Source of the DNA: Escherichia phage vB_EcoM_EC001
Length of the DNA: 64,000 nt
Sequence record: MN445185.1
Strand: one strand, 5' to 3'
A program made the position numbers and the translations under genes. Within the stretch, counting starts at the first letter, position 1. Every line of letters begins with the position of its first letter. Positions 1 through 64,000 of the stretch are shown piece after piece. The notes beneath the pieces were generated by a model. That model saw nothing but the letters and a program-made list of their open reading frames with translations. It made no database searches and was not told where the DNA came from.

Positions 1-634
1 GCCTGATTGGAGTAAACCGCCGTCAATCACCTCTATCCTGTCACTGACCAGCAAATTGGGGTCGGTGAACGTATATGGGGAGTGGGGAACTCTTAGCACG
101 ACTGATGCTAACTTCCTGGATTACGTGTGGTTACGACACCAGTTCGGTGCCGACCAAGCGTATTACCAGTCTATCAGTGGGAGCTATCGTTCATACACCT
201 ACATCTACACCTCTTCTGGCTTTTGGCCAATCCTGGAGATGTTTGATGTTGCCAATGAACCTGTGCCGTTGATTGACGAAGGTGCAGAACTGACATGGGC
301 ACCGTCCGTGGTTACTCTGACGGACATCTACCAAAATGAATCGCTTCGTGTGGTGCCTATTACGGAAACCTCCGCTGCAGCGAATCCACGTCCGTTAGTT
401 TTCAACACCGACAACACCGAAACTGCCACCCCTGCCTGGCTGCGGGAAGCGTCATCAGACTCACCACGTCCTCTGCTTGCCACGACGGACAATGATGAAC
501 GTGCATATTCCGTCGCGGTAACAGGCATGGCTAGCGTTAAGATTAGACCGATTATTCTCACGACTGACCAAATCGCCCAACCTTCAAAAATTACTCTGGG
601 CGATACTAACGGTGAGTTGGATGGATTCCAATAA
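1..634 (+). CDS. Hypothetical structural protein, 5'-truncated (reading frame open to window start)
   Basis: Frame 2 has no stop from position 2 to 634; the track start at 56 is a TTG. C-terminal motif TNGELDGF is shared with the 9033..9581 product. Confidence 0.5.
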   Translation, partial: PDWSKPPSITSILSLTSKLGSVNVYGEWGTLSTTDANFLDYVWLRHQFGADQAYYQSISGSYRSYTYIYTSSGFWPILEMFDVANEPVPLIDEGAELTWAPSVVTLTDIYQNESLRVVPITETSAAANPRPLVFNTDNTETATPAWLREASSDSPRPLLATTDNDERAYSVAVTGMASVKIRPIILTTDQIAQPSKITLGDTNGELDGFQ

Positions 635-646
635 GAGGTAACGACA

Positions 647-1636
647 ATGGCTTTTACAATTCGTTGGACGAACAATAACCCTGGGGCTTCGACCGTGAAG
701 CTGTACCGCGACACCAAACCTCTGGTGCGTACAGCATTACCTGAACCTCTGGCAACGTTCACTAACGGGGAAACTGAGTATACTGACCGAACAGCGATAC
801 TGGGGACAACGTATTACTACATGACCACTGTGACAGTGGGAAGCCGAACACTGTTCAGTCCGCAGAAATCAATTCTGATTCAGAACCGTCGCGGTATCGG
901 CATCGTGGCTCCACAGTACGGTGATGACCGCTTTGCGTATTACGGGTACGTGGCGTACGGTGAATTACCTAGCGCGGGTGATTATCCGCCAGGGTTTATG
1001 GCCCTTTCTGGATATGACCCAACTGTTAAGCCGGGCTTGATGAAGTTCCAGCTAGACGGTAAAATTCTGTATCTGTTTAGTGGTCTTCGTGTGAACGGCA
1101 ACACACCGTATAGCCGTGATGCGATTTATAACGCGTGTTTGCTGTACGGTGTGGCGGGACCTGGTCCGGAAGGCGGTCATGGCGATTTACCTGACGTTGA
1201 CCAGGCTGGGGAGTTTACGTGGTTGGGTGACCGCTATCGGATGCGCCTGCTGCGCGGTTTAACACTCGACAGTGAAAGCCCGGTCATGACACTCGACGCA
1301 CAGTGGAACGGTAAACTCCATGACGAGTCGCCGTATACTGCCGATAGCGAATACAACCGACTCATCTATGGGATAAGTAGCTGGTTCCCAGAAAAGAAAA
1401 AAGTGATGTCCCTGATAAAGTGGTCGAACACCAGCATATTCGGAAGTGGATCGCTGGTGGCAGGCCGTGGGGCGCATTGTCAGGAGTTTGACCCAGACAG
1501 TAAGTTGGGGCTGACGCGCGGATGGGCGGCGGCGGATTCCACTGATACCGTGGATAACCTCCAGCGTATACAACATGTCCCTGGTGCGACCGTGGGCGGT
1601 ATTTGGATTCCAGTAATCGAGCTTATCGAGGATTAA
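647..1636 (+). CDS. Hypothetical virion protein with FN3-like N-terminal domain
   Basis: RBS GAGGT before ATG 647. N-terminus (STVKLYRDTKP...TEYTD...GTTYYY) has an FN3/Ig-like pattern and is paralogous to the next gene. Confidence 0.55.
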   Translation: MAFTIRWTNNNPGASTVKLYRDTKPLVRTALPEPLATFTNGETEYTDRTAILGTTYYYMTTVTVGSRTLFSPQKSILIQNRRGIGIVAPQYGDDRFAYYGYVAYGELPSAGDYPPGFMALSGYDPTVKPGLMKFQLDGKILYLFSGLRVNGNTPYSRDAIYNACLLYGVAGPGPEGGHGDLPDVDQAGEFTWLGDRYRMRLLRGLTLDSESPVMTLDAQWNGKLHDESPYTADSEYNRLIYGISSWFPEKKKVMSLIKWSNTSIFGSGSLVAGRGAHCQEFDPDSKLGLTRGWAAADSTDTVDNLQRIQHVPGATVGGIWIPVIELIED

Positions 1637-1638
1637 TC

Positions 1639-2538
1639 ATGCCTATTACATTACACTTTGCACAACGGAAGCCACAGGCGCTCGATAACATCGAAATCTA
1701 TCGCAAGACGCCGGGCAACGCCACCATTGATGTTAATGCACCGGGAACGCCTCTGGCAACCCTTCCGGGTGACGCTACATCGTACGAAGACAACGCTGTG
1801 GAAAACAACACCACTTACCGTTATTGGATAGCTGCGGTTAAAGACGGTGAGCGTGTCTTCAACACCCCTACCGCCCAAGGGTTCTTTTTAGACACCGGGC
1901 CTGGCCCCCAGAAGCTGTTATACGGCGACTGGCACGCTGGATACTTTGGAACAGTAACGCCAGCAGAGTTATTCACTAACACGGAACTGAACAGCCTCGT
2001 GGTGAATATGTTCAGTTCCGCCGTTGGTGCCTGGCATAAGTTCATTTACAAAAACCGTATTCTGTTTATGTCCGATAACTCGATAATATACGCTAGCCCG
2101 CAGTTCATTTATAACCAGGGGCTGATGTACGGCCAGGATGGCAACGGATATGTACCGGGCTGGGCTACTGCACGTAACCAACGCCGCACGGTGACGAAAA
2201 ACGGTTACGAATACGTGGTGCGCTTGCCGTATTTGTTCGACTACAAATTCTGGACGTCTTACGTTGGAAGCGGTAACACTGAGTTGTATCTCGACGGTGA
2301 GTGGTTTAACACCTTCGCGCGCCTGTACAACTACAGTGGGCAGTTTCCGCGCTTTGACGACATTCCGGTCGGTCCAATCGATTCGGTTACTGCCCAACAA
2401 TCTGCATTCTTTGCGGCTATGAATAACACGTCCAGTCAGTGGTACAACCGTCCACCTTACCCTGAGTCGCCGTCGTGGAGTAACTACGGTACCACTACAA
2501 TACGCTCCATTGCGGTACTTGAACTCGTTCTGCCTTAA
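1639..2538 (+). CDS. Hypothetical virion protein, paralog of 647..1636
   Basis: ATG 1639 preceded by GAGGA chosen over the overlapping track start 1603. Same N-terminal pattern (IEIYRKTPG...TSYEDNAVENNTTYRYW). Followed by terminator 2590..2617. Confidence 0.55.
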   Translation: MPITLHFAQRKPQALDNIEIYRKTPGNATIDVNAPGTPLATLPGDATSYEDNAVENNTTYRYWIAAVKDGERVFNTPTAQGFFLDTGPGPQKLLYGDWHAGYFGTVTPAELFTNTELNSLVVNMFSSAVGAWHKFIYKNRILFMSDNSIIYASPQFIYNQGLMYGQDGNGYVPGWATARNQRRTVTKNGYEYVVRLPYLFDYKFWTSYVGSGNTELYLDGEWFNTFARLYNYSGQFPRFDDIPVGPIDSVTAQQSAFFAAMNNTSSQWYNRPPYPESPSWSNYGTTTIRSIAVLELVLP

Positions 2539-2589
2539 CAGGAGACTTCATGGGGTTGTATAGCGCACTTTACCATAACAGCTAAAAAT

Positions 2590-2617
2590 AGGCCCTTCGG
2601 GGCCTATTTTCTTTTTT
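2590..2617 (+). terminator. Intrinsic terminator (hairpin AGGCCC-TTCG-GGGCCT plus T-run)
   Basis: Perfect 6-bp GC stem, TTCG loop, followed by ATTTTCTTTTTT. Confidence 0.7.
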
Positions 2618-2628
2618 AGGACGTTGCA

Positions 2629-3948
2629 ATGATCAACTATAACAAACCTGTCATGCAACTGGTTTGGGATCAGATTAATCGTGATAACCCGCAGCTCAAG
2701 AAACCGCTCAACGCAACCAACGTGGCGTTATTACAAGGTCCTTTAACCAATGCCTTGCGCGATGGCCGCAACAGCCGTATCGTGGTAAACGGATTACAGG
2801 GTGGTGGTTACAGCGGTAAGATGGACATCTACTACGACCGCTTAAACCTTTCGCAGTATTTTAAAGGCGTCAGCGTACCGGTTAAAGTACCTTATCGGGC
2901 GACGGTCTACCGCGACATCATCGACCGAATTTCCGCAGCTTGTGGGTTGGTGCTTACTGCTGACGATTTAACGTATCCTGACAGCCAGTTTGCAATGATC
3001 ACTGTGGCAACGGGCGATCGGACGGTGGCGATTAAATCGGATAACCCCGCATTCACGGGTTACATTCCTATTAGCTTTATTCGTGAAGAGCCCAGCTTCG
3101 CCGACTTGTACCACATCACCGAAACTGGGGCTTGGGAACCCATGGATGTTTACAGCACGGTCTATCGACTCGACTGGAGCATGTACACCCAACAGATAAT
3201 CAATATCCCAATGGGTACCCCGCTGCGACTAAACAGTAACTCGTACATGACCCAGTTTATCGCGGCGCTGTCGGCATGGTCGGGCATCCCGTTCACTATC
3301 GGTAATGCTGCTACTGATAACCCGTATGACCTCTATGGGTATGTCGCTACACGCAATAACAACCCAGGCTTAGACCCTGATATGCGTGGGGAGTACAAAT
3401 ACTGCGTGAAGTTGACGCCGCCTGAGGATATGGGTAATCTCCGCCGTCCGTTCTTCTTGCACTTTGGTCCGAAAAATAACGTGGCCTATTTGGCGCAGGA
3501 AGAGGACGTCGAACGTTATGCGCGTTACATGAGGTTCCGGGAAACCAGCCCAAATTCGATGAGCGTCACGTTGTATCAAAACGAGTACGTGTTGACTCGG
3601 GCAGAATCGCCTGAAACAGCGGATGATTTAACGGGTTCCCCGTATGGCACTCGATACTGTACCGGGAGTATTCGACGGCTGATGCAACACGCGTTTCCGA
3701 CCGAAGAGATGTTCCAAGAAAGTATTGCTAACCGGCGTCGGGTACTGTACCACACTGCTTACACCACCACGACATCAGCTACTACTTACCAGGGACTATA
3801 CCGTAACGGATACCAATCCAAACAAATGACGAGCCTCTACTCGAATTACTGTAACTATTTCATCTATTACGACCCAAGCAAAGGCGGCTATATGGTCTAC
3901 AGTCCATATAGCAAAACTGCCCCGGTCCCTTGGTATCCAGCGCTATAG
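2629..3948 (+). CDS. Hypothetical structural protein (tail-fibre-like)
   Basis: 439 aa ORF. C-terminal motif YYDPSKGGYMVYSPYSKTAPVPW is shared with the C-terminus of the 3963..6131 product. Confidence 0.5.
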   Translation: MINYNKPVMQLVWDQINRDNPQLKKPLNATNVALLQGPLTNALRDGRNSRIVVNGLQGGGYSGKMDIYYDRLNLSQYFKGVSVPVKVPYRATVYRDIIDRISAACGLVLTADDLTYPDSQFAMITVATGDRTVAIKSDNPAFTGYIPISFIREEPSFADLYHITETGAWEPMDVYSTVYRLDWSMYTQQIINIPMGTPLRLNSNSYMTQFIAALSAWSGIPFTIGNAATDNPYDLYGYVATRNNNPGLDPDMRGEYKYCVKLTPPEDMGNLRRPFFLHFGPKNNVAYLAQEEDVERYARYMRFRETSPNSMSVTLYQNEYVLTRAESPETADDLTGSPYGTRYCTGSIRRLMQHAFPTEEMFQESIANRRRVLYHTAYTTTTSATTYQGLYRNGYQSKQMTSLYSNYCNYFIYYDPSKGGYMVYSPYSKTAPVPWYPAL

Positions 3949-3962
3949 ACTAAGGTGTCACC

Positions 3963-6131
3963 ATGTCATACACTCCCGATTTAGTGGCGACCGTGATTCG
4001 GTCGCTCAACCGTAAAAACGCGGTCGCCAAAGCAGTAGACCCCGCTAACGTACGCCTGGTGTCCGTGGCGCATCGTGACGAAAAAACCCTAGACGTCACA
4101 CTGACAGGGGGTCCGGGGTATTCAAGTTACGGTCAAATTACGGCCCAAGTCACGAAGCAAAATATTGCTGATTATTTCGCCAAGGTTAAGTTGGATGCCA
4201 TTCCCACTTGTGCGTCCATCCACGAACTGTTGCCGCATTTAGACACTCTACTAGGGATTACCTTTTTAACCGACGACTTTGAAGACCTGCCTATCACTTG
4301 GACAAACAATGCTGCGCGCGTCACGTTCCAGGCGAAACAGACAAGTCTTATCTGGTACGGCAGCCAAACGCTAGATGTGATAAACGGTGACGTGGATATC
4401 AACACTGTCTACACTGTTACCAATATCATTCTCACGCTAAAGGCTGCGAATAAACAGCAGTGGATTAACTTCTACTCTAATGCAACCAAACGGATCGTGG
4501 ATCTTGATAAAGTCGATGTCAGCGCCCCGATGTCCCCGGAGGATATAGGCCAAACCTCTGCGTATAACAGCGTCGTAGCATTGACCGCTAGACCGGGGAG
4601 CGGGATGTTTGGAACGAAGTATGTGTTCTTCTCACGTAACAAACTCGAGACATATGCAGGCAAAACCACATACGTCCCGGATGATTTCACCGGTAGCCTG
4701 CACGATGCTCTGGCCATCGAGACACTCGGCATTCGGAGCGTTTTTGATGTAAACGAAATTGCTCCTGTAGAGAACCTGGCAGGCGAGTGGCCAAGACAAG
4801 TGCAATTGGCACCCGTAGAGGGTTCGTACAAAGTCATGGGCAACGCCACGTTGAATGTGGCACGCTATCAAGATAACGAGCAAACCCTTAACCTGAACTA
4901 CACAACTACGTCGCAACTTTCGGACAGCTACTGGGCCACAACGTTGATCAACCATGCGGCGTGCGGGCGTTTGTTTGTTAACGTGACCGTAGATGCAGGG
5001 GCTTTCGTTTATCGCGACAGCAACCTGAAACCGACGTTCGTTATCGACGAATTGCCGCAAATTGGCGAGGTGGTTTGGAACTTCGTTAACCGGGGAACCA
5101 TTCTTGGTCGTGGTGGTTCTGGTATGGTCTACTCTATGCCTGCGAACACATCAGCGGACGGAGCTGACGCAATCCACATTAGCGATACCTTCCGTGGCAA
5201 AGTCACCATCGAAAACTACGGCACCATCGCCGGTGGTGGGGGTGGGGGCGACTACTATGCGTTTAGCACCACCAAGATCGGTGGAGCTGGTGGTGCGCCT
5301 CTCGGGCCAGGCGCGGCGGTGCCCAGCGGCACCAATAACCGTAACGGCTTAGCTGGGTCCCGTGACAAAGGCGGTGCTACCCAGTTAGTCGTCGAGCAAT
5401 TTACCGGCTACCAGAGTCGCTACTATGGCGGTCCGGGTGGGGATTGGGGCCAGCCGGGACGATATACAGCGTTCGAGCAATGGAACACCCCGGCTACCGG
5501 CTCGCCAGTCTATGTCTACGGTCGTGAAGACGGGATGTCATGGACTCGCCCTGGGATGGCAGGCGAAGCTGTCGGTGGGAATAAAAGTATCGTCAACTGG
5601 GTATCCGTCGGAACGGTGAAACCGAATGTTACCGACGAGTACCAAGAGTTCCTCGACTACCTCGCAGTTTTAGATGCCAATCGACTGGCCAGTGCGGATG
5701 GGATAGATAAAGTCACCGACCCAACCAAGCCTGTAGTTGTGGAGTTCTTAGGTACGATTATTTCAGGTACGCTGTTCAAAAAGCAAAACATACCCGGCGG
5801 TTTGGTGGGAACACCATACGGCGATGCTATAGCCAATTTACCGAGCACCACATTGTTTGGTATCATGGCACACAGTGTATCTGAGTTTGATATTGTGCAC
5901 GACACTTGGCGTTACAACCGTGCGGTAATGTTCACGCTAAAACCCGCGCCTACCGGGACGATTAACCTCGCTGTGGAACGCAACCGGGTGAAATCGGCTA
6001 CCAGTAGTGCACCGGTGGAGAAGTTCTATGTCGATCGCTTCGTGTATTACGATGCGTATCTCGGTAAGATGATGGAATGTAATCCGTATACCAAATCCGC
6101 CCCTAAACCGTGGGTGCGGCCAAAGAAATAG
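3963..6131 (+). CDS. Putative tail fibre/adhesin-like protein with Gly-rich segment
   Basis: 722 aa; GGGGGGDYY...GGAGGAPLGPGAA glycine-rich region; C-terminal PYTKSAPKPW motif paralogous to the previous gene; followed by terminator 6187..6218. Confidence 0.5.
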   Translation: MSYTPDLVATVIRSLNRKNAVAKAVDPANVRLVSVAHRDEKTLDVTLTGGPGYSSYGQITAQVTKQNIADYFAKVKLDAIPTCASIHELLPHLDTLLGITFLTDDFEDLPITWTNNAARVTFQAKQTSLIWYGSQTLDVINGDVDINTVYTVTNIILTLKAANKQQWINFYSNATKRIVDLDKVDVSAPMSPEDIGQTSAYNSVVALTARPGSGMFGTKYVFFSRNKLETYAGKTTYVPDDFTGSLHDALAIETLGIRSVFDVNEIAPVENLAGEWPRQVQLAPVEGSYKVMGNATLNVARYQDNEQTLNLNYTTTSQLSDSYWATTLINHAACGRLFVNVTVDAGAFVYRDSNLKPTFVIDELPQIGEVVWNFVNRGTILGRGGSGMVYSMPANTSADGADAIHISDTFRGKVTIENYGTIAGGGGGGDYYAFSTTKIGGAGGAPLGPGAAVPSGTNNRNGLAGSRDKGGATQLVVEQFTGYQSRYYGGPGGDWGQPGRYTAFEQWNTPATGSPVYVYGREDGMSWTRPGMAGEAVGGNKSIVNWVSVGTVKPNVTDEYQEFLDYLAVLDANRLASADGIDKVTDPTKPVVVEFLGTIISGTLFKKQNIPGGLVGTPYGDAIANLPSTTLFGIMAHSVSEFDIVHDTWRYNRAVMFTLKPAPTGTINLAVERNRVKSATSSAPVEKFYVDRFVYYDAYLGKMMECNPYTKSAPKPWVRPKK

Positions 6132-6186
6132 TTATCATAATTTAACGAGGAACTTGACGGGGTTAAAGCCTGAGAATAACCCATGC

Positions 6187-6218
6187 CCTCTTCCCCACGG
6201 GGAAGAGGCTTTCTTTTT
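6187..6218 (+). terminator. Intrinsic terminator after 3963..6131
   Basis: CCTCTTCCCC / GGGGAAGAGG stem followed by CTTTCTTTTT. Confidence 0.65.
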
Positions 6219-6245
6219 ATGACCCTATCAACGCAGGAGGTTATC

Positions 6246-6836
6246 GTGGTCGATCGTTGGAGTAAAGAGGGCATTATTCGTGCCAAAGTAAACATCGAAG
6301 CCGGTTACGTTAATAACCCGAAAGATTTGGGCAAAGCAACGAACCGCGGTGTCACTGAACTCACAGCGCGTGAATATGGCTATAAAGGGGATATGCGTGA
6401 CCTGAGCCTAGAAACCGCGTTAGACATTTACAACAAGCTCTGGTGGCAGCGGATGCGCTTAGACCAGATTATGAAAATGAATGTCCTGCTAGCTGACCGG
6501 ATGTTTGATTTCGGCATCAACGCAGGTCGCGGTAACTGTATCAAGTCCCTGCAGCGCATTCTGAACGTATTAAACCGTCAGGGTAAACTGTACGACGACA
6601 TCGAAGCAGATGGCGGTATTGGGCCACGTACGTTAACAGCGTTAGAAGGCTTTATCAAAGCCCGTGGGGAAGAGGGCCTGAATCGACTGATATTCGCTTT
6701 AACCTGTCATCAGGTTGCGTACTACACGGAAATCAGTGAAGGGCGTGAGGATAACGAAGAGTTTACTTACGGCTGGTATGGCCGCGTCTATCAGGAAATG
6801 CCAGACTACGTGGCTAAGTTGGGGATGTGTAAATGA
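6246..6836 (+). CDS. Endolysin, GH108-like muramidase with C-terminal peptidoglycan-binding domain
   Basis: EAGYVNNPKDLGKATNRGVT matches the GH108 N-terminal EGGYVNDP.DPGG.T..G signature; DGGIGPRTL and GWYGRVY match the PG_binding_3 pattern. GTG 6246 follows RBS AGGAGG (6235-6240); track start 6183 and ATG 6219 lie inside the upstream terminator hairpin. Confidence 0.75.
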   Translation: MVDRWSKEGIIRAKVNIEAGYVNNPKDLGKATNRGVTELTAREYGYKGDMRDLSLETALDIYNKLWWQRMRLDQIMKMNVLLADRMFDFGINAGRGNCIKSLQRILNVLNRQGKLYDDIEADGGIGPRTLTALEGFIKARGEEGLNRLIFALTCHQVAYYTEISEGREDNEEFTYGWYGRVYQEMPDYVAKLGMCK

Positions 6837-7124
6837 AACAGAATTGGTTTGCTGCCTTAATGAAAGCTATCTGGCGCGCCCTTGTTTTTGCCGCAAGGAG
6901 AAAACGTAATGACCCACCGTCCAACTCCGCCTAAGTTCCCCGAAGTACAAACCGTTCCGGAAACGTATTACGATTCTGGGTTCTTCAAACTATTACGCGC
7001 GATTTTGTGTCGGAGAGTAAAGCCATGCAATACGACAACGACGACTGGCCGAAAGGCTTAATGCCCATTTTACTGGGATTAATGGTCCTCACGATGTTCG
7101 TGCGTTATATGACGTGAGGCCAGT

Positions 7125-7766
7125 ATGGAAGCACTTAAGTATAAGTTGTTAGAGAAGCCGTGGTTTATTCTCACGGATGATTTCCATTTCGAGTTTACGT
7201 TGCGCAGCCTCTATCGTGAACAGACCGGAATGGATGCGATGGTAGCATTATCAGGTGTACATCCGGATACTCCGTTATGGGTAACGGTGCCGAAAGGATT
7301 TGTAACGGACCTGGCAAGCATTCCAGAAGCGTTACGTCCTATCCTGCATCCGGATGGCCCTTGGGCTGCTGCCGCTTGTGTGCATGATTTGTTTTACCAG
7401 AAACGTTCATCGGTAGGCTTTTACCCTGACACCGTTGAAGGTAATCTATCTCGTGCTTGCGACAAAACATTCGCTGACTTGATGTTCTTACGCATCATGG
7501 AGGCATTAGGCGTTGACACCTTTATTCGTAAGTCCTTCTACCATGCCGTTCACGAGTTTGGTTGGCCGTCCTATGTAGACGATAACTCTAAGGTGGTTTA
7601 TAGCCGGCCGGTAGAAAAGACGTTGTCCTATAATCGCAACTACCTGTTCTTTAGAACGTCGCGTACGTTAGCGATTCCTGAACACGAACGTGTTGACATC
7701 ACTAATGGGCAACCGGTAAACGTGCAGTATTTGAATATCAAACGTGCGTTCCTGACTGCCCCTTAA
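7125..7766 (+). CDS. Hypothetical protein
   Basis: 213 aa ORF with RBS GAGG before ATG; no motif recognised with confidence. Confidence 0.5.
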   Translation: MEALKYKLLEKPWFILTDDFHFEFTLRSLYREQTGMDAMVALSGVHPDTPLWVTVPKGFVTDLASIPEALRPILHPDGPWAAAACVHDLFYQKRSSVGFYPDTVEGNLSRACDKTFADLMFLRIMEALGVDTFIRKSFYHAVHEFGWPSYVDDNSKVVYSRPVEKTLSYNRNYLFFRTSRTLAIPEHERVDITNGQPVNVQYLNIKRAFLTAP

Positions 7767-7775
7767 GGAGAGAAA

Positions 7776-8291
7776 ATGTTTCATCCGAATCCTGCCAACT
7801 TCGCGTTAAAAGAGTTGATGCCGCAGGAGTACATCGCGAAATACGGTGAAGGTGCTATTCGTTTCCTTAATCCGTTACTGCTAATCTCGCTCCAACAGAT
7901 TCGTAATCGTTTTGGGCGGATGGTGATTTTAACCAGTTCCCAGCAACAGCGTAGTCTGCGTACCCTGCAGTTCTTTATTAATCAAGAGAAACCAAAGGGT
8001 GGAGATTGGCAAACTCGTGCAAACAAACTGTACGCCGAATCAGGCAGTATGCATAAATTCGGTAATGCGTTTGATGCAACAATGCTCGATACTCCGTTGC
8101 AGAAAGTGCACGATTATATTGCCGCGAACCCTGACGAGTTTCCATTTATTCACTTTATCGAGTGCGATATTACCTGGCTACATGTTGACGTACGCAACCA
8201 ACCTGATATCACCTTCTGGTCACCAACACGTGGTACCGTTAAAGTGGTAAAACAACAACCCATCGATTGGAGCAAGCTAGTTAAAATCTAA
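7776..8291 (+). CDS. Peptidase M15-family peptidoglycan hydrolase (T5-endolysin-like L-alanyl-D-glutamate peptidase)
   Basis: RBS AAGGAG; zinc-ligand motifs H-x6-D (SMHKFGNAFD) and downstream LHVDV closely resemble the T5 endolysin/VanY pattern (HITGDAID ... HVEL). Confidence 0.65.
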   Translation: MFHPNPANFALKELMPQEYIAKYGEGAIRFLNPLLLISLQQIRNRFGRMVILTSSQQQRSLRTLQFFINQEKPKGGDWQTRANKLYAESGSMHKFGNAFDATMLDTPLQKVHDYIAANPDEFPFIHFIECDITWLHVDVRNQPDITFWSPTRGTVKVVKQQPIDWSKLVKI

Positions 8292-8370
8292 GCCACTTTA
8301 ATCAAAAGTAATATCATTTATCATTTGATACGTTTAATGCGCTTAGAGAGCGTTACAGAGCGTTTTAGAG

Positions 8371-8430
8371 GGTAAATAAAGCCCTTACCCACTCCCCTTA
8401 CGGGAGTGGGTAAGCACTATTTATTTTCTT
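8371..8430. terminator. Bidirectional intrinsic terminator between convergent genes
   Basis: 13-bp stem CTTACCCACTCCC / GGGAGTGGGTAAG (8384-8396, 8402-8414), A-rich upstream and T-rich downstream. Confidence 0.7.
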
Positions 8431-8908
8431 CTAACGGAACAATCGTAACCGGGGTAGGAACTTCGTCAATAAAGCCGCCGCTGCAGCGAAAGAACGTCAT
8501 CCCTTTACCTTCCCCGGTATGCGGGTTCACATCCGAAAAAGAGTAAGTGGGGCCATCGTTTACGGTTTTATTAATACGGTAATAACGCTCACCTGTGGTG
8601 GTGTTAACATTCCCGTCGATTTTGCCAATTGTATCTTTAAACATCATCGGTGACTCAAGTTTGCCACCGTCCCACGTTGCTACCCAGTTTGCACCCACAT
8701 CCATTACTGTTACTGACCGCGGCATCATTTGTAGGTTGTCCAGTACCGGACGGTAGTCTATAAACTTCTCCTGTGTCCCTGTGCATGTATAAATCACCAA
8801 GTCGCGATTCTTTACCGGTGTGCTGCTAAATTGTCCGATGTTGCTTGGTGACTGGACGCAACCGGTCAACAGGCTTATAAACGCGAATACGATAAATAGA
8901 CGTTTCAT
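8417..8908 (-). CDS. Lipoprotein (signal peptide with lipobox LTGC)
   Basis: N-terminus MKRLFIVFAFISLLTGC; isolated minus-strand gene between a bidirectional terminator and a divergent intergenic region. Confidence 0.65.
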   Translation of the reverse strand: MKRLFIVFAFISLLTGCVQSPSNIGQFSSTPVKNRDLVIYTCTGTQEKFIDYRPVLDNLQMMPRSVTVMDVGANWVATWDGGKLESPMMFKDTIGKIDGNVNTTTGERYYRINKTVNDGPTYSFSDVNPHTGEGKGMTFFRCSGGFIDEVPTPVTIVPLEENK

Positions 8909-9032
8909 AAGGTATCCTTTCAGTGGTAAAAACTTTCTCGTTTAACAGCCAACTTTACTGTCATATTAAGCCCACTATGTATTTTTTAGAATGATTTAGT
9001 ATGCACCACAAACCTACTATAAGGAAACAACC

Positions 9033-9581
9033 ATGGCAGTCATCTCTGCAAAAGACCAACTCGTCGCGCTGTTTAATGCCGCAAACAGCGGACTGCCTAG
9101 TCCGTTAACTGCTGCTGACGTTACATTCGGCGCTGTTGCTGACTATTCACCAGCTGATTCTGGAGACACTCGCAACTCCAAACTCACCATCACCGCCACC
9201 GCGGAATCCGCTAACTTTACTGGCGAGAAAGAGCTGCATTATACCCGCCTCAATTTATCGGACTTCATCGGTGCGAAAGCAGTGACCGCTGACCAGGCAG
9301 AATGGGATACCGATGAAGAAGTGCTTGCTTTTGTCAACGCAGAACTATTTGGCGACGGTGAAACGGAAGATCCGTTTGCGTTGTCTGAACTCACCATTTC
9401 ACGCGAAGACGGCAGCAGTGGTGAGAAAGTCATCACTGTTATGGTGAAAGAAGGCCACATTAAATTCCAACCTGTCAGCCTTGGAGTTTATACTGTAACG
9501 CAGCCAATCGTTAAAACTGACCTGAGCACCACCAACGGTGAACTGGGCGGATTCGGCGGCGAAGGTCACGCTGGCATGTAA
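9033..9581 (+). CDS. Hypothetical protein
   Basis: RBS AAGGAA; C-terminal TTNGELGGF motif resembles the C-terminus of the 1..634 product. Confidence 0.5.
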   Translation: MAVISAKDQLVALFNAANSGLPSPLTAADVTFGAVADYSPADSGDTRNSKLTITATAESANFTGEKELHYTRLNLSDFIGAKAVTADQAEWDTDEEVLAFVNAELFGDGETEDPFALSELTISREDGSSGEKVITVMVKEGHIKFQPVSLGVYTVTQPIVKTDLSTTNGELGGFGGEGHAGM

Positions 9582-9610
9582 CAGAGCAATTAGTAGTTTC
9601 TAAGAAATAA

Positions 9611-9657
9611 ATAAAAGGTACCTACCTCCCTTCGGGGAGGTAGGGCCTTTATTTTCT
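9611..9657. terminator. Bidirectional intrinsic terminator (end of minus-strand operon and of 9033..9581)
   Basis: CCTACCTCCC-TTCG-GGGAGGTAGG hairpin flanked by A-run and T-run. Confidence 0.7.
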
Positions 9658-9661
9658 TTGC

Positions 9662-10333
9662 TTACATGCCGAGTGATTCGGACAATGTTTTTAATCCAGT
9701 GTAATCGCGCTTTTCAGCTAACTCACGGATTTGGCGTTTGTTATCTGCCATTGCTGAGTGCAACACCTGGTCGCGTGCAACAATAGCGGCCAACAACGCT
9801 TTACATTGGTCTACTGTAAACGGACTGTGCTTCGTATTCAGCGTATCGAGCCAGTATTCTGGTGCGGTATCTGCCTGAATGTATTGACCGAGGATGGTAC
9901 GCGACGATTCATCGGCTTGAAAGTGACTACCTTCAAACTCGATATAACCATGACGCTCATCTTCGTAGCGATGGTCAAGTTCCAACAGCATCTTCTGCAC
10001 GTCTTCGTAAATGTAACGTGCGGTAGATTTCAGATTCCCGCGAATTTCGTCGAGGTCAATCTCCAGCACATTAGCAATAAACTCTTTCGTGCGTTTCAAT
10101 GTGAATTTAGCTTCAATCTCCGACATCTCATACAGCTTCATGCGTGCCAGGGCTTCTTTATCAGACATCCCTTCGATGAGATGATAATGGAGCAGAGCGC
10201 AAAAGCCTGTACGGCCCTGATCCTGCGCACCGATTCGTTCCATGAAATTACCGTGACGATCAATCGGCAAATCACGCTGGAAATAACGGGCGCGGATCTC
10301 TTCGTTCGTTAAGCTTTTGTCAGTAACAGACAT
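9662..10333 (-). CDS. Hypothetical protein (last gene of the minus-strand operon)
   Basis: 223 aa ORF ending just before bidirectional terminator 9611..9657; no recognisable motif. Confidence 0.5.
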   Translation of the reverse strand: MSVTDKSLTNEEIRARYFQRDLPIDRHGNFMERIGAQDQGRTGFCALLHYHLIEGMSDKEALARMKLYEMSEIEAKFTLKRTKEFIANVLEIDLDEIRGNLKSTARYIYEDVQKMLLELDHRYEDERHGYIEFEGSHFQADESSRTILGQYIQADTAPEYWLDTLNTKHSPFTVDQCKALLAAIVARDQVLHSAMADNKRQIRELAEKRDYTGLKTLSESLGM

Positions 10334-10875
10334 TCGTCCTCCTCAATCAGGCCAAGTTCTAACAACAAACCGAAGTCCAGCATCTGGAAGTCCTGATCGA
10401 GGTTACCGGCCCACAACAGAGAAATGTTGTGTTGCTCTTCTTCTTCCAACTGCGGGAGCAGGTGTTCTTCGAAGATTTGACGTTCTGTGTAATAAGCGTC
10501 AACCGGGTTATTGGAGCGTAAGTTACGAATACGCATCCGCGGGAAAGACAAGCCCAAAGCCACTAAACTTTCAGGACTGGCTTCATCGATGGAATGACGT
10601 AGCAGTTCGATTTTGTGGCGTGGGTATGCGAGCAGTCGCTTCTCAAAGCCAGGGTTGCGCTTTTCGATTTCCGCGACAGACTCGTGTCCTTTCTCAACGC
10701 AGTAGACCGGGATCATCACATTCAGCCCGTATTTAATCAACAGGCTTTGGATTTCATCAGTGAAGTCTTCCCCTGCCACAATTGCGTGCACATTGTACAG
10801 CTTGCTTTTGCGCAGGAAGCGATCGACCAAGTGCAGTTTACGCTTCGTAAAATTGTGAATCAGTATTGACTTCAT
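10309..10875 (-). CDS. Hypothetical protein
   Basis: Start moved to the internal ATG (MKSILIHNF...) which has GGAG 7 nt upstream; overlaps the upstream rSAM gene by about 38 nt. Confidence 0.5.
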   Translation of the reverse strand: MKSILIHNFTKRKLHLVDRFLRKSKLYNVHAIVAGEDFTDEIQSLLIKYGLNVMIPVYCVEKGHESVAEIEKRNPGFEKRLLAYPRHKIELLRHSIDEASPESLVALGLSFPRMRIRNLRSNNPVDAYYTERQIFEEHLLPQLEEEEQHNISLLWAGNLDQDFQMLDFGLLLELGLIEEDECLLLTKA

Positions 10876-12166
10876 TCTGGGCTCCGTTTTGTAATTTTTC
10901 TGCTTCGGCACGTTGGCGTACACAACGTGAACAATAGCACATGGATTTATCATGCAAATCTGATGCGCGGGTCGTACCAGTTTTCTGATACCAATATTCC
11001 GCCGCCATCAGTTTCGCAGTAGTCCAACCACACTGACGACGCTCGGCGTGATACGCTTTACGGTCTTCCAGTGTACCTTCACCGTTTTCGTACGATGCTG
11101 CTGCGCAGCTACCGCAACTGTGTTTCATCGGACACCCTAAACAGGTTTCTGGGTAGTTGGTGTACTGCGTTTGAATCTCTTCTAACAGCTTACCACCGTC
11201 CAGGCTCACAAACTCACGACCGACCAGTTCTGCTACAGCAGAGCGGGAAGTTACCGTGGACATGAAACGGTTACAACCGTAAATCTTGCGATCAAAGCCG
11301 AGACAGGTCATGTGCGTCAACGTACCGCAGTACGGTTTCAGGCGTTCTGGGTCGAGACGAACAGAGTCGTCATGTAAGAGTTTGTCACGCCAATCCGGGT
11401 CCCAAGTTGCCATAAAGTTCAGGCCATCCGGGATGATGTGCGTAATCGTGTTACGCGGGTTGGTGTGCAGACCCTTCTCAATCCAGTAGTCCATCACGTC
11501 CATCATCTGGTTCGCGATATCCAACGCCATATGGCGCGGCAGGATATCTTCGTACGTTACATTACCAGAAATGGTACCACCGCCGGACATGTCAATTAAC
11601 GATTTCATGCTGGCGGCATAGTGCGGCAATGTATCGATCGTGAACGTCGCCTTTACGCCCAGCTCAGCGATGCCGACACTCTTCAGATAATTGTAACCGC
11701 GTACCGCAGCTTCGTACGACCCTTCACGCGTCGTGGTAAAGATACGATATTTGTCATGGACTTCAGGTAAACCATCGATGGAGACCCCAATAGACAGTTT
11801 GTCTTTCCAGCGCTCGATAATTTCTTTGTTCAGCGGACGGTCCAGAAGTGTACCGTTCGTGGAGATACTGAACATATACGGGCGATTGTGTTCTGCGCAT
11901 AACTTCTCTGCGGTTTCAAAGGCCGCCAAAAGAAGTTTAGGCTGCATGAACGGCTCACCACCAATGATATCGATGATGACTTCAACGTTCGGGATATCTT
12001 TATCGCGCTCGAAACAAGCGTGGATAAAATCAATCACGTCTGCTACTTTGTTGTTACGAGGATATTTACGCTCGTAGCAGTATTCGCAGTCCAGGTTACA
12101 TGACAGGTTAGTCACAACCTGATACGTGCGTGGTGTGTACTGGATTTGCTGTTCGCTGTTACTCAT
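10838..12166 (-). CDS. Radical SAM enzyme with C-terminal Cys-rich (SPASM/twitch-like) auxiliary cluster domain
   Basis: CNLDCEYC (CxxxCxxC) near the N-terminus and GGEP SAM-binding motif; C-terminal clusters CGTLTHMTC, CLGCPMKHSCGSC (Cx2Cx5Cx2C) and CYCSRC. Start overlaps the upstream gene stop (ATGAGTAA). Confidence 0.8.
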   Translation of the reverse strand: MSNSEQQIQYTPRTYQVVTNLSCNLDCEYCYERKYPRNNKVADVIDFIHACFERDKDIPNVEVIIDIIGGEPFMQPKLLLAAFETAEKLCAEHNRPYMFSISTNGTLLDRPLNKEIIERWKDKLSIGVSIDGLPEVHDKYRIFTTTREGSYEAAVRGYNYLKSVGIAELGVKATFTIDTLPHYAASMKSLIDMSGGGTISGNVTYEDILPRHMALDIANQMMDVMDYWIEKGLHTNPRNTITHIIPDGLNFMATWDPDWRDKLLHDDSVRLDPERLKPYCGTLTHMTCLGFDRKIYGCNRFMSTVTSRSAVAELVGREFVSLDGGKLLEEIQTQYTNYPETCLGCPMKHSCGSCAAASYENGEGTLEDRKAYHAERRQCGWTTAKLMAAEYWYQKTGTTRASDLHDKSMCYCSRCVRQRAEAEKLQNGAQNEVNTDSQFYEA

Positions 12167-13073
12167 TGTTCGCCGCCCGTTTACGCTTAGCAGAAATTAC
12201 ACGGTTGATGTAGTTATACGCATCAACGCCGATAGAACGCGCCAGGCGATTACAGCCGACTTCCAATATCTCTGGGGCGTTCTGAATTTGCTCCTGCGTA
12301 CCGTCGGCGTTAAGCCACAGCACTTCACTGCACGTGTTGCACTCGGTATCGAACATTTTACTGATCGCAAGCCCACACTCAGAATCGTTCTGCATGTTAA
12401 GGCGTTCGATATTGTCGAGTATTTTCCAATACCCGTACATGAAGTTCATGACGTGGTCTGGCGATAACGGTTTCGGCATCATCGCATCAAACAGCAACGA
12501 CATACCACCTGGACGGTAATGATAGATTGCTCGGTGCAGCTCGATGAAATCTTCGTACCAGCGTTTATCGCCTAACTGGTCACGCGTCATCACACCCCAG
12601 GTGTAATAGTTGTCCAGCTCGTACAGCACTTCCAGCGCTTCGTGATTACCACCGTTTACAAAGTTCATAAACGGACGTTCCGACTTCTTGTAGCCGTCAA
12701 TGGACACAAAGATAAGGTCGAACTGTTTCAGCAACGGCAGATGTGATTTACGCATCTTTAAACCGTTGGTGTACATGTGATGACGGAGGTTCGGATGAGA
12801 CTCCTTCAACTCGTTCACGAAGTCTTCAATCTTACGCTGCGCTAACAGCGGCTCACCGCCCGTCCAATGAATCTCACCGATATCCGGATTCTTCTCTAAA
12901 ATCGAGAGAATCTCTTCACGTTGAAACTCACGAGAAGTATCTTCTCTATCCATGTAATAAGCCCCTCCACAGAAGCTACAGTCTAAGTTACACTTAGAAG
13001 TTGCGACAACCGACAGAATTGACGGTTTGTCGTACAGTTCAGACGAGATCCTGGATTCTACTTGATCTGTCAT
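12159..13073 (-). CDS. Radical SAM enzyme (second, shorter)
   Basis: CNLDCSFCGG (CxxxCxxC), GGEP motif, and C-terminal cysteines (ECGLAISKMFDTECNTC...GC) suggesting an auxiliary cluster. Confidence 0.75.
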   Translation of the reverse strand: MTDQVESRISSELYDKPSILSVVATSKCNLDCSFCGGAYYMDREDTSREFQREEILSILEKNPDIGEIHWTGGEPLLAQRKIEDFVNELKESHPNLRHHMYTNGLKMRKSHLPLLKQFDLIFVSIDGYKKSERPFMNFVNGGNHEALEVLYELDNYYTWGVMTRDQLGDKRWYEDFIELHRAIYHYRPGGMSLLFDAMMPKPLSPDHVMNFMYGYWKILDNIERLNMQNDSECGLAISKMFDTECNTCSEVLWLNADGTQEQIQNAPEILEVGCNRLARSIGVDAYNYINRVISAKRKRAANNE

Positions 13074-13094
13074 TGCAGGTTGCTCCAGTATTTT

Positions 13095-13982
13095 TTAAAT
13101 ATAATCAATGGCGAATAAAGGATCTTCGTCTACATTAGCGCCAGGCACCAGTAACATCGGGTCGTGATAGGCAGCTAAAATTTTGTTCAGGTCGGCGTGT
13201 CTTTCGTTCAGACGTTTCAAATCGGCCAACGTTACCGAACGACTACGAATCTCAGAAACAGCTTCTGCTTCTTCTTTCGTTAAATCCACCTTCGTTAAGA
13301 GGAAGCTTACCAGCTTACTCAAATCCGCTTCTGTCGCCGGGTAATCCCCATATCGAGTTTGAACCAGGTGTTGCATCCACGGCTTACGAATACGTTTGGT
13401 GATTTCAAAATCGTCAGTCAGCGCATACCAGACAGAACGCTTTTTATCCCACACGAACTTATAGCTATACGCCATCATGTCCGCTAAACGGGTGATGCCG
13501 AGTTCTTTATATCCCTCGATATCGATGTACGGTTCGGTGTCGAAATACGTTTCCGTATCGGCAGGTACCAGTACAAAGTAGTAAGGGAATGAGCCCAGAT
13601 AGTCCGGACTCCACCAACGGCGCGCCATCGGTTTTGCTTCGAGTTCGTCAAACGGTGTAAACATCAGTTCTAAATCGACACTGTTGTTCAGAATCCCTTC
13701 ACTGAAGAAATACTTACCGTCAACCAACACGCCGCGAGAGTTACCATCGCCGTTAAAGATAACGATGGCCTCTGCAACCATATCACGGATCTTAAACGTA
13801 TTTTCTACGGTGTAGTTCTTCTTGTCGGTCAAGAAGCGACCACGAACCTTTGGCCACTCACCAGGAATCTGTGCAATCAGTCTGACTTTGTCAGCGAGGT
13901 GTGCACGCACCGAATCTGGGGAAGATAGATGCAGCGGGTGGTTGAATGTGGTTTTATACGCAAGATGCAAATCGTTTTTCAT
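13095..13982 (-). CDS. Hypothetical protein between the Cys-rich genes and the rSAM genes
   Basis: 295 aa ORF in operon context; no recognisable motif. Confidence 0.55.
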   Translation of the reverse strand: MKNDLHLAYKTTFNHPLHLSSPDSVRAHLADKVRLIAQIPGEWPKVRGRFLTDKKNYTVENTFKIRDMVAEAIVIFNGDGNSRGVLVDGKYFFSEGILNNSVDLELMFTPFDELEAKPMARRWWSPDYLGSFPYYFVLVPADTETYFDTEPYIDIEGYKELGITRLADMMAYSYKFVWDKKRSVWYALTDDFEITKRIRKPWMQHLVQTRYGDYPATEADLSKLVSFLLTKVDLTKEEAEAVSEIRSRSVTLADLKRLNERHADLNKILAAYHDPMLLVPGANVDEDPLFAIDYI

Positions 13983-14004
13983 TTAATACTCCGAACGTTT
14001 TCTG

Positions 14005-14211
14005 TTATCGATTCCCCGCTCCACGGCTACAGCTTCCGCTGCAGGACCAGCTACACCCACCATTACAATTATAGTGAGAAAGCGGTAAGCCAGCCAGGTT
14101 ATTTGTGGTCGACACGGTGCCCTGGTTAGCGATATAGTTGTTTGCCTGTGCGGTTGTAATGTAACCTTCTGCCGTAACGAGACGGTTTCGAATAGTCTTG
14201 AGACTGATCAC
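14005..14211 (-). CDS. Cys-rich small protein, short paralog (precursor-peptide-like)
   Basis: 68 aa. N-terminal MISLKTIRNRL... resembles the other two; core HYNCNGGCSWSCSGSC. Confidence 0.55.
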   Translation of the reverse strand: MISLKTIRNRLVTAEGYITTAQANNYIANQGTVSTTNNLAGLPLSHYNCNGGCSWSCSGSCSRGAGNR

Positions 14212-14226
14212 ATAAGCCTCCGTCAG

Positions 14227-14631
14227 TTAGGAGTTAGGACCTGAACAACCACCAGAGCACGCACCTGAGCAGTTTGCGGAGCAGGATTTACCACAACCCC
14301 CAGAACAGCTGCCTGTGCACGTGCCGCTACAACCACCAGAGCACGAAGAGCTACAGCCCGTGCAGCTGCTGCTACAGCCCGATACACAGTTTGCGGAACA
14401 AGTCGACCCACAACCACCCGTAGCAGACCCAGTACACCCGCCAGAACAACTCGAGCAACTAAAAGAGCATGTGCCACCACAGTCATAGTGCGAACGGCCT
14501 TGACCTGCGAACAAGTCGGCGTTATTCGTAGCTTTATTGCGAATGTAGTTTTGCACATTCGTGGTGTTCTTTAAAGCGTTTGCATCGATCGTGTTTAATC
14601 GGTTATTCAGTTCTTTTAATCCAATTGCCAT
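14227..14631 (-). CDS. Cys/Ser/Gly-rich protein (precursor-peptide-like, about 20 Cys at C-x3-C periodicity)
   Basis: 134 aa. Conserved N-terminal segment MAIGLKELNNRL...; core DCGGTCSFSCSSCSGGC...CSANCSGACSGGCSG. Confidence 0.65.
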   Translation of the reverse strand: MAIGLKELNNRLNTIDANALKNTTNVQNYIRNKATNNADLFAGQGRSHYDCGGTCSFSCSSCSGGCTGSATGGCGSTCSANCVSGCSSSCTGCSSSCSGGCSGTCTGSCSGGCGKSCSANCSGACSGGCSGPNS

Positions 14632-14641
14632 TTAATCCCCC

Positions 14642-15034
14642 TTAGCGACCTGAACAGCCACCGGAGCAGGCTCCGGAACAATTGGAAGAACAAGAGCCCC
14701 CGCAACCACCTGTGCAGTTACCGGTACAGCTACTACTGCAACCACCAGAACAACCAGAGCAACCAGAACAGTTACCGCCACACGTCGAAGAACAGCTACC
14801 GATACAAGAAGCAGAACAGCTTCCTGAACAGCTCGAACAGCCATGCGAGCAACCGTTAGAGCACGTCCAAGAACATGTCCCGCCGCAATCTAGCTGTGCT
14901 TTCGTCCAACCCCCAAATCGGTCTGCCGCATTATGGGCTTTAGAGGCCACTTGCGCGTCGACGCGGGGGCCTGTCGCCATGTTAGCTTCGACTATCTGGA
15001 CGCGGTTTCTGACGTCTTTAATAGATATCGCCAT
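14642..15034 (-). CDS. Cys/Ser/Gly-rich protein (precursor-peptide-like), paralog of 14227..14631
   Basis: 130 aa. MAISIKDVRNRV... N-terminus; core DCGGTCSWTCSNGCSHGC...CSSNCSGACSGGCSG. RBS AAGGAA upstream. Confidence 0.65.
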   Translation of the reverse strand: MAISIKDVRNRVQIVEANMATGPRVDAQVASKAHNAADRFGGWTKAQLDCGGTCSWTCSNGCSHGCSSCSGSCSASCIGSCSSTCGGNCSGCSGCSGGCSSSCTGNCTGGCGGSCSSNCSGACSGGCSGR

Positions 15035-15040
15035 TACGCT

Positions 15041-15090
15041 TCCTTAAAAAGTAGAACGAGCGGACTATGTCCATAAACATAGTCCGGCTC
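15041..15090 (-). terminator. Hairpin (possible partial terminator/attenuator) between tail-fibre gene and Cys-rich genes
   Basis: CGGACTATG...CATAGTCCG 9-bp stem (15061-15069, 15078-15086); a short T-run follows on the minus strand and overlaps the RBS of 14642..15034. Confidence 0.35.
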
Positions 15091-15099
15091 GTAAACAAG

Positions 15100-16302
15100 T
15101 TACTTAGTACCCGCTTCAGCTTGAACATCGTCGCGCGAGGTGAGGTTGTTGTTGACGTGAACAGCAGCCTGCACAACACCGCCATACTGTTTATGGAGGT
15201 AATTCGGGTGTGGGTTATCCGCAGCCGCATGGTTCGCCAGATTCTGGTTTGCCTGCGAAATTGCGTTGGTGTTGTTTACAACCTGAGTTTTAAGACTGTT
15301 GATTTGTCCTTGCAGGTTATCAATTTGCTGTTGGAAGTCTTTGCCCTGATTCTCAAGATCCGTGACGCGCTGATTTGTTTTATTCAGTGCAGACTGAAGA
15401 TCGTTAACCATCTTCTGTAATTGCAACACCAGAGAATTAAGGTTAGCTAATGCTAACGACATTTTCTGGTAATTTTGAGCAACCACGTTAAGCTGGTCGT
15501 TCCACGCGGCTAACGAAGCCACAATTGCATCGATGCGTTGCCCCAACGCTGTGTCTGCTGCTCTTAAGTCGCCGATATCTTTGATAGTGGCGTCAATGGC
15601 AGTCTGTACACTTTGAATCAGGGCACGAATCTCCGTCTCCGTCAGGCCATTAACCTGATGAATGTCGAGATTGTGTACGTTACCTTCGGCGTTGATGTGG
15701 GTATTTAAGGCGTCGAGGAAGTCGTTTTTCAGACCACCCAGAATACCTTTAATTTCTTCCAGCTGTACTGCAGAGCCGGAGTTAATCGCATCTTTAATCC
15801 CCGCGAGTACGGTAATGATATACTCAAAACCGTAGATATCGCCAAGGTCTTTATACGTCGGGGCGGATGGGAACGTATCGGGTACGTTTCGAAGATCCTT
15901 GAAGTCCACCACGCGGTCTTCAATTTTCAACGACGCAATCGCTTGTCGGATGCCTTCGACGTTCGCGGACTGAAAACCACCAACGACTTGCGCAGAGACT
16001 TCGATATCAGTAGGAATGGCCGAGTTAGTTACCACCACACCCATGACCACTTCGCGGTTCTTGGTCATTTTCTGATATGCAGTATGTGCAAAAATCAGTT
16101 CGTAGTCTGTACCACGTTTGTACGGGTAGACACCTGGTTTATTCGCAGCCGCCAAGCGGAAGGTATCCGCGTAGAAAGCTCCGTCAGGAAATGCAAAAGC
16201 CCGGTTAACTTTACCAGAACCTAACGTAATACGCCGCGTAACGGCGTTCGACGTTAATGTCCCGGTAAGGTCGAGCGGGTACTGATAAATGATTTCGGCC
16301 AT
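15100..16302 (-). CDS. Tail-fibre-like protein with coiled-coil region
   Basis: Start at MAEIIYQYPLDL with AAGGAG upstream (track start 16338 is a 12-codon extension). N-terminal RGTDYEL domain shared with the three large proteins; heptad-like Q/L/N-rich segment. Confidence 0.6.
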   Translation of the reverse strand: MAEIIYQYPLDLTGTLTSNAVTRRITLGSGKVNRAFAFPDGAFYADTFRLAAANKPGVYPYKRGTDYELIFAHTAYQKMTKNREVVMGVVVTNSAIPTDIEVSAQVVGGFQSANVEGIRQAIASLKIEDRVVDFKDLRNVPDTFPSAPTYKDLGDIYGFEYIITVLAGIKDAINSGSAVQLEEIKGILGGLKNDFLDALNTHINAEGNVHNLDIHQVNGLTETEIRALIQSVQTAIDATIKDIGDLRAADTALGQRIDAIVASLAAWNDQLNVVAQNYQKMSLALANLNSLVLQLQKMVNDLQSALNKTNQRVTDLENQGKDFQQQIDNLQGQINSLKTQVVNNTNAISQANQNLANHAAADNPHPNYLHKQYGGVVQAAVHVNNNLTSRDDVQAEAGTK

Positions 16303-16349
16303 TGCCAAACTCCTTTGATTGGGGCTTCCTTGCCCCATAGCGCTATCTG

Positions 16350-19300
16350 TTAGGTACGGAACATAAGATTGACCTGGATAATATCAGGCTGTTGCCATCC
16401 TCTCTCGTTCACCCAATCGTGCGCAATCGTTAACGTAAGATCATCGCCATCCCACGCCACGATCGGTGGTGGGAATAAACCCTGAGCGCCCGTGGTAACA
16501 ACCGGAATTGCACCCGCCACATCCACAAACGTGTAGCTACGGCTGTTCAAAACAACTGGTGTGCCGTAGGTCTCTCCCCCCAATGGTAAGATTTGAATCT
16601 TACTATCCGAAAGATCGGTGGTGATTGGTAGTCCCCCCGCGTCCGTGAAAAGCCAAGAGCAAATATGCTGGTTGGCCATCTCAAGCGCTGGGGAACTCAA
16701 CACAGCAGCGAAAGTAAACGTACATGGCACGCCTGCGGGCAGAGAATGCTGTTTGTGATACACGGTATGTGGTGTCGGCATTAACACTTCTGGATTTTCA
16801 TCAATGTTAACATCCTTACCTTCCGCCTCGACGTTGTAGAGAAATCTATCTACCGTATCCCATGGGGCGATGTTGACATTAAAGGTCGTTTCTACTCCCG
16901 GTGTACCTGGGACGACGAATTTACTTTGTATCACCACTATCATCATTCCTGAGGTCGGAGAGAAAGCAGGCGTAGGGATACCCACCCACTCCATTCCCAA
17001 CGATGCCGCTTCACCGTTCTCATCGGCCGTTACCGTCGCAATTGTTGTAGGATGTTTCCAAAACGCCCCCGACTTGTTTGCCTGAGTAAACGCCGGCAAA
17101 GTTTTCAAGCCTTCGAAACGTTTGGAGACCATCGGTTTACCGCGACGCTGTGCGTCAGATACGGTATAAAGCAACTGACTATCCAGATAGCCTTTCGTAG
17201 CATCGATCGACAAAGGACCCATCGCTTCTTTACGCAATGGTGCCAGTCTGCCCGTTGCCGCATCCCTTCCCACTTCCACATCATGCTTATTCTCAACCGC
17301 CGCATGTTCCAACAGTTGTTTCACCGCACCCAATCGCTTAGCATGTTCGACGTTAGTCTCGACGACTCGCGACGAGCCCGTTTTAACATACCCGATATAG
17401 AGTTCCGTTTCAGTGTCTGGATGTTGAACCACGTCCATTACGTACTTCGGTGTACCATTTTCTACCTTGGCGTGCAGGTAGAATGTCCGGTTCTGATGGT
17501 TTGTTGGAAATGCTGCGCTGAGGTCAATATACCACGTAGGCAGCTTATAAGTGCTCGAGCCGAAACGCAGGTCAACTTCCTCAGTCACATATACCAGCCA
17601 ACCTTCAGCTGTTTCCACACCAGCAATGACGACCGATTCAGTCGGGCCACTAAAATTAGGAGCCGCGACAAAATCTCTCGACGACGTTGCGATACCACCA
17701 CAATAGACGTAGTCGAGAGATGAGTTGTGTAACATCACTTGATCGCGATGTGCCAGATAAGCTGGACTGACTGGAGTGTGTGACGGTGCCATACGTCCAA
17801 CGCCGTGTGCGGCAGAAGAACGCGTCCAAGTACCATTAGACAGCGTAAGACCAACAGCGTAGTTAAGCGCACCCAAGTCGCCAATCAGGCGCAAGGTTAA
17901 CGTGTGTGGAAGATACAACCCGAACTGCGTACCATCTACCGACACCATGGTAGGTTGTCCCGGCCGGCGTGTTTTTCCTCCCGTTATCTCTCCCAACGTA
18001 GCATAGTTCAAGCCATAGTCGAGGTTGTTATAGAAGTCAAACAATGCCAATATCGCTGCCGGGAATGTTACCTGCCCGTTGCTGATTGTTGGTTTCAGTG
18101 TAAAGTAGTAGATATCCAACACGTTAACGTTGTTCACAGTACGCGTACATGCTACTTGTGCTAACGTGAGCGGTGTGGCCGTACCAATGCCGATGAACCA
18201 AACAGAGAACAGTGCCTTTCCTGCGTTATTTGCGGCAAGGATATATTCCGAAGCATAACCATTCGCAGCGCCTGCCGGTGCTCCGTCGATGATCATCTGC
18301 TTCATCTTATTCCATTCAGCTTGTGACAGCGTCAACCGATCGGCATGAATCGTGAAAGTGCCAGAAACGTTGTGGTAAGGGAATGTTTCTGGCCCTGTGC
18401 AATACCAGCCGTTTAACTCTGTACCAGGCGACGCCGGTGTAACAATGTGGCACATCTGCGACAGATTCTCGTACGTGGTAGAATCCACTACACGACGATT
18501 GTTAGTTGGTCCATACCCCACTTTACCTGAGTAAGTGGTGTTCGGATCAAACTCAACCTCAATTGCCAAACGGGAACGTGGCTGTGACAACCAGATAAGT
18601 CTGGAATTCGCTCCCAGAGTCAGTGGATACGCCATACCCAGCTCGTAGATAGAACCACGACCTTGGTTTAACGTTACCGCACTAAACCTTCTGGCAGTGA
18701 AGTTGTAGTCGCACGACAGGTACTCGTACCAACTCACACCGTCGTCTAACGTGGTAATCGTGACAATTGGCATTAGGTCACGATCGCTGGCATGTCCTTG
18801 CGAAACGATATATTTGTCTTGCGATGTTGCAAAGGTTTGGTTATTAGCTTGACCTTCGCCCCACTTCCGGCTCGGAATCCCAATCTCAGCACCACCGTTA
18901 TAACGAACCGCGGTAAGATCAGCCACAATAGGGAATCGATCAGCCCCTTCCAGCGTTACCGTCATTGAACTGCAATCAACAACAAAGCTTGACACCCATT
19001 GTTTAAAGCTAATCGTCTGCCCTGTGCTGGAGGCAAACCAGACTGTTGGCGTTAAACCAACACGAAAGTTCAGCCCATCAACACCAATCGCGTGATTACA
19101 CTCAGGACCATGTACAAAGTTAGTTGCATTGTTCCACTTCGCTAACGCGTCTGCGTAGATCTGTGTAACTGGTGCTGGGAGCGCATCGGAAGGTGCACGT
19201 TTCTGTCCCTGTCGCAGATAAACGTTTTCACCCGACGTTAATATCCCGCCTGTTAACGCATCCGCCACAAACGTGTTGCTACCACCCGGATTAAGTTCGT

Positions 19301-21533
19301 TGAGTGCGATGCTACGCATACTCACGAAATAGTTACCGGAGGTAAGCACCGTACGCAACAGGTAGACACGTTCATTACAAACAATCAAATCGTCTGTAGA
19401 AGCGTTTGGAGCCCACGGTGCTGTCGTTACTGTGCCCGCACCATTACCGTTCTTGTAATCACCCAACACCACTTTAACAACACGATGATGTTTTGCATGG
19501 TCAATCGTCCCATCGAAGATGACCAGGTAGTACGCACCGTCACTGCCTAAGCAGATCATTGCATCGGTACCGGTAATCACAATAGCAACCAGATTCACCC
19601 CAGGATACGCCGACATTCCAGCGGGTCGATAGCGTACGGACGTCTGCTGCATATTTTCCAGCGTATTGCTTGGCGACACATCAGCATAGGCGTAATAGAT
19701 AGCCCAGTCACCTGGTGGATTCCCGTTAGAACCGTTACGGAGCGAGTAAACCTTACCAGACTCGTAACGCGCCAAACCTTTCTGCCAGGTTTGGTTTTTG
19801 GTGTACCCTTCGTAGTTCCCCTGGACAGGTATAGGCAAGAAGTTATTGTTGCCGTACGATGATCCGCCAACGGTCCATGCTGGCAACAACGTAGCAATCT
19901 TGTCGTTCAGTGTACCGATTTTCTGTTCGAGCAAGAAACCCTGGCGGGCAGTAACCATCTTATCTGTTGTGGTGTCAATAGCGTCCCACAGTTTAGCCAA
20001 ACCTGTAACAGACGTGGATGCGTACGGCACGTTATCGAGATCGGCAATGGTGTGGGTGTGCGTTGAGAGTGCCTTGCCTGATAGCACGGTGCGCAACGCA
20101 TTAGTAACCGGTTTCTCCAGCGGTCCGGTATTGTTCATCTTCTCAATACCGAAATCCGACGCGGTTAAGGTTAAATGCATTTGCCCGTTTTCGTCTAACA
20201 CAAACCCTTTACCATTGACCGTATACGTGTCGTCCACATATCCGTCGAGTTTGTTCTTCAAGTCAGTAACAGCTTTTTGGGAAATCGCTGTGGACGCCGC
20301 GGCGGACGCCGAAAGGTTAGTAATCGCAAACAAGCCCTGCACAGTTGTGGTTGCTGCAGGCAGCTCCGCATTCATGTAAACTTTGTTTGTTTCTTTACCA
20401 GAGCCGTAAATCTTCAACGTGTCGCTGGATTTGAAGTAGGCGTTTGCTGGAAGTATCTTCACCGAGGTCAAGTACATCTTAACCATATCCGGTGTAACGA
20501 GATACACGCCGTTATACACAGGTGCAAGCACACCCGCATCATAATCGCCCCATTTGTCACCTGCTTTACCCGAGTGAACCCAAAGCGTGTTCAGACCAGC
20601 GCTGAACTCCGTAGCGATACCCGGTTCGTTGTTATCCTGATCAGCTTTTAATACCAGCGGTTTTGTCGAGGTGATAATGAACTTCTCACCTTTCATGCTG
20701 ATAACGTGACCGGATGTTGTTTGGAACGTAATCGCGTCGTTATTCAGAACACGCATACGGCCCAGTAAATCACCCAGGGTATTATCCAGAAGCATGTCAA
20801 CGTGTTTTTGTTGGATGCCGCTGGTAGACATTAACGTCACTAACTCTGCCAGGGTACGTCCAAACGCCTTGGTCGCATCTACGGCCTTGCCGAGTACCGG
20901 GAGTGCGCCAATGTCACCGCAGGTGTAACCATGTGCATTTTTAATCAGATGGTGTTGATACATTTCGTCATCAAACACCTGCTTACCGTTCTGATAAATC
21001 AAATCGGTAACTTCGGCAAATGCCTCATCCAGTTCGTGGGCACGTTCTAAAATGCCCAGTCGGATATCTTCCAGCGCCTTTACAATCTCATCGCGAAGGA
21101 TGGCTTCTTCGAGATCTTTTGGCGGATCGATTGGTGAAATGATCGGCGGATATTTCATCAACTCAGACCAATCGCAGTTACGCGGGTCTTTCATATCCGT
21201 CTTAACCAGATACTTGCCGATTTCAGAAGCAGGGATGCGATACTGTCGACCAACCGACAACAACTCGTATTCTAGCTCTGTGGCGTTCAGCAGCATTATG
21301 CTGCCGTATATTGCATCGTTCTCAGCCTCGGCTAATTCCTGGAAGTAATGTCCTAAGAAATAATCAAGACCTTCTATTAACTTGCGTTTGGTTCCGGTTG
21401 TTTTATCGGTAACGGTTAACGTTAACCCGATGCGATAGAACGGTGCTTCGACGGGAATGACCGTCGAATAACGGTTCGGGTAAGTAGCGGTACTGAGGGT
21501 ACCGTTAAACTGCGCCGCATCTTCTCTCGGCAT
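16350..21533 (-). CDS. Very large virion protein (tail fibre/tailspike-like), about 1727 aa
   Basis: Start at MPREDAAQ with AGGAG upstream; N-terminal domain paralogous to those of 21629..25759, 25772..29485 and 15100..16302. Confidence 0.7.
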   Translation of the reverse strand: MPREDAAQFNGTLSTATYPNRYSTVIPVEAPFYRIGLTLTVTDKTTGTKRKLIEGLDYFLGHYFQELAEAENDAIYGSIMLLNATELEYELLSVGRQYRIPASEIGKYLVKTDMKDPRNCDWSELMKYPPIISPIDPPKDLEEAILRDEIVKALEDIRLGILERAHELDEAFAEVTDLIYQNGKQVFDDEMYQHHLIKNAHGYTCGDIGALPVLGKAVDATKAFGRTLAELVTLMSTSGIQQKHVDMLLDNTLGDLLGRMRVLNNDAITFQTTSGHVISMKGEKFIITSTKPLVLKADQDNNEPGIATEFSAGLNTLWVHSGKAGDKWGDYDAGVLAPVYNGVYLVTPDMVKMYLTSVKILPANAYFKSSDTLKIYGSGKETNKVYMNAELPAATTTVQGLFAITNLSASAAASTAISQKAVTDLKNKLDGYVDDTYTVNGKGFVLDENGQMHLTLTASDFGIEKMNNTGPLEKPVTNALRTVLSGKALSTHTHTIADLDNVPYASTSVTGLAKLWDAIDTTTDKMVTARQGFLLEQKIGTLNDKIATLLPAWTVGGSSYGNNNFLPIPVQGNYEGYTKNQTWQKGLARYESGKVYSLRNGSNGNPPGDWAIYYAYADVSPSNTLENMQQTSVRYRPAGMSAYPGVNLVAIVITGTDAMICLGSDGAYYLVIFDGTIDHAKHHRVVKVVLGDYKNGNGAGTVTTAPWAPNASTDDLIVCNERVYLLRTVLTSGNYFVSMRSIALNELNPGGSNTFVADALTGGILTSGENVYLRQGQKRAPSDALPAPVTQIYADALAKWNNATNFVHGPECNHAIGVDGLNFRVGLTPTVWFASSTGQTISFKQWVSSFVVDCSSMTVTLEGADRFPIVADLTAVRYNGGAEIGIPSRKWGEGQANNQTFATSQDKYIVSQGHASDRDLMPIVTITTLDDGVSWYEYLSCDYNFTARRFSAVTLNQGRGSIYELGMAYPLTLGANSRLIWLSQPRSRLAIEVEFDPNTTYSGKVGYGPTNNRRVVDSTTYENLSQMCHIVTPASPGTELNGWYCTGPETFPYHNVSGTFTIHADRLTLSQAEWNKMKQMIIDGAPAGAANGYASEYILAANNAGKALFSVWFIGIGTATPLTLAQVACTRTVNNVNVLDIYYFTLKPTISNGQVTFPAAILALFDFYNNLDYGLNYATLGEITGGKTRRPGQPTMVSVDGTQFGLYLPHTLTLRLIGDLGALNYAVGLTLSNGTWTRSSAAHGVGRMAPSHTPVSPAYLAHRDQVMLHNSSLDYVYCGGIATSSRDFVAAPNFSGPTESVVIAGVETAEGWLVYVTEEVDLRFGSSTYKLPTWYIDLSAAFPTNHQNRTFYLHAKVENGTPKYVMDVVQHPDTETELYIGYVKTGSSRVVETNVEHAKRLGAVKQLLEHAAVENKHDVEVGRDAATGRLAPLRKEAMGPLSIDATKGYLDSQLLYTVSDAQRRGKPMVSKRFEGLKTLPAFTQANKSGAFWKHPTTIATVTADENGEAASLGMEWVGIPTPAFSPTSGMMIVVIQSKFVVPGTPGVETTFNVNIAPWDTVDRFLYNVEAEGKDVNIDENPEVLMPTPHTVYHKQHSLPAGVPCTFTFAAVLSSPALEMANQHICSWLFTDAGGLPITTDLSDSKIQILPLGGETYGTPVVLNSRSYTFVDVAGAIPVVTTGAQGLFPPPIVAWDGDDLTLTIAHDWVNERGWQQPDIIQVNLMFRT

Positions 21534-21567
21534 TGCAAACACTCCTAATCTGTAATAAAACGGAGAC

Positions 21568-21625
21568 CGCCCTCCCAATAACGGAAGGGCGGTTTACCTA
21601 CGGACTACCCGCCCGTAGGCAGTCC
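21568..21625 (-). terminator. Hairpin region between two large minus-strand genes (possible attenuator)
   Basis: ACCGCCCT...AGGGCGGT stem (21568-21575, 21589-21596) followed on the minus strand by CTCCGTTTTATTAC. Confidence 0.4.
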
Positions 21626-21628
21626 GTC

Positions 21629-24600
21629 CTAAGAGGCCCACTCACCCGAGTTGTTGCCTTCGTTTCTACGTTCAGTATCCAACGTTTGTAAAATCCAATC
21701 CCATGTCCTGGTGGGGATGTGGAATGGATTACGCTTCTCAATGAGAATCGTCTCGCCACCCGTGCGAAGTTCCACCGGTGTCGTTTCAGTAATCACGAAC
21801 ATCGGATTACCACTACTACCCACACCGTTAATAGTGAACTTCGCTTGTAGCGGCGGCACAGAACCTTCCGGAGGCACGAACACGATGTGAATTGGCTGCA
21901 TCGGTTTCGTGCGGGCAAGAGTCCCAGATATCTGAACAGCTGTTGTCGATGCACTGAAAGGTATAACATTACCCGGAATTTTCTCACTACCCACGACGAT
22001 ATATCCAGGGTAGTTAGAGAGCATTGTCCCATTTACCGACACAAAACGCTCAGTTTGAGTTGGGCGATAAGCCCGCATAAAGCCGTACTTCCATTCACCA
22101 CCGTTAGACGTATAGTCTGCAGGAGCCGACTCAAGTAGCGGAGCACCACGTTTCTGCAGCCCTTTATAAAACGGCGCTGGGAGTTTACCGTTCGGTGCAA
22201 GTTCCGGATAACCCTCACTTGCAGCAGACATCGTGATGTATTCCGTAACCGGGTGATCAACGTTATCTCCAAATGACGCAAAAGGTACCGTTGTTACTGT
22301 CATCTCCTCGTGGCCGGAAGACTGTCTATCTGGTGTCCTTTCAATATACGACTCAAACAGTGAACGTAAATAATGGAAACGATTTATATCCACATCTGAG
22401 ATGATCGGCTGCATCAAACCGTGGTTAATAGTCACGTTGTCTCCAGTTTCAATACCGGAAACGTGGATGGCTAGCGCCCCACCTTTAAAGTAATCGATCG
22501 CATCAAACGGAATGTCGTATTCCATTTCGTAAACCTGCACCAGCGGATTGGCTATCAACTTAGAAACCATTGAGATGCGCAGTACCTGCGTATCAACAAT
22601 GTATCGATAACGTACAAGCCAACGATCTCCAAGCGGCGCAAGCTCACTATCGGTATGAACCGAAAGAAAATCTAAACACTCGGTAGATTGGCTCGTCAGG
22701 TTTTTAATTACCCTCGGATTTTCAAGCACCTTATTTGTAACACTGCCCTGCGTGGTCGAGATGATGCCTCCAGTTGCTTGGTTATAAGGAGACGTGATGA
22801 AGCCACAATTCAATTCTGGACGATTGCCACTCCATCTCAGTACCCTAGTCTTGCTTTTATCATCTGCAGACGGGGCCATGAAGTTTAATGTGATATCGCG
22901 ATCGCGAACAGTTTGCGCTTCCGACAAATCAACATCGACCACCACAGAACCTTCAAACGTCGCCATCCCTTTTTCTTTCGGGTTGCTTGGTGTAAACCAG
23001 CAGTACGGTGATGCGCTTTCTGTGGAGACAACCGCTCCAACAAACACTAGGCTTGAAATGGTGCTATCAAATTTATAATCGAATAACCCTCGGTCTAATC
23101 GAATATAGTGGTTACCAGAAACTGGACTATTAGGGTACGCATAAAGCCACTGTTTAGGCAACGGATCGACTTTGTTTAGCGGTAACATTTTTGGGTTATC
23201 CGTCAACGACCAGTCGGCATTACTCACTCCGTGTGCCAGACGTGTTTCGAAGTGCCGTTTAAGTTCGGACGCCATGCCAAAATCAAACGTCGTTTCAAAC
23301 TCGTAAGTCGTACCTGCAACCAATCCCGTCTCTGGTACATCAATATGTCCGATATAGCCGCGTTCCAAGTTAATACCTTCCGTGTCCACAATAGGTTCGG
23401 CGCGCGAATATAACGCATCGGTTATCATGTTCACATAGAGGTAATGCCTTAAACCATTCGGCGTCTTAACAAACTCCTGCAGGCGGGCAACTTTGGTGTT
23501 TTTATCCGAGGCCCCAACCGCAAAGTCACCGTCGTAAATTGTGAAACGAATTGCGGCTGCTTTAGCGCTATCGTTACACTCGGCACGGAATGCTAAGCAG
23601 TGTTGCTTCCACCCCTCCTTGACAGTCGCCTCCAGATACCCCGCTTCTGTAATACCCGCACCGATAATTTCACCGTCCAGATAAACAGAAACAGCACCAC
23701 CGCCACGAACCCAAATCCGCAGCTTACCAGAGTCGCAACGAACCCACGTTTTCGCCAAGAGGTTAACGACTGACAAATCACCCATTCCGGTTGTCGTTAA
23801 ACCAATCTGCGCACCGTAGTTCGTTTCCGGGACGGCAACCTCAAACCCACTAAAATCAATACCGGCACCGGTATTAATTACCGCGTTCTGCCACGTTCTT
23901 TCCATACGGTTATCTGGAGAGAACCACTGGAACATCGGTGTGGTTTGCAGGTCTATCGAACCAGATACCGTCCCCTCTTTACGTGCGCCATTTAACAGAT
24001 AGAAATAATTCAAATCCGTTATGGCGAGTGTGGTACGTGCTGACCCCACAGTCCAAGTCTTACCACGCACAGCGGCAAAATCGGTCACGGAATCCTCTTT
24101 CGCGTTTGCTAGCGCAGCTGCAACTACGTCTAAACGTTTTGACAAATCGTTCAGAACGTTCGGGGTAACGCCGCGATTACCCGACAAGCCGTTTAGGTTG
24201 GTAGAATATCGAGCGATACCGGGAACTGTTTGAGAAGCCGTTGGGATCTGTAAATCGGCGAAGTTGTGATGATGGCCTTTATCGCTAAGACCGGTAACTG
24301 CTTCTGCCAACGCATCAGAAAGTGGTTTATCGACGTCAGCTGTGTTATCAGCCAAGTCCAGACCCAAATCCTTTTTCGTTAGCGTTCGGCTACCAGTGTC
24401 CATCGGCTGGTTATTCAGCAGCGTTGTCTTCCTGACGTACGAAGACAGATCACCCTCGTACGGTAAGAGCGAAGCTGGGGTGGCTGCTTGTCCTTTGACT
24501 ACATCGCTCGGCTTATCAGTCAGCGTCACAACGCCGGGTTCAGAGGTCGTGGCGGGTTTGGCTGTAACCTTCCCGGTGACGGGATCGGCTTTTGACCCTT

Positions 24601-25759
24601 TGCCCGTGAAAGTAATACCGTTCACCCCGCTAATGTACAGTTTGTTGTCATCCGGGTCAACGGTACCGCCGCCGGTACCAGGGTCTTGTTGATAGCCCAT
24701 GAGAGCGGTGGTGGTCAGCAACGTTGTTCCGTTAAGTGTCAGCTTATCCATCCCCAAGGCACTGCCGGTTGACTCAATACGTAACGTATTGATGCCTGCT
24801 TTCCACTCCATAAACCGGACGGTTCCAGTAGTGTCAGCATACCCACACGCCAGCACGACAGAGCCATTAGATTTAAGAGTGAATGCCTCAGCAGAGAACA
24901 CAATTTCGGATTCGCCAGCAGGAGAACGGAACAGGGCACGAGTACCAGATATCGTCGCGTTAAACACCCCTTTGGATTCTTTCGATACCCATTTAGAAAT
25001 GTACTTGTCGATATCCGATTGTTGCAGGCCCAGTGCACGGACCTCGCTGGTTAATTGACGCAACGTCTTTCCATACGCCAGGAAAGTATCTGGCGTTTTC
25101 AGGTTGACAGGATGCGCCCCGGCCTGCGCCGCGGTAGTCCCATGAGGGTTAGTGGACGCAATGTGTCCGGGGTAGTTAAATGTGGCGATTTCAGTTCCTA
25201 AGCCCAGAACCGTATCTTTCAGCTCGGTAAGCTTTTCACGAATCTGCTCGTTGGCCGCCCCGGCATCTAACTCCACATCATGCACTGCAGAGGCAACATA
25301 CTTTTTATTCAGCATGTCTGACCAAGCTACCGCTGCGGGGGTGGCTGGGTACAGGGAAGGTCGATTACCTAAAAGCAGCCAATCTGCAGCCGTTGGATTG
25401 TTGAGAGCCTTAATTAACTCATCCAACATCTCAATCAGACCACTGTAAAACGTACCCCCGAGCATCTGGCCTTCAAAGACCACTGCACCACGCAGTTTAG
25501 GGTTAATAAGATGCACCCCACAGAACACCGGGGTCGTCACCGAGTCGTCCAACGGCGTTAAAGCATACTCCAGCTCATAGTCCGTCCCGCGGGTAAGCGG
25601 TATGGTCGAGCCGGCGAGCATTACCACCAATCCTTCGAAAAATGGGCGATGATCTAGCATCACCACCCGATCGTTAGGATTGTCGGAGTCGATGATACGT
25701 TCCTCGATGAAGTGACACTCGGGATTTACACCCCGAGGATCGTAAGGATACGTTTTCAT
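21629..25759 (-). CDS. Very large virion protein (tail fibre/tailspike-like), 1376 aa
   Basis: RBS AAGGAG; N-terminal LTRGTDYELEYALTP shared domain. Confidence 0.7.
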   Translation of the reverse strand: MKTYPYDPRGVNPECHFIEERIIDSDNPNDRVVMLDHRPFFEGLVVMLAGSTIPLTRGTDYELEYALTPLDDSVTTPVFCGVHLINPKLRGAVVFEGQMLGGTFYSGLIEMLDELIKALNNPTAADWLLLGNRPSLYPATPAAVAWSDMLNKKYVASAVHDVELDAGAANEQIREKLTELKDTVLGLGTEIATFNYPGHIASTNPHGTTAAQAGAHPVNLKTPDTFLAYGKTLRQLTSEVRALGLQQSDIDKYISKWVSKESKGVFNATISGTRALFRSPAGESEIVFSAEAFTLKSNGSVVLACGYADTTGTVRFMEWKAGINTLRIESTGSALGMDKLTLNGTTLLTTTALMGYQQDPGTGGGTVDPDDNKLYISGVNGITFTGKGSKADPVTGKVTAKPATTSEPGVVTLTDKPSDVVKGQAATPASLLPYEGDLSSYVRKTTLLNNQPMDTGSRTLTKKDLGLDLADNTADVDKPLSDALAEAVTGLSDKGHHHNFADLQIPTASQTVPGIARYSTNLNGLSGNRGVTPNVLNDLSKRLDVVAAALANAKEDSVTDFAAVRGKTWTVGSARTTLAITDLNYFYLLNGARKEGTVSGSIDLQTTPMFQWFSPDNRMERTWQNAVINTGAGIDFSGFEVAVPETNYGAQIGLTTTGMGDLSVVNLLAKTWVRCDSGKLRIWVRGGGAVSVYLDGEIIGAGITEAGYLEATVKEGWKQHCLAFRAECNDSAKAAAIRFTIYDGDFAVGASDKNTKVARLQEFVKTPNGLRHYLYVNMITDALYSRAEPIVDTEGINLERGYIGHIDVPETGLVAGTTYEFETTFDFGMASELKRHFETRLAHGVSNADWSLTDNPKMLPLNKVDPLPKQWLYAYPNSPVSGNHYIRLDRGLFDYKFDSTISSLVFVGAVVSTESASPYCWFTPSNPKEKGMATFEGSVVVDVDLSEAQTVRDRDITLNFMAPSADDKSKTRVLRWSGNRPELNCGFITSPYNQATGGIISTTQGSVTNKVLENPRVIKNLTSQSTECLDFLSVHTDSELAPLGDRWLVRYRYIVDTQVLRISMVSKLIANPLVQVYEMEYDIPFDAIDYFKGGALAIHVSGIETGDNVTINHGLMQPIISDVDINRFHYLRSLFESYIERTPDRQSSGHEEMTVTTVPFASFGDNVDHPVTEYITMSAASEGYPELAPNGKLPAPFYKGLQKRGAPLLESAPADYTSNGGEWKYGFMRAYRPTQTERFVSVNGTMLSNYPGYIVVGSEKIPGNVIPFSASTTAVQISGTLARTKPMQPIHIVFVPPEGSVPPLQAKFTINGVGSSGNPMFVITETTPVELRTGGETILIEKRNPFHIPTRTWDWILQTLDTERRNEGNNSGEWAS

Positions 25760-25771
25760 TCAAAAATCTCC

Positions 25772-28700
25772 TTAATCACGAATAATAAGTGTTCGACCTG
25801 ACGTGTTTTGCGGATTGAACGTCATCATCTTGGATGGGTGTGTCGCCAGCGGAATTTTACCTGTATCCACTGGTCGGAACGAACTGTATGAATAGTTGCA
25901 CATCGCGCTGTTCATCTCATTAATCGTTGAACCTGCTTCCACCACGCCAGTAAAGAATCTTGCGCGGTTTAAGCCGGAATAGTTAATCGCATAGTCAAGG
26001 AACGTGGCGTAATAACGATTCTTTATCGGCATCGTGTTCAGGTTAGCGTAAGTCAAACGCGCTTCTGTGTCGGAACTAAACAAACCACCCGCGCCGTGAT
26101 AAATCGGCGTACTCGGATCGGTAATCAGTTTCGTCAAGTCGATATAATCAGGACGGAGACGGGTAGACAAATCCTCAGTCCACGACTCGCCGGTCGACTG
26201 CAAGGTGTATCTCAGCGTCTTTGTTGTCGCGGTTAGCGTCAGCTCAAAGTTGATCGTTTTGGAATCGATGTTAATCGTTCCCTCGAACGAAATACCGTCC
26301 GCTGTTCGCGTGTGGCTGAAACGCACCGACGGATTAAGTGCCGTCCAGTCATGGCCGGAACCAGTAACACCATTCAAGCCAATAACAACCTGCGCAGCAC
26401 GTCCGTAGTTAACCGCGATTCCCGCATACGTGCTCACGCCGCCTGGAGTGGTAATACGCCCTGCGGTGCGTGCGACGAGTACAGAAATACGGTGCATGAA
26501 CGTGGCCGAGTGATGGCAACACCCAATTACCGTTTCTAGCACACTGTCCGCTGTTGCGGTTAAAGGTGTCCACGTTGCGGTAATGCCGTTATTCTGGAAC
26601 ATCGGGAATGTGTTGTGGACAAAACGATAATCGGTTACAGATAAACTGGTTGTTTTAAACGTCCATTTATCAGCAGCCGGATCGTAGTCCGCTTTCAACA
26701 TAGGCGTATAGCTGCTAGCCTGCGCGTAACGCCAATCAGCATCTATACGTTTTGTACCCGGTGCGCCCGTGGACCACACAGGCCCGCCTGTACCGTAAGT
26801 AAATCCGAATTCAGCTTGCGTCATGCTCCGTCGAATATGGGCGTTATCATCCTCGATATGCTCGCCTAATTCACGAAACTCACCTAAACGCGTCACGTTG
26901 CGGATTTCTACAAAAACCACACCGGTTTCACTGGTGATGATGGAACCTATTTTGGTCATCGTCTCAGTTTCTGCCGTGTTTGGATTTTCGTAGATAATGT
27001 ACTTGCCATCATCGCCCGCCGCGTCAACATACACGCCAAACTCAGCATCTTCGTGCGTCGCTGGGAATAGCTCCGCCAAGTTAAATGTGGAGAGAGGTAC
27101 TTTGTACTCGCGACCAACGAAATAATCGTTCGCTTTAATAGTAACCATCCAGTCGGTGTAAGTGATGCCGTTTTCAATGATATCCGTGCCGGGTAAACCG
27201 TAACGAATAATGTTGATTGAAGCACCAGAGTCGACTGTCTTCGCAACCTTCTCTATCTCTGTGATAGCGTCCGCCTGTCGGATGACCACACCGCCGTCTA
27301 ATGCCAGCGTGGCATCGTCAACCACGGTGCCGAACTGTACTAAACCGAACTCCGTCGTTGTTGCACGCTTAATCCCGAACGCAGCAGAAGTGTGTTTGTG
27401 ACCGACGACTGCATACTTGTCCAGCTCAGCTTGTTGGAGCGGGGAAATCGGCAATTGCACATCTGGGATGTTCTGTACGTTCGATAAGCCGAAGTTAGTT
27501 TTATCGATGTAAATAGAACTCGTCAGTGGCATGTCGTTGATGTACGATTTAACGGCAACCAACTTGCCCGTAAACTGCTGATCCAATTTCTTGATGAGTG
27601 CCGGCGTTGCGGCCAAGTCCTCACGATCACCGAATTCAGTAGCCAACAAACGGACAGCCATCAGGCCAAGGTCGTCGGACTCCGGTGGAACAAAAGTACA
27701 AATGAACGGAACAGACTGAATACCGTTACCGTTAATAGTTACAGTAGCTGTGGATGTTCCGTAAAACAGTCCATCACCACCTGACTCGTTACCCGGCAAA
27801 TACGGCCCGACCGTAGTAGGGTCCAACAGTTTCTTACCGTTGAACTCCAATCCACGGGAATCCGGATAAAGGATGAGTTGGTTAGCACCGCCTTGCCATG
27901 TGATCGGGTTGTTCCCGGCGTTAACGGTTTGCGAATCGCGTCCAATAAAACGGATAACCCTCGGGTCAACCGTGAATTGTGCACCCACGCCTTCAGACTC
28001 ATCGGTACCCACTGCCGACGTTATCGAAGTCAGGCCAGGCTTCATACCGAACGTGCCGTTGATAGACTGTGCAGCCGCCGGTAAACGTAAAAGCTTATTC
28101 GCCAGCGTTGACAGTTTCGGCAACAGATTGTTAACGTAATCTGTCAGCTGCGGTTGCGTTTTTCCGTATACCAGTGTCGCGTCCGAAGCAATACCGTTAT
28201 TCTCCAAAGCACGGATTGCGCCCCACGAATCGCGATGTGGGTTATCCTTGCGCGGCACGTGCGCATGTGCCGGCGCATCACGGTACAGTTTATCGACAAT
28301 CTGGTGATATTTTACCAGCAGCTGGTACACGTCATTGTTAACGTCAGGTGCCGGTGCGCCTGGTAATGAACGAATCTGGACGTAATCGTTCTCACCTGCC
28401 CACCAGTTTAGGTTGACGCCCGATTTAAACTTCAACCATTTTGCGACATCAGTTTTCTGATACCCTGGTGCAAATTCGCTCGGTGGGTTGTCAACGTTAA
28501 AGCTGTAGTTAACGGTTTGCTTACTTGTTTTAACGATAATGTCGTAAACGCCGTTACCTTCGCGTCTGACCACGCTAAGCTCAATATCACCCGCCAACTC
28601 GGTATCGGTCAGGCCAGTCGTCAACGTATAGCTGTAATTAGACGAACCAGAACCAATCGCCGTCGTTAAGGTAAGATAAATCGCGCGTTGCTTCAACTGA

Positions 28701-29485
28701 AGACGCAGGATACTTGTCCCACCGTTTGCGTAACAGAGCATCCAATCGATCAACTCGCCTGGGTTTAACGTTGTTTCCGGTGGAATGCTCGGTAAACGGT
28801 ATTTTACCGCTAACGAATACGCATCGAATGTCGTATTCTGGTAAGATAACGAATAACGACGACGTGACGCGTTATACGTGTAGCCGCCAGTACCGTCGTA
28901 CGTCGCATACTGCTCGGATGTGATAAGCGTGACGCCGGCGCGATATTGAAGGTCTAACGTGTTACGAGCAATCGGGTCAACGCGACTGATCGCTTCACCG
29001 AGCTTAGCACCAACCGCAACAATGGCTTCCATCAACTCAGATTCGCCACGCCAGTTTTCCCAATCGAACTTAATATCGACCGGTGGGAAATATAAATCCC
29101 CAATGACATTATCCCATTGGCAGTCTACGGGATAGCGATCTTTATTCGCTTCTCGTTCTGCGGCGATCATTTCTGCAGTGGCTTCACCGATACCAATTGC
29201 ATGGTAATCGAGTGTAAAGCCACTCTGATATTTCGGGTTGGTAATCCACACGCCGCCGTGACAAACATGGCCAGTGCGTGCCATGCCCGTAACGTACGCA
29301 TGGGTGATGACGTAATCATCACCTAATGTTAATTTCTTGCCGCCACTCTTGACCACCAGGGATGTGGTATAAAAGGGGGCGTGTGCGGGGAACAGCATCC
29401 GGTACTTAGTACCGATCGGCGTTACCGCTTCACCGGTCTGCATATTCCCCGGTTCTTGATAGTGCGGGTCAGGGACGACAGCCAT
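25772..29485 (-). CDS. Very large virion protein (tail fibre/tailspike-like), 1237 aa
   Basis: RBS AAGGAG; first gene of the minus-strand operon; shared N-terminal domain (PFYTTSLVV...LGDDYVITHAY). Confidence 0.7.
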   Translation of the reverse strand: MAVVPDPHYQEPGNMQTGEAVTPIGTKYRMLFPAHAPFYTTSLVVKSGGKKLTLGDDYVITHAYVTGMARTGHVCHGGVWITNPKYQSGFTLDYHAIGIGEATAEMIAAEREANKDRYPVDCQWDNVIGDLYFPPVDIKFDWENWRGESELMEAIVAVGAKLGEAISRVDPIARNTLDLQYRAGVTLITSEQYATYDGTGGYTYNASRRRYSLSYQNTTFDAYSLAVKYRLPSIPPETTLNPGELIDWMLCYANGGTSILRLQLKQRAIYLTLTTAIGSGSSNYSYTLTTGLTDTELAGDIELSVVRREGNGVYDIIVKTSKQTVNYSFNVDNPPSEFAPGYQKTDVAKWLKFKSGVNLNWWAGENDYVQIRSLPGAPAPDVNNDVYQLLVKYHQIVDKLYRDAPAHAHVPRKDNPHRDSWGAIRALENNGIASDATLVYGKTQPQLTDYVNNLLPKLSTLANKLLRLPAAAQSINGTFGMKPGLTSITSAVGTDESEGVGAQFTVDPRVIRFIGRDSQTVNAGNNPITWQGGANQLILYPDSRGLEFNGKKLLDPTTVGPYLPGNESGGDGLFYGTSTATVTINGNGIQSVPFICTFVPPESDDLGLMAVRLLATEFGDREDLAATPALIKKLDQQFTGKLVAVKSYINDMPLTSSIYIDKTNFGLSNVQNIPDVQLPISPLQQAELDKYAVVGHKHTSAAFGIKRATTTEFGLVQFGTVVDDATLALDGGVVIRQADAITEIEKVAKTVDSGASINIIRYGLPGTDIIENGITYTDWMVTIKANDYFVGREYKVPLSTFNLAELFPATHEDAEFGVYVDAAGDDGKYIIYENPNTAETETMTKIGSIITSETGVVFVEIRNVTRLGEFRELGEHIEDDNAHIRRSMTQAEFGFTYGTGGPVWSTGAPGTKRIDADWRYAQASSYTPMLKADYDPAADKWTFKTTSLSVTDYRFVHNTFPMFQNNGITATWTPLTATADSVLETVIGCCHHSATFMHRISVLVARTAGRITTPGGVSTYAGIAVNYGRAAQVVIGLNGVTGSGHDWTALNPSVRFSHTRTADGISFEGTINIDSKTINFELTLTATTKTLRYTLQSTGESWTEDLSTRLRPDYIDLTKLITDPSTPIYHGAGGLFSSDTEARLTYANLNTMPIKNRYYATFLDYAINYSGLNRARFFTGVVEAGSTINEMNSAMCNYSYSSFRPVDTGKIPLATHPSKMMTFNPQNTSGRTLIIRD

Positions 29486-29552
29486 TTTACACTCCTTTTC
29501 TCTGAGGGCGTCGAGTTCATACTATGACCCGAATCCTTAGAGGAAACAGCCA

Positions 29553-30815
29553 GTGACTACTGCTTATCAAGTGCGGGCCGACAGCGCTTTTGGCTTCTCT
29601 CGAGACACCCGAACTTGGGGAACCATCGATGTCACGCAGCCCTTAAATACCCTTTGTGCTAACTACCACCTTTTCGAAGTAGGACTAGAAGCACTAGGTG
29701 CTGAATATACCTTCTATAGCCAGTATCACCTGGCTGATTTACAAAACCGTACGGACACGTTGCAAGATTGGTTAAACACCAAGTCAGGAATCGCGATTCC
29801 AACGCTTGGGAAGGGCCTACCGAAGCTCGAATTCGTTGAGGCACACTACCAGTCTATTAATGCAGATGTGCCCGTAGAAACGCACCTGTGCCCTCCTGGT
29901 TACCATTACACTCAGGACTTCAATCCCGATGATGCACACGACGTTGTTGTAGTCTGCGACGATGAGTGGAAAGAGAAATACCGTACCGGGGTACTGTACA
30001 ACATCAACGGTCAATGGGTACCTCACCAATCTGACCCAGTGGGTGTTCGCTTAACCGGCGCTGGTAACATCGTGCGGCGTGCCAATACGCCAGACATTGG
30101 CTGTCTGGTGATGGCAAACATCGGTAAAGTAAAGACCTACCCCATATCCGGTTTAACGATGAACAAACTCGATACTACGCGAGATTACTATTCTTCGTTA
30201 ATGTTGACCTTACCCGATTCCATTACAGGGAAAACCGTTGGGTTCGTCATCGGGGGTATTCTGCATTGGTTGCCACCGCAGGGCTATTTCAGCGACCGTG
30301 CGATTATGCTGAGTCTGCCAAACCTTAGCGTGGCGAAGATTGTATTGGAAACCCGTCGCTATTACGATTGGGACGCCATCGGTGTAGGTGATTTAAGTAC
30401 GCCTACGTCCGTTCAACGTATTCGTAACTCAGAAACGTTAAAAGCGCTGCTGACGCACGAATCCTCGTTTATCTTTACGATAGACAACCCGTATCTCGAA
30501 AAAGAGATTCACGGAATAAGCCACAACGCTATCTGGGGCCGGTTCTATTTAAAAGACCCGACTGACCCAGATGGGAAGAAGACGCTAGGTCCTATCTTTA
30601 ACCGTATTGGTAAATGTGTAGGGTACTGGCCGACCTGGGAAGAAGGGGAGTGGGTCTTTAATACCACATTCTTCGACCGGGAAAACTTTTTGTTGGGGAA
30701 CGCGCGTTGGTATAACCAGAATTTGGTAAACGACGCGCAGGCAATCGTCGGGCCTTTCGGGGCTTGGGGTAAGCCGTTTGTTGAAATGCATCGCTACAAA
30801 GCACGAAAAAAATAA
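29553..30815 (+). CDS. Hypothetical protein
   Basis: 420 aa, GTG start after RBS AGAGGA; divergent from the minus-strand operon; followed by terminator 30821..30864. Confidence 0.55.
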   Translation: MTTAYQVRADSAFGFSRDTRTWGTIDVTQPLNTLCANYHLFEVGLEALGAEYTFYSQYHLADLQNRTDTLQDWLNTKSGIAIPTLGKGLPKLEFVEAHYQSINADVPVETHLCPPGYHYTQDFNPDDAHDVVVVCDDEWKEKYRTGVLYNINGQWVPHQSDPVGVRLTGAGNIVRRANTPDIGCLVMANIGKVKTYPISGLTMNKLDTTRDYYSSLMLTLPDSITGKTVGFVIGGILHWLPPQGYFSDRAIMLSLPNLSVAKIVLETRRYYDWDAIGVGDLSTPTSVQRIRNSETLKALLTHESSFIFTIDNPYLEKEIHGISHNAIWGRFYLKDPTDPDGKKTLGPIFNRIGKCVGYWPTWEEGEWVFNTTFFDRENFLLGNARWYNQNLVNDAQAIVGPFGAWGKPFVEMHRYKARKK

Positions 30816-30820
30816 AAGGT

Positions 30821-30864
30821 AAACCCTACTCCCGTTGGGAGTAGGGTACCTATATCTTTTTTTT
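30821..30864. terminator. Bidirectional intrinsic terminator
   Basis: CCCTACTCCC-GTT-GGGAGTAGGG hairpin followed by TTTTTTTT; A-run upstream. Confidence 0.7.
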
Positions 30865-30877
30865 GCCTGCAGGCCGA

Positions 30878-31087
30878 TTACGCGTTTACGTAATAGATGG
30901 CGTTGCCGAACATTTTGTTGTTGCCGCCACAAGCGGTAACTTTAAATGCTACGCCGCCTTCAGCTTCGGCTTTCTTAGCCAGCGCTTCGGTAACTTCGGT
31001 AACGGTGCTCAGTCCAGAAACCTGAACGGTGCCTGCTTCTACCAGACCAGAAACGTCGCTGCCTGCGGTGATTTCACGAATGCTCAT
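30878..31087 (-). CDS. Small DUF1471-like (YdgH/BhsA/McbA-type) domain protein without signal peptide
   Basis: GTVQVSGLSTVTEVTEALAKKAEAEGGVAFKVTACGGNNKMFGNAIYYV follows the pattern of enterobacterial BhsA-family C-terminal domains; RBS GGAG upstream. Confidence 0.55.
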   Translation of the reverse strand: MSIREITAGSDVSGLVEAGTVQVSGLSTVTEVTEALAKKAEAEGGVAFKVTACGGNNKMFGNAIYYVNA

Positions 31088-31180
31088 TTACTTATCTCCA
31101 TTAACAAATGATAGCAGAAGAACCCTATGTTCAACTACTTGTACTTCGAGGCATATTAACTGCCCCGACTCGTAAATTAG

Positions 31181-31269
31181 TTGACAATAAACCGGCTTTT
31201 GTGCGAAAAAAGTGGCTAACTGTGCACAAGCGATTCGGGTTATCGTTACAGTTAGGAGGTTTATTGTCA
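31181..31269. repeat. Inverted repeat TTGACAATAAACC ... GGTTTATTGTCA in an intergenic region
   Basis: 12-bp arms at 31181-31193 and 31258-31269 separated by about 64 nt, upstream (minus-strand sense) of the DUF1471-like gene. Confidence 0.4.
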
Positions 31270-31295
31270 CAATATACAGCTCACACGTAATTAAA

Positions 31296-32228
31296 TTAGT
31301 GCGGTGTGCTAGTGTCGTTGCCCGGACCATGGCCAGTATGTACGTGAAGAGTAAAGGTGATGCCGCCGATAACCGATTCGGTAACTGTGAAAGTGCCCTT
31401 ACCTTCACCCTTGCCGTTATAGAGGAAATCTTTACCTACTTCCAGGTTACCGGTAAATAGATTCGTTGGGCATGTGGTCTTCCAGTCTTCAGTCGTCCAT
31501 GCCACGTTTTTCGACGCTGTAGAGTTGCGAGTTTCGCACTTCTCGTTAATCGTTTTTGTCTCGAGATTAATAGAACGTTTAGCATAAATGAAAGCGTCCT
31601 CTTTATTGATATTAATCTTCGACCGGCAGGCGTTTTCAAACCCTAAGTCATCCTCCGGAGAATTGAGGTAGAACTTACGCCCTTCGTCATCCACTAACTG
31701 GCAAAACCCGTCACGGGTATTCAGCTGGAGCAAATACGCGTTTTTCTCACCGTTAGTCATACTGGTACGTAGAGTAATGTGACCATCCATCGGGGAGATA
31801 TTCAGTACGTAGGCGTTAGAGAGGTCATCGGCCATCTGGTTTACTGGGTCAGCAGACCAGGCGTATACCCCATCTTCCAGTCGCTTAACGTTACTGTTGT
31901 TTAAATCTTCCCAGAAGTACATATCGGTTTCACCGATACGCCAGATTCTTACGTAGTCTTCTTTTTTCACATCCGGAGGGTTAACCCGGTTGCTGTTGGA
32001 CTTCATCCATTTTGCAGTGATGGCATTACCTTGCTTTACAGTAAGGTTGTCAGCACCACTTAAACTGTTGTGTTGCTTCTCTACAGGTGTCTCTGTTGCA
32101 TCGACAGCTGTAGGATTAATAAAGTTAACTTCGATAGGGATGACTTTAACTCGAGTGGCACCACGAGGTTTATCTTCCGCGACGATACCTATCGAGAAGA
32201 TGTGCAACCCTGACTTAGATTTATTCAT
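31296..32228 (-). CDS. Hypothetical protein with His/Gly-rich C-terminus (possible structural protein)
   Basis: 310 aa; C-terminus ...ITFTLHVHTGHGPGNDTSTPH. Confidence 0.5.
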   Translation of the reverse strand: MNKSKSGLHIFSIGIVAEDKPRGATRVKVIPIEVNFINPTAVDATETPVEKQHNSLSGADNLTVKQGNAITAKWMKSNSNRVNPPDVKKEDYVRIWRIGETDMYFWEDLNNSNVKRLEDGVYAWSADPVNQMADDLSNAYVLNISPMDGHITLRTSMTNGEKNAYLLQLNTRDGFCQLVDDEGRKFYLNSPEDDLGFENACRSKININKEDAFIYAKRSINLETKTINEKCETRNSTASKNVAWTTEDWKTTCPTNLFTGNLEVGKDFLYNGKGEGKGTFTVTESVIGGITFTLHVHTGHGPGNDTSTPH

Positions 32229-32408
32229 ACCACCCTCCTCTCATACTACACTTTTTTACGTTTCGATCTCATCGTTTGACAATCGAGGAGTGTACGGGGG
32301 TAAGGGGGTTTATGTATTGGATGCGAACATAAACGGAGGTATCCGTAGGATACCGACATCCTTTTTGTAGTTGACCTTGACTTTTAACCTAACGAGGAGT
32401 GCAGTACC

Positions 32409-32726
32409 ATGTCTTTATTTCAAACCATTAAAAGTGCATTAGAGCGTAATGATGCAGACAGTGCCTTTACTGCGTTACAGAAAGCCAGTAACGGGAAGCT
32501 AGATAGCGTCTTTGCTAACAATCAAAGAATGCGCTTTTACAAAGTCGGGGAAGTAGACCAGTTCTACAACGAACTGTTTACAGGGGTAGTGCAAAGCGCG
32601 GTATACGCCATGCCGACTGAACAACTAAGTCAGTTTGAAAAAGGGATGCGTTACCAGCGGTTAAGTAACGACTACTCATTACTGAATCTGGCTATCGATG
32701 ACTGCGTCGTACTGGTTGTATACTAA
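32409..32726 (+). CDS. Hypothetical protein
   Basis: 105 aa ORF. Confidence 0.4.
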   Translation: MSLFQTIKSALERNDADSAFTALQKASNGKLDSVFANNQRMRFYKVGEVDQFYNELFTGVVQSAVYAMPTEQLSQFEKGMRYQRLSNDYSLLNLAIDDCVVLVVY

Positions 32727-32846
32727 GTTTTTACAGATAGATGTCATCTTAGTGAGCAATGTGTATAAACCCACAGTCGCTTAAACACCAACTGTTCTTT
32801 AGTAACAGTTTTTGGTCACTTTAGTGTACTTTAAAGGAAATACCAA

Positions 32847-34085
32847 ATGTATAACGAATACGAATTAGTTTACCAGACACCGAAAGAAGCATTCTTTAAT
32901 GCAGTAATTACTAACTCAATTGTACTGTTGGGAATGCAGTTCAATATTCGGAGTATGGCTTACAGCGACGTAACGTGGCAGGATTGTGCGTGCCTGCCAC
33001 AAAAGCTCTCAACCGTTGTCGAAAAGCGGCTGCTTGACAAAGGGGAAGTAAAGTGCCGTTTAGGCCACCACGTCTCTGACTTAGCGCCGTGGGTTGAATT
33101 AACCATGACATTCGAAGGGGATTCGCGGGTAGCTTACCTATCGGGTAATCAAAACATCGGACGCGCCATTGCTGAGGGTAACACAATGTGGGTGCACTAC
33201 ATTCTTACTCTGCTGATCGATAAACCGGTGTTCGAGTTAACACCAGACATGCCTACACTAAGCGATAGCAACTGGTGGATTGGCGGAGAGCTGAATACAG
33301 GGTTTAATGAGAAATTACAAAACTTTAATTCAGAGCGACTCGATGTTGATGCGGAAGTGTTGGTGCAGCAGTTCCCCGAATTCACTGCGTACCAAATTAC
33401 TACCGTATGGAATAGAGCGGTAAGCAAGCGCAGATTCTACACGAAAAACGCACCGCGTGAAGCAGCCAAACCTGTGGAAATTGACGAAGACACCAAGGAA
33501 GCACTGCGTGATCTAGTCACCATAGCCAATGATAGCAATATGATGTTCTGGACATCTGATGAAAACGCTAACCATTATTTCGGTGAGATGTTAGACGCCG
33601 ATGTTTGGTCAGTAATGCCGATAACAGAGCCAGGAAACCTTAAAGATTACTATAAGGTCGAAAAGGATGAGGTGGTTAATGAGAAAGTCCTCACTCTTCT
33701 TGCTGTTTTCCGCGAAGTTATCCAGTCAGAAATACTGTTAAGCATCTATAAACGTAAGACCCCGGCCAGTGAAAATGACACGGCGTGGGTATTTGACTGT
33801 CGACCGACAAATACAATATCGCCTGCGTTCTGGATACAGGTGACAGGAAAGCTGCAGCGTGTGAACAGTTATGTTGTTTCTCGCCTGCCAGATTCTGAAA
33901 TGCGCTCCGTTGCCGAACCTGCTTATTTGATGTCGGCGAAGGCGGTACAGGATGCGTGGCGTACCAACGAACTGAAACAATGGCATTACGACGCTATCAT
34001 CAAATGGGGTGTTAACAATGGCTGGAAAGAAGTGACTAAGTACGGCCGTCAACTGTTGTTTGTCGCTGATTTGCGTTTACTGTAA
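32847..34085 (+). CDS. Hypothetical protein
   Basis: 412 aa ORF, RBS AAGGAAA; followed by terminator 34093..34126. Confidence 0.55.
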   Translation: MYNEYELVYQTPKEAFFNAVITNSIVLLGMQFNIRSMAYSDVTWQDCACLPQKLSTVVEKRLLDKGEVKCRLGHHVSDLAPWVELTMTFEGDSRVAYLSGNQNIGRAIAEGNTMWVHYILTLLIDKPVFELTPDMPTLSDSNWWIGGELNTGFNEKLQNFNSERLDVDAEVLVQQFPEFTAYQITTVWNRAVSKRRFYTKNAPREAAKPVEIDEDTKEALRDLVTIANDSNMMFWTSDENANHYFGEMLDADVWSVMPITEPGNLKDYYKVEKDEVVNEKVLTLLAVFREVIQSEILLSIYKRKTPASENDTAWVFDCRPTNTISPAFWIQVTGKLQRVNSYVVSRLPDSEMRSVAEPAYLMSAKAVQDAWRTNELKQWHYDAIIKWGVNNGWKEVTKYGRQLLFVADLRLL

Positions 34086-34092
34086 TCTCGTC

Positions 34093-34126
34093 ATCGGGGG
34101 TCTTGTACCCCCTTCTTATTTTTTAA
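34093..34126 (+). terminator. Intrinsic terminator
   Basis: GGGGG...CCCCC stem followed by TTCTTATTTTTT. Confidence 0.55.
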
Positions 34127-34145
34127 CCGTAAAGAGTATTTAACC

Positions 34146-34727
34146 ATGCCACAACCAATTATTGAACAACATGAAATGAACTACGAAGAACTGACCCGCC
34201 GCTATCGCGTGAAAGCCCCACGGGTAGTAGAAGGTTGCGAGAAATACAAAGAAGCAGACTTCGTGGTATTCCAACGCGAAGGTGTTCCGATGATGGTGTT
34301 CGTAAAACACGTCAGCAGCGATAACGACGACCGCCTAGTGATGCTGTATAACTTGATGGCTACCGTACTAGATACCGATATTGGACTGTTACGTCGTTAT
34401 AAATCATCCTACGAACAGAAAGCGAAGGTGGTTGCTTTTGACTTACCACGCACGGTACTAGTAGATGGTTCCCGTCCGGCTATTCTTCGTTTTACGAAAA
34501 GCGAAAGCGACAGTAACCCAGCGCATATCGTTCAGCCACTAACGCTGTCGCAAGATACGTTACAGCAGAACGGCGGGATGGATTGGCTAAACGTCATGTT
34601 ACCGGGCCTAGCTGAAGGTCAGGAACTGCATCTGGTTTGCTACACCCCATCCGTTGAGCACACCTATGCGCGTTACCTTACCGAAGAACACGGTTTCCGT
34701 AACCACCGTGGTATTTACATTGCGTAA
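34146..34727 (+). CDS. Hypothetical protein
   Basis: 193 aa ORF. Confidence 0.5.
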   Translation: MPQPIIEQHEMNYEELTRRYRVKAPRVVEGCEKYKEADFVVFQREGVPMMVFVKHVSSDNDDRLVMLYNLMATVLDTDIGLLRRYKSSYEQKAKVVAFDLPRTVLVDGSRPAILRFTKSESDSNPAHIVQPLTLSQDTLQQNGGMDWLNVMLPGLAEGQELHLVCYTPSVEHTYARYLTEEHGFRNHRGIYIA

Positions 34728-34736
34728 GGTGAGTGT

Positions 34737-35300
34737 ATGTCCCGTTTACTAGAAATTCGAAACGATATCTGGCAAGAGCAGATCCACAACGATCCAGAGT
34801 GGGAAGGAGTTGAAAGTGATTTACCGGATAACCCCGACCAGCTGTTGGTGTTCCTTTATAGCGATAAAGCCAAACAGATCAAGGGGATATTTGAACGCAA
34901 AACGACAAGCTTGTCGACCTTACTGAGCTGCATTTGCTGTGGCATCAGTGAGCTTGATCCCAATCTATTCACCAACTATCTTGCGCGTAAAGTCCGTACA
35001 CCACTACTAGAAGTTACACTCCCGCCAGATATTCGTATCAGTAAAACTGTACCGACTGTTTTGCGTTTACAGGATGTGTCTGGTAGTAGCGACGATGGGG
35101 AAACAACGATTACTCTTTCCTCGTCAGAGAGTGAACTCGCAACCAAATCGTTTCTTAGCGAAGTCGAGGCCGGATTAAAGCAGGACGTAATCGTCTATAA
35201 TCTCGGCAGTGTGCCCATTGAGCCCATTTTACACTTCTTTGAAAGCCAAACCTGCCATCTTGTAGAAAGCTTAACATACCACTTTAAAGGAGCTTTATGA
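34737..35300 (+). CDS. Hypothetical protein
   Basis: 187 aa ORF; stop overlaps the next start. Confidence 0.5.
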   Translation: MSRLLEIRNDIWQEQIHNDPEWEGVESDLPDNPDQLLVFLYSDKAKQIKGIFERKTTSLSTLLSCICCGISELDPNLFTNYLARKVRTPLLEVTLPPDIRISKTVPTVLRLQDVSGSSDDGETTITLSSSESELATKSFLSEVEAGLKQDVIVYNLGSVPIEPILHFFESQTCHLVESLTYHFKGAL

Positions 35301-35584
35301 TGAAACTCGAAGGCTACGTTGTTACTGATAAACCTTTTGCTGAAGCCAACCTGTCGCGTTCACAGGTTGTTTATAAAGACATCGATGTGCCTGCCGAAAT
35401 CGTTAAAGCGAATCCCAGCTGGCTAATCAACCACGTTTCTTTGGAAATCACCAATCCGTTTATCAACGATCCAACCGACCCATTTGTCGACATGGGTAAT
35501 TTCCGCGATATTCTTTCCCCGCATCAATACCAGACAGTGGCACAGAAGAAAGGGAAGCTGCTCATCGAAACGTTGAGTGTGTAG
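35297..35584 (+). CDS. Hypothetical protein
   Basis: 95 aa ORF; followed by terminator 35590..35630. Confidence 0.45.
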   Translation: MMKLEGYVVTDKPFAEANLSRSQVVYKDIDVPAEIVKANPSWLINHVSLEITNPFINDPTDPFVDMGNFRDILSPHQYQTVAQKKGKLLIETLSV

Positions 35585-35589
35585 TTTAT

Positions 35590-35630
35590 CTCCAGTAACC
35601 ACGAGGGTTACTGGAGTCCTCTTATTTTTT
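35590..35630 (+). terminator. Intrinsic terminator
   Basis: CTCCAGTAACC / GGTTACTGGAG 11-bp stem followed by CTTATTTTTT. Confidence 0.65.
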
Positions 35631-35663
35631 ACACTTAACTCAAATTAATTTGAGGTGTGGTAT

Positions 35664-36251
35664 ATGACAGAACGTATTTTACGACTGCAAGAGAACAGGT
35701 TAGAAGACCTGCACGTAATGCGTAGTCGCGGCTTGTTCCCAGTGGGGCTTGATGTAAGTGGGTTAATAACTTCTGCGCAGCACGGGGACAGGGTCATTAC
35801 AATGCATTCGCGTGGGAACGAAGTGGTCTCTGCGATTTTCATCGATAAGGTTATTCCGGACTCGGAAAGTGGTAAGGTAGCGGGACACATCATTTACGAA
35901 TACTTTCGCAGCATTCTATACGAGGAAAAGATAAACGTCAAAACTTTTATGGAGTACGCTAAGCGAAATAACTACATCGATGCGCGACTGATGGTCACGG
36001 AAGGCACCCCAACTATAAACGGTAAAGTCCACCATCGTTTACTTGGGGCGCAGTTGCCGAGACTGGGTGAGTTACCGACGACGATAGAGCTACACCAAAA
36101 AACAGATTGGCGACACAAAATCGAAGTGCTTCACAAGCTTTACGATTTATCGATCGTTCAAATCAAACTGGTGGACTTCACGCCTGCAAATATGCAAATC
36201 GCTAAGCGCGCATTGGGTTTTCGTATTCTTAACACAACGTTCACATTGTAA
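35664..36251 (+). CDS. Hypothetical protein
   Basis: ATG 35664 after RBS GAGGTG (the track start 35655 is a GTG inside the RBS). Confidence 0.5.
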   Translation: MTERILRLQENRLEDLHVMRSRGLFPVGLDVSGLITSAQHGDRVITMHSRGNEVVSAIFIDKVIPDSESGKVAGHIIYEYFRSILYEEKINVKTFMEYAKRNNYIDARLMVTEGTPTINGKVHHRLLGAQLPRLGELPTTIELHQKTDWRHKIEVLHKLYDLSIVQIKLVDFTPANMQIAKRALGFRILNTTFTL

Positions 36252-36302
36252 AATATCTCAGATATATATTACTTAGGTGAGAGTTAAGAGATTAACTCAA
36301 CT

Positions 36303-36332
36303 GGCTACCCTCGGGTAGCCTATTCTTTTTTA
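36303..36332 (+). terminator. Intrinsic terminator
   Basis: GGCTACC-CTCG-GGTAGCC hairpin followed by TATTCTTTTTT. Confidence 0.65.
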
Positions 36333-36356
36333 AACCAATCGACTGTAGAGCAAAAC

Positions 36357-36758
36357 ATGACTATCAAGAAGTTCTTACAAACAGTAGTAGTTCTGGCCGC
36401 ATGTGGTATCGCAGCAACTTATGCTTTCGATAAGCCAGACGTGACTGAATACGTATCAGCGGATTCCGATTACGGTATTGCACCGAATGAAAAACCGGAA
36501 CTGATGCGTGAGGTCGAACAGTTACAAATCTACAAACTGACGGATGGTAAGAACTGCACAGGGCTGGTTATCGCTGATAAGAAACTGAAAATGTATCAGC
36601 GGTTAATCGACATATCGTGCGATCAACCAAAAGTCACCTCGGTCAGTGTATCGCCGTTGGAATTGCCAGATCTGGTTGCTGTGAGTTTTTATCACAACGA
36701 TGTGCTCGTTGGTCGCATCACCCTCAATCGTGGAGATATCAAAAATGAAATGCAATAA
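36357..36758 (+). CDS. Secreted/lipoprotein-like small protein, first of a four-gene exported array
   Basis: N-terminal signal peptide with possible lipobox LAAC; two Cys in the mature part. Confidence 0.55.
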   Translation: MTIKKFLQTVVVLAACGIAATYAFDKPDVTEYVSADSDYGIAPNEKPELMREVEQLQIYKLTDGKNCTGLVIADKKLKMYQRLIDISCDQPKVTSVSVSPLELPDLVAVSFYHNDVLVGRITLNRGDIKNEMQ

Positions 36759-37236
36759 CGTTAATCGCCACTTGGCCAAAGTGGTGCTTTTTACTGTGCT
36801 GTTGATGGCACTTGTTGTTGGGCTACGGATTTCTAAGGCACACGCTGACGAATTCAGCGGGTTCCAGGGCAGTATTAACGGCAGCATTCCAGCATATACC
36901 CGCACCATCAATCTTAATGATAAGCCGTTCTGGTGCAATGCGCGTAAGCTGCTTAAGAAACAGTGTCGTGTAGTTGACATATCCTTCAACGGTCGTGTCG
37001 CTATCGTACACCGTCCGGGCGATAAAGATTGCCCAGGTGGTTGGTGGGGTGCAGTCGACCGTCACAACGGTGACGCGTTATGGCTTATCCCTAATCGTGA
37101 TGAACTATCAGTGGAGAAAATTTGCAGCAAAGATTTCAGGGCCGGTTTTGTACAGCGACCGGATACCAAAACTCTGGCCTCCATCGCTATGTACTACGGT
37201 ATGGAAACCATCAAAACAATCGACTATTCAGAATAA
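36745..37236 (+). CDS. Secreted small Cys-containing protein (paralog family)
   Basis: Start at internal ATG after GGAG; signal peptide MKCNNVNRHLAKVVLFTVLLMALVVGLRISKAHA; FWC...C...CPGG motif. Confidence 0.55.
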   Translation: MKCNNVNRHLAKVVLFTVLLMALVVGLRISKAHADEFSGFQGSINGSIPAYTRTINLNDKPFWCNARKLLKKQCRVVDISFNGRVAIVHRPGDKDCPGGWWGAVDRHNGDALWLIPNRDELSVEKICSKDFRAGFVQRPDTKTLASIAMYYGMETIKTIDYSE

Positions 37237-37258
37237 CTCAAAAAATTGAGGTGCTATT

Positions 37259-37669
37259 ATGAAACATTTTTTATTACCAGTTTTACTTGCTACTCTGGCC
37301 ATTAGCTTCTTCGCTCGCGCTGGAAGTATCGAGTTACCAAAAGTTGTTAACGATCACGAATACGGCGGACAGTTCTGGTGCCAGAACTCTGACGTACAAG
37401 GCGGTAGCTGCCAGATCGTTGCGATGTCCGATAACAACCGTTACCTGTTAGTGAAAACGATGGGCGGTGTCGCATGTGGCGACCCTGAATACGGGGTTAT
37501 TAACATGGCAACCGGGCAAGCCGAATCCATGAACTACAATGATAACCAAGCCTGTAGCGGTGAAGCCGTTGCTGAGTTTACACGCGACCCAGGCGACAAT
37601 GCCCTGACGGTTATCATGTACGACCCTACGATTAAGAAAAACGTAGGCATCAATAAACTCGACTTTTAA
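37259..37669 (+). CDS. Secreted small Cys-containing protein (paralog family)
   Basis: Signal peptide MKHFLLPVLLATLAISFFARA; FWCQ...C...CGD motif similar to the previous gene. Confidence 0.6.
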   Translation: MKHFLLPVLLATLAISFFARAGSIELPKVVNDHEYGGQFWCQNSDVQGGSCQIVAMSDNNRYLLVKTMGGVACGDPEYGVINMATGQAESMNYNDNQACSGEAVAEFTRDPGDNALTVIMYDPTIKKNVGINKLDF

Positions 37670-37682
37670 GTAAGGAAACAAC

Positions 37683-38066
37683 ATGCGTGGATTTATGGGT
37701 ATTATCGCGGCGGTGTTCTTGACCGCTTCCGCTTCAGCTACAACCAGCGTAGAAGATTTACTGCCAGGCACACCGTATCAGTACAACCCGCCTTCATTCG
37801 AAGTCTGTACTGGCGACGATGGCAGATGTGAAGAAGTCAGCCGTCACGACGAGTATATCCTGGTCCACGCAAAGGGCGAAGAAACTTGTCCTGCAGGTTA
37901 CTACTTTCTGTTGAACTCAAAGGCACAAGAGATTGTGCCGGTAGAGACAATAACGTGCGACCCGACGCTTCGCGCGTCGCTCGCTTACAATACGAAAACC
38001 AAACAGCGCCTCCTGGTTATTGAACAACAAGGCGAAGTGCGTGGTTCAATAGCGCTCGACCAGTAA
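37683..38066 (+). CDS. Secreted small Cys-containing protein (paralog family)
   Basis: Signal peptide MRGFMGIIAAVFLTASASA; C...C...CPAG...C pattern. Confidence 0.6.
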   Translation: MRGFMGIIAAVFLTASASATTSVEDLLPGTPYQYNPPSFEVCTGDDGRCEEVSRHDEYILVHAKGEETCPAGYYFLLNSKAQEIVPVETITCDPTLRASLAYNTKTKQRLLVIEQQGEVRGSIALDQ

Positions 38067-38078
38067 CCGAAAAGTTTT

Positions 38079-38096
38079 CAGACAGATGTTATAACG
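38079..38096 (+). promoter_or_regulatory. Recurrent intergenic motif CAGACAGATGTTATAACG followed by a hairpin
   Basis: Motif copy 34 nt upstream of GTG 38130; hairpin GTGAGATG...CATCTCAC immediately downstream. Confidence 0.25.
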
Positions 38097-38195
38097 TGAG
38101 ATGACGACCCATCTCACTTTGGCCCTGCGGTGATTTCCCCAACACTTAGCCGCAGGGTCCTTTTTAATCGACTATTACTCGTAAGGATTAAGCAA

Positions 38196-38696
38196 ATGAA
38201 CATGAACATTCTCGACGATACCCGTTCTTCTTTCTTTACTCAGATGAACGTTAACCCTGAACGTACCCGTGCTATTCTTTCTACTGGTTGGAAGTTGAAG
38301 TTGTTAGGCGAGTTAACCCTCAATCGCACCGACTGGCCAGCAGAAGCAACCGTACTGATTAACAGCATCCACAGCGAATGGTTAGATGCTGCGTTGAATG
38401 CCCCACAGCTACGTCCGTACTACCGGATGCTTCACGCGGGATATGAAGTATACCGCAAAGGTTGGTACGATGCAGCCACTTATTGCAAAACCCCTGAAGG
38501 TCGTGAAGACAACACTGTCGACCACGTATTAGTGAATAACTTCTGGGGAGACCAAATTGAGGTCTTACAACTCTCTACCGGTGACCGTATTCCGGCCTGT
38601 GAGTTATTCGAAACTAACGCACAAATGTACGAACCGTATGCAATGATTCGTGGCCATAAGGTCCCAATCATTTCCCTTATGCATATGGGGCTGTAA
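38196..38696 (+). CDS. Hypothetical protein
   Basis: ATG 38196 after RBS AAGGA; the in-frame GTG 38130 (track start) is an alternative. Confidence 0.5.
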   Translation: MNMNILDDTRSSFFTQMNVNPERTRAILSTGWKLKLLGELTLNRTDWPAEATVLINSIHSEWLDAALNAPQLRPYYRMLHAGYEVYRKGWYDAATYCKTPEGREDNTVDHVLVNNFWGDQIEVLQLSTGDRIPACELFETNAQMYEPYAMIRGHKVPIISLMHMGL

Positions 38697-38702
38697 ATAC
38701 GA

Positions 38703-38733
38703 GAGGTAGCCTACGGGCTACCTTCTTTTTTTG
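38703..38733 (+). terminator. Intrinsic terminator
   Basis: GGTAGCC-TACG-GGCTACC hairpin followed by TTCTTTTTTT. Confidence 0.65.
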
Positions 38734-38750
38734 TTGAAGAAGGATTAAAC

Positions 38751-39377
38751 ATGAACGAGATTACCCTGATTCGTTTCATCGACGATATGGTGACGTGTCA
38801 GAAAGCGAATCGTCAGGATACCAAACTGCGTATCAATCTGATGGAAGAAGAGGTAGAAGGGTTTCTGGAATACCCGCGATTGGTGAAGTGGTTTAAAGAA
38901 GCACTGCCGCGTAGCTGGGAACAGCTAGAAGCGTGGTTTGCTCTACCTATTGCAGAACGTAATCCCAATAATACGATCTTCACCGGAACTACTGCATTAG
39001 ATTTGGCTGGTTCGGTGGAGCAACCTAAACGTTTAGTTTTCTTCTACGTCAATGGCGATTCAATAATGGCTGATACAGTTAACTGGATTTCTGATGAGTT
39101 AACTGTAAACACCACATTGGTCGGTAGCGCTGCTGATGCCTGGGTTGTTGGTCAGCACCAATCGCAGCCGTACGAAGAAATCAAAACCGGTTATTTAATC
39201 CCGATATATCTCGACGGCGTGGCACCGGGTCGTAGTGCCGAACTGTTCAAATTCCTGCTTACTGAAACGTTAAAGGTTGTCGATTCTGATGCTGGTCGGG
39301 CGTGGTATGAATTAACCAAAGAGCGCACCGACAGTTTCTGGGAATCACTCGGCCACCGTAAGTTTACTCCGCAATAA
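38751..39377 (+). CDS. Hypothetical protein
   Basis: 208 aa ORF with RBS AAGGA; no phosphoesterase (Mre11/SbcD) motifs seen. Confidence 0.5.
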   Translation: MNEITLIRFIDDMVTCQKANRQDTKLRINLMEEEVEGFLEYPRLVKWFKEALPRSWEQLEAWFALPIAERNPNNTIFTGTTALDLAGSVEQPKRLVFFYVNGDSIMADTVNWISDELTVNTTLVGSAADAWVVGQHQSQPYEEIKTGYLIPIYLDGVAPGRSAELFKFLLTETLKVVDSDAGRAWYELTKERTDSFWESLGHRKFTPQ

Positions 39378-39388
39378 CTCTCCTCTCT

Positions 39389-39421
39389 GGAACCCTTCGG
39401 GGTTCCATTTCTTCTTTTTTA
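39389..39421 (+). terminator. Intrinsic terminator
   Basis: GGAACCC-TTCG-GGGTTCC hairpin followed by ATTTCTTCTTTTTT. Confidence 0.7.
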
Positions 39422-39473
39422 CGCATGACCTTTTGGATATGAACGACTAATACTTTCTCATTAGAAGGCAAAC

Positions 39474-41984
39474 ATGCTCAAGGTCGAACGTATCATTTTG
39501 AAAGGATTTACCGGCATGGGGTTACATGAAATCGAAACGTTTGATTTCACCCTCAAGTCCACCGTTACCATCATCCTCGGCGGTAACGGCTGCGGTAAAA
39601 CAAGCCTCCTATCTGTTTTTCTCCCCATAGCTCCAGCAAAATCTGAATTCCGTGAAGGTGGTTCTTACACTAACTACGCGTTAGTCGGGGACGACCGTCT
39701 TAAGTTTGAAGTCCTGCGTCGTGGGTCTTCTCTGTCTTGTAGTATCTTCAACATCACTAAAGGTGTTTCCGTCGTAGACTCGGTAAACGCCAAAGTTTAC
39801 AACTCCATGGTGGAGCAATTAACCGGAATCACCAAAGAAATCAAAGAGTTAATTAATGGTGAGACCTTATTAACTGACGCCACTACCGAAGTTCGTCGTA
39901 AATGGTTTACGTTAATGTCAGAATCTGATCTGACGTACGTTGTTGGTTGTTATCGTCGTCTGCGTAAACTCGCTTCCAGTTTAAGTGGGGCCATTGAGCA
40001 CACCGGCCGTAAAATCGGTGAGGCAAAAATGCGCGTGGTGGACGATGAAGAAGATCGTGCACGTTTGGAAGTTCGTTTGAAAGAACTGGACGTTGAGCTT
40101 CAGGAACTAAACCGCACCATTGAAGCGAGACCCGGTTTAGATAACGCCGTTTCGGTTGATAGTATCCGGAAACGCATTGCTTCGTTGCAACCGGCTGTAA
40201 AACTCATTATGGAGCGTTATGGTGTTCTGCCTTCTGACGAACTGATTAACGAGTTTCAAAGTCGTGTAGTTGCCTGGCGTGAGCAAGCTGCCTCTGCTGA
40301 AACTGAATGCAACATGTACAATAAAGAGTTGTCACAGCTACTGGATGAGGAGTCGCGTCAAGCGTATCTGATGCGCAACCATACCGGTCTAAAACAAACA
40401 ATCGACAGCTTAAAACAGGAACTGGCAACGTTCCAACAGAACTGGATGTTCCCGGCTCTGTTTGAAGGTACCCGCATCGATGTGGATAGCATTCAGAACG
40501 CGTTAAACGATGCCTGTAACTGGAATTTACCGTTGTCCATGCATCTGGACCAGTTAAAGACAACAGAGCGCCTGGGAGCGTTAGAGAAGCGTTTACAGGG
40601 TATGGATTTAACCTCTGCGGGTCTATCTGAAAAGCTGCAACGTTGTGAGAATGTGCTACACGGTTTATACCACGACCGTCAACACTTCTTAGAAACTGCA
40701 GAAGTTGATTGTCCACAGTGTAACCACCGTTTCCGTCCTGGGATTCGTAAGTCGTTACCTGAAATTGAAAAGGCCATCAACGATAATGAAGGTTGGAAGA
40801 AGCAGCTGAAAGACGAAATGGATAGTCTTTTGCGTGACCGCAAAGAGATTGAAGAGGACGTCCGTAGCTTACGTACGATTCGCGAAATCGTCATGTCGTA
40901 TTCCAATCATCCCGTTGTCGGTTTGTTTTTCCGTAAACTGCAGGAGCTGGATATCTTCACCACGGCGCGGGATCGTTACGGTGCCATTGCACGTGCCTTT
41001 ACTGAAGAGTTAGATTCGGCCATGATGTATCTGCGTCAATCGGCGAAGCTTGCAACAGCGGAACGGGAATGGCAAGAGGCTGTTGCCGCAGTAGGTAACG
41101 TTGATGGTGCGCTGAGCCAGAAAATTGAACATATCCGTTCACAACTGGATGGGGCTAACCGTCGACTGATAGAATACCGCAGACAAGCCAATGAGCTGGA
41201 ACGCGAAACCACCCAACTGCAACAAACCAAAGAAGCAATCGAACGTTTCCAAAAGGGCTACGAACATCTGGTATCGGAAATGAACATCTCCGTTAACAAC
41301 GTCGTGGTTCGCGAGTTGTTAAACCGACGCGAAGCGAAGCTCGATGCGTATACTTCCGCTCGTGAACGGTTTCGTCAAATGGAAGGGGCTATTGCACGTT
41401 TAGCGGAACTGGAAAAAGAGCAAGCTGAATTGCTTAAAGAGCATCACCATGCCAGATTGATTATCAATGCCGTCTCACCCGAAAAAGGATTATTGCGTCG
41501 TTACTTTTATGCTGCGATTACCCGCATCATGGATTTAATGAATCGGTATATCGAAATGGTGTGGGCATATCCGATGCAGGTTATTCCATGCGATCTAACC
41601 GACGGGGATTTGGATTATACTTTCCCGGTACGATTAAAAGACCATGAAGAACTGGTGCCGGATGTGAAGAAAGGTTCGAAGGCACAGCGTATTATCTTTA
41701 ACATGATGTTTCGTTTAACGGCGTATAAAGCGCTTGGTTTACAAAACTATCCTTTGTTATTGGATGAACCCTCTGAAGGCATGGATGAGGAACACAAAAA
41801 TCGACTGGTCAACTTCATTAAATCGTTGGCGTTGTCGGGAGAGTTTTCTCAATTGCTGGTCGTTTCGCATGAAGCGGAAGTTCATTCTAAACTTAACGAA
41901 GCCACCTACTGTGTCGTGGAGCCAGAAGGTGTAACGCTTCCACCGGTTTATAACGAAGGGGTAATAATCAAATATGCATCATAA
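39474..41984 (+). CDS. Rad50/SbcC-family ATPase with coiled coil and central CxxC zinc hook
   Basis: N-terminal Walker A GGNGCGKTS; central CPQC in the middle of a long coiled-coil-like region; C-terminal Walker B LLLDEPSEGMD and H-loop VVSHE. Confidence 0.8.
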   Translation: MLKVERIILKGFTGMGLHEIETFDFTLKSTVTIILGGNGCGKTSLLSVFLPIAPAKSEFREGGSYTNYALVGDDRLKFEVLRRGSSLSCSIFNITKGVSVVDSVNAKVYNSMVEQLTGITKEIKELINGETLLTDATTEVRRKWFTLMSESDLTYVVGCYRRLRKLASSLSGAIEHTGRKIGEAKMRVVDDEEDRARLEVRLKELDVELQELNRTIEARPGLDNAVSVDSIRKRIASLQPAVKLIMERYGVLPSDELINEFQSRVVAWREQAASAETECNMYNKELSQLLDEESRQAYLMRNHTGLKQTIDSLKQELATFQQNWMFPALFEGTRIDVDSIQNALNDACNWNLPLSMHLDQLKTTERLGALEKRLQGMDLTSAGLSEKLQRCENVLHGLYHDRQHFLETAEVDCPQCNHRFRPGIRKSLPEIEKAINDNEGWKKQLKDEMDSLLRDRKEIEEDVRSLRTIREIVMSYSNHPVVGLFFRKLQELDIFTTARDRYGAIARAFTEELDSAMMYLRQSAKLATAEREWQEAVAAVGNVDGALSQKIEHIRSQLDGANRRLIEYRRQANELERETTQLQQTKEAIERFQKGYEHLVSEMNISVNNVVVRELLNRREAKLDAYTSARERFRQMEGAIARLAELEKEQAELLKEHHHARLIINAVSPEKGLLRRYFYAAITRIMDLMNRYIEMVWAYPMQVIPCDLTDGDLDYTFPVRLKDHEELVPDVKKGSKAQRIIFNMMFRLTAYKALGLQNYPLLLDEPSEGMDEEHKNRLVNFIKSLALSGEFSQLLVVSHEAEVHSKLNEATYCVVEPEGVTLPPVYNEGVIIKYAS

Positions 41985-42165
41985 AGGTTGGCGCTTATGG
42001 GCTTGGTGGGGTTTTCAGTTCCTTCAGTTTGTTGTGATGGTACTGTACCTCTCCTTTTGTGCAACCGTAGTGGTTATCGCTGCGGTCGTTTATTTAGCTG
42101 CTGCTCTTAAAGAACGTCTGTTCGACACGCGTTGTGAGTGGCGAGATATAGGAGAACGGACATGA
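41974..42165 (+). CDS. Small hydrophobic membrane protein
   Basis: 63 aa; hydrophobic stretch FQFLQFVVMVLYLSFCATVVVIAAVVYLAAAL. Confidence 0.4.
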   Translation: MHHKGWRLWAWWGFQFLQFVVMVLYLSFCATVVVIAAVVYLAAALKERLFDTRCEWRDIGERT

Positions 42166-42266
42166 TTGAAGGTATCGTATTAACCGGTATTGCACTGTGG
42201 TTGATTCGTGGTGCCTGGGGTTGGATTATCCGCACGAAAGGATGGGCATTCCATGGCAAGACGTAA
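42162..42266 (+). CDS. Small hydrophobic peptide (34 aa)
   Basis: ATG preceded by GGAGAA; MIEGIVLTGIALWLIRGAWGWII...; below the ORF-track length cutoff, my own translation. Confidence 0.35.
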   Translation: MIEGIVLTGIALWLIRGAWGWIIRTKGWAFHGKT

Positions 42267-42444
42267 ACCTGGTCGTTTAAAGTTTTGGGCAGTTGTGGTA
42301 ATGCACACTGTGGTGCTACTCGGTATTTTCATGTCTCGCGCTACGCCTGCCTTTTGGGGCTTAGTTGTTTTGGTGTTCTTAGAAGGGGTTTACTTCGGTA
42401 ATCTGTGGAGCAAGCCCCCCGCGTTTAAGGGACCCGGCTTATGA
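42253..42444 (+). CDS. Small hydrophobic membrane protein
   Basis: Start at internal ATG (MARRKPGRLKFWAVVVMHTVVLLGIFM...); one or two TM-like segments. Confidence 0.4.
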   Translation: MARRKPGRLKFWAVVVMHTVVLLGIFMSRATPAFWGLVVLVFLEGVYFGNLWSKPPAFKGPGL

Positions 42445-42572
42445 CAGTCGTGAATAGTGTCAACGCAGCCATGATTGCAACAGGTGCGTATGATGGTGCC
42501 ACCTGGACAGACCTTGGCATTACGATTATCATCTGTGCAATCGGAGCATTTCTGGCATCATGGTTATTTTAG
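42441..42572 (+). CDS. Small hydrophobic peptide (43 aa)
   Basis: ATGA start/stop overlap with the previous gene; ...LGITIIICAIGAFLASWLF; my own translation. Confidence 0.35.
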   Translation: MTVVNSVNAAMIATGAYDGATWTDLGITIIICAIGAFLASWLF

Positions 42573-43110
42573 TGAAGTGGGTTGGGTGTATCATCTGTAG
42601 CCTGGTACTAGGAGCAGGCGCATACGCCCTAGGCGCAATCCTTGCATTGACGCAAGGTTGGTTTTAACAGGAGGGTAATTACGAAGTGGGAGAAGTATCA
42701 TGTAACAGTGAAACAGTCTCTGATCCCGTGGTCGTGGGTTCAGGGGCGGCCGTGCCAACCCGGCGTATCGTTCTTTCGAGCGCGGGGATGGCTATAGGGT
42801 CTTCAAAGAACCTTCTAGCAGACATCGCGGAAGTCTGCGGGCCGGATGATTTTGCAGTTTCACGTACAGTCGGGGAAGACTGGCGTGGTAATCAGAAGCG
42901 CCATGAGCGAATGTGGCGACGGAAGGTTACCTCAGCATCGCAGCGTTTTCAACGACGTTGTTGATCAAAGACACGGTTCCGATAGAGAACTGGTCTTTAC
43001 CTGCAGCGGTATACACCGCTTAAGTTTACCGGTAAACTTAAGAAAACACAAACGCAATTCTTCGTTACTCGCTTTCATCGCAGGTGAAAGCTCACTTAGG
43101 AATTCAGCTC

Positions 43111-43599
43111 ATGGCCGAAATTGTCATTCTTTCCTCATCCTCAGATTTAACGGAAGCACAAAATAAACAGCTGTTGGGGCTGCATTATAAATTTCTGAAC
43201 CACCAACGTACCATACTCCATATCGAAAAAGGTGAGATTCCGAACCTCACTCTGGAGAAACTGTTGGCGGGGAACCGTGCTTGTGTTGCTCTGGAAGGGG
43301 GTACCCCTGTTGGTTACTGTTTGTATCGCGTAATCGCTGGGGTTCTGAAGATTCGTACGATGTTCGTGTCTGAAATGGCACGCCGTCGTAAAACGATGAC
43401 GCAGATTTTTGATGCGCTTGATGTGAATGAACGGTTCACCAGTGCGCATGGGGGAATATACGCTTGCCAGGAAGCTGGTATTGCGTTCTTTACCGCTCGC
43501 GGTTTTGACAAGACCGTCTCTACAGACGGACAATGGCTTGAATTTAAGAAGCAGGTTCCTGCGGAAGCAGATGAACCTTTAAGGACTGCGGTAGCGTAG
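43111..43599 (+). CDS. Hypothetical protein, weakly GNAT-acetyltransferase-like
   Basis: Start at MAEIVILSS; C-terminal ...AGIAFFTARGFDKT resembles a GNAT motif B; the Q/RxxGxG motif A is not convincing. Confidence 0.3.
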   Translation: MAEIVILSSSSDLTEAQNKQLLGLHYKFLNHQRTILHIEKGEIPNLTLEKLLAGNRACVALEGGTPVGYCLYRVIAGVLKIRTMFVSEMARRRKTMTQIFDALDVNERFTSAHGGIYACQEAGIAFFTARGFDKTVSTDGQWLEFKKQVPAEADEPLRTAVA

Positions 43600-43670
43600 T
43601 CCTGTTTTAGCACTCCTTACGATTATGCCTCACTATGAGTGGGGTATTTTTTACGCGAGGAGTGCTATTT

Positions 43671-43880
43671 ATGTTTCACCGTCCTGGGTTTTCAGCTTTA
43701 AACACCGATGTCTGTTGGGCTGAGTACGAACGGGCGAAGGAGTTCTTACCCGTAAATCCAAAACACATCAACGTGGGTACTATCGGGCGTGTTGCGTTTG
43801 ATGATACTCCGCTGAGTACGTGTATTAAAGCAGCGCTTGGTACGCTGCCGGCGTCTATAGTTATTGAGGAATTAAAATGA
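43671..43880 (+). CDS. Hypothetical small protein
   Basis: ATG after RBS GAGGAG; stop overlaps the next start. Confidence 0.4.
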   Translation: MFHRPGFSALNTDVCWAEYERAKEFLPVNPKHINVGTIGRVAFDDTPLSTCIKAALGTLPASIVIEELK

Positions 43881-44395
43881 CGGACATTCGTGTTGACATA
43901 TATGGGGAAATTCATACCACGGCCGATCGTAATCGTGTTGAATGGGCGATCATCGATAACCATCGGAAAAAACCATACGATTTTTTACTGTGTGAAGAAC
44001 TGGGGCCGTATGAATATCACACTGCAAAAGCGCAAGATAAGGCATTAAAGGAGAAGATGTACTCTATTGGGCCCATGGGGCTGGAGTTGGCTAAGAAACT
44101 CGGCATCCCTGCTATTGGGATCGATGACTGGAGCGATGCAACCTACGCTAAAGATATCAAGGATAAAAAGGGAAGGGCTGTAAACTTTAGCCGTTCTTTT
44201 TATATTCGTGAAGCTAAAATGGTTGAAAAAATTAAAAAGTATATGGCAAAAGGACGTTGTGCTGTTATGCTCGGCGACTCACACTTGCGCACCACGAAAA
44301 CCAAAGAGCTTGGTGGTGCGTCCCTTATCTGGGAAACATTTAAGGATAATCCTGAAGTGAAGTTTCACAGGAGCCCTAAACGCGAGATTGATTAA
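43877..44395 (+). CDS. Hypothetical protein
   Basis: 172 aa ORF. Confidence 0.5.
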   Translation: MTDIRVDIYGEIHTTADRNRVEWAIIDNHRKKPYDFLLCEELGPYEYHTAKAQDKALKEKMYSIGPMGLELAKKLGIPAIGIDDWSDATYAKDIKDKKGRAVNFSRSFYIREAKMVEKIKKYMAKGRCAVMLGDSHLRTTKTKELGGASLIWETFKDNPEVKFHRSPKREID

Positions 44396-44413
44396 ATCTA
44401 AAGGAGCATTAAA

Positions 44414-44836
44414 ATGGTTACCGCTATTCGCGAAACAAAATCACTATACGATCATTTATCAGAAGAAGAAACAGCCTTATTCTACGACCTGTTACCTGAA
44501 ACCAAAGCAAACGTTCAGTGGTGGTTACGTTTAGCGTTACGTGATAAAGTTGGGGAAACGCCGGTTAGTATTCTCGCGCACACGTTGGACATGACGCCCA
44601 TGATTGAAATCGCGATTACCCGCCCTAAATTCTGGCGGCCTGGTATGGTGCGTGAGGCGTATCTACTCCAACGCTTAGGTGTTGACCCGGAGAAGTGTTG
44701 GCGTAAGATGGACGACCATCGCTACCGTGAAGAAATTACGAATAGCCTCAACACTATGTTGGCAATGAAACGACTCGGTATCGAACACGAAGGTTTCGAG
44801 TCAGCGGTACAAACCTGGGTGAAAAGGAATAGCTAA
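44414..44836 (+). CDS. Hypothetical protein
   Basis: 140 aa ORF with RBS AAGGAG. Confidence 0.5.
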   Translation: MVTAIRETKSLYDHLSEEETALFYDLLPETKANVQWWLRLALRDKVGETPVSILAHTLDMTPMIEIAITRPKFWRPGMVREAYLLQRLGVDPEKCWRKMDDHRYREEITNSLNTMLAMKRLGIEHEGFESAVQTWVKRNS

Positions 44837-45035
44837 ATGCAAAAAACAATCATCGGAATAACAGTTAGTTCTTTCTGTGGCTTCCCTACCCCACAAACAG
44901 AACCCCAATATTTAGGCGCAGGTAAACCCGATCCGGAAGTCCGTAAGTTGCGCGAAGAAGCAAAAGCCAGAGTTCTTACTGAGCTGGAATCGTTGCTTCA
45001 GTCTCCGGTTATTTCACAATGGGGTATGGCAATAG

Positions 45036-45536
45036 ATGTCACTAGAACTGATCGACGAGGCCGTTATCTCCCACGACCTGTTTAACGCGCCTGAGCGCTT
45101 CAAGGTCGTTACAGTTAACTGTGTTGGTGCAATGGGAAGGGGCATTGCTTTGGCGTGCCGAGAACGCTTCCCATCGCTTTATAATGACTATCGCCAGAAA
45201 TGTCGTAAAGAGCAAATCGTTATCGGTGAGGTCTATTGTTATCCTGAGGAAGGGGTAATACTCCTTCCTACTAAAACCCATTTTCGCTATAAATCGCAGA
45301 TTTACTATGTCACGTCCGGCATTGATGCGCTGGCGCGACTAGGGGAAGACTTAGAAGGAGGGATTGCGATACCGCCCCTAGGGATGGCTAACGGTTGGTT
45401 ACGTTACCATGAGCGATTGGAAATCTTTATACACTTACAGAAACGACTACAGCACACGGAGCAGACTTATCGATTCTATTTACCGGACACATTGCTAAGG
45501 GAAGCAGAGAAAATCATCCCAAAAAGTTTCAAATAG
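45036..45536 (+). CDS. Macro-domain-like protein (putative ADP-ribose binding/hydrolase)
   Basis: FKVVTVNCVGAMGRGIALACRERFP resembles the macro-domain core V(V)NAAN..L.GGGV.GAI followed by a basic/aromatic segment; by-eye only. Confidence 0.45.
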   Translation: MSLELIDEAVISHDLFNAPERFKVVTVNCVGAMGRGIALACRERFPSLYNDYRQKCRKEQIVIGEVYCYPEEGVILLPTKTHFRYKSQIYYVTSGIDALARLGEDLEGGIAIPPLGMANGWLRYHERLEIFIHLQKRLQHTEQTYRFYLPDTLLREAEKIIPKSFK

Positions 45537-45635
45537 ATATTATCATCAGGGCACATTACAAAGGAGCACAATGCCGTCCGCGCCGTCTTCCCGGATTGGG
45601 AACGGAAAAGTATAAATCCGTTTGGAGATACATCC

Positions 45636-46358
45636 ATGTTTCGCACCATTTTATTTCTTCTGGTAGCAGTGACCACATTCAACAGCAACGCTTCTTACCA
45701 GTCCACCAGTAACAAACATCAAAAAGAATTTGTCCTTATCCAGGACCAGTTCAATGAGATTAAACCTCTCATCGTCTCTGCATCTCGAAAACAAGGCGTA
45801 CATGCCGGGATGCTTGCGACCACCATTTACCGCGAATCCCGTTTTAATAAAAACGTGGGTAAGAATAAATCGAGCAGTGCTAGTAGTGTTGTCCAAATGA
45901 CGACAGGTACTAAACGCTCCATGATACGTCTGTATGGGAAACAACTTAACATCCCAAAGAACGCAGACCTTAATAAACCGAAATATGCTGTACAGCTTGC
46001 TGCTGTTTACATGAAACACATCGAGGATCATCTGACAAAACAACTCAAACGCAAGCCGAGCACAGCCGAAATTGCATTAGGCTACCGCTTCGGTGAGAGC
46101 GCTGCTGTTGCGATGATTAAAAAGAAATCATCGGTCGGGAAACGCTGGATGGACAGCTACCGAAAAGACGCAGCATTCTACGGTGCGAAAATGACGCCAC
46201 CGAAAGCTGAAACACGTCAGCTTGCTTTTGCGAAGGAAGACCGCGACCAACGCGTCGCTGAGCTTCAGAAAATCTGGGATACGCTGTACACCAAAATATC
46301 ACCTGCGGCCGGTACACTACTGGCAAATAACACTATCATGAAAGGAGCATTGCTTTGA
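45636..46358 (+). CDS. Secreted lytic-transglycosylase-like (SLT domain) protein
   Basis: Signal peptide MFRTILFLLVAVTTFNSNA; YRESRFN...SSSASSVVQMTTGT fits the SLT pattern ES....S.A.GLMQ..T. Confidence 0.45.
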   Translation: MFRTILFLLVAVTTFNSNASYQSTSNKHQKEFVLIQDQFNEIKPLIVSASRKQGVHAGMLATTIYRESRFNKNVGKNKSSSASSVVQMTTGTKRSMIRLYGKQLNIPKNADLNKPKYAVQLAAVYMKHIEDHLTKQLKRKPSTAEIALGYRFGESAAVAMIKKKSSVGKRWMDSYRKDAAFYGAKMTPPKAETRQLAFAKEDRDQRVAELQKIWDTLYTKISPAAGTLLANNTIMKGALL

Positions 46359-46948
46359 CACTCGTAACACGCCCCTGGTATCCAGGTCTTAAAACAGCCG
46401 CACAAATCACCGCCAAAGATGTCTACGAATTAATTCGCGCGGGTGCGGAACACGTTCAAACCAACCCGAACTATGTAGAGCGTCCTATCGGTGAAGTCGA
46501 TGGGGAAGCTGTCGAAGCACCGGTCTACGTTGAGTACGGCGAATGGTTCGCAGAGAACCACGGTTTCTACGACGCGTTAAACGCGGCGTTTGGTGATGAC
46601 GAAGACGAAGGTATCGAATTCGACTGGAACGTTAATCTGGCGCTGATGTGGATTTGTGGTTTACGTCCAGCAATTAACGAAACCGAAGCAGGTTTCGTGC
46701 TGACCTGGCGACAGTCGGCAGGTTACGATAAAGGTCTCGACTTCAAACAGGCGTATATGGATGTGTCGATTGCACTGCAGAAACTGTTCTTCGGCGACCG
46801 TGCTTTCTGCCAGCTCAGCTGGTTGACCATCCTGGAAAAACTGGCAACGTGTCACAAACTGTGGCGAGCAGAAGATGCCCCAGAACATCTGTTCGTGCTC
46901 GAATACGCAGTGGTACCAAACCAGCCGTTCTTTGAGGCCGAAGCGTAA
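46355..46948 (+). CDS. Hypothetical protein
   Basis: 197 aa acidic protein; followed by terminator 46954..46988. Confidence 0.5.
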   Translation: MTLVTRPWYPGLKTAAQITAKDVYELIRAGAEHVQTNPNYVERPIGEVDGEAVEAPVYVEYGEWFAENHGFYDALNAAFGDDEDEGIEFDWNVNLALMWICGLRPAINETEAGFVLTWRQSAGYDKGLDFKQAYMDVSIALQKLFFGDRAFCQLSWLTILEKLATCHKLWRAEDAPEHLFVLEYAVVPNQPFFEAEA

Positions 46949-46953
46949 TTAAC

Positions 46954-46988
46954 GGTCAGACCTTCGGGTCTGACCACCTTTTATTTAA
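46954..46988 (+). terminator. Intrinsic terminator
   Basis: GGTCAGACC-TTCG-GGTCTGACC hairpin followed by TTTTATTT. Confidence 0.65.
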
Positions 46989-46999
46989 TTCTTGGATGT

Positions 47000-47266
47000 G
47001 TGTTCGTGAAACGTTTAATAAATTTTCTCTACTGGATGGAGAAACGCTATAGCCACAACATTCCGATGATGTATAGTTTGTTATTCTCCACGGTAATGTT
47101 GGTAATCGGTGCGATAGTCGCGCATTTGATGGAACTCACCACTCCATGGGCGCAGCTTTTTCTCACCATCTGGATGTTGTTCTCAGGCTACCACATACGT
47201 GGTTTCATAACCCGATTCTTTCGCTGGCGTAGTACCTGGCATGTCTTTAATTCCGACCGTAACTAG
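47000..47266 (+). CDS. Small membrane protein (two predicted TM helices)
   Basis: 88 aa; LLFSTVMLVIGAIVAHLM and LFLTIWMLFSGY hydrophobic segments. Confidence 0.45.
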   Translation: MFVKRLINFLYWMEKRYSHNIPMMYSLLFSTVMLVIGAIVAHLMELTTPWAQLFLTIWMLFSGYHIRGFITRFFRWRSTWHVFNSDRN

Positions 47267-47326
47267 TTTTTTACAGCAGTAACTAATCATCTGAAAATAC
47301 CATTGACTTTTATAAGGACTATTAAC

Positions 47327-48460
47327 ATGAAATTTCCAATTTCCGTAATCGAAGATATGGCTCGTGTAGTACGTGACCGTGCGTATGTGCTTAGCTACGA
47401 AGGTATTCGTGCATATTCAGAAGCTCTGATTGCACAACACGTCACTGGCACCGGTGTTATCAACCCGGATCTTTACAATGCGCTGGTCGATAACAATGTG
47501 GAGGCTTATCTGCCGCTGCCGCACCTGCGTAATAAGTTGTGCCTTTCTTCTCAAACTCTTCAGTTTGATAACCTGCCACCACTGAAATATTCGCCAGATG
47601 ACCGTTGGGGAAGTATGCTGGGCATGGCTTTCCAAAATTGCCACGCGCCTTATAACTGGTCTATTCTCGTTGAAGGTGTTGATGGTGTCTGGTATGCCAT
47701 TGCACATTCTGACGAATTCTTCTTCGAGCCAGGTGAACTGATTAAACCCGTAAGTGCTCCACATGGTCGTGTTAAGGTTGGGCATTGTTACATTGAATTG
47801 ACTCATGTCCAGTGGACTATCGAAGACTGGCGTGCTGCCTCCGTTATCTTCGGTGACGGTAAACCACACTCAGTTACTTTCGAGCGTTGCGAAGCAGTGC
47901 ATGTTGAAGAGCCTGACAATGACGAAGTGGGAGATCGTTACGCGCCGCTGGAAGAGTGTCGTAACATCGCGAACATCGACTGGGTGAAAGTCTTTACGGC
48001 CAACCCCGGTTTCCGTGGTCAGACTATCAACCCCGGCGAAGTAACCTGGGAAGGTTTCGTACAACTCGCAGATAAACTCGGTTATGACGTGTGGGATTAC
48101 ACCTACAAACGTCCATACCCGAATGCGTCAGAAGATGAAGACCACGATGAAATCATTCTGGAAAACTTGGCTGATATCGAAAATGTGTTTATTGACGACG
48201 AAATCTTTGTTACCCTCGGTATCGAACGTCCAAAATCAACAGCTTATCCGGTATCGGTTGCCAGTGTGATTCAGGAACTGGGCAAAATGCAGGAGCAGAC
48301 TGTCGAAGTGAAAATCGACGAAGAGCAAATGCAGATTGTTGCGCAGGTACAGAAAACTCTGAACCTGGATAAACTGTACGCTGAAATCCGCAAGCTGCCG
48401 AAAAAGAAACGTACTGCTGCCACAATCAAAGCAATGGTCCGCGACATCATCGGCAAATAA
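47327..48460 (+). CDS. Hypothetical protein
   Basis: ATG 47327 after RBS AAGGA (track start 47303 is a TTG); followed by bidirectional terminator 48465..48518. Confidence 0.55.
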   Translation: MKFPISVIEDMARVVRDRAYVLSYEGIRAYSEALIAQHVTGTGVINPDLYNALVDNNVEAYLPLPHLRNKLCLSSQTLQFDNLPPLKYSPDDRWGSMLGMAFQNCHAPYNWSILVEGVDGVWYAIAHSDEFFFEPGELIKPVSAPHGRVKVGHCYIELTHVQWTIEDWRAASVIFGDGKPHSVTFERCEAVHVEEPDNDEVGDRYAPLEECRNIANIDWVKVFTANPGFRGQTINPGEVTWEGFVQLADKLGYDVWDYTYKRPYPNASEDEDHDEIILENLADIENVFIDDEIFVTLGIERPKSTAYPVSVASVIQELGKMQEQTVEVKIDEEQMQIVAQVQKTLNLDKLYAEIRKLPKKKRTAATIKAMVRDIIGK

Positions 48461-48464
48461 TGCG

Positions 48465-48518
48465 ATAAAAAATAAAAGCCTACCTACTCCCTTGGGAGTA
48501 GGTAGTTCTTTTTTTCTT
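48465..48518. terminator. Bidirectional intrinsic terminator
   Basis: CTACCTACTCCC / GGGAGTAGGTAG stem, A-run upstream and TTCTTTTTTTCT downstream. Confidence 0.7.
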
Positions 48519-49141
48519 TAATTTGTTAACCCGTTATCTTTCAGGATTTTCAACATCGCATCATTCAACGCCTGCAGTTCTTGATTCTGCTTAGTGAGTG
48601 TTGCAACTTGTTCTGTCAGAGGAACCTGCTCACGGATTTTGGCTTTACGCACCGCTTCCATTTGCAAGTGTTCTTCTTCCGTCACCGTCCCTTCGTAATC
48701 CATCGATGTGATGTCCACACGTGCATCGATTCCTAAACCGCGTTCTAAGATGCTTTTCAGGTCGTTCGTTAGCAGTGTGACATCGACGTATTCGGGTATT
48801 AATGCCAGGTCAATAACCACCACATTGCGTCTATAATTTAACCCGTTCAGTCCAGGATACGTCTCAATGTACGTATCAGGCAACTCGTAGACTTGACCGT
48901 CCCTCGACTTTAATGTTACAATCGAGGCTTCGACATTAGCGTCGCTGATATAGTCGTCACGAGTTAGGCCGACAGGTTTATAATACTTGTTATAAACGTC
49001 AATATTATTACGTTGGAGTTTCGGAAAGTTCTGTACCGCGTCAACACGGTAAATCACTTTATCTGGCAACGTATAAGGTGCCTTAACCTTGAACAACCCC
49101 TCAAGGTTAACCTGAGGCGTGTTAGGCAACAGTTGTGCCAT
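48518..49141 (-). CDS. Hypothetical protein
   Basis: 207 aa; second gene of a two-gene minus-strand cassette. Confidence 0.55.
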   Translation of the reverse strand: MAQLLPNTPQVNLEGLFKVKAPYTLPDKVIYRVDAVQNFPKLQRNNIDVYNKYYKPVGLTRDDYISDANVEASIVTLKSRDGQVYELPDTYIETYPGLNGLNYRRNVVVIDLALIPEYVDVTLLTNDLKSILERGLGIDARVDITSMDYEGTVTEEEHLQMEAVRKAKIREQVPLTEQVATLTKQNQELQALNDAMLKILKDNGLTN

Positions 49142-49151
49142 TTAACCCTCC

Positions 49152-50531
49152 TTAGGCTTTTGGCTCTGCCGCAGGAACATCCCAAATGGCCTTACGGGCC
49201 AAGACACGATATTCCACGTTATCGAATTCGAAGACGTAGAAGTAAACGTTAGGATCAACGTCGTCTACGAGCTTCACGATATCCAACGGGGTGGAGTGCG
49301 GATGGTACTCTTCGGCTGCAATTAACGCCTGGAAGAACAGATCCAACCACTCGGTGGTTTTCTTCGACATTCTCGCAATATCCGCATTATTAGTGCCGAT
49401 TAATGCGTAGTCAGGAATTGTGTCATGCAGGGTCGTTTTGCGTGAATCGTTTTCAGGGCCAGCGATAACCACGGCGTTCAACGATTTATAGATGGACGGT
49501 AAATCCGTTACATCGGTAGTTGGAATCGAGATCGCTCCACTATTTTTTTCCGTAATGGTTTGAACAGTCCACTCCCCAAATCGGGAGATTGCTTTGACCC
49601 AGAAATCATATGGGAGAATCGGCGAGTATAATGCCGCAACATCTTCCTCATTTGGAATCCCACGAATTGACCAACCGGGAACAATTGTGAACTTGGTGGT
49701 CGTAAAGATTTCTGGGAACACTTTGACACCCAACGCCACAGTAAAACTGGAGTTTGCCAAAATGTAATCACGTAACGCTTGTTTAATCCTGCTCGGGTTA
49801 CGACCCGCGCGTCCGTAGATGATAGCCGACATCGGTATCGGTAAGGTGGAGTCAAAGTCTTCCTGGTCGTGCCAAGTATAGATGTTAGTAATCAGGCTAG
49901 TGTACGGATAACCGTCAGCTAATTCGTTAATCTTATTATGGTGATCCGGAAGGTTGAACCCTTCCATTGCCTTTTCGACTACAGATTTCACAGCCAAGAA
50001 AGTATCAACCGGTAATATCGGCATTTGGACTTCAATTTCAAATCCAGTATAGTCCTGATTGAAATCTTCATCAGCAAACCAGAGAATAATCTGGTTATTT
50101 ACATCAGACGGGTCTTCGACTTTATCTGCTGTGGTTTCAAGTTTCCAACTGACCCAACGTGGGAACCAGTTACTGTTAGTCTGAATCATCGCGCCAGACT
50201 GAACACCGCTGATGACACTATTAAATTGCCCCAACAGCAAACGCTGGAATTCAACTTCGTCGTTTCTTAAGTTGCCCAGGATAGACTGTTGGTAGATCCA
50301 TTGGGAAACAGTAAGAACGTGGTCGCTAAAGACGGCCGGGGTCTTAATAGGCAACTCGTCACGTTTAGAAGTAAAAGCAACCAGTTCCACCTGCAGATTT
50401 TCTTTAGTAAAATACTGCTTGCTTTTAGCGAACGAATATGACAGCTCAGACAACTCACCTACCGGAGCGGTGTTGCCAGGGCCATTATCAATCAGAGCCG
50501 CTATTTGAATAAAGCCTTGTAAATCATACAT
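49152..50531 (-). CDS. Hypothetical protein
   Basis: 459 aa ORF with RBS GGAG upstream; divergent from 50550. Confidence 0.6.
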   Translation of the reverse strand: MYDLQGFIQIAALIDNGPGNTAPVGELSELSYSFAKSKQYFTKENLQVELVAFTSKRDELPIKTPAVFSDHVLTVSQWIYQQSILGNLRNDEVEFQRLLLGQFNSVISGVQSGAMIQTNSNWFPRWVSWKLETTADKVEDPSDVNNQIILWFADEDFNQDYTGFEIEVQMPILPVDTFLAVKSVVEKAMEGFNLPDHHNKINELADGYPYTSLITNIYTWHDQEDFDSTLPIPMSAIIYGRAGRNPSRIKQALRDYILANSSFTVALGVKVFPEIFTTTKFTIVPGWSIRGIPNEEDVAALYSPILPYDFWVKAISRFGEWTVQTITEKNSGAISIPTTDVTDLPSIYKSLNAVVIAGPENDSRKTTLHDTIPDYALIGTNNADIARMSKKTTEWLDLFFQALIAAEEYHPHSTPLDIVKLVDDVDPNVYFYVFEFDNVEYRVLARKAIWDVPAAEPKA

Positions 50532-50549
50532 AATTAAAAACTCTCCGAG

Positions 50550-51065
50550 GTGAGCATGATAGCATCAGTTTTCAAACTGCTTCCATTCTTACAGATGCTG
50601 TGGGAAGCATTTAAACCGGGCGAGGGGGAGAAAGTAACACGAGCCGGGAAGATAGTGACACTAGTGATAGTGGCACTGGTCGCGTTCTCTGCATTTGTCT
50701 CATATGCCTATATTGTTCAATACCACACACTGGTTAGCGTCCAATCGCGTACTCAGTATCTGGAGATATCCTATAAGGAGCTAAAAGAGAAGTCCGATCA
50801 TGGCGAAGTGGAGAACAATAAGCTGTACGATCGTCTCTTCACATGCCTGGGTTCTCGATCGCCATATGATGGTACCAAATCTCCAACAGGGACAGGCACT
50901 GGGGCCGCGGTTCCGCCTGAAGAACTCAAGCCGGTAACACCACAGGCACCGTTAAATCCGTCTAGCCCGCCTGCCAAGAAACACCAGGCGGCTTCTCGCC
51001 CAGTGGGGTCGCAGGCGGCAAACGATTTCCGACAGGAGATTATCAAGACGCTTAATAATCCATGA
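50550..51065 (+). CDS. Membrane-anchored protein with Pro-rich periplasmic tail (i-spanin-like candidate)
   Basis: Single N-terminal TM (IVTLVIVALVAFSAFVSYAYIV), then a charged helical segment and a Pro-rich C-terminus. Confidence 0.4.
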   Translation: MSMIASVFKLLPFLQMLWEAFKPGEGEKVTRAGKIVTLVIVALVAFSAFVSYAYIVQYHTLVSVQSRTQYLEISYKELKEKSDHGEVENNKLYDRLFTCLGSRSPYDGTKSPTGTGTGAAVPPEELKPVTPQAPLNPSSPPAKKHQAASRPVGSQAANDFRQEIIKTLNNP

Positions 51066-51074
51066 GGAGCATAC

Positions 51075-51554
51075 ATGAAGTTATTTTTGGTGGCGATACT
51101 GGTGCTATTGTTGACAGGATGCCCTGGGGTCATCCGTCACGTAGACCCAGATTACTCCTCAACCGGAGATTGGCCTTTTCGTCCTTTAGAACACCCACCA
51201 GTATATAACGGTGGGAACAGTCCTGAGGCGAAAAAGCTGGCAGGGAAAATGTTTGTTGCGGATGTGAACGCTTATGCTTATTACGTTTATCTGTACGCTA
51301 AGTCAGTAAACAACTATGCAGAAGCTAAAGGGTGGCACACCCCGATGACCGCACCGCTTTGTGAAGAGTTTATTCGCCCCACTCTTCATGGTATACCCTC
51401 CGGGATATATCTCGACCCTGGTTCTCGTAGCCCTCAAGACATTAGTCGTGATTTGTCACGACAGATTAAGTCTCTCATTCGCAGCTATCGCGAAGACAGA
51501 GAGTCTTTTAATCGTGCCTACGAACGGCACAAAAGTAGTTGCCTTGTGCAATGA
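51075..51554 (+). CDS. Lipoprotein (lipobox LTGC)
   Basis: MKLFLVAILVLLLTGC signal/lipobox; immediately downstream of the membrane-anchored gene; followed by terminator 51558..51597. Confidence 0.6.
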   Translation: MKLFLVAILVLLLTGCPGVIRHVDPDYSSTGDWPFRPLEHPPVYNGGNSPEAKKLAGKMFVADVNAYAYYVYLYAKSVNNYAEAKGWHTPMTAPLCEEFIRPTLHGIPSGIYLDPGSRSPQDISRDLSRQIKSLIRSYREDRESFNRAYERHKSSCLVQ

Positions 51555-51557
51555 AAA

Positions 51558-51597
51558 CTCCCTCTTACCTTCGGGTAAGAGGGGATTTCCTTTTTTA
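51558..51597 (+). terminator. Intrinsic terminator
   Basis: CCCTCTTACC-TTCG-GGTAAGAGGG hairpin followed by T-run. Confidence 0.7.
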
Positions 51598-51642
51598 CGT
51601 TAATAGTCAATAGTGTGATATATAATCTCGTGGAGAGTTGAA

Positions 51643-52362
51643 ATGACCTATCCTAAAATTCTGCCTGTTTTAACGCCCACCGTTGTTGTTGGGACGGACT
51701 TAGAGACCCTGGCTTTACGTCCAGATGCCTACATCTTAACGTTGGCAAACGTGGCATTCGATGTTCCGACAATGAAAATGATCGGTTCATGTTACCACAA
51801 AATCGACCCCAATGATGCAAAAGCAAAAGAAATCTTCTACATCGATCCACAAACGGTCGGTTATTGGGAAGGTAAAGGCGACCCCGAATACGCACCGAGC
51901 GAGAAAGCACGTATTGAAGCGTTTTCTGGGACCACACCACTGCCAGAAGCACTGTGGGCGGCCAAAAAATGGTTGGATGATCTGGGCAACGTGAAAATGG
52001 TTATCACCATGCGCGGTCCCGATTTCGATGCTCCAATTCTGATGAACGCATTTGCACAGTGCGATATCCCGCCGGGCAAGTACCGCAAGTTTTCTATTTT
52101 GGACTCTGACCGGACTGCAGAACGTATTGCATATGCGTTTGGCTTGGAACCTAACTGGCACGCAGAAGCCCACCACTGGACCCGTGGCAAAGAAGCGTAC
52201 GAGCATAACGCTAACTTTGATGCTGCGAAGGAAGCGTATTCTACGGCACGCATCTATCATTTGGCCCTGGTCGCGCGTACGTACGGCTTCGAACGCATGT
52301 TAGAAGCCCACCGCGAAATGTGCACAGGTGAATACATTCCACCGCAGTTGCGAGGAGAATAA
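51643..52362 (+). CDS. DEDDh-family 3'-5' exonuclease (DnaQ-like)
   Basis: Exo I GTDLET, Exo II GPDFDAPIL, Exo III HNANFDAAKEAY (H-x4-D); stop overlaps the RNase H start. Confidence 0.65.
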   Translation: MTYPKILPVLTPTVVVGTDLETLALRPDAYILTLANVAFDVPTMKMIGSCYHKIDPNDAKAKEIFYIDPQTVGYWEGKGDPEYAPSEKARIEAFSGTTPLPEALWAAKKWLDDLGNVKMVITMRGPDFDAPILMNAFAQCDIPPGKYRKFSILDSDRTAERIAYAFGLEPNWHAEAHHWTRGKEAYEHNANFDAAKEAYSTARIYHLALVARTYGFERMLEAHREMCTGEYIPPQLRGE

Positions 52363-53876
52363 TGAAAGACGTCGACGTAGCGGTTATTTATACCGATGGT
52401 AGTCATACTGAGTCCCCGAAAGGTTCGGGGGCTGGTATTCATGGTTATTTATTCAACAACGGAGATTTGGAAGACAGTCAGGCTTATAGCCATCCGGGTG
52501 TTTCAGAACGGATTACCACTGTTGGATACAAAAAAGTGCCGCAGGATGTGAAGTGTCCGGAGTTGCCGGACACCGTTCAATTTGTCGACGCCGTTATTCC
52601 CGTTCCGAAAGAGTTCTACTCAGATGTGGGCGAGTTAATCGCCTTCATCACGTTGTTTGAGAACGCACCCTTCCGCGCGAAGAACTATATTATCTACGTG
52701 GATGCCAGTTATGTTGTAAACACTTTTAACGAGTGGATAGACGGCTGGCATAAACGTGGTTGGGTTCGTGCTGACGGTACTCCGCTGGCGAACAAAGAAC
52801 TTATTGTTCGTATCTGGGAAATCAAACAGCAGATGAAAAAAGAAGGACGGGGTGTTAAGGTTATCAAAATCAAAGGACACTCCGGCCACTACGGTAACGA
52901 CCGGGCGGACGAATTGGCTAGAAAAGGTTCAGCTATCACAGCGACCAACGACGGCGTTCCATATCAGCCGTACTGGTCGAAGGATGAGTTGCCTGCATCC
53001 GCGGAACCCGAGCCCATCGCCGCTGGGATGAACCTTGCGGCATATCCGCCGATTTGTACGGTTAAATATTGCTATCCGTTGGTGAACGAGGACCATCCTA
53101 CTGTAAAAGTGAAAGATGAAACTTTCTATTACATGTTTGGTGGCAACCATGCAAAGAACAAGGACGACTTGGTGTTTATTGGGAAAATGATTCCTGATGC
53201 ACACTTTTCCGTAATGTTCACTAAACAACCGTGGGATAACATCTACACGATTGTAAACAACCACGCCGCCCTGGCATGGAAAGATACACCGAAGATGCGG
53301 CAGTATGATCCAATCGGCGTTGTTAACAATGAGTTCGTTAAACGTAAGAAGTTCGTTGACGTGGCAGGTGATGGATTACCAGCAGACAAGATGCATTTCA
53401 GTGGAGAAGATTCCAACGTCTGGTTCTTTGAAGACCTGGCCATCTCCAGAATGCTTCGCCCACCCTTATTGTCGTACCGTGCGCTGGATATTCGTGACGA
53501 ACTCGCTACAACGTTGCGTGATGTTCTGCATCAGGAAAAGGGTTATGTCTTAAACGATATTACCGACTTGCTATTCGACGACAAAGGTAAACCTGTCAAG
53601 GAATACTACCGCAGCGTCGATAAGTCAATAACGTTAAAGATTGACTTTCCGATGGGTAAACGACCTGTCTCGGTTATTTTGACGCGTGGTATCGATATTC
53701 CATCGCGTACGGAAATCAACCGTATTAAAGAACCGGAAGGCCGTTATTACATCGCGGTGTGTCGTCCTGAAAAATACTACATCCGTTACTTCTTAATCTA
53801 TATCGGTAAAGAGTATCATGGGTTGTGGTGTGCGTATTACGCAAACCGTCGCATACTGCGAGAAGAAGAGGTGTAA
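52362..53876 (+). CDS. RNase HI-like ribonuclease fused to an uncharacterised C-terminal domain of about 300 aa
   Basis: AVIYTDGS, YVDASYV, KGHSGHYGNDRADELA correspond to the RNase HI catalytic signature (D, E, D, H, D positions). Confidence 0.75.
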   Translation: MKDVDVAVIYTDGSHTESPKGSGAGIHGYLFNNGDLEDSQAYSHPGVSERITTVGYKKVPQDVKCPELPDTVQFVDAVIPVPKEFYSDVGELIAFITLFENAPFRAKNYIIYVDASYVVNTFNEWIDGWHKRGWVRADGTPLANKELIVRIWEIKQQMKKEGRGVKVIKIKGHSGHYGNDRADELARKGSAITATNDGVPYQPYWSKDELPASAEPEPIAAGMNLAAYPPICTVKYCYPLVNEDHPTVKVKDETFYYMFGGNHAKNKDDLVFIGKMIPDAHFSVMFTKQPWDNIYTIVNNHAALAWKDTPKMRQYDPIGVVNNEFVKRKKFVDVAGDGLPADKMHFSGEDSNVWFFEDLAISRMLRPPLLSYRALDIRDELATTLRDVLHQEKGYVLNDITDLLFDDKGKPVKEYYRSVDKSITLKIDFPMGKRPVSVILTRGIDIPSRTEINRIKEPEGRYYIAVCRPEKYYIRYFLIYIGKEYHGLWCAYYANRRILREEEV

Positions 53877-53877
53877 C

Positions 53878-54618
53878 ATGTTGCGAGTCGTGAGTGAATC
53901 GCTCACGCTCCACACACAAAGTCTGATTAACTGTGTGGAGCAATACGGATGGATGTCATGGATGGCAACGAACCGTGAGTTCGGTGCTGCGCCCATGGAA
54001 GATTACGACGTGTTGTACAAGTGGGGATTTGAAGCGGCTTGTGATGTTGTGGCAGAGCTGGTTACTGAAACAATTGCGCGTTACAATGCAAGATGTGATG
54101 AACCGATGCCTAAACAAGTCCCGCCGCAAATACCTCCGCTACCGACAATCGATCGTGAGCAGTGTCGAATCTGGACAATGGAAGAGTTGTACGACGAACA
54201 CGTTAGAATGCTGAAACCGAACGAGCTAATAACCGGTGCGTTGAACTGGTTCTTACATCGTTTCTGGACAGAGTTGGTCGATGTGGCGGGTGACGAAGAT
54301 AATTGTTCTCAGGTTATTTGGTACGATCGAGCGATGTTTCATCGCAGTCTTAAAGATCGCAGTCTCTGCAACCTGTATATTGTTGACCCGTGTGAAGACA
54401 TTGTAAGGGTGGCAGAAGGTAACTCTTATTCGGACTTGGTGATGCCTGTGGTAGAAAAACCGATGGGTATTTTCCTGCAGGGAGACGCTTGGGTTTTAAC
54501 GGATGATATCTCGGGCTACCTGCTGGACCCGGATGACATTCACTCGGACGAACCTGACACCATCGAGTATTTTCACTTTACAGAACAGGCAGCACGCTTC
54601 TTGCATCTCTTAAAGTAA
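53878..54618 (+). CDS. Hypothetical protein
   Basis: Start at MLRVVSE after RBS GAGGTG (track start 53818 overlaps the previous gene). Confidence 0.5.
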   Translation: MLRVVSESLTLHTQSLINCVEQYGWMSWMATNREFGAAPMEDYDVLYKWGFEAACDVVAELVTETIARYNARCDEPMPKQVPPQIPPLPTIDREQCRIWTMEELYDEHVRMLKPNELITGALNWFLHRFWTELVDVAGDEDNCSQVIWYDRAMFHRSLKDRSLCNLYIVDPCEDIVRVAEGNSYSDLVMPVVEKPMGIFLQGDAWVLTDDISGYLLDPDDIHSDEPDTIEYFHFTEQAARFLHLLK

Positions 54619-54622
54619 TCTG

Positions 54623-54638
54623 AGATAGATATTATCTA
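54623..54638 (+). promoter_or_regulatory. Recurrent intergenic motif AGATAGATATTATCTA (candidate phage promoter element)
   Basis: One of at least five plus-strand intergenic copies of AGAYAGATRTTATC; 34 nt upstream of the 54672 start. Confidence 0.3.
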
Positions 54639-54671
54639 CAGGGACGTAACCTTAAGGAGAATTTATTCACG

Positions 54672-55406
54672 ATGCTTAAAGTCGAAGTGCCAGTGCTTTT
54701 AAACCTCACGCCCCAGTTCTTTGAAGCGTTGTTCGAAAAGCATTGGCCCGCGTTCGCGAAGAACGAACTAAAGGATAACCCACAGTGGTATCCTCTGCGC
54801 GATGAATTCAAGTATACAGCCATCAACGTCTGTATAGAAGTCTTCACTGCGTGGTTACAAGAGATGTACGACTGCATCAACACCGAACGGCTGTTCACGC
54901 TAGAACATGTAGAGATTAATGTTGTTGACGTCTACGAAGGTTACTCCTACGAAGAAGGCATTACTGCCACGGGGTTAAGCCAGCAAGACGTTGAAGAACA
55001 AATCTTTGCGTGGATCGAGTGGTTCACGGAAAAGTTGATGCTGGCTGATTTTGTCACGCAGGTGGAAGATGTATTCATCCCAATGTACGAGCGGTTAGCT
55101 GAGATACGTCGTAACCATCGACTGCTCGGTTACTGGTATGACACTTATACCACCTCCTCAACACTGTGGTCTTCCGCTACTGCCGCTTTTGGCATAACTG
55201 AAGGCGATTACGATGTCGTTCATTCTGGCCCTTGGCAGTACGGTTTCGGCACACTGTGGCACGAACTGACCGATGTCATGTGTCTGGACTTTTATCTCTG
55301 TGAAGGTAAGTTTTACACGGATAACTGCGTGAGCCAAATTCCGAATGGTGCGACGGTGGTGATGTGTCGCATCCGTAAAGAAGTCTCTAAGAAACTAAAC
55401 TACTGA
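54672..55406 (+). CDS. Hypothetical protein
   Basis: 244 aa ORF, RBS AAGGAG; the recurrent upstream motif lies 34 nt before the start. Confidence 0.5.
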   Translation: MLKVEVPVLLNLTPQFFEALFEKHWPAFAKNELKDNPQWYPLRDEFKYTAINVCIEVFTAWLQEMYDCINTERLFTLEHVEINVVDVYEGYSYEEGITATGLSQQDVEEQIFAWIEWFTEKLMLADFVTQVEDVFIPMYERLAEIRRNHRLLGYWYDTYTTSSTLWSSATAAFGITEGDYDVVHSGPWQYGFGTLWHELTDVMCLDFYLCEGKFYTDNCVSQIPNGATVVMCRIRKEVSKKLNY

Positions 55407-55419
55407 AGGAGTATTTAAC

Positions 55420-55791
55420 ATGACGCAAGACGAATTTGAAACACTGGTTAAACAATACTTTAAAGAAGGGACTATTCTGTACATAGTCGCACCCGAGAGC
55501 GAAAACTGGTTGACGTTATCGTCGCGGGTAACCACCCTACGCGGCCCAGTTTCTCAAGAAATAAGACAGATGGCTCGTATAGTTCGAGATACCGCCATCC
55601 AGGGCGGTAAAGTCGTCAGCTTCTCCCACCTCTCTCCGATCGGCCACTCTAACTTAGAAACCGAAGTTGATGTGGTTGCAACCGTCGGTTTCGATTTAGA
55701 CGGCTCCCCAGGCACTAGCCTTGTTGCCATTAAGAAATGGCGTGGATACGATGCGATTCCATCGCCGGGGGTTTGGCCAGCTACCAGCTAA
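55420..55791 (+). CDS. Hypothetical protein
   Basis: 123 aa ORF with RBS AAGGAG. Confidence 0.5.
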   Translation: MTQDEFETLVKQYFKEGTILYIVAPESENWLTLSSRVTTLRGPVSQEIRQMARIVRDTAIQGGKVVSFSHLSPIGHSNLETEVDVVATVGFDLDGSPGTSLVAIKKWRGYDAIPSPGVWPATS

Positions 55792-55801
55792 TGGGGGCGG
55801 T

Positions 55802-56209
55802 ATGTTAAAGGTGTATAGCGAGTCATTGATGGACTTGCAAGAGTATCTAAAGCATGTGGAAATTAACGGCAACCGAGGAATGATATACTCCATGGTTGTC
55901 GAGATTTTAATTAAAATCGTGCTTGTTTCATTCCACGTGGCAGAAAATGGCACTGCTGTACCAGGCGATGTTTATAAAGGTGTTATTAAACATCTTAGCG
56001 ACCGCTACAGTTGTTTACGTGAACCGGATATCTTTAATGAGGTGCAACGTGTTGTGTTGCTTATCCTCGACAACCGTGGAGACTTGGCGTTCAAGCTTGC
56101 GCGTGAATTGGCAGACACGTCACAGCACGGTGGACAACTGAAATATAACGTTGTGGATCTCGTAGCGTGCAGATACTGGTATACGCAGCCCGAGTTAAGT
56201 AACTTTTAA
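55802..56209 (+). CDS. Hypothetical protein
   Basis: Start at internal ATG (MLKVYSESL); upstream part of the track ORF overlaps the previous gene. Confidence 0.45.
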   Translation: MLKVYSESLMDLQEYLKHVEINGNRGMIYSMVVEILIKIVLVSFHVAENGTAVPGDVYKGVIKHLSDRYSCLREPDIFNEVQRVVLLILDNRGDLAFKLARELADTSQHGGQLKYNVVDLVACRYWYTQPELSNF

Positions 56210-56219
56210 GGAGCATTAG

Positions 56220-56759
56220 ATGCAAATCGTAATTGACTTCGCTCTGTCGGAGTCGAGACGTCAGCTAGATGAAATTCTGTTAGGATTAAAACGTGACGTG
56301 GAATTTGAACTTCACGATGCGTTGGCCGTCCACGAAAATCGTTTGTCTGACGAAATAGGTTCGGGTGTAGATGTGACTATCTGTGACACTGGGGATATGG
56401 TAAATCAGCTTATTGAACGTATGTTCACGCGGCTGCGTAACATTCTGAACTATCCCCATCGTTTTGAACTGGTAGAAGGGACGGACCAAATCACCGACTT
56501 ATTGAGTGAAGCCTTTGATAAGGTCGGTGAGTCTCTGGCGGGGTTACATCAAGAGAACCTGGGCGAGACATACGTTGCTGTGGTCATTAACGGGCAATCA
56601 TCGAACGTCACGGACACGGTAACATGGTCTGATATCGTTGACCAGCCAATCATTGACAAAATCACCAAGTTGTATCGTGATGCGGAAATGAAGGTGCTGG
56701 CTATCTGTCGTCGTGAACTACTGTATCTCGGCGAGAAATATGGGAAACCTGCTGAATGA
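56220..56759 (+). CDS. Hypothetical protein
   Basis: 179 aa ORF with RBS AAGGAG. Confidence 0.5.
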   Translation: MQIVIDFALSESRRQLDEILLGLKRDVEFELHDALAVHENRLSDEIGSGVDVTICDTGDMVNQLIERMFTRLRNILNYPHRFELVEGTDQITDLLSEAFDKVGESLAGLHQENLGETYVAVVINGQSSNVTDTVTWSDIVDQPIIDKITKLYRDAEMKVLAICRRELLYLGEKYGKPAE

Positions 56760-57298
56760 AAATATTCATTGATTTACTCGATGACGAATTTCGCGAAATA
56801 TTTCCAGCGGCGTTGTTCGAGTTTAAACGCAAGTGTGAAGACTATCTAATACCGAAGAATATCGATCGTCAGCACCTCGCCGGGCTTATCTCTGCGGCGT
56901 ACGTCAACATCGCGGTAAATGAAGTTCATCAACTCGCCCAGCGTATTGCGTGTTTCGAATACAACGACGAAGACATTGAAGACGGCTTCCTGCAGTCTAA
57001 GATGGGTCGCTTCTCACTCGAACTCAAGACCGATGAAGTTATTGATAAGGTCGGTAAAGCGTTTGATGAAATGAAAGACATCGAAATGATGATTAAAATG
57101 TCTGGACCGGAAGCTGGGCCGTTGAAAGAAGCGTGGGAAAATCTCAACCGCGAAGGGTATAAAAAGATGTATATGGAGGAGTTCACCACTATGCTACGTC
57201 ATCTCGAAGCGCAGATCTGGGAGCATATCGTTTCACGTCTGAAAGAAATACTGATTGTGGTCGAACCAATGCAGCCCATCACTATTGGCAATTTCTAG
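56756..57298 (+). CDS. Hypothetical protein
   Basis: 180 aa ORF; ATGA overlap with the previous gene; followed by terminator 57303..57337. Confidence 0.5.
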   Translation: MKIFIDLLDDEFREIFPAALFEFKRKCEDYLIPKNIDRQHLAGLISAAYVNIAVNEVHQLAQRIACFEYNDEDIEDGFLQSKMGRFSLELKTDEVIDKVGKAFDEMKDIEMMIKMSGPEAGPLKEAWENLNREGYKKMYMEEFTTMLRHLEAQIWEHIVSRLKEILIVVEPMQPITIGNF

Positions 57299-57302
57299 TT
57301 AA

Positions 57303-57337
57303 ACGGACACTCTTCGGGGTGTCCGTAGTTTTATTTT
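57303..57337 (+). terminator. Intrinsic terminator
   Basis: ACGGACAC...GTGTCCGT hairpin followed by AGTTTTATTTT. Confidence 0.6.

Positions 57338-64000: not shown

What the first reader, a model, noticed from the sequence alone, without database searches (positions are those of the whole stretch)
1..9581. Shared C-terminal TNGEL.GF motif in two otherwise different plus-strand proteins
The truncated first gene ends ...ITLGDTNGELDGFQ and the 9033..9581 product ends ...LSTTNGELGGFGGEGHAGM. A conserved C-terminal tag may be a docking or chaperone-recognition peptide.
Basis: seen in the sequence. Interest (0 to 1): 0.25.

Follow-up and report, generated by a model that had tools for sequence, protein, structure and literature searches.

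The report
Conserved C-terminal docking tag, DUF7941 proteins
The shared TNGEL.GF ending is real and strongly conserved: it is the short linker motif of a jumbo-phage virion protein family (DUF7941), which recent work predicts plugs one subunit into the next to build filaments, so it is an interesting detail of a recently described system, not a new one.

Summary
The window is an SPN3US-like jumbo phage (Seoulvirus).

The two proteins are not "otherwise different". Both are DUF7941 (PF25613) proteins of SPN3US "paralog family B": gene 1 is the gp148 ortholog and the 182-aa ORF is the gp160 ortholog.

- **Conservation.** The tag K-x-x-L-x3-[ND]-G-E-L-x-G-F is kept in all 60 orthologs of the 182-aa protein (down to 46% identity) and in all 17 gp148-type ("A-type") proteins (28-57% identity). 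The roughly 110-residue proline-rich tail before it is hypervariable and predicted disordered.
- **Origin.** Profile alignment places the tag column for column on the linker motif (T-N-T-x-L-D-G-L-x-Y-P) that follows the N-terminal domain (NTD) in canonical DUF7941 proteins.
- **Mechanism in the literature.** A 2026 Goslar preprint predicts with AlphaFold 3, and partly shows by EM, that this linker docks on the next protomer's NTD to form head-to-tail filaments.

Best reading: a trans-docking peptide. In the 182-aa protein it follows the NTD directly, as in Goslar gp23. In the A-type protein it sits after a lectin-like domain and a flexible tether.

Docking itself was not tested here. No evidence supports chaperone recognition. 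This is a modest variant of a known kind.

The parts
2..631 (+). The last 210 codons of an 'A-type' DUF7941 virion protein, the ortholog of SPN3US gp148 (ACQ60_gp118, 498 aa). The gene is cut by the window start; the stop codon is at 632-634.
   Evidence: Translation. 207 of 210 residues are identical to SPN3US gp148. The full-length ortholog matches PF25613 at 2e-29 and phrog_3589.
266..586 (+). Proline-rich, hypervariable tether predicted to be disordered (residues 377-483 of the 498-aa protein). It contains three repeats of about 27 aa centred on (P/I)RP(L/I)..TTD.
   Evidence: AF2 gives pLDDT below 50 for residues 377-498. Mean pairwise identity is 23% here, against 48% in the NTD and 59% in the tag. 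Alignment.
587..628 (+). C-terminal tag KITLGDTNGELDGF (residues 484-497), followed by one residue (Q) and the stop codon.
   Evidence: Conserved in all 17 A-type homologs, with L494 and F497 invariant. It is the top hit of the canonical-linker PSSM in the whole window, score 17.7.
9033..9581 (+). 182-aa DUF7941 protein made of the NTD plus the linker tag only. It is the ortholog of SPN3US gp160 (ACQ60_gp106) and has the same architecture as Goslar gp23.
   Evidence: PF25613 at 1.9e-12 and phrog_4862 at 6e-70. hhalign against canonical DUF7941: probability 99.2%, E 1.5e-18. AF2 mean pLDDT 86.5. SPN3US proteomics for gp160.
9513..9554 (+). Tag KTDLSTTNGELGGF (residues 161-174), directly after the last NTD strand.
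   Evidence: It aligns on the linker motif of canonical paralogs. PSSM score 14.9, the second-best hit in the window. pLDDT is 89 for residues 161-170.
9555..9578 (+). Variable extension GGEGHAGM after the tag. Orthologs carry 0-12 unrelated residues here.
   Evidence: 11% identity in this stretch.
647..2538 (+). Two genes that follow the A-type gene in each module (647-1636 and 1639-2538), orthologs of SPN3US gp149 and gp150. Each has an FN3-like N-terminus and the same domain as the A-type central domain. Neither carries the tag.
   Evidence: phrog_1062 matches, paralog endings, genome-wide motif search.
2629..6131 (+). Two more DUF7941 genes in the same cluster. 2629-3948 is gp154-like. 3963-6131 is gp155-like, with two NTD copies and a Gp38-adhesin-like glycine-rich domain. 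Neither ends in the tag.
   Evidence: PF25613 at 2.8e-25 and 1.6e-23, PF05268 at 9e-19. Two NTD units in the SPN3US ortholog.

Best explanation
Both proteins belong to the chimallivirus DUF7941 family (SPN3US 'paralog family B'). The shared ending K-x-x-L-x3-[ND]-G-E-L-x-G-F is that family's linker motif. In canonical ~280-aa members the motif sits between the N-terminal domain (NTD) and the C-terminal domain.

The 182-aa protein has lost the C-terminal domain, so the motif ends the protein. This is the Goslar gp23 architecture. In the A-type protein (gene 1), a C-type-lectin-like domain and a disordered proline-rich tether of about 110 residues separate the NTD from the motif.

Shown here:
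- the motif is real and under purifying selection;
- it is homologous to the family linker;
- the tether is predicted to be disordered.

Inferred:
- the tag works in trans, docking on the NTD of another DUF7941 protomer (head-to-tail);
- the abundant 182-aa protein can therefore polymerise;
- the lectin-bearing A-type proteins, which carry almost the same tag, can plug into the same acceptor site and load binding domains onto the filaments.
For: **Conservation**
- All 60 orthologs of the 182-aa protein carry the motif in relaxed form, and 44 carry a strict [ND]GEL.GF. All 17 A-type proteins carry it in relaxed form, 12 in strict form.
- Tag identity is 79% against 52-62% for the rest of the 182-aa family. 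In the A-type family it is 59% against 23% for the preceding tail.
- The tags differ at synonymous codon positions, so this is selection on the protein and not recent gene conversion.

**Family membership**
- Pfam DUF7941 matches both proteins.

**Tag equals linker**
- MAFFT and global hhalign (probability 99.2%, E 1.5e-18) place KtDLStTnGELdgF on the canonical consensus vt.t.L.gl.YP.
- A PSSM of the linker was built from 113 family representatives, excluding SPN3US's seven canonical paralogs. Its two best hits in the whole window are the two tags. In SPN3US two of the four tags score 16.5, where 0.08 null hits per scan are expected. The other two score within the range chance gives: 13.7 (1.4 expected) and 11.0 (9.8 expected).
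- The same scan found further NTD-plus-linker-only members: gp237, gp83 and gp91. Pfam confirmed gp237 and gp83.

**Polymer logic**
- Some family representatives are covalent NTD-linker-NTD-linker-NTD chains.
- The Goslar preprint reports AlphaFold 3 head-to-tail dimers for gp22, gp23 and phiKZ gp126-gp127, and filaments of purified gp22 by negative-stain EM.
- Goslar gp23 ends ...VLADNVADGFVKPTVSVVG.
- SPN3US gp160 is one of the most abundant virion proteins, as is Goslar gp23 at about 2,140 copies.
Against: - Docking was not observed here. Only single-chain AF2 was available.
- In the A-type model the tag is not docked on anything (pLDDT 36-39). The alignment behind that model has only 17 sequences.
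- In the 182-aa monomer the tag region is modelled with confidence (pLDDT 89 for residues 161-170). That could mean it packs on its own NTD in cis.
- For the A-type proteins, homology of the tag to the linker rests on its near-identity to the gp160 tag and on PSSM scores, not on a collinear alignment.
- The preprint's model is itself mostly prediction. It also places the filaments on the baseplate, whereas SPN3US proteomics finds gp148 and gp160 in tailless heads at full level (head/WT 1.18 and 1.23).
Confidence: 0.6

Rival explanations
1. The motif is a cis-acting structural element. It packs on and completes or caps the NTD of the same chain, and is conserved for folding or stability rather than for joining subunits.
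For: In the AF2 monomer of the 182-aa protein, residues 161-170 have pLDDT 89. The motif always follows an NTD closely in canonical members.
Against: - In A-type proteins the motif lies about 330 residues from the NTD, at the end of a predicted disordered tether, and AF2 does not dock it in cis.
- The tags are nearly identical on paralogs whose NTDs share only about 27% identity.
- A monomer prediction can only show cis packing, and such predictions often mimic a trans contact.
- The AF3 dimers in the preprint put the linker on the neighbouring NTD.
Confidence: 0.2
2. The tag is a recognition or sorting signal read by a different partner. Candidates are the nearby DUF1353 'tail assembly chaperone' (7125-7766), a capsid-attachment site, or the two proteins encoded after each A-type gene.
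For: - A non-virion chaperone-like gene lies in the cluster (SPN3US gp157 is 'Non-virion').
- Both checked SPN3US proteins with the NGEL.GF tag (gp148, gp160) are in the head fraction, together with gp145 and gp151 as listed. The NTD-plus-linker-only proteins with divergent motifs (gp237, gp91) are in the tail fraction.
Against: - Canonical paralogs without a C-terminal tag (gp138-144) are also in the head fraction, so the tag does not decide location.
- The motif is internal in canonical and tandem-array members.
- The 182-aa gene has no neighbouring module genes.
- No data link the tag to DUF1353.
Confidence: 0.12
3. The match is chance, or a by-product of recent recombination between paralogs, and has no function.
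For: The motif is short (7 fixed residues). The region is full of paralogs, and whole modules are gained and lost.
Against: - About 1e-4 hits are expected by chance, and none of 300 shuffles reached the observed match.
- The motif is conserved across Salmonella, Erwinia and Cronobacter phages while flanking sequence diverges.
- Synonymous differences between the copies rule out recent gene conversion.
Confidence: 0.02

Closest known systems
Chimallivirus DUF7941 (PF25613) proteins: Goslar gp22/gp23 and phiKZ gp126/gp127 (bioRxiv 10.64898/2026.04.21.720040; Nat Commun 2026, PMC13250141; PDB 9xqd chain 0)
   Same: - Same NTD-then-linker order.
- The 182-aa protein has the gp23 architecture (NTD plus linker, about 180 aa, very abundant in virions).
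- The proposed mechanism is the preprint's head-to-tail model, in which the linker docks on the next NTD.
   Different: - As far as I read it, the preprint describes a 'disordered linker' and does not name a motif. Here the conserved core is defined as T-N-x-E-L-x-G-F, with family consensus T-N-T-x-L-D-G-L-x-Y-P.
- In the A-type protein the motif is not next to the NTD. It lies after a lectin-like domain and a ~110-aa tether, at the extreme C-terminus.
- Similarity of the 182-aa protein to Goslar gp23 is detectable only over the N-terminal ~70 residues (29% identity), so orthology is not shown.
- SPN3US proteomics places these proteins with heads, not the baseplate.
SPN3US 'paralog family B' (Thomas and co-workers; PMC5694885, PMC10052503)
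   Same: Gene 1 and the 182-aa ORF are the orthologs of SPN3US gp148 and gp160. Both are listed as family B virion proteins, and gp160 is among the most abundant.
   Different: Those papers assign no function (gp160 is marked 'Head ejection?') and, in the passages I read, do not describe the C-terminal motif. They classify the proteins as head components.
Donor-strand exchange in chaperone-usher pili (analogy only, from general knowledge)
   Same: Head-to-tail polymerisation in which a short terminal peptide of one subunit occupies a site on the next subunit. Different subunits sharing one peptide type allow mixed fibres and tip adhesins.
   Different: No sequence or fold relationship. The pilus peptide is N-terminal and completes an Ig fold with help from a periplasmic chaperone. 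Nothing of that kind was shown here.
Branched tailspike and tail-fibre adaptor systems (phage G7C gp63.1/gp66, CBA120 TSP1-4; from general knowledge)
   Same: Several receptor-binding proteins are hung on one virion through small conserved docking modules.
   Different: Those systems use folded N-terminal adaptor domains on trimeric spikes attached to the baseplate. Here the element is an 8-14-residue linear peptide on proteins not known to be trimers.

Membership tests
DUF7941 (PF25613) chimallivirus virion proteins | Match to the Pfam model above its gathering score (27 bits) | tested here: met
   The 182-aa protein scores 47.7 bits. The full-length ortholog of gene 1 (207/210 identical over the part in the window) scores 103.3 bits. 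The NTD of gene 1 itself lies outside the window.
DUF7941 (PF25613) chimallivirus virion proteins | NTD fold as in the solved phiKZ gp127 NTD (9xqd_0) | tested here: met
   [not shown]
DUF7941 (PF25613) chimallivirus virion proteins | Linker motif directly after the NTD | tested here: met
   Met for the 182-aa protein. For the A-type protein the motif is present but displaced to the C-terminus. At the canonical position only 'YP' followed by SGPG remains.
DUF7941 (PF25613) chimallivirus virion proteins | C-terminal globular domain (profile positions ~175-276) | tested here: not met
   HMM coverage stops at profile position 150 (A-type) and 167 (182-aa). The preprint accepts Goslar gp23, which also lacks this domain, as a member, so this feature is not obligatory.
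DUF7941 (PF25613) chimallivirus virion proteins | Head-to-tail oligomerisation through the linker | not testable with these tools
Indirect support comes from covalent tandem NTD-linker arrays in the family.
SPN3US paralog family B | Orthology to listed members and presence in purified virions | tested here: met
   The window is 97.7% identical to SPN3US over 1-10000. The numbering map is gp = 266 minus the ACQ60 number. gp148 and gp160 are listed as family B with high PSM counts.
Signal recognised by a tail-fibre assembly chaperone | Dependence on, or binding to, a chaperone such as the DUF1353 protein | not testable with these tools
   No data. The motif is internal in many family members, which argues against a signal read from a free C-terminus.
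Prohead-protease substrate or capsid-targeting sequence | A-x-E cleavage motif, or listed processing by gp245 | tested here: not met
   The tag has no A-x-E. gp148 and gp160 are not among the eight processed head proteins listed in the 2017 paper.

The most novel reading that the evidence does not exclude
The near-identical tag on four paralogs with divergent NTDs (gp145, gp148, gp151, gp160) is a universal plug for one common acceptor site. The very abundant 182-aa protein would build a filament, and the lectin-bearing A-type proteins would compete for the same sites through ~110-residue flexible tethers. The result would be a mixed, branched fibre coat. According to SPN3US proteomics this coat stays with tailless heads, so it may be a capsid-anchored host-capture coat rather than a baseplate organelle.
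Probability: 0.2. Interest if true: 0.55.

Novelty: new variant of a known kind. Interest (0 to 1): 0.3.

Why it matters
DUF7941 proteins make up a large share of the virion mass in chimalliviruses: about 2,500 copies in Goslar, and some twenty paralogs in SPN3US. Their function is still open.

Reducing the proposed subunit-to-subunit contact to an 8-14-residue peptide with two invariant residues (L and F) makes the filament model cheap to test with peptides, point mutants and tag deletions. It also gives a simple rule for spotting family members that can join filaments, including truncated and cargo-carrying ones.

The work also exposes a conflict worth resolving. The tagged proteins carry lectin-like and adhesin-like domains, yet in SPN3US they purify with tailless heads. 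In phiKZ and Goslar the family is placed on the baseplate.

Tried and rejected
- **Chance match:** rejected by shuffling and by conservation.
- **Recent gene conversion between the two genes:** rejected, because the copies differ at synonymous positions.
- **HMMER detection of the A-type tag as a separate DUF7941 stretch:** failed because the tag is too short. A linker PSSM with an empirical null was used instead.
- **Profile search with the A-type alignment for more distant A-type proteins:** it found only one new sequence.
- **Foldseek of the 182-aa model against the PDB:** no meaningful hit.
- **AF2 of the A-type monomer, to see whether the tag docks in cis:** it did not. This is uninformative about trans docking.
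- **Covariation between the gp160-type and A-type tags from the same contig** (for example P0061/P0087, P0037/P0071, P0040/P0077): inspected by eye. No matched changes were seen, so the shared-acceptor idea gets neither support nor refutation.
- **Protease-site and capsid-targeting readings:** rejected.
- **Scrambled SPFM-phage protein records** (P0064-69, P0073-76, P0085, P0091-94): excluded as annotation artefacts.
Full report
**What the window is.** Bases 1-10000 match SPN3US-like jumbo phages (genus Seoulvirus). Identity is 97.7% to Salmonella phage SPN3US, with one 3.4-kb block missing from the window, and the region is collinear with Escherichia phage vB_EcoM_Lh1B. SPN3US gene numbers in the literature equal 266 minus the RefSeq ACQ60 number. 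Gene 1 is therefore the 3' part of the gp148 ortholog (ACQ60_gp118, 498 aa; 207 of 210 residues identical). ORF 9033-9581 is the gp160 ortholog (ACQ60_gp106).

**Checking the observation.** TNGEL.GF occurs only at 605-628 and 9531-9554 in six-frame translation of the whole window. About 1e-4 occurrences are expected from composition. None of 300 shuffles of all 110 long ORFs produced a tail matching 7 of 8 residues. At the DNA level the copies differ at synonymous positions (GAG TTG against GAA CTG, TTC against TTT), so the match is maintained at the protein level and is not a recent DNA copy.

**The two proteins are paralogs.** Both carry the N-terminal domain (NTD) of Pfam DUF7941: 103 bits for full-length gp148 and 47.7 bits for the 182-aa protein, against a cut-off of 27. 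The products of 2629-3948 and 3963-6131 are also DUF7941 proteins. The second has two NTD copies and a Gp38-adhesin-like domain.

**The same ending in other paralogs.** In SPN3US, four proteins end with the motif:
- gp145: ...KTTLTSLNGELDGFK
- gp148: ...KITLGDTNGELDGFQ
- gp151: ...KTDLATANGELNGF
- gp160: ...KTDLSTTNGELDGFV

The window lacks the gp151 module.

**Conservation.**
- Sixty orthologs of the 182-aa protein, from Salmonella, Erwinia and Cronobacter phages and from metagenomes, were aligned. They share down to 46% identity with the window protein.
- All 60 carry the motif within the last 25 residues. Forty-four carry a strict [ND]GEL.GF. Most are followed by 0-9 unrelated residues.
- All 17 full-length gp148-type ("A-type") proteins (28-57% identity) end in the motif, with L494 and F497 invariant.
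- Mean pairwise identity in the 182-aa family is 79% in the tag and 52-62% in the rest.
- In the A-type family it is 59% in the tag and 23% in the ~110 residues before it.

**Anatomy.**
- AF2 models the 182-aa protein as one compact domain (mean pLDDT 86.5). The tag directly follows the last strand. pLDDT is 89 for residues 161-170 and 71 for 171-180.
- AF2 models the A-type protein as two folded domains (residues 1-376, pLDDT mostly 80-95) followed by a tail with pLDDT below 50 from 377 to the end, tag included.
- The tail is proline-rich, with three (P/I)RP(L/I)..TTD repeats.

**What the tag is.**
- The seven canonical ~280-aa paralogs just upstream of the window (SPN3US gp138-144) have a similar motif between their NTD and C-terminal domain, for example VVTNTELSGLLYP and VVTQTKLDGLVYP.
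- MAFFT aligns the 182-aa tag on it.
- Across 120 diverse canonical members (113 family representatives plus the seven SPN3US paralogs) the linker consensus is L..[VL][VIL]-T-[NV]-T-x-L-[DP]-G-[LF]-x-Y-P.
- Global hhalign of the 182-aa family against these canonical members gives probability 99.2% and E 1.5e-18. It places KtDLStTnGELdgF on vt.t.L.gl.YP column for column.
- A PSSM of the linker core, trained without SPN3US's seven canonical paralogs, gives the two tags as its two best hits in the entire window (17.7 and 14.9).
- In SPN3US the gp148 and gp160 tags score 16.5, where shuffles give 0.08 hits per scan. The gp145 and gp151 tags score 13.7 and 11.0, within the range chance gives.
- The same scan found further members that are NTD plus linker only: gp237 (...LITVTELNGLVYDVSDMAQA), gp83 (...LVTKRALDGFRPGEFLNG) and gp91. 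Pfam confirmed the first two.

**How it most likely works.**
- A 2026 preprint on phage Goslar reports that DUF7941 proteins are among the most abundant virion proteins: gp23 at about 2,140 copies and gp22 at about 580.
- AlphaFold 3 there predicts head-to-tail oligomers in which one protomer's "disordered linker" binds the NTD of the next. This includes gp23, which lacks the C-terminal domain. Purified gp22 forms filaments in negative-stain EM.
- Goslar gp23 (180 aa) ends ...VLADNVADGFVKPTVSVVG.
- SPN3US gp160 is likewise among the most abundant virion proteins.
- The family library contains covalent NTD-linker-NTD-linker-NTD chains, with the motif a few residues before each following NTD. 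Some also carry repeated L-D-G-G-like peptides at the C-terminus.
- I therefore read the tag as the trans-docking "tail" of the head-to-tail module.
- The four SPN3US tags are nearly identical although their NTDs are only about 27% identical. This suggests one common acceptor site. That last step is inference.

**What is not shown.**
- No multimer prediction or binding test could be run.
- The A-type tag is not docked in cis in AF2.
- The confident placement of the tag in the 182-aa monomer is equally compatible with cis packing.
- The location of the assembly is unresolved. phiKZ gp127 sits in the outer peripheral baseplate, and the preprint proposes baseplate-anchored fibres.
- In contrast, SPN3US gp148, gp160 and nearly all family B members are found at full level in tailless heads of a tail-tube amber mutant (head/WT 1.18 and 1.23). 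gp237 and gp91 behave as tail proteins.

**Verdict.** The "docking peptide" reading is the best supported, and the "chaperone-recognition" reading has no support. Both proteins are close orthologs of catalogued SPN3US proteins in a family whose assembly principle was proposed in 2026. The added value is the definition of the motif and of a cargo-inserted, tethered variant. Interest is modest.

Noticed in passing
window 1-2538, compared with L001 1769-11907: SPN3US has three tandem three-gene modules (an A-type DUF7941 gene followed by two genes with an FN3-like N-terminus). The window has lost the third module (gp151-153, about 3.4 kb), as has phage Lh1B. Whole modules are therefore gained and lost between close relatives.
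   Followed up: partly
window 2629-3948 and 3963-6131: These two DUF7941 proteins share a different C-terminal domain of about 120 aa (phrog_6409). They end in a second shared motif: ...YSPYSKTAPVPWYPAL and ...CNPYTKSAPKPWVRPKK.
   Followed up: no
window 3963-6131: This 722-aa protein combines two DUF7941 NTD copies with a Gp38-adhesin-like glycine-rich domain (PF05268, 9e-19). Its SPN3US ortholog gp155 is classed as a head protein by mass spectrometry (head/WT 0.89), which is odd for an adhesin.
   Followed up: partly
window 266-586: The disordered tail of the A-type protein has three repeats of about 27 aa centred on (P/I)RP(L/I)..TTD. The prolines are conserved across homologs (P432 and P471). 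They may be further short binding motifs, possibly for the two proteins encoded after each A-type gene.
   Followed up: no
SPN3US (L007 2364-2915 minus strand; L004 32918-33445; L004 37749-38366): Three more small proteins consist of an NTD plus the linker motif at or near the C-terminus: gp237, gp83 and gp91. gp237 and gp91 are tail-fraction proteins and gp83 is head-fraction. gp91 has two motif copies and is not recognised by Pfam DUF7941.
   Followed up: partly
proteins P0097, P0100-P0102, P0119, P0120, P0128, P0130, P0133: These family representatives have two or three covalently fused NTD-linker units. Several end in repeated short peptides such as LLDGGGNLLLDGGGQLL or ITGFDDQPLTGFDGEPITFFD, which look like multiple tag copies.
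   Followed up: partly
proteins P0064-P0069, P0073-P0076, P0085, P0091-P0094 (Salmonella phages SPFM1-SPFM20): The GenBank proteins of the SPFM phages at these loci look like scrambled mosaics of short N-terminal fragments. This is probably an annotation or assembly artefact, and they were excluded from all alignments.
   Followed up: no
window 6219-8291: Between the DUF7941 genes lie a GH108 plus PG_binding_3 endolysin (6219-6836), a DUF1353 'tail assembly chaperone' (7125-7766; its SPN3US ortholog is non-virion) and a peptidase-M15-like or endolysin-like protein (7776-8291).
   Followed up: no
window 9555-9578: After the tag the window protein carries GGEGHAGM, where SPN3US has a single V. 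Close relatives show other endings (DGNGHAFV, GGDAFV, VSNAGM, GIPN), so this extension turns over quickly.
   Followed up: partly

What the first reader, a model, noticed from the sequence alone, without database searches (positions are those of the whole stretch)
647..6131. Plus-strand structural paralogs: FN3-like N-termini and a shared C-terminal PY(S/T)K(T/S)AP.PW tail
647..1636 and 1639..2538 share an FN3-like N-terminal pattern. 2629..3948 and 3963..6131 share a C-terminal motif of about 25 residues (YYD...G.M...PY[ST]K[TS]AP.PW). The 722-aa protein also has a polyglycine segment. This suggests domain shuffling among host-interaction proteins.
Basis: seen in the sequence. Interest (0 to 1): 0.35.

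Follow-up and report, generated by a model that had tools for sequence, protein, structure and literature searches.

The report
Jumbo-phage virion adhesin-like paralog cluster
These four genes are near-identical copies of known particle proteins of the giant Salmonella phage SPN3US, built from swappable modules (a fibronectin-like head, a filament-forming anchor, a T-even-type glycine-rich adhesin and a previously undescribed end domain); this gives a testable idea of what a puzzling protein family does, but it is not a new kind of system.

Summary
The window is a Seoulvirus (SPN3US-like, Chimalliviridae) genome. The four ORFs are 98-99% identical to SPN3US gp149, gp150, gp154 and gp155.

gp154 and gp155 also share an N-terminal DUF7941 module.
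- **Polyglycine:** this belongs to a Gp38-type adhesin module (Pfam E 9e-19) that lacks the gp37-attachment domain.

Published SPN3US proteomics puts all four proteins in the virion, co-purifying with tailless heads ("paralog family B"). A 2026 preprint shows that a DUF7941 protein forms filaments and proposes a host-recognition "fibre cloud" on the baseplate.

Best reading: these are modular virion-surface adhesin proteins. The domain shuffling is shown; the host-binding role and the location on the particle are inferred. Interest is moderate, as new members of a known kind.

The parts
1..634 (+). 3' part of a gp148-type gene, cut by the window start. This is the first gene of the three-gene cassette. 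It ends in the tail TNGELDGFQ.
   Evidence: The frame is open to base 2. It is 97.9% identical to SPN3US gp148 residues 307-498. It matches phrog_3589 positions 318-512.
647..1636 (+). gp149 orthologue, 329 aa: the second cassette gene, with an FN3 head (about residues 1-85, window 647-901).
   Evidence: 98.5% identical to SPN3US gp149. Matches phrog_1062 at E=4e-48. Aligns from residue 1 with the 299-aa paralog. Its N-terminus is part of the FN3 profile A4.
1639..2538 (+). gp150 orthologue, 299 aa: the third cassette gene. It has an FN3 head (residues 1-85, window 1639-1893), an invariant GPGP linker (residues 87-90), and a ~210-residue second domain of unmatched fold. That second domain is shared with gp145/148/151-type proteins.
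2539..2557 (+). Remnant of a further cassette gene start (AGGAG, ATG, a few codons). SPN3US and SPLA3 keep about 29 codons here reading MGLYSAPELELLCQQVVRDNPEL; the window and Lh1B have an 87-bp deletion.
   Evidence: DNA alignment of the spacer in four genomes, compared with the gp151 N-terminus.
2585..2610 (+). Terminator-like hairpin (11 pairs) followed by a T run. It separates the cassette from the gp154-gp155 pair.
   Evidence: Consensus scan. The hairpin is conserved in all four aligned genomes.
2629..3948 (+). gp154 orthologue, 439 aa. DUF7941 N-terminal domain (residues 1-160, window 2629-3108); low-confidence linker (161-173); DUF7941 C-terminal lobe (174-290, window 3148-3498); LCCL-like end domain (291-439, window 3499-3945).
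3963..6131 (+). gp155 orthologue, 722 aa. DUF7941 N-terminal domain (residues 11-154, window 3993-4424); unassigned middle; Gp38-like beta-helix and glycine-rich module (362-553, window 5046-5621; GGGGGG at 5232-5249); LCCL-like end domain (556-722, window 5628-6128).
   Evidence: Pfam DUF7941 E=1.6e-23 and GP38 E=9e-19. PDB sequence matches to gp38 chains 9v85 and 6f45. Glycine-rich motifs. C-terminal domain. 98.6% identical to SPN3US gp155.
6187..6208 (+). Terminator-like hairpin after the gp155 orthologue.
   Evidence: Consensus scan.
9033..9581 (+). gp160 orthologue, 182 aa: a small DUF7941 protein. In SPN3US it is one of the most abundant virion proteins (>300 copies) and a candidate filament building block. 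It carries the TNGELxGF tail.
   Evidence: Pfam DUF7941 E=1.9e-12. 89% identical to SPN3US gp160. Copy-number estimate from PMC5694885.

Best explanation
The four genes are the distal end of the 'paralog family B' / DUF7941 virion-protein cluster of a Seoulvirus (SPN3US-like chimallivirus). They encode modular proteins that I think sit on the outside of the particle and act in adhesion. There are two transcription units.

**Unit 1 (window ..2538).** This is one copy of a repeated three-gene cassette:
- a DUF7941-headed protein (gp148 type);
- an FN3-headed protein A (gp149 type);
- an FN3-headed protein B (gp150 type).

The FN3 proteins share their second domain with the DUF7941-headed protein. 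The same body domain is thus presented behind either of two heads, and the three probably work together.

**Unit 2 (2629-6131).** This encodes gp154 and gp155.
- Both start with the DUF7941 module. In phage Goslar a DUF7941 protein polymerises head-to-tail into filaments, and in phiKZ a DUF7941 N-terminal domain sits at the tip of the outer baseplate.
- Both end with the same ~150-residue domain, whose predicted fold is closest to LCCL.
- gp155 carries in between a Gp38-type beta-helix plus polyglycine module without the gp37-attachment domain.

**Proposed mechanism.** The DUF7941 head plugs these low-copy proteins into, or caps, filaments built from abundant small DUF7941 proteins (gp160 and gp141 types). 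The Gp38-like and LCCL-like modules bind envelope components of the host, and the FN3 proteins act as spacers or adaptors.

**Shown versus inferred.**
- *Shown:* homologies, domain architecture, modular distribution, and virion presence as uncleaved proteins in SPN3US.
- *Inferred:* filament incorporation, surface exposure, ligand binding, and where on the particle they sit.
For: **Identity.** DNA is 96-97% identical to phages SPLA3 and Lh1B. Proteins are 98-99% identical to SPN3US gp148-150, gp154 and gp155. Seoulvirus is classified in Chimalliviridae.

**Domains.**
- Pfam DUF7941 and GP38, both above the curated cut-offs.
- FN3 fold.
- DUF7941 N-terminal domain / floppy linker / C-terminal lobe layout in the gp154 model, matching the description of Goslar gp22.
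- Glycine-rich motifs are conserved and the intervening segments variable across gp155-type proteins of different genera.

**C-terminal domain.**
- 495 clusters at E<=1e-3. Fusions are nearly always C-terminal, behind DUF7941(+GP38), C1q, Laminin_G_3 and Lcl_C modules.
- One-to-one sequence tests against cochlin LCCL give P=0.0025 and E=5e-4, both aligning RNGYxS with ANGIQS.
- The only invariant residue in 107 family members is a histidine in the predicted central helix.

**Virion presence.**
- SPN3US gp148-155 and gp160 were detected in CsCl-purified virions and in tailless particles, with head/wild-type ratios of 1.1-1.7. The major capsid protein gives 1.39; tail proteins give below 0.1.
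- gp154 and gp155 run at full size in the gel (slices 5 and 8), so the end domain is not cleaved off.

**Filaments.** Goslar gp22 forms filaments in negative stain, and other Goslar DUF7941 proteins carry carbohydrate-binding, glycoside hydrolase or LRR modules.

**Operon structure.** Conserved terminator-like hairpins bound the units. The gp154-gp155 pair and the cassette move as separate blocks between genera.
Against: - None of these four proteins has been shown to bind anything, to enter a filament or to be surface-exposed.
- **Location is contradictory in the literature.** SPN3US proteomics puts the whole family with tailless heads. The phiKZ structure places gp127 on the outer baseplate, and the Goslar preprint proposes baseplate anchoring for all DUF7941 proteins.
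- The Gp38-like loops show no hypervariability among seven Seoulvirus genomes (94-99% identity; the changes cluster in a linker at 551-575). Proteus phage 7 and Salmonella phages share almost identical gp155.
- Free-standing copies of the end domain in RAY and PCH45 lie among non-structural genes, next to a DNA polymerase gene. This fits an assembly or intracellular role as well as an adhesion role.
Confidence: 0.55

Rival explanations
1. They are classical tail-fibre or baseplate receptor-binding proteins. gp155 would be the host-range-determining adhesin at a fibre tip, like Gp38 of T2 or S16. gp154 and the FN3 proteins would be fibre shaft or adaptor pieces.
For: - PHROGs labels the Gp38-like region 'tail fiber protein; host specificity'.
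- One GenBank record annotates the orthologue as 'Phage tail fiber adhesin Gp38'.
- phiKZ gp127 (DUF7941) is modelled on the outer baseplate.
- The Goslar preprint proposes baseplate anchoring.
Against: - In SPN3US the orthologues are as abundant in tailless particles from two different mutants as in whole virions, whereas sheath, tape measure and the gp168-170 fibre candidates drop more than 10-fold.
- The gp37-attachment part of the GP38 profile (positions 1-50) is absent.
- There is no hypervariability among relatives with different reported hosts.
Confidence: 0.2
2. They are internal head proteins, packaged with the DNA or lining the shell. The adhesin-like domains would be used after ejection or for capsid assembly, not for host recognition.
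For: Ali et al. and Weintraub et al. classify the whole paralog family B, and gp155, as head proteins because they are present in tailless particles. SPN3US heads are known to carry many internal ejection proteins.
Against: - The domain content (FN3, Gp38-type adhesin module, partners such as C1q and ConA-like lectin) is typical of extracellular binding proteins.
- None of them is among the eight SPN3US head proteins processed by the prohead protease.
- A DUF7941 protein forms external-type filaments in vitro, and a DUF7941 domain is seen on the outside of the phiKZ baseplate.
Confidence: 0.1
3. The shared C-terminal domain is not a ligand-binding module. It would be an assembly device: a folding chaperone, an oligomerisation cap or a docking domain. 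The free-standing copies in other phages would be the trans-acting version.
For: - Most family members are free-standing ~165-aa proteins, some in tandem pairs, and in RAY and PCH45 they lie outside the structural gene blocks.
- The domain is almost always the very last one in fusions, as are many fibre chaperone domains (the chaperone comparison is from general knowledge).
- In CR5 and Phobos it is followed by the NGELxGF-type tail that other family members use at their C-termini.
Against: - It stays on the mature protein in SPN3US: gp154 and gp155 run at full size with 60-79% peptide coverage. It is therefore not a self-cleaving chaperone.
- The predicted fold resembles LCCL, an extracellular domain.
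- The invariant His and near-invariant RNG..S, D and P residues look like a conserved site rather than a generic interface.
Confidence: 0.15

Closest known systems
SPN3US 'paralog family B' virion proteins (Ali et al. 2017, PMC5694885; Weintraub et al. 2023, PMC10052503)
   Same: The window proteins are 98-99% identical orthologues of gp148, gp149, gp150 and gp154, which are listed as family B members, and of gp155. All were detected in virions and in tailless heads.
   Different: - The papers give no function and no domain analysis, and do not list gp155 as a member.
- Here gp155 is shown to carry the DUF7941 head.
- The FN3-headed proteins are linked to the family only through the second domain they share with gp145/148/151. 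They show no detectable relation to gp154.
- This genome has one cassette fewer than SPN3US.
DUF7941 filament proteins of chimalliviruses (Goslar gp22/gp23; phiKZ gp126/gp127; bioRxiv 10.64898/2026.04.21.720040; PMC13250141)
   Same: - Pfam DUF7941 is matched above the cut-off.
- gp154 has the same N-terminal domain / disordered linker / C-terminal lobe layout.
- Some members carry extra C-terminal host-recognition-type modules.
- The family is restricted to chimalliviruses.
   Different: - The cargo here (a Gp38-type module and an LCCL-like domain) is not among the cargo types listed for Goslar (carbohydrate-binding, glycoside hydrolase, LRR).
- The SPN3US proteomic data place the family with heads, not the baseplate.
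- Filament formation has not been tested for these proteins.
Gp38 tail-fibre tip adhesins of T2/T6/S16-type Straboviridae (Pfam PF05268; PDB 6f45, 9v85)
   Same: There is a significant Pfam match over profile positions 51-214, covering the beta-helix and polyglycine sandwich region. Four or five glycine-rich motifs alternate with variable segments (family description from PMC12032242).
   Different: - The module is embedded in the middle of a 722-aa protein.
- It lacks the N-terminal gp37-attachment domain.
- It sits in a nucleus-forming jumbo phage.
- Its loops are not hypervariable among close relatives.
- The protein fractionates with heads in SPN3US.
LCCL domain (cochlin, Limulus factor C, CRISPLD2/Lgl1; Pfam PF03815; PDB 1jbi)
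   Same: - The order of secondary-structure elements is the same: three strands, a central helix with a conserved His, then three strands.
- There is a weak, register-consistent sequence match at NG(I/Y)xS.
- From general knowledge, LCCL domains are extracellular and some are reported to bind LPS or bacteria.
   Different: - There is no Pfam LCCL match.
- The four LCCL disulfide cysteines (recalled from general knowledge of the family) have no conserved counterpart in the phage family.
- An extra helix and an N-terminal extension are present.
- The similarity rests on a predicted model.
PHROG family phrog_6409 (171-aa proteins of unknown function)
   Same: The end domains of gp154 and gp155 match it at E=2e-18 and 2e-7. 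It corresponds to the free-standing proteins of RAY, PCH45, SPLA10, Kaldavass and SURPRISE13.
   Different: Here the domain is fused to the C-terminus of virion proteins rather than free-standing.

Membership tests
DUF7941 (Pfam PF25613) chimallivirus filament proteins | Sequence match to the family model above the curated cut-off | tested here: met
   The 439-aa protein scores 89.8 bits, the 722-aa protein 84 bits and the 182-aa protein 47.7 bits, against a cut-off of 27. The two FN3 proteins have no match.
DUF7941 (Pfam PF25613) chimallivirus filament proteins | N-terminal globular domain, disordered linker, C-terminal globular domain (as in Goslar gp22) | tested here: met
   For gp154: the AlphaFold2 model has pLDDT below 50 at residues 161-173, between two folded parts, and phrog_1037 is matched over positions 1-287 of 290. 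For gp155 only the N-terminal domain is recognisable.
DUF7941 (Pfam PF25613) chimallivirus filament proteins | Structural similarity to the solved phiKZ gp127 N-terminal domain | tested here: inconclusive
   [not shown]
DUF7941 (Pfam PF25613) chimallivirus filament proteins | Head-to-tail polymerisation into filaments | not testable with these tools
   This needs multimer prediction or purified protein. It has been shown only for Goslar gp22.
Gp38 adhesin (Pfam PF05268) | Sequence match above the curated cut-off | tested here: met
   68.6 bits against a cut-off of 25, residues 362-553 on profile positions 51-214 of 218. Weak direct matches to gp38 chains 9v85 (E=0.0026) and 6f45 (E=0.011).
Gp38 adhesin (Pfam PF05268) | About five conserved glycine-rich motifs alternating with variable segments | tested here: met
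   GRGGSG at 382-387, GGGGGG at 424-429, GGAGG at 440-444, GGPGGDWG at 489-496 and a weaker PG.AG..V motif. These are conserved across six gp155-type proteins of 24-39% identity, while the spacers vary.
Gp38 adhesin (Pfam PF05268) | N-terminal domain that attaches the monomer to the gp37 fibre tip | tested here: not met
   Profile positions 1-50 are not matched. The module is preceded by 360 residues that start with DUF7941.
Gp38 adhesin (Pfam PF05268) | Hypervariable loops that differ between close relatives with different hosts | tested here: not met
   Seven Seoulvirus orthologues are 94-99% identical, with 0-3 variable columns per 25-residue bin across residues 376-550. The peak of variation is in the linker at 551-575.
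Gp38 adhesin (Pfam PF05268) | Three-layer polyglycine-II sandwich fold | not tested
Fibronectin type III domain | Seven-strand beta-sandwich fold of about 80-90 residues | tested here: met
   [not shown]
Fibronectin type III domain | Sequence-level match to FN3 families | tested here: inconclusive
   There is no Pfam fn3 match. A profile of 20 N-termini matches the FN3 domain of Pel3 (4u49) at E=5e-4 and 3mpc at E=2e-3.
LCCL domain (Pfam PF03815) | Fold: central helix wrapped by two beta-sheets | tested here: inconclusive
   [not shown]
LCCL domain (Pfam PF03815) | Sequence match to the family model | tested here: not met
   One of 107 members matches at E=0.095. The profile finds no PDB sequence. 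Only hypothesis-driven one-to-one tests are positive: P=0.0025 and E=5e-4.
LCCL domain (Pfam PF03815) | Conserved cysteines forming two disulfides, and the conserved His of the central helix | tested here: not met
   The His is invariant in 107 sequences, but no cysteine column is conserved. The cysteine criterion is recalled from general knowledge of the family.
SPN3US paralog family B | Orthology to a listed member (gps 83, 138-154, 160, 237) and presence in the virion | tested here: met
   97.9-99.3% identity to gp148, gp149, gp150 and gp154. The membership list and mass-spectrometry data are. gp155 is not listed in the papers but shares both terminal domains with gp154.

The most novel reading that the evidence does not exclude
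The shared end domain is a virus-borne, highly diverged LCCL-type module that binds LPS or another envelope glycan. It would be the first such family described in phages (about 500 clusters, mostly jumbo phages). In Seoulviruses it would sit together with a Gp38-type adhesin on DUF7941 filaments that are attached to the capsid rather than the baseplate, so that the head of a nucleus-forming jumbo phage takes part in catching the host.
Probability: 0.15. Interest if true: 0.65.

Novelty: new member of a known kind. Interest (0 to 1): 0.4.

Why it matters
SPN3US is the genetic model for nucleus-forming jumbo phages, and its twenty-member 'paralog family B' has had no assigned function since 2017. 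Three points follow from reading the family as modular DUF7941 and FN3-headed proteins.

1. **Testable hypotheses.** At least one member carries a T-even-type adhesin module, and two carry an LCCL-like end domain. This can be tested by adsorption phenotypes of amber mutants, binding assays with the isolated domains, and localisation on tailless particles.

2. **An unresolved conflict between two published lines.** The proteins track with heads in SPN3US proteomics, but a DUF7941 protein sits on the baseplate in the phiKZ structure and baseplate anchoring is the Goslar model. This bears on how these phages find their hosts.

3. **A named lead for an uncharacterised domain family.** The end domain forms about 500 clusters, and this work gives it a structural lead and an invariant histidine to mutate.

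None of this changes the picture of what kind of system this is.

Tried and rejected
- **Word-index homologue search with the isolated C-terminal 148 residues** found nothing. The domain was recovered instead by tblastn against phage genomes and by an exhaustive profile search.
- **Sequence searches for the end domain** gave no credible match: Pfam and PDB with 11-sequence and 107-sequence profiles. Weak SeqA and NTF2_YvbJ hits were discarded as chance.
- **Relation between the FN3 family and the gp154 family:** profile-profile comparison gave none (probability 0.1%). 'One family' is therefore true only through the gp145/148/151-type bridge.
- **Hypervariable Gp38 loops** as a sign of host-range selection were not found.
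- **Other copies of these domains** in the remaining 58 kb of the window: none apart from the gp160 homologue.
- **The 'glycosyl hydrolase' label** on gp153-type proteins in two GenBank records has no support from Pfam, PHROGs or fold search.
- **Literature checks** on whether free-standing copies (RAY gp282/gp283) are virion proteins were uninformative. The Reilly 2020 paper says nothing about the family.
- **Self-cleaving intramolecular chaperone** was rejected for the end domain, because gp154 and gp155 run at full size in SPN3US gels.
- **Chance or low-complexity similarity** was rejected on the E-values and profile matches.

Full report
**What the window is.** The region 600-6200 is 97.4% identical to Salmonella phage SPLA3 and 96.4% identical to Escherichia phage Lh1B. 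It matches some thirty other Seoulvirus genomes, including SPN3US. Seoulvirus belongs to the nucleus-forming family Chimalliviridae.

The ORFs map onto the original SPN3US gene numbers as follows:

| Window ORF | SPN3US orthologue | Identity |
|---|---|---|
| 1-634 | 3' part of gp148 | 97.9% |
| 647-1636 | gp149 | 98.5% |
| 1639-2538 | gp150 | 99.3% |
| 2629-3948 | gp154 | 98.4% |
| 3963-6131 | gp155 | 98.6% |
| 9033-9581 | gp160 | 89% |

The reading frame of the first ORF is open to the first base of the window.

**Checking the FN3 pair.**
- The 329-aa and 299-aa proteins align from residue 1 over 178 residues (26% identity, E=1e-6).
- Both match phrog_1062 across the same profile interval (E=4e-48 and 2e-56). 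They are whole-length paralogs.
- I built a 45-sequence alignment of the family. The resulting AlphaFold2 model of the 299-aa protein has mean pLDDT 92.2 and pTM 0.88.
- Foldseek gives probability 1.0 to consensus FN3 scaffolds, fibronectin modules and the FN3 domains of pectate lyases PelI and Pel3.
- A sequence profile of 20 N-termini matches the FN3 part of Pel3 at E=5e-4 and the 'Fn3-like protein' 3mpc at E=2e-3.
- Pfam itself reports nothing for these proteins.
- After the FN3 domain comes an invariant G-P-G-P (residues 87-90) and then a ~210-residue domain with no listed fold match.
- That second domain is homologous to the middle of the gp145/148/151-type proteins: residues 85-231 match gp145 residues 158-310 (35% identity, E=2e-19). 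The same link appears through phrog_3589.
- The same body domain therefore exists behind an FN3 head and behind a DUF7941 head.

**Checking the shared C-terminal tail.**
- BLASTP aligns the last 106 residues of the 439-aa and 722-aa proteins at E=1e-7.
- Both match phrog_6409.
- A profile built only from gp154 orthologues finds the 722-aa protein at E=3e-16.
- The motif YYD...PY(S/T)K(T/S)AP.PW is the end of a domain of about 150 residues. Its conserved landmarks are G(T/S)P(Y/W)G, QHA(F)P, RNGYxS, F(I/V)YYD and P....AP..W.
- tblastn finds it in CR5 and Phobos, again as an adjacent gp154-like/gp155-like pair.
- It also occurs as free-standing proteins of 160-171 residues:
  - Serratia phage PCH45;
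  - the Erwinia RAY/Ea35-70 group (two tandem genes);
  - Kaldavass, SURPRISE13 and SPLA10;
  - an unannotated ORF of PhiEaH1.
- An exhaustive profile search of 1.84 billion representative proteins gives 495 clusters at E<=1e-3 and 321 at E<=1e-10. Most are free-standing at 155-175 aa. Some are tandem duplications. Some are C-terminal fusions of 367-954 aa.
- The fusion partners identified by Pfam are DUF7941 with or without GP38, C1q, a ConA-like lectin domain and Lcl_C.
- One of these fusions lies in a bacterial-looking contig.
- The domain has no Pfam family and no PDB sequence match, even with a 107-sequence profile.

**What the end domain looks like.**
- The AlphaFold2 model of the 439-aa protein is of moderate quality overall (pLDDT 77), but reaches 80-92 over residues 320-439.
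- The tool does not say which residues were aligned. I assign the LCCL match to the end domain for two reasons:
  1. The order of secondary-structure elements fits: three strands, a helix carrying the family's only invariant residue (a histidine), then three long strands.
  2. Two one-to-one sequence tests against the cochlin LCCL sequence align RNGYxS with ANGIQS in the same register. hhalign gives P=0.0025 and unfiltered hmmsearch gives E=5e-4 for a single target. I recalled the cochlin sequence from memory and verified it as identical to 1jbi_A.
- Against homology: Pfam LCCL is essentially not matched, and no cysteine column is conserved.
- I therefore call the domain LCCL-like in predicted fold, with homology open.
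- From general knowledge, LCCL domains are extracellular and some (CRISPLD2, cochlin) are reported to bind LPS or bacteria. That would suit a phage adhesion module, but I treat it only as a lead.
- I found no paper describing LCCL domains in phages.

- The 439-aa, 722-aa and 182-aa proteins all begin with DUF7941 (Pfam E=2.8e-25, 1.6e-23 and 1.9e-12).
- The 439-aa protein matches the whole of phrog_1037 over its first 287 residues.
- Its model has a very low-confidence linker at residues 161-173 between two folded parts. This is the layout described for Goslar gp22.
- The polyglycine run lies inside a Pfam GP38 match: residues 362-553 on profile positions 51-214 of 218 (E=9e-19, 68.6 bits against a cut-off of 25). 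There are weak direct matches to the solved gp38 chains 9v85 and 6f45.
- Four clear glycine-rich motifs and a fifth weaker one are present.
- They are conserved among gp155-type proteins that share only 24-39% identity, while the segments between them vary. This is the pattern described for Gp38 (PMC12032242).
- The gp37-attachment part of Gp38 is missing.

**Published evidence.**
- Ali et al. 2017 defined SPN3US 'paralog family B' (gps 83, 138-154, 160 and 237) by PSI-BLAST. They found all members in purified virions and in a tailless mutant, and stated that no function was known.
- Their supplementary table lists gp152, gp153, gp154, gp155, gp157 and gp160 as head proteins. gp154 is in gel slice 5 (50 kDa) and gp155 in slice 8 (78 kDa), so both are full size.
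- Weintraub et al. 2023 repeated this with a defined tail-tube mutant. Normalised head/virion ratios are 1.1-1.7 for gp148-gp154 and gp160; for gp155 I saw the Head assignment but not the ratio value. The ratio is 1.39 for the major capsid protein and below 0.1 for tail proteins.
- Spectral counts per unit mass for gp153, gp154 and gp155 are close to the portal's (12 copies), with gp152 about twice as high. This suggests on the order of ten to a few tens of copies (my inference).
- A 2026 preprint on phage Goslar describes DUF7941 as a chimallivirus-specific family. It shows that purified gp22 forms filaments, and notes members with carbohydrate-binding, hydrolase or LRR cargo. It proposes a 'fibre cloud' anchored at the peripheral baseplate, citing density next to phiKZ gp127.
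- The phiKZ atlas places gp127 at the end of the star-lobe band of the outer baseplate.
- The Goslar preprint does not mention SPN3US, tailless particles or Gp38.
- The two lines of evidence therefore disagree on where these proteins sit. That disagreement is not resolved here.

**Organisation and dynamics.**
- SPN3US has three consecutive cassettes of DUF7941-headed protein / FN3 protein A / FN3 protein B: gp145-147, gp148-150 and gp151-153.
- This genome, like SPLA3 and Lh1B, goes from gp150 directly to gp154, so it has one cassette fewer.
- SPLA5c has truncated and chimeric cassette genes.
- The spacer after the last cassette in SPN3US and SPLA3 still carries a ribosome-binding site, an ATG and about 29 codons of a further DUF7941 gene. 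In the window and in Lh1B an 87-bp deletion removes most of this remnant.
- A conserved terminator-like hairpin (2585-2610) follows, and another lies after gp155 (6187-6208). The cassette and the gp154-gp155 pair therefore look like separate transcription units.
- In CR5 and Phobos the pair comes before the cassette rather than after it.
- Among seven Seoulvirus genomes gp154 and gp155 are 94-99% identical, with no hot spot in the Gp38-like loops.

**Conclusion.** The host-interaction part is a reasonable inference from domain content, but it is unproven and complicated by the head-fraction proteomics.

The genes are orthologues of known virion proteins in a known family. What this analysis adds:
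- assignment of gp155 to the DUF7941 family;
- recognition of its Gp38-type module as an internal cargo;
- the FN3 fold of the cassette proteins;
- definition of the end domain as a widespread uncharacterised family with an LCCL-like predicted fold and one invariant histidine.

I rate it as a new member of a known kind, of moderate interest.

Noticed in passing
window 2539-2628; L003 23658-23835; L001 7937-8114: The spacer after the last FN3 gene holds the remnant of a further cassette gene. In SPN3US and SPLA3 this is AGGAG, ATG and about 29 codons reading MGLYSAPELELLCQQVVRDNPEL. The window and Lh1B carry an 87-bp deletion inside it. This looks like a scar of cassette gain or loss by recombination.
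   Followed up: partly
window 1-2538 versus SPN3US gp145-153 (L003 13519-23657): This genome lacks the third cassette (gp151-153) of SPN3US, as do SPLA3 and Lh1B. SPLA5c has truncated or chimeric cassette genes.
   Followed up: partly
window 610-634 and 9540-9581; L007 about 6570-6618; L004 about 9580-9621: A second recurrent C-terminal tail, TNGEL(D/G/N)GF, ends gp145, gp148, gp151 and gp160-type proteins. It also follows the LCCL-like domain in Phobos gp145 and CR5_144. The window's gp160 homologue ends ...TNGELGGFGGEGHAGM where SPN3US has ...TNGELDGFV. It may be a docking peptide.
   Followed up: no
window 7125-7766: The DUF1353 protein (gp157 homologue) is labelled 'tail assembly chaperone' by PHROGs. 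It is listed as a low-abundance head protein in the 2017 SPN3US mass spectrometry.
   Followed up: no
window 6183-6836 and 7776-8291: Two lysis-type genes follow the cluster. The first has GH108 plus PG_binding_3 domains; the annotated start in relatives corresponds to window 6219, and the ATG at 6183 overlaps the terminator hairpin. The second matches phrog_894, with a weak Peptidase_M15 match; this is the gp158 homologue, which is non-virion in SPN3US.
   Followed up: no
window 8384-8414 and 9621-9644: Two strong terminator-like hairpins that read on both strands (13 and 10 pairs). The first lies just past the 3' end of the minus-strand gene 8417-8908; the second lies between the convergent genes 9033-9581 (gp160 homologue) and 9662-10333.
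   Followed up: no
L013 1-392; L014 1-392: The gp153-type FN3 protein is annotated 'glycosyl hydrolase' in the Proteus phage 7 and MET_P1_082_240 records. No search here supports that label.
   Followed up: partly
L016 8001-10865: A 954-aa protein (P0224) with C1q and PTL_trimer domains ends in the same LCCL-like domain. It lies in a contig whose neighbours look bacterial (cytidylate kinase, S1, HIT, rhomboid, FliL, SpoIIE). The domain is therefore not confined to jumbo phages.
   Followed up: partly
L006 5872-6897; L005 4875-5357: Free-standing copies of the end domain lie among non-structural genes, just downstream of an annotated DNA polymerase gene in RAY and of its syntenic 601-aa counterpart in PCH45. 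RAY has a tandem pair, gp283 and gp282.
   Followed up: partly
window 10838-12166 (minus strand): A radical SAM domain protein gene, with a second one beyond it in relatives, lies just downstream of the structural cluster on the opposite strand.
   Followed up: no
L004 6128-13106; L007 3131-8438: In CR5 and Phobos (Derbicusvirus) the gp154-like/gp155-like pair precedes the single cassette. In Seoulvirus it follows the cassettes. The two blocks therefore move independently.
   Followed up: partly

What the first reader, a model, noticed from the sequence alone, without database searches (positions are those of the whole stretch)
6246..8291. Lysis module with two different peptidoglycan hydrolases and three small ORFs in between
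A GH108-type muramidase with a peptidoglycan-binding domain is followed by three unannotated small ORFs and then, after a 213-aa unknown, an M15 peptidase with the H-x6-D and HVDV motifs. The small ORFs are 6833..6934 (33 aa, amphipathic and basic), 6909..7058 (49 aa, overlapping in another frame) and 7025..7117 (30 aa, hydrophobic stretch GLMPILLGLMVLTMFV). The small hydrophobic peptide could be a holin or antiholin-like factor; no canonical holin is evident.
Basis: partly seen in the sequence, partly recalled or inferred. Interest (0 to 1): 0.35.

Follow-up and report, generated by a model that had tools for sequence, protein, structure and literature searches.

The report
Jumbo-phage endolysin operon with phospholipase

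Summary
The window is about 97% identical to the Salmonella jumbo phage SPN3US.

**The unit.** Positions 6246-8291 lie between two hairpin terminators and hold six tightly packed genes, each with its own Shine-Dalgarno site:
- gp156, a GH108 + PG_binding_3 muramidase. Its closest solved relatives are the TtsA-family proteins 6V3Z and 6V40.
- Three small ORFs of 33, 50 and 30 aa.
- gp157, 213 aa.
- gp158, a divergent M15/LAS-fold zinc peptidase.

**Small ORFs.** All three are real genes. They are conserved in diverged relatives and show purifying selection only in the stated frames. ORF2 and ORF3 occur fused as one 52-aa ORF in another jumbo phage.

**gp157.** The "213-aa unknown" is a DUF1353 protein. 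This is the family of TtaP, the experimentally shown phospholipase A2 of the typhoid toxin islet. The catalytic residues are conserved, and the top fold match is a fungal PLA2.

**Still open.**
- No ORF matches a known holin family. ORF3 has the operon's only clear transmembrane helix and is the best in-operon holin candidate, but this is untested.
- A spanin-like pair lies 43 kb away, so an alternative outer-membrane disruptor is not required.
- gp157 was also detected weakly in virions, so an entry role cannot be excluded.

**Verdict:** a new variant of a known kind of lysis cassette, of moderate interest.

The parts
6187..6208 (+). Intrinsic terminator ending the upstream gene (gp155). It is followed by a T-run and the motif TTTATGACCCT (6216-6226), a candidate late promoter.
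   Evidence: 9-bp stem with 6 GC pairs, then a T-run; every relative has a hairpin, a T-run and TATG(A/T)(A/C)C 30-45 nt upstream of the first gene of this unit. The promoter function is inferred.
6246..6836 (+). gp156: soluble GH108 muramidase with a PG_binding_3 domain (TtsA family). GTG start, no signal sequence or transmembrane domain.
   Evidence: Pfam hits. phrog_315 endolysin, E 1.7e-39. PDB 6V3Z E 3.7e-41 and 6V40 E 1.3e-39. The GTG start with AGGAGG is conserved in SPAsTU, phiEaH2 and Asesino.
6833..6934 (+). ORF1: 33-aa cationic (+6) amphipathic peptide. Its ATG overlaps the endolysin stop codon (ATGA).
   Evidence: phrog_25143, E 3.4e-12. Homologues in SPAsTU, phiEaH2, Asesino and the L022/L034-37/L042 group. 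pS about 0.8 against pN about 0.1 in this frame only. Hydrophobic moment 0.53.
6909..7061 (+). ORF2: 50-aa peptide with a Pro-rich N-terminus (PPKFPEVQ) and a basic amphipathic helix (GFFKLLRAILCRRV). It overlaps ORF1 and ORF3.
   Evidence: AAGGAG site 8 nt upstream. Conserved in SPAsTU, phiEaH2 and Asesino. Purifying selection in this frame only. The N-terminal half matches the 52-aa ORF of L029 (BLASTP 1e-6).
7025..7117 (+). ORF3: 30-aa single-pass membrane peptide with an acidic N-terminus (DNDDWP), one transmembrane helix and a short basic tail. It is the best in-operon holin candidate.
   Evidence: Kyte-Doolittle mean 1.88 over 18 residues. GGAGAG site 7 nt upstream. Homologues in SPAsTU, Machina, ChrisDB and L029. 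An analogous 29-aa peptide follows a GH108 endolysin in the unrelated locus L027.
7125..7766 (+). gp157: DUF1353 protein with a TtaP-type phospholipase A2-like core (H87, D88, Y91, D118) and extra N- and C-terminal parts. No signal sequence.
7776..8291 (+). gp158: divergent M15/LAS-fold zinc peptidase (H93, D100, H136, D138), a putative second cell-wall hydrolase.
8384..8414 (.). Bidirectional terminator closing the operon. It is shared with the convergent lipoprotein gene.
   Evidence: 13-bp stem with 8 GC pairs, found on both strands.
50550..51065 (+). i-spanin-like protein (transmembrane domain, coiled coil, Pro-rich tail), distant from the operon.
   Evidence: tblastn 33% identity, E 2.4e-20, to CR5_183, which Kongari et al. 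2018 list as the i-spanin.
51075..51554 (+). o-spanin-like lipoprotein (lipobox LLLTGC), 10 nt after the previous gene, as in CR5.
   Evidence: Spanin function was not tested.

Best explanation
Positions 6246-8291 form one late transcription unit that serves as the endolysin-centred lysis module of an SPN3US-like jumbo phage.

**Shown.**
- It encodes a soluble TtsA-type GH108 muramidase (gp156) and an M15/LAS-fold zinc peptidase (gp158).
- It encodes a DUF1353 protein (gp157) with a TtaP-like phospholipase A2 core.
- Three tiny genes under purifying selection sit directly behind the endolysin.
- None of the three enzymes has a signal sequence.

**Inferred mechanism.**
1. The enzymes accumulate in the cytoplasm.
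2. The small peptides are translated in step with the endolysin. They insert into the inner membrane (ORF3, one transmembrane helix) or lie on it (ORF1 and ORF2, cationic amphipathic helices). They provide or tune the membrane permeabilisation that releases the enzymes.
3. The muramidase and the peptidase then cut glycan and peptide bonds of the cell wall.
4. The phospholipase degrades envelope phospholipids, weakening the inner membrane or the inner leaflet of the outer membrane.
5. The separately encoded spanin-like pair (50550-51554) finishes outer-membrane disruption.

The individual roles of ORF1-3 (holin, antiholin or disruptin-like helper) are not resolved.
For: **One unit.**
- Terminators lie at 6187-6208 and 8384-8414.
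- Gaps between genes are 7-9 nt or the genes overlap, and every gene has its own Shine-Dalgarno site.

**Enzyme identities.** See for the two hydrolases, and with PMC11525133 for the PLA2 family.

**The small ORFs are real.** Synonymous changes are saturated and non-synonymous changes are low, only in the stated frames.

**Position of the small peptide genes.**
- Every jumbo lineage with the endolysin next to DUF1353 has at least one small hydrophobic or amphipathic peptide gene between them. The types are non-orthologous: ORF1 type, ORF2N-ORF3 type and Wellington type.
- Lineages without the endolysin there (CR5, Phobos, L023, L024, the Vibrio phage) have none.
- An unrelated phage contig (L027) has a 29-aa peptide of the same build overlapping the stop codon of its GH108 endolysin.

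**DUF1353 and lysis genes.**
- In all jumbo relatives examined except the Vibrio phage and L025, DUF1353 sits near at least one cell-wall hydrolase. In every case but L023, where two genes intervene, the two are adjacent or separated only by small ORFs.
- DUF1353 lies inside annotated lysis cassettes in Fusobacterium phages (endolysin, TM protein, DUF1353, holin) and beside holin, endolysin or M15 genes in Pseudomonas AH02, Cygsa01 and Caulobacter DMCA.
- In the IMG/VR loci, it lies in or beside lysis cassettes in about 19 of 65 non-jumbo loci.

**Enzymes need export.** No N-terminal hydrophobic segment is present in gp156, gp157 or gp158.
Against: - No lysis phenotype has been tested for any gene here.
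- ORF1-3 match no holin family. At 30 aa, ORF3 is, to my knowledge, smaller than established holins.
- Erskinevirus and the L022 group lack any clear transmembrane peptide in this unit.
- Other small membrane ORFs (41974-42667, 47000-47266) could be the real holin.
- gp157 was found in wild-type SPN3US virions (4 peptides, 9 spectra, labelled "Head"). gp158 was found at trace level in some particle preparations. This fits an entry role instead.
- In about 20 non-jumbo loci DUF1353 directly follows tail-fibre or DUF4376 genes, not lysis genes.
- Deleting ttaP gave no envelope or secretion phenotype in S. Typhi.
- A spanin-like pair exists, so no additional outer-membrane disruptor is needed.
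Confidence: 0.55

Rival explanations
1. This is a mixed module. gp156 and the small peptides serve lysis, but gp157 (PLA2-like) and gp158 (peptidase) are low-copy virion proteins. They would be delivered at infection to breach the membrane and cell wall, or to act on the membrane around the injected DNA.
For: - gp157 is listed as a head protein in wild-type SPN3US virions and is lost in gp47-, gp218- and gp244-deficient particles.
- gp158 was detected in some particle preparations but not in tailless ones.
- The operon lies among virion-protein genes (gp151-155, gp160).
- DUF1353 often follows tail-fibre genes in small phages.
Against: - Spectral counts are at the bottom of the list: 9 spectra for gp157. 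gp157 does not appear in the passages of the 2016 supplementary table retrieved here.
- The authors themselves regard gp158 as probably non-specific.
- The genes are translationally packed behind an endolysin that was never found in virions.
- In Fusobacterium phages DUF1353 sits between the endolysin and the holin.
Confidence: 0.25
2. The small ORFs are not the holin. They are accessory membrane peptides, for example lysis-timing regulators, antiholin-like factors or cationic helpers. The true holin lies elsewhere, for example among the tiny membrane ORFs at 41974-42667 or 47000-47266.
For: - ORF1 and ORF2 are surface-seeking amphipathic helices rather than transmembrane domains.
- The set of small ORFs varies between lineages (ORF1+2+3, ORF1+2, ORF1 only, or a fused TM peptide), which fits dispensable modulators.
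- The spanin genes are also unlinked, so the lysis genes are dispersed in this phage.
- Several other small membrane ORFs exist in the window.
Against: - The other membrane ORFs have no holin annotation either, and nothing links them to lysis.
- Non-orthologous replacement at a fixed position next to the endolysin is typical of holins (established knowledge of holin diversity).
- ORF3-type peptides recur after GH108 endolysins in an unrelated contig.
Confidence: 0.3
3. gp157 is a tail (fibre) assembly chaperone, as the PHROG and RefSeq labels say, and the small ORFs are chance reading frames in a spacer.
For: - phrog_1158 is labelled "tail assembly chaperone", as is the RefSeq product name.
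- DUF1353 is often adjacent to DUF4376 or tail-fibre genes.
Against: - The label rests on no experiment that I could find.
- gp157 has a PLA2-like fold with conserved catalytic residues, and TtaP has measured PLA2 activity.
- The small ORFs show frame-specific purifying selection, Shine-Dalgarno sites and conservation down to about 60% identity of the flanking genes.
Confidence: 0.05

Closest known systems
TtsA + TtaP of the Salmonella typhoid toxin islet (muramidase-dependent toxin release)
   Same: - gp156 is a close sequence homologue of the TtsA-family structures 6V3Z and 6V40 (E about 1e-40).
- gp157 belongs to the same Pfam family (DUF1353) as TtaP and keeps the His-Asp...Asp catalytic residues.
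- Both enzymes lack signal sequences, and both occur in one small gene cluster.
   Different: - Here the pair sits in a lytic phage operon with small membrane peptides and a second peptidase, not with toxin subunits.
- gp157 is 213 aa against 125 aa for TtaP, with extra N- and C-terminal parts.
- In the islet the two genes are in different transcripts.
- Specificity for LD-crosslinks and PLA2 activity were not tested here.
Canonical multigene lysis cassettes (lambda S-R-Rz/Rz1; phiKZ gp141-144, PMC12642527)
   Same: - A soluble endolysin clustered with small membrane proteins.
- Late operon organisation.
- A two-component spanin pair encoded by the phage.
   Different: - No homologue of any known holin. 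The only transmembrane product is 30 aa.
- The spanin pair is 43 kb away rather than in the cassette.
- Two extra enzymes are present: a PLA2-like protein and an M15 peptidase.
phiKT gp28 disruptin (cationic amphipathic peptide replacing spanins)
   Same: ORF1 (33 aa, +6) and ORF2 (50 aa, +6) meet the published screening criteria of under 80 aa and net charge of at least +4. They are also amphipathic by my own calculation, and they sit beside the endolysin.
   Different: - Disruptins were defined in a spanin-less phage, whereas this phage has a spanin-like pair.
- ORF2 is only +2 in SPAsTU.
- There is no sequence similarity, and no complementation data.
Mycobacteriophage LysB (lipid esterase acting on the outer membrane linkage during lysis)
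   Same: The concept is the same: a lipid-hydrolysing enzyme encoded next to the peptidoglycan hydrolase in a lysis cassette (abstract of PMC5707550).
   Different: - LysB belongs, from my own knowledge, to a different enzyme class, and it acts on mycolyl-arabinogalactan.
- gp157 is PLA2-like, and its substrate in vivo is unknown.
- The hosts are Gram-negative.
M15 phage endolysins and bacterial LAS peptidases (T5 and RB49 L-Ala-D-Glu peptidases, Ply500, LysB4, Streptomyces Zn DD-peptidase 1LBU)
   Same: The H-x6-D ... H zinc-ligand pattern and the fold.
   Different: - The sequence is too diverged for Pfam's cut-off or for a PDB sequence search.
- The family is narrow (31 clusters).
- The bond it cleaves is unknown.

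Membership tests
Glycoside hydrolase family 108 muramidase with PG_binding_3 (TtsA-type) | Significant match to PF05838 and PF09374 above the curated cut-offs | tested here: met
   66.8 bits (cut-off 21.2) and 68.6 bits (cut-off 24.6). PDB 6V3Z E 3.7e-41.
Glycoside hydrolase family 108 muramidase with PG_binding_3 (TtsA-type) | Catalytic Glu in the N-terminal E-G-G-Y motif (motif recalled from the GH108 literature) | tested here: met
   The sequence shows E18-A-G-Y, aligned to E-G-G-Y of 6V3Z. The Glu is kept; the second residue is Ala instead of Gly.
Glycoside hydrolase family 108 muramidase with PG_binding_3 (TtsA-type) | N-acetylmuramidase activity and LD-crosslink preference | not testable with these tools
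   Needs an enzyme assay.
Peptidase family M15 / LAS zinc peptidases | Pfam Peptidase_M15 model above the curated cut-off | tested here: not met
   The window protein scores 16.7 bits against a cut-off of 23.2. However, 18 of 24 homologues match at E of 0.1 or better, best 6.8e-8.
Peptidase family M15 / LAS zinc peptidases | Zinc ligands H-x6-D plus a distal His | tested here: met
   H93, D100, H136 (and D138) are invariant in 24 sequences.
Peptidase family M15 / LAS zinc peptidases | LAS fold | tested here: met
DUF1353 / TtaP-type phospholipase A2 | PF07087 match above the cut-off | tested here: met
   63.8 bits against a cut-off of 22.5. All 77 homologues match.
DUF1353 / TtaP-type phospholipase A2 | Catalytic His with an adjacent Asp, plus the distal dyad Asp (TtaP H70, D71, D85) | tested here: met
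   H87 and D88 are invariant. D118 and Y91 are at least 90% conserved. Equating D118 with TtaP D85 is inferred, not aligned residue by residue.
DUF1353 / TtaP-type phospholipase A2 | Group XIII/XIV PLA2-like helical core | tested here: met
DUF1353 / TtaP-type phospholipase A2 | sn-2 phospholipid hydrolysis | not testable with these tools
   Shown only for TtaP (PMC11525133).
Holin (for ORF3, possibly ORF1) | At least one transmembrane domain, small size, location in the lysis cassette | tested here: met
   ORF3 has one hydrophobic helix (Kyte-Doolittle 1.88) and sits 190 nt after the endolysin. ORF1 is amphipathic, not a clear transmembrane domain.
Holin (for ORF3, possibly ORF1) | Homology to a described holin family | tested here: not met
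   No Pfam or PHROG holin match.
Holin (for ORF3, possibly ORF1) | Timed, PMF-sensitive lethal hole formation that releases the endolysin | not testable with these tools
   Needs lambda S complementation and uncoupler triggering, as done for phiKZ gp142.
Disruptin (phiKT gp28-like) for ORF1 and ORF2 | Under 80 aa and net charge of at least +4 (the published screening cut-off), with a predicted amphipathic helix (gp28's description) | tested here: met
   ORF1 has charge +6 and moment 0.53. ORF2 has +6 in the window but +2 in SPAsTU.
Disruptin (phiKT gp28-like) for ORF1 and ORF2 | Occurs in a phage without spanins and complements Rz/Rz1 | tested here: not met
   A spanin-like pair is present at 50550-51554. 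Complementation is not testable here.
Two-component spanin (for the overlapping small ORFs) | [quoted passage not shown] | tested here: not met
   None of ORF1-3 has a lipobox or a coiled-coil domain (sequences).

The most novel reading that the evidence does not exclude
DUF1353 phospholipase A2 is a genuine and so far unrecognised lysis-cassette effector: a lipid-hydrolysing activity that phages of diderm hosts deploy with their endolysin. It would accompany endolysins in jumbo Seoulvirus-like phages, Fusobacterium phages and others. On this reading the TtsA/TtaP pair of the typhoid toxin islet is a domesticated remnant of such a cassette, which would explain what TtaP is for. In addition, a 30-aa acidic-head, single-helix peptide (the ORF3 type) would be the smallest known holin.
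Probability: 0.3. Interest if true: 0.75.

Novelty: new variant of a known kind. Interest (0 to 1): 0.5.

Why it matters
**Lysis in SPN3US-like jumbo phages.** It is uncharacterised. Their genome records annotate at most an endolysin, and phiKZ's cassette was defined only in 2025. This operon gives a concrete, clonable candidate set.

**Gene annotation.** It adds three real, mostly unannotated micro-genes to the SPN3US gene list. It also corrects the likely start of the endolysin.

**The typhoid toxin question.** The same muramidase and DUF1353 phospholipase families that sit together in the typhoid toxin islet are co-transcribed here in a lytic phage. TtaP's biological role is an open question. 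A phage in which the homologue sits between two cell-wall hydrolases offers a simpler system to test whether this PLA2 family acts on the bacterial envelope during release.

**Annotation errors.** The "tail assembly chaperone" label now spreading through phage annotations for DUF1353 is probably wrong.

Tried and rejected
1. **One gene broken by frameshifts or sequencing error?** Rejected. Each small ORF has its own start codon and Shine-Dalgarno site. The three-ORF layout is kept in SPN3US and in the diverged SPAsTU.
2. **Programmed frameshift joining the endolysin to ORF1?** There is no slippery heptamer at ...TGTAAATGA. The ATGA overlap fits termination-reinitiation coupling.
3. **The overlapping small ORFs as an embedded Rz/Rz1-type spanin pair?** Rejected, because there is no lipobox and no coiled coil. 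A separate spanin-like pair was found instead.
4. **Sequence searches of PDB.** Searches with gp157 (profile) and with gp158 (single sequence and profile) gave nothing meaningful. Only fold comparison worked.
5. **Pfam PLA2 models.** They do not hit any of the 77 DUF1353 homologues.
6. **The TTTATGWMCCY motif as a recurrent promoter in the window.** It occurs only once, at 6216. Its significance rests on conservation across relatives only.
7. **Does the closest non-jumbo GH108 endolysin (Cronobacter phage CR3, 66% identity) carry a following micro-ORF?** No.
8. **Distant bacterial DUF1353 genes.** Three chromosomal contexts had no lysis neighbours, so the family is not exclusively lysis-linked.
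9. **PHROG scan of other small membrane ORFs and of the spanin-like pair.** All came back as "unknown function".
10. **Literature searches.** Searches on SPN3US with holin or spanin, and on phospholipase with lysis cassette, found no prior description of this module.
Full report
**Origin and observation.** The region 6100-8400 is 97.5% identical over its full length to Salmonella jumbo phage SPN3US (genus Seoulvirus) and to about 30 close relatives. The window genes correspond to SPN3US_0156, 0157 and 0158.

**The unit is an operon.**
- A strong hairpin terminator (6187-6208, followed by a T-run) ends the upstream gene gp155.
- A 13-bp bidirectional terminator (8384-8414) separates gp158 from a convergent lipoprotein gene.
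- Between them the genes are packed tightly. The ORF1 ATG overlaps the endolysin stop (ATGA). ORF2 overlaps ORF1 by 26 nt. ORF3 overlaps ORF2. gp157 starts 7 nt after ORF3, and gp158 starts 9 nt after gp157.
- Each start codon has its own AGGAGG, AAGGAG, GGAGAG or GAGG site 5-8 nt upstream.
- The long ATG-6183 reading frame printed by the ORF list runs through the terminator and is an artefact. The GTG at 6246 with AGGAGG is conserved in SPAsTU, phiEaH2 and Asesino. The RefSeq start for SPN3US corresponds to window 6219 and is probably too far upstream.
- In all relatives the first gene of this unit is preceded by a hairpin, a T-run and TATG(A/T)(A/C)C. This resembles what I recall of the phiKZ late-promoter consensus, which is a lead and not a test. 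The motif occurs only once in this window.

**gp156.**
- It matches Pfam Glyco_hydro_108 (E 2.5e-18) and PG_binding_3 (E 5.3e-19), and the endolysin family phrog_315.
- Its best solved relatives are 6V3Z (Sen1395, E 3.7e-41) and 6V40 (E 1.3e-39), with the E-(G/A)-G-Y motif aligned. From my recollection, these structures come from the work on TtsA, the typhoid-toxin secretion muramidase.
- It has no signal sequence or transmembrane segment.
- Relatives of this endolysin type occur in 673 phage records.

**gp158.**
- The single-sequence Pfam match to Peptidase_M15_3 is below the cut-off (E 0.008), and PDB sequence searches fail.
- The family is narrow, with 31 clusters. Eighteen of 24 members hit Peptidase_M15_3, best E 6.8e-8.
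- H93, D100, H136 and D138 are invariant.
- I accept it as a divergent M15/LAS zinc peptidase. The bond it cuts is unknown.

**gp157, the "213-aa unknown".**
- It is DUF1353 (PF07087, E 1.2e-17).
- The only functional paper on this family shows that S. Typhi TtaP, a 125-aa DUF1353 protein, is a phospholipase A2 distantly related to group XIV PLA2s. Its catalytic residues are H70, D71 and D85, and its biological role is unknown (PMC11525133).
- In 77 homologues of gp157, H87 and D88 are invariant, and Y91 and D118 are at least 90% conserved.
- The PHROG and RefSeq label "tail assembly chaperone" has no experimental basis that I could find.

**The three small ORFs are genes.**
- ORF1 hits phrog_25143. 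It is conserved in SPAsTU, phiEaH2, Asesino and a metagenomic group (L022, L034-37, L042), always starting at the endolysin stop codon.
- ORF2 is conserved in SPAsTU, phiEaH2 and Asesino, with the core (S/A)GF(F/L)K(L/M)LRAI..RRV.
- ORF3 is conserved in SPAsTU. It is related to the single small ORFs of Machina, ChrisDB and L029.
- Between lineages, synonymous sites are near saturation (pS 0.7-1.0) while pN is 0.09-0.27 in the stated frames. The other two frames show the opposite pattern.
- ORF1 (+6) and ORF2 (+6) form amphipathic helices. Their hydrophobic moments are 0.53 over 18 residues and 0.63 over 11 residues. ORF3 has an acidic head (DNDDWP), one hydrophobic helix and a short basic tail.
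- Contig L029 encodes one 52-aa ORF. Its N-terminal half matches ORF2 (PPxFPEVQ..Y, BLASTP 1e-6) and its C-terminal half matches ORF3 (E 0.015). ORF2 and ORF3 are therefore parts of one functional unit, either split here or fused there.

**Comparative pattern.**

| Lineage | Adjacent GH108 endolysin | Small ORFs between endolysin and DUF1353 | M15 peptidase |
|---|---|---|---|
| Seoulvirus (this window, SPN3US, SPAsTU) | yes | ORF1 + ORF2 + ORF3 | yes |
| L022 group | yes | ORF1 only | yes |
| Erskinevirus (phiEaH2, Asesino) | yes | ORF1 + ORF2 | no |
| Machinavirus and L029 | yes | fused ORF2N-ORF3 peptide | no |
| Wellingtonvirus, L033, L038 | yes | an unrelated TM peptide | no |
| CR5, Phobos, L023, L024 | no | none | yes |
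| Vibrio phage pVp-JHP1101, L025 | no | none | no |

- DUF1353 is the constant element, and the GH108 and M15 genes alternate around it.
- The small peptide genes travel with the endolysin. In every lineage with the endolysin, at least one hydrophobic or amphipathic micro-gene occupies the slot, and the types are not orthologous. From general knowledge, this pattern is typical of holins.
- In an unrelated high-GC phage contig (L027), a GH108 + PG_binding_3 endolysin is followed by a 29-aa peptide of the same build (MSPDSDALYYSASLIVLGIFVLVILKNIR) that overlaps it by 4 nt. A DUF1353 gene lies 2 kb downstream, after a lipoprotein gene.

**Is DUF1353 a lysis gene?**
- *For.* In Fusobacterium phages it lies between the endolysin and the holin. 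In Pseudomonas AH02 it ends a cluster that begins with a holin, and the depositors call it a phospholipase. In Caulobacter DMCA it follows an M15 peptidase. In Cygsa01 it overlaps an endolysin. Among 65 non-jumbo IMG/VR loci, about 13 have the Fusobacterium-type order and 6 more have a lysozyme or M15 neighbour.
- *Against.* About 20 loci place it directly after tail-fibre or DUF4376 genes. Three bacterial chromosomal copies have unrelated neighbours. These counts are not phylogenetically independent, and my gene calling was crude.
- *Proteomics.* SPN3US proteomics lists gp157 as a low-abundance "Head" protein (4 peptides, 9 spectra) that is absent from three mutant particle types. gp158 appears only in trace amounts in some preparations, and the authors judged it probably non-specific. 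gp156 is not reported in virions. A virion or entry role for gp157 therefore cannot be excluded.

**Other lysis genes in the window.**
- Kongari et al. list CR5_183 and the gene after it as a separated i-spanin/o-spanin pair.
- The window encodes a homologue at 50550-51065 (33% identity, E 2.4e-20). Ten nucleotides later it encodes a lipoprotein with the lipobox LLLTGC (51075-51554). An alternative outer-membrane disruptor is therefore not required.
- No holin family member is found anywhere in the window. Other tiny membrane ORFs (41974-42667, 47000-47266) are alternative candidates.

**Mechanism, with what is shown and what is inferred.**
- *Shown.* The operon structure, the enzyme families and conserved catalytic residues, the absence of export signals, the coding status and physicochemical character of the peptides, and their linkage to the endolysin.
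- *Inferred.* The peptides permeabilise or regulate the inner membrane. ORF3 is the best holin candidate. ORF1 and ORF2 are cationic helpers, antiholin-like or disruptin-like. The muramidase, peptidase and phospholipase then attack the wall and the membrane lipids. The distant spanins complete lysis.
- A plausible but untested control is Ca2+ dependence of the PLA2, which would keep it inactive in the cytoplasm.

**Comparison with known systems and novelty.**
- The module works like a multigene lysis cassette, but it differs in four ways. It has no recognisable holin, carries a PLA2-like enzyme and a second hydrolase, uses micro-peptides of 30-50 aa, and has unlinked spanins.
- I found no paper that connects DUF1353 or PLA2 with phage lysis cassettes, and none that describes lysis genes of SPN3US-like phages.
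- The co-occurrence of TtsA-type and TtaP-type genes in one phage operon gives an evolutionary rationale for their joint presence in the typhoid toxin islet.
- I classify the finding as a new variant of a known kind, with moderate interest (0.5).

Noticed in passing
window 50550-51065 and 51075-51554 (+): A separated spanin-like pair lies 43 kb from the endolysin. The first protein has a transmembrane domain, a coiled coil and a Pro-rich tail, and is 33% identical to CR5_183. The second is a lipoprotein with the lipobox LLLTGC. PHROGs lists both as unknown function.
   Followed up: partly
window 8417-8908 (-): A 163-aa lipoprotein (MKRLFIVFAFISLLTGC...) converges on the operon and shares its bidirectional terminator. 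It is conserved next to DUF1353 in almost all jumbo relatives (phrog_9559, unknown). It has no C-terminal transmembrane domain, so it is not a unimolecular spanin of the T1 type.
   Followed up: partly
window 41974-42667 and 47000-47266 (+): There is a row of four tiny membrane ORFs (63, 78, 43 and 35 aa; the 78-aa one has two hydrophobic helices) and an 88-aa membrane ORF. All are PHROG unknown or unmatched. They are alternative holin candidates.
   Followed up: partly
window 6183-6246; SPN3US NC_027402 135425: The RefSeq and GenBank start of the SPN3US endolysin (window 6219 ATG) lies in the junction between the terminator and the TATG motif. The conserved GTG at 6246 with AGGAGG is the likelier start.
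   Followed up: yes
window 6209-6230; same position in L004-L011, L022-L024: A conserved T-run followed by TATG(A/T)(A/C)C sits directly after a hairpin terminator, 30-45 nt upstream of the first gene of this unit in every relative. This holds whether that first gene is the endolysin or DUF1353. It may be a late promoter of the phage RNA polymerase. The exact motif occurs only once in the window.
   Followed up: partly
window 3963-6131 (+), gp155: This 722-aa protein combines DUF7941 with a GP38 tail-fibre-adhesin domain. Yet SPN3US mass spectrometry finds it at equal levels in tailless particles, so it behaves as a head protein. gp160 (9033-9581) shares DUF7941 and is a very abundant capsid protein.
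   Followed up: no
window 9662-13073 (-) compared with L007-L011: The block of DUF4376, a 188-aa gene and two radical-SAM genes lies downstream and inverted here. In Machina, ChrisDB, Wellington and CR5 it lies directly upstream of this unit on the same strand. This is a local inversion between genera.
   Followed up: no
L029 2855-3013 (IMGVR_UViG_3300011862_000001): A single 52-aa ORF joins the N-terminal half of ORF2 to an ORF3-like transmembrane peptide. This is a natural fusion, or the unsplit ancestor, of two window genes.
   Followed up: yes
phage records LR535905, LR535908, LR535917 and other SPFM genomes: Several SPFM genome records match this region in 32 separate pieces, and their proteins are truncated or garbled. 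This looks like indel-ridden assemblies rather than biology.
   Followed up: no

What the first reader, a model, noticed from the sequence alone, without database searches (positions are those of the whole stretch)
8417..8908. Stand-alone lipoprotein gene in moron-like configuration
A 163-aa lipoprotein (lipobox LTGC) is encoded on the opposite strand between a bidirectional terminator and a divergent intergenic region, that is, as an autonomous transcription unit. Phage lipoproteins in this arrangement are often superinfection-exclusion or receptor-masking factors (established for T5 Llp and Cor-like proteins), but this protein shows no recognisable similarity to them by eye.
Basis: partly seen in the sequence, partly recalled or inferred. 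Interest (0 to 1): 0.5.

Follow-up and report, generated by a model that had tools for sequence, protein, structure and literature searches.

The report
Jumbo-phage outer-membrane lipoprotein gene
A giant Salmonella phage carries a self-contained gene for an uncharacterised, non-virion lipoprotein that should be sent to the host's outer membrane; it sits among the phage's host-recognition genes and may shield infected cells and their debris from further phage attack, but this is untested.

Summary
Window 8417-8908 (-) encodes a 163-aa lipoprotein precursor with lipobox LTGC. It lies between a 13-bp bidirectional terminator (8384-8414) and a 124-bp divergent intergenic region.

The window is a SPN3US-like jumbo phage (Seoulvirus, Chimalliviridae), and the gene is SPN3US_0159, annotated "hypothetical".

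- Distribution: the family occurs only in about 65 enterobacterial jumbo-phage genomes and similar metagenome contigs.
- Conserved features: all 34 homologues keep the lipobox, lack Asp at +2 (outer-membrane sorting) and keep two further cysteines.
- Virion status: it is absent from published SPN3US virion proteomes.
- Fold: AlphaFold (pLDDT 82) gives a small all-beta, barrel-like domain with no significant match to T5 Llp, Rtp45, PliC or anything else solved.
- Not the spanin: a separate spanin-like pair lies at 50550-51554.
- Context: in every lineage the gene lies among virion adhesin, fibre or chaperone genes. In Goslar it directly follows the tail fibre and its chaperone. The divergent layout matches T5 llp/oad.
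- Promoter: a conserved TATG motif, the late-promoter type of phiKZ, lies upstream.

Best reading (about 0.4): a late-made outer-membrane lipoprotein that acts like Llp, blocking an envelope receptor or entry site. It works like Llp but is not a member of that family. The function is untested. Interest is moderate.

The parts
8417..8908 (-). CDS for the 163-aa lipoprotein precursor, orthologue of SPN3US_0159 (AEP83992 / YP_009153453). Signal peptide is aa 1-16 (8861-8908). The mature chain is aa 17-163 (8420-8860). The stop codon is 8417-8419.
   Evidence: PHROG 9559 at E=4.5e-81; 94% identical to SPN3US
8858..8869 (-). Lipobox L-T-G-C (aa 14-17). Cys17 is the predicted acylated N-terminus of the mature protein. 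Residue +2 is Val, not Asp, so the Lol pathway is predicted to deliver it to the outer membrane.
   Evidence: A lipobox was present in all 34 homologues examined, and none has Asp at +2 (the regex picked an upstream site in two sequences, which were corrected by eye). The sorting rule is established knowledge for Enterobacterales.
8783..8785 (-). Codon of invariant Cys42 (Cys26 of the mature chain), one of two invariant non-lipobox cysteines.
   Evidence: Invariant in alignments A2, A3 and A6. A disulfide with Cys142 is inferred and was not checked in model coordinates.
8483..8485 (-). Codon of invariant Cys142 (Cys126 of the mature chain), lying in the last beta strand of the model.
8384..8414 (.). 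Bidirectional intrinsic terminator shared by the convergent genes 7776-8291 (+) and 8417-8908 (-).
   Evidence: equivalent hairpins with different stem sequences in 13 of 14 related loci
8962..8965 (-). Conserved TATG motif 57 nt upstream of the start codon. It is the putative promoter and start site for the phage's non-virion RNA polymerase (T-3 A T G+1 in phiKZ). The predicted transcript start is G at 8962.
   Evidence: TATGAC is conserved 38-71 nt upstream in all 14 SPN3US/Erwinia-type loci, and TATGGAA in Goslar-type loci, while the flanks diverge. The phiKZ late consensus is from PMC7598289. The assignment is inferred.
8944..8962 (-). Predicted 5'-terminal stem-loop of the leader, starting at the putative +1.
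   Evidence: A hairpin is present at this place in every locus, with differing stem sequences. It is not a general feature of TATG sites in the window.
8915..8919 (-). Shine-Dalgarno-like AAGGA, 7-11 nt upstream of the ATG.
   Evidence: read directly from the sequence
8909..9032 (.). Divergent, AT-rich (34% G+C) intergenic region. It also carries a conserved TATG (9000-9003, +) 30 nt upstream of the divergent gene.
9033..9581 (+). Context: the divergent partner gene, orthologue of SPN3US gp160. It has the N-terminal part of the DUF7941 domain and belongs to 'paralog family B'. It is an abundant head-associated protein (>300 copies per capsid) and is itself a one-gene unit ending at the terminator 9621-9644.
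   Evidence: The divergent pairing with the lipoprotein gene holds in 14 of 14 loci.
3963..6131 (+). Context: the gp155 orthologue, with an N-terminal DUF7941 domain and a Gp38 tail-fibre-adhesin domain. It shows that the neighbourhood is a host-recognition gene module.
   Evidence: PF05268 GP38 at E=9e-19, residues 362-553

Best explanation
The gene makes a non-structural phage protein that uses the host's lipoprotein pathway.

1. [quoted passage not shown] This step is inferred from sequence rules and supported by perfect conservation.
2. There, a flexible linker of about 7 residues tethers a compact all-beta, barrel-like domain of about 120 residues, probably stapled by a Cys42-Cys142 disulfide, followed by a variable Pro/Ala/Thr-rich tail. 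This comes from the model and from inference.
3. The gene is transcribed on its own, from a promoter in the divergent intergenic region that carries the TATG motif of the phage's non-virion RNA polymerase. That implies expression in the middle or late phase, ending at a bidirectional terminator. This step is inferred.
4. I propose that the barrel binds a conserved outer-membrane or periplasmic component needed for adsorption or genome entry of this phage group. That would make the infected cell and its lysis debris refractory, giving superinfection exclusion and protection of progeny, as T5 Llp does on FhuA and Rtp45 does on LptDE. This functional step is a hypothesis resting on location, gene context and analogy. 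It has not been shown.
For: Lipoprotein features:
- A lipobox and the absence of Asp at +2 hold in all 34 homologues, and two further cysteines are invariant.

Autonomous unit:
- The terminator is at 8384-8414 and is conserved in relatives. The conserved TATG plus leader hairpin is seen. TATG also lies upstream of several operon-leading late genes in SPN3US and of none of three replication or transcription genes checked.

Not the spanin:
- A genome-wide lipobox scan of SPN3US finds only two credible lipoprotein genes. The other one follows a gene for a protein with a transmembrane segment and a coiled-coil-like stretch, and is the better spanin candidate.

Context:
- The gene is divergent from a DUF7941 virion gene in 14 of 14 loci, even where the other flank is rearranged.
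- In Goslar and a related contig it directly follows the tail fibre gene and its chaperone (Caudo_TAP or DUF4376).
- In another lineage it sits between DUF7941 proteins that carry BspA-type leucine-rich-repeat or DUF285 domains.
- In this window gp155, 2.3 kb away, carries a Gp38 adhesin domain.
- T5 llp and oad have the same divergent layout.

Evolution:
- dN/dS is 0.20-0.49, against 0.00-0.19 for six flanking genes.

Structure:
- The AF2 model is confident: pLDDT 82, pTM 0.74.
- Known exclusion lipoproteins are also periplasm-facing outer-membrane lipoproteins, and Rtp45 has an intramolecular disulfide.
Against: - No functional data exist for any family member.
- There is no sequence or fold relation to Llp, Cor or Rtp45. 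Mature Llp and Rtp45 are about 6-7 kDa (62-residue chain; about 6 kDa); this protein is about 16 kDa.
- The constant neighbour, gp160, is reported as a head protein found in tailless particles, not a proven receptor-binding protein.
- SPN3US is reported to use flagella, so any blocked target would have to be a secondary receptor or an entry component that has not been identified.
- A late-type promoter would give no protection early in infection, unlike T5 llp.
- The strong conservation of the core (R108, Y110, R111, G132, G134) across phages of Salmonella, Escherichia, Erwinia and Proteus fits a conserved housekeeping target. It fits a variable receptor less well.
- An endolysin gene also lies within 2-3 kb in most SPN3US-type loci.
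Confidence: 0.4

Rival explanations
1. Lysis accessory. The lipoprotein acts at the outer membrane or peptidoglycan late in infection, either as a regulator or helper of envelope disruption or as an unusual o-spanin.
For: It is an outer-membrane lipoprotein with a late-type TATG motif. In SPN3US-type loci it lies within 0.1-3 kb of the GH108 endolysin and an M15-like peptidase gene.
Against: It has no adjacent or embedded partner with a transmembrane segment, and it is on the opposite strand to the lysin genes. The periplasmic part is a confidently folded barrel, not the short, proline-rich, unstructured o-spanin type, and there is no C-terminal transmembrane segment. A better spanin-like pair exists at 50550-51554. 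The link to lysin genes is lost in Goslar-type phages, while the link to fibre and adhesin genes persists.
Confidence: 0.15
2. Periplasmic inhibitor of a peptidoglycan hydrolase. The model is the MliC/PliC lysozyme inhibitors or T4 Spackle: it would neutralise the tail lysin of superinfecting phages or restrain the phage's own wall hydrolases. This would be a special case of exclusion or of resistance to lysis from without.
Confidence: 0.12
3. Some other envelope-directed host take-over function unrelated to phage entry. Examples are interference with an outer-membrane machine, with envelope stress signalling or with vesicle formation, or a periplasmic binding or carrier role (lipocalin-like).
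For: The fold is a generic small barrel of the lipocalin / YceI / LolA type, which often binds lipids or small ligands. The core is highly conserved across phages of different host genera, which suits a conserved host target.
Against: This does not explain the constant placement among adhesin, fibre and chaperone genes in four separate lineages. No specific family match supports any particular activity.
Confidence: 0.25
4. Virion or assembly component, for example a factor attached to fibres or to the capsid.
For: The gene sits inside the structural gene region, next to an abundant head protein gene.
Against: It is not detected in purified particles in the published data sets held here. A lipidated, exported protein cannot meet virions that assemble in the cytoplasm before lysis.
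Confidence: 0.03

Closest known systems
T5 Llp (lytic conversion lipoprotein; PDB 8a60_B, 7qjf_A)
   Same: It is encoded by a virulent phage. It is a signal-peptidase-II lipoprotein destined for the periplasmic face of the outer membrane. It is a one-gene unit transcribed divergently from a virion-protein gene across a short two-promoter spacer: 79 bp between the coding sequences in T5, 124 bp here. It is not a virion part.
Rtp45 (exclusion lipoprotein of phage Rtp, binds LptDE) and the Cor proteins of T1/phi80-type phages
   Same: These are periplasm-facing outer-membrane lipoproteins. Rtp45 has an intramolecular disulfide and acts from the periplasmic side on an outer-membrane protein receptor. 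The genes lie by tail genes; for Cor this is from memory.
   Different: They are about 6 kDa proteins of small siphophages. There is no sequence match in Pfam or PHROGs. The protein here comes from a 240-kb nucleus-forming myophage.
MliC/PliC-type lysozyme inhibitors (for example Brucella PhiA 7dpy, Salmonella PliC 3oe3)
Two-component spanin outer-membrane subunit (lambda Rz1 type)
   Same: It is a phage-encoded outer-membrane lipoprotein, probably made late.
   Different: There is no partner gene, the protein is a folded globular domain, and it is on the opposite strand to the lysis genes. A separate candidate pair lies at 50550-51554.

Membership tests
Bacterial-type (signal peptidase II) lipoprotein | Basic n-region, hydrophobic h-region and a lipobox [LVI][ASTVI][GAS]C within the first ~35 residues | tested here: met
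   MKRLFIVFAFISLLTGC; a lipobox is kept in all 34 homologues (two regex mis-calls corrected)
Bacterial-type (signal peptidase II) lipoprotein | Outer-membrane sorting: no Asp at +2 after the lipid-modified Cys (rule for Enterobacterales) | tested here: met
   +2 is V, A, S or K in all homologues, never D
Bacterial-type (signal peptidase II) lipoprotein | Actual lipidation and globomycin-sensitive processing | not testable with these tools
   Needs labelling or a globomycin experiment
Llp / Cor / Rtp45 superinfection-exclusion lipoproteins | Sequence homology to a known member | tested here: not met
   hhalign against T5 Llp gives probability 0.1%. The only PHROG hit is family 9559, 'unknown'. 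Pfam, NCBIfam and PADLOC give nothing.
Llp / Cor / Rtp45 superinfection-exclusion lipoproteins | Shared fold and small size (about 6-7 kDa mature) | tested here: not met
Llp / Cor / Rtp45 superinfection-exclusion lipoproteins | Gene placed beside the receptor-binding or tail-fibre genes, with its own promoter | tested here: inconclusive
   The divergent layout is the same as T5 llp/oad, and the gene is adjacent to fibre, chaperone or adhesin genes in Goslar-type and other lineages. In SPN3US, however, the direct partner gp160 is reported as a head protein.
Llp / Cor / Rtp45 superinfection-exclusion lipoproteins | Expression early in infection (T5 Llp) | tested here: inconclusive
   A conserved TATG late-type motif lies upstream. 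No transcript data could be read; PMC6384053 is not held.
Llp / Cor / Rtp45 superinfection-exclusion lipoproteins | Binds the phage's outer-membrane receptor and blocks adsorption | not testable with these tools
   Needs adsorption, plating and pull-down experiments
o-spanin / u-spanin | Adjacent, overlapping or embedded i-spanin gene (o-spanin), or a C-terminal transmembrane segment (u-spanin) | tested here: not met
   The neighbours are on the other strand and have other identities. The C-terminus ...VPTPVTIVPLEENK is not hydrophobic. A separate pair of a transmembrane protein plus a lipoprotein lies at 50550-51554.
o-spanin / u-spanin | Short, proline-rich, largely unstructured periplasmic domain | tested here: not met
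   The all-beta domain is confident, with pLDDT about 84-96 over residues 11-130 of the mature chain.
MliC/PliC lysozyme inhibitors | Match to the family profile or its signature motifs | tested here: not met
   No Pfam family, MliC included, matched any of the 25 members at E<=5 apart from four unrelated chance-level hits. The profile search of PDB sequences gives only chance hits.
MliC/PliC lysozyme inhibitors | Eight-stranded antiparallel beta-barrel fold | tested here: inconclusive
Moron (autonomous accessory unit in a phage genome) | Own promoter and terminator flanking a single gene | tested here: met
   Terminator; conserved TATG in the divergent spacer (promoter activity is inferred).
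Moron (autonomous accessory unit in a phage genome) | Inserted between genes that are adjacent in relatives; atypical composition | tested here: not met
   The gene is fixed at the same locus in 14 of 14 SPN3US/Erwinia-type loci. G+C is 46.3% against 48.0%. The family is, however, limited to 65 records from phages of Salmonella, Erwinia, Escherichia and Proteus, so it is an accessory gene.
Virion structural protein | Detected in purified particles | tested here: not met

The most novel reading that the evidence does not exclude
The gene founds a new structural class of 'lytic conversion' lipoproteins specific to nucleus-forming jumbo phages of Enterobacterales. The class would be a 16-kDa, disulfide-stapled beta-barrel made late in infection. 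It would dock on a conserved envelope machine that these phages need after the first contact with the flagellum or cell surface (a secondary receptor or the genome-entry site). It would thereby protect progeny from being wasted on the dying cell and its debris, and would point directly to that still unknown entry component.
Probability: 0.3. Interest if true: 0.6.

Novelty: new variant of a known kind. Interest (0 to 1): 0.4.

Why it matters
Nothing found here (papers held, family libraries, PDB) describes how nucleus-forming jumbo phages such as SPN3US and Goslar cross the envelope or deal with superinfection. A single exported lipoprotein kept beside their adhesin and fibre genes is a cheap experimental handle. 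Its host partner, found by pull-down, could identify the secondary receptor or entry site of these phages. If it excludes other phages, that would matter for the design of phage cocktails that include Seoulvirus phages. If it proves to be a wall-hydrolase inhibitor or a lysis factor, it would fill a gap in the unannotated lysis system of this group. The finding remains a prediction about an uncharacterised family, not a demonstrated new mechanism.

Tried and rejected
1. AlphaFold with the 6-sequence alignment and the signal peptide gave an unusable model (pLDDT 36.7). The mature chain with 25 sequences worked.
3. Pfam, NCBIfam, PADLOC and the PDB sequence profile gave no family.
4. The one record annotated 'DUF2846' was not reproduced by Pfam scans of 25 members.
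5. P0018, a 5404-aa hit in the representative search, is a repetitive FN3-like protein and a false positive.
6. The sigma-70 promoter scan found fewer sites than chance (2 against 7.0 expected). These phages use their own polymerases, so the scan was not used.
7. I tested whether 'TATG plus 5' hairpin' is a general promoter signature. It is not enriched in intergenic DNA of the window (11 of 75). The k-mer search for an early-promoter motif found nothing.
8. Rfam found nothing relevant.
9. The infected-cell proteome paper (Weintraub 2019, PMC6384053) is not held, so expression timing could not be checked.
10. Literature searches for gp159, jumbo-phage exclusion lipoproteins or Goslar lipoproteins found no study of this family.
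11. The search for related loci with the full 17-sequence alignment failed for lack of conserved stretches. Two sub-alignments worked.
12. The o-spanin, u-spanin and virion-component readings were rejected, as set out in the membership tests.

Full report
**What the window is.** DNA 7800-9600 is 95-97% identical to Salmonella phage SPN3US and about 30 relatives (genus Seoulvirus, 240-kb jumbo myophages). One paper places Seoulvirus in the Chimalliviridae. The ORF in the finding is the orthologue of SPN3US_0159 (AEP83992 / YP_009153453), annotated 'hypothetical protein' in all records.

**The observation.** It is confirmed.
- The ORF 8417-8908 (-) encodes 163 aa beginning MKRLFIVFAFISLLTGC. It has an AAGGA ribosome-binding site 7-11 nt upstream.
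- A 13-bp bidirectional terminator lies at 8384-8414, between this gene and the convergent M15-like gene 7776-8291.
- On the 5' side, a 124-bp spacer of 34% G+C separates it from the divergent gene 9033-9581. That gene ends at a second bidirectional terminator, 9621-9644. Both genes are therefore one-gene units.
- The ORF is a real gene. It matches PHROG 9559 at E=4.5e-81, has homologues in 65 phage records and is under purifying selection.

**The family.**
- A word-indexed search and an exhaustive HMMER search of 1.84 billion representative proteins found only about 20 clusters. All those whose context is known come from jumbo-phage genomes or phage-like contigs. The hosts are Salmonella, Erwinia, Escherichia and Proteus.
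- One 5404-aa hit is a repeat-protein false positive.
- All 34 sequences keep a lipobox, and none has Asp at +2. By the sorting rule for Enterobacterales this predicts the outer membrane.
- Two further cysteines (C42 and C142 of the precursor) are invariant, as are G72, R108, Y110, R111, S125, G132 and G134.
- No Pfam, NCBIfam or PADLOC family matches.

**Structure.**
- With 25 mature sequences, AlphaFold gives a confident model (pLDDT 82.1, pTM 0.74). Residues 1-7 form a disordered tether, residues 11-128 carry ten beta strands and no helix, and the last 17 residues form a disordered tail.
- Foldseek finds nothing significant in the PDB.
- In the viral model library the only strong matches are the family itself. 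A few uncharacterised phage proteins, some of them annotated as lipoproteins, give weak matches.
- T5 Llp is in the PDB but is not among the matches, and profile comparison gives 0.1% probability. The protein is therefore not a member of the Llp family or of any other characterised family.

**What it is not.**
- *Not a virion component.* The spectral-count table for purified SPN3US particles lists gp155 and gp160 but has no gp159 row. [quoted passage not shown]
- *Not the spanin.* A lipobox scan of the whole SPN3US genome leaves only two credible lipoprotein genes. The second one (window 51075-51554) directly follows a gene for a 171-aa protein with an N-terminal transmembrane segment, a coiled-coil-like stretch and a proline-rich end. 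That is the classic separated i-/o-spanin layout. The protein studied here has no partner gene, is a folded globular domain and has no C-terminal transmembrane segment.
- *Not a recent foreign insert.* Its G+C is ordinary, and its position is fixed across the clade.

**Gene context.**
- In 14 of 14 jumbo-phage contigs of the SPN3US/Erwinia type, the gene is divergent from a gp160-like DUF7941 gene. This holds even where the other flank is rearranged.
- DUF7941 is the N-terminal domain of SPN3US 'paralog family B'. Elsewhere it is fused to host-binding modules:
  - an N4 gp65-like receptor-binding barrel in Goslar gp086;
  - BspA-type leucine-rich repeats and DUF285 domains;
  - a Gp38 tail-fibre-adhesin domain in gp155 of this window, at 3963-6131.
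- In Goslar-type phages the lipoprotein gene lies on the same strand, directly after the P1 gpS-like tail fibre gene and its Caudo_TAP chaperone.
- In another lineage it follows a tail fibre gene and a DUF4376 protein.
- In a further lineage it sits between two large DUF7941 adhesin-like genes.
- The one constant across four lineages is therefore placement inside the adhesin, fibre and chaperone module.
- The T5 record shows the same local geometry: llp and the receptor-binding gene oad are divergent, their coding sequences are 79 bp apart, and two promoters are annotated there.
- A caveat: SPN3US gp160 and gp155 were found in tailless particles and are regarded as head proteins. The module may therefore encode capsid-borne rather than tail-borne adhesins.

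**Expression signals.**
- A TATGAC motif lies 38-71 nt upstream of the start codon in all 14 SPN3US/Erwinia-type loci, and TATGGAA in Goslar-type loci. The surrounding sequence is not conserved.
- In phiKZ, T-3 A T G+1 is the only conserved element of late promoters, and the non-virion RNA polymerase strictly requires it (PMC7598289).
- The divergent gp160 gene has its own conserved TATG at 9000-9003.
- In SPN3US, TATG lies upstream of several operon-leading structural genes and upstream of none of three replication or transcription genes checked. This is a small sample.
- Each orthologous leader starts with a hairpin whose stem sequence differs between phages. This is not a general property of TATG sites in the window.
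- Strong terminators follow the stop codon in the SPN3US/Erwinia clade but not in Goslar, where the gene lies in line with the fibre genes.
- I infer middle or late expression by the phage polymerase. No transcript or infected-cell proteome data could be read.

**Evolution.** Against six Seoulvirus genomes, dN/dS is 0.20-0.49 for the lipoprotein gene and 0.59-1.06 for gp160. It is 0.00-0.19 for six flanking genes. The lipoprotein changes are mostly conservative, and three of them lie in the signal peptide. The constraint is therefore relaxed somewhat, but positive selection is not demonstrated.

**Interpretation.**
- Shown or strongly supported: this is a conserved, non-virion, exported outer-membrane-type lipoprotein of a new family. 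It has its own transcription unit and lies inside the host-recognition gene module of enterobacterial jumbo phages.
- Inferred: the disulfide-stapled barrel faces the periplasm, and the gene is expressed late.
- Hypothesis (about 0.4): it binds a conserved envelope component needed for adsorption or entry and so excludes further phage and spares progeny. Functionally this would resemble T5 Llp on FhuA and Rtp45 on LptDE, with a different fold, size and timing. Because SPN3US is reported to use flagella, the target would have to be a secondary receptor or an entry component.
- Rivals: some other envelope-directed function (0.25), a lysis accessory (0.15), a wall-hydrolase inhibitor of the MliC/PliC or Spackle kind (0.12), and a virion part (0.03).

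**Verdict.** The finding is real and correctly described. Interest is moderate. The family is uncharacterised and easy to test, and it could reveal how these jumbo phages interact with the envelope. A phage-encoded outer-membrane lipoprotein is not in itself surprising.

Noticed in passing
window 50550-51065 (+) and 51075-51554 (+): This is a candidate separated two-component spanin. The first gene encodes a 171-aa protein with an N-terminal transmembrane segment, a coiled-coil-like stretch and a proline-rich end. It is followed 10 nt later by a gene for a 159-aa lipoprotein (MKLFLVAILVLLLTGC, proline-rich after the Cys). Both are 'unknown function' in PHROGs (8719, 8165) and 'hypothetical' in SPN3US.
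   Followed up: partly
window 3963-6131 (+): The gp155 orthologue combines an N-terminal DUF7941 domain with a Gp38 tail-fibre-adhesin domain (PF05268, E=9e-19). Published mass spectrometry nevertheless finds gp155 in tailless SPN3US particles. This suggests adhesin-like proteins on the capsid.
   Followed up: partly
window 8944-8965 (-); L009-L025 upstream of the orthologues: The conserved TATG is followed at once by a leader hairpin whose stem sequence differs between phages. A similar TATGACC plus short hairpin lies upstream of the SPN3US tail sheath gene. The feature is not generally enriched at TATG sites in the window.
   Followed up: partly
window 9033-9581 (+): The gp160 orthologue is the fastest-evolving gene of the neighbourhood: dN/dS is 0.59-1.06 against six Seoulvirus genomes, and it is 89% identical to SPN3US where the flanks are 98-100%. 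It is a one-gene unit between the divergent spacer and the bidirectional terminator 9621-9644.
   Followed up: partly
window 6833-6934 (+) and 7025-7117 (+): Two very small ORFs lie just after the GH108 endolysin gene. One is 33 aa, overlaps the endolysin stop and matches PHROG 25143. The other is 30 aa, has a hydrophobic segment and is annotated in only some relatives. They may be small lysis or membrane proteins.
   Followed up: no
window 30878-31087 (-): A 69-aa ORF corresponds to the SPN3US gene annotated as a DUF1471 domain protein (YdgH/BhsA-like small periplasmic proteins of enterobacteria). It is a second probably exported, host-like protein.
   Followed up: no
L031 3618-3998; L032 3618-4166; SPFM records: The family is annotated inconsistently. 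SEGD1 starts the gene at an internal Met (126 aa, signal peptide lost), and JN03 extends it to 182 aa. Several SPFM assemblies carry many small indels that break the ORF into pieces.
   Followed up: no
window 10838-13073 (-): Two adjacent radical-SAM genes, with two small genes (9662-10953) downstream on the same strand, are syntenic with the lipoprotein locus in most relatives. Their role is unknown.
   Followed up: no
window 7776-8291 (+): The gp158 orthologue has only a sub-threshold Peptidase_M15_3 match but hits an 'endolysin' PHROG. In the SPN3US papers it appears at trace level in some particle preparations and is judged not to be a true virion protein.
   Followed up: no
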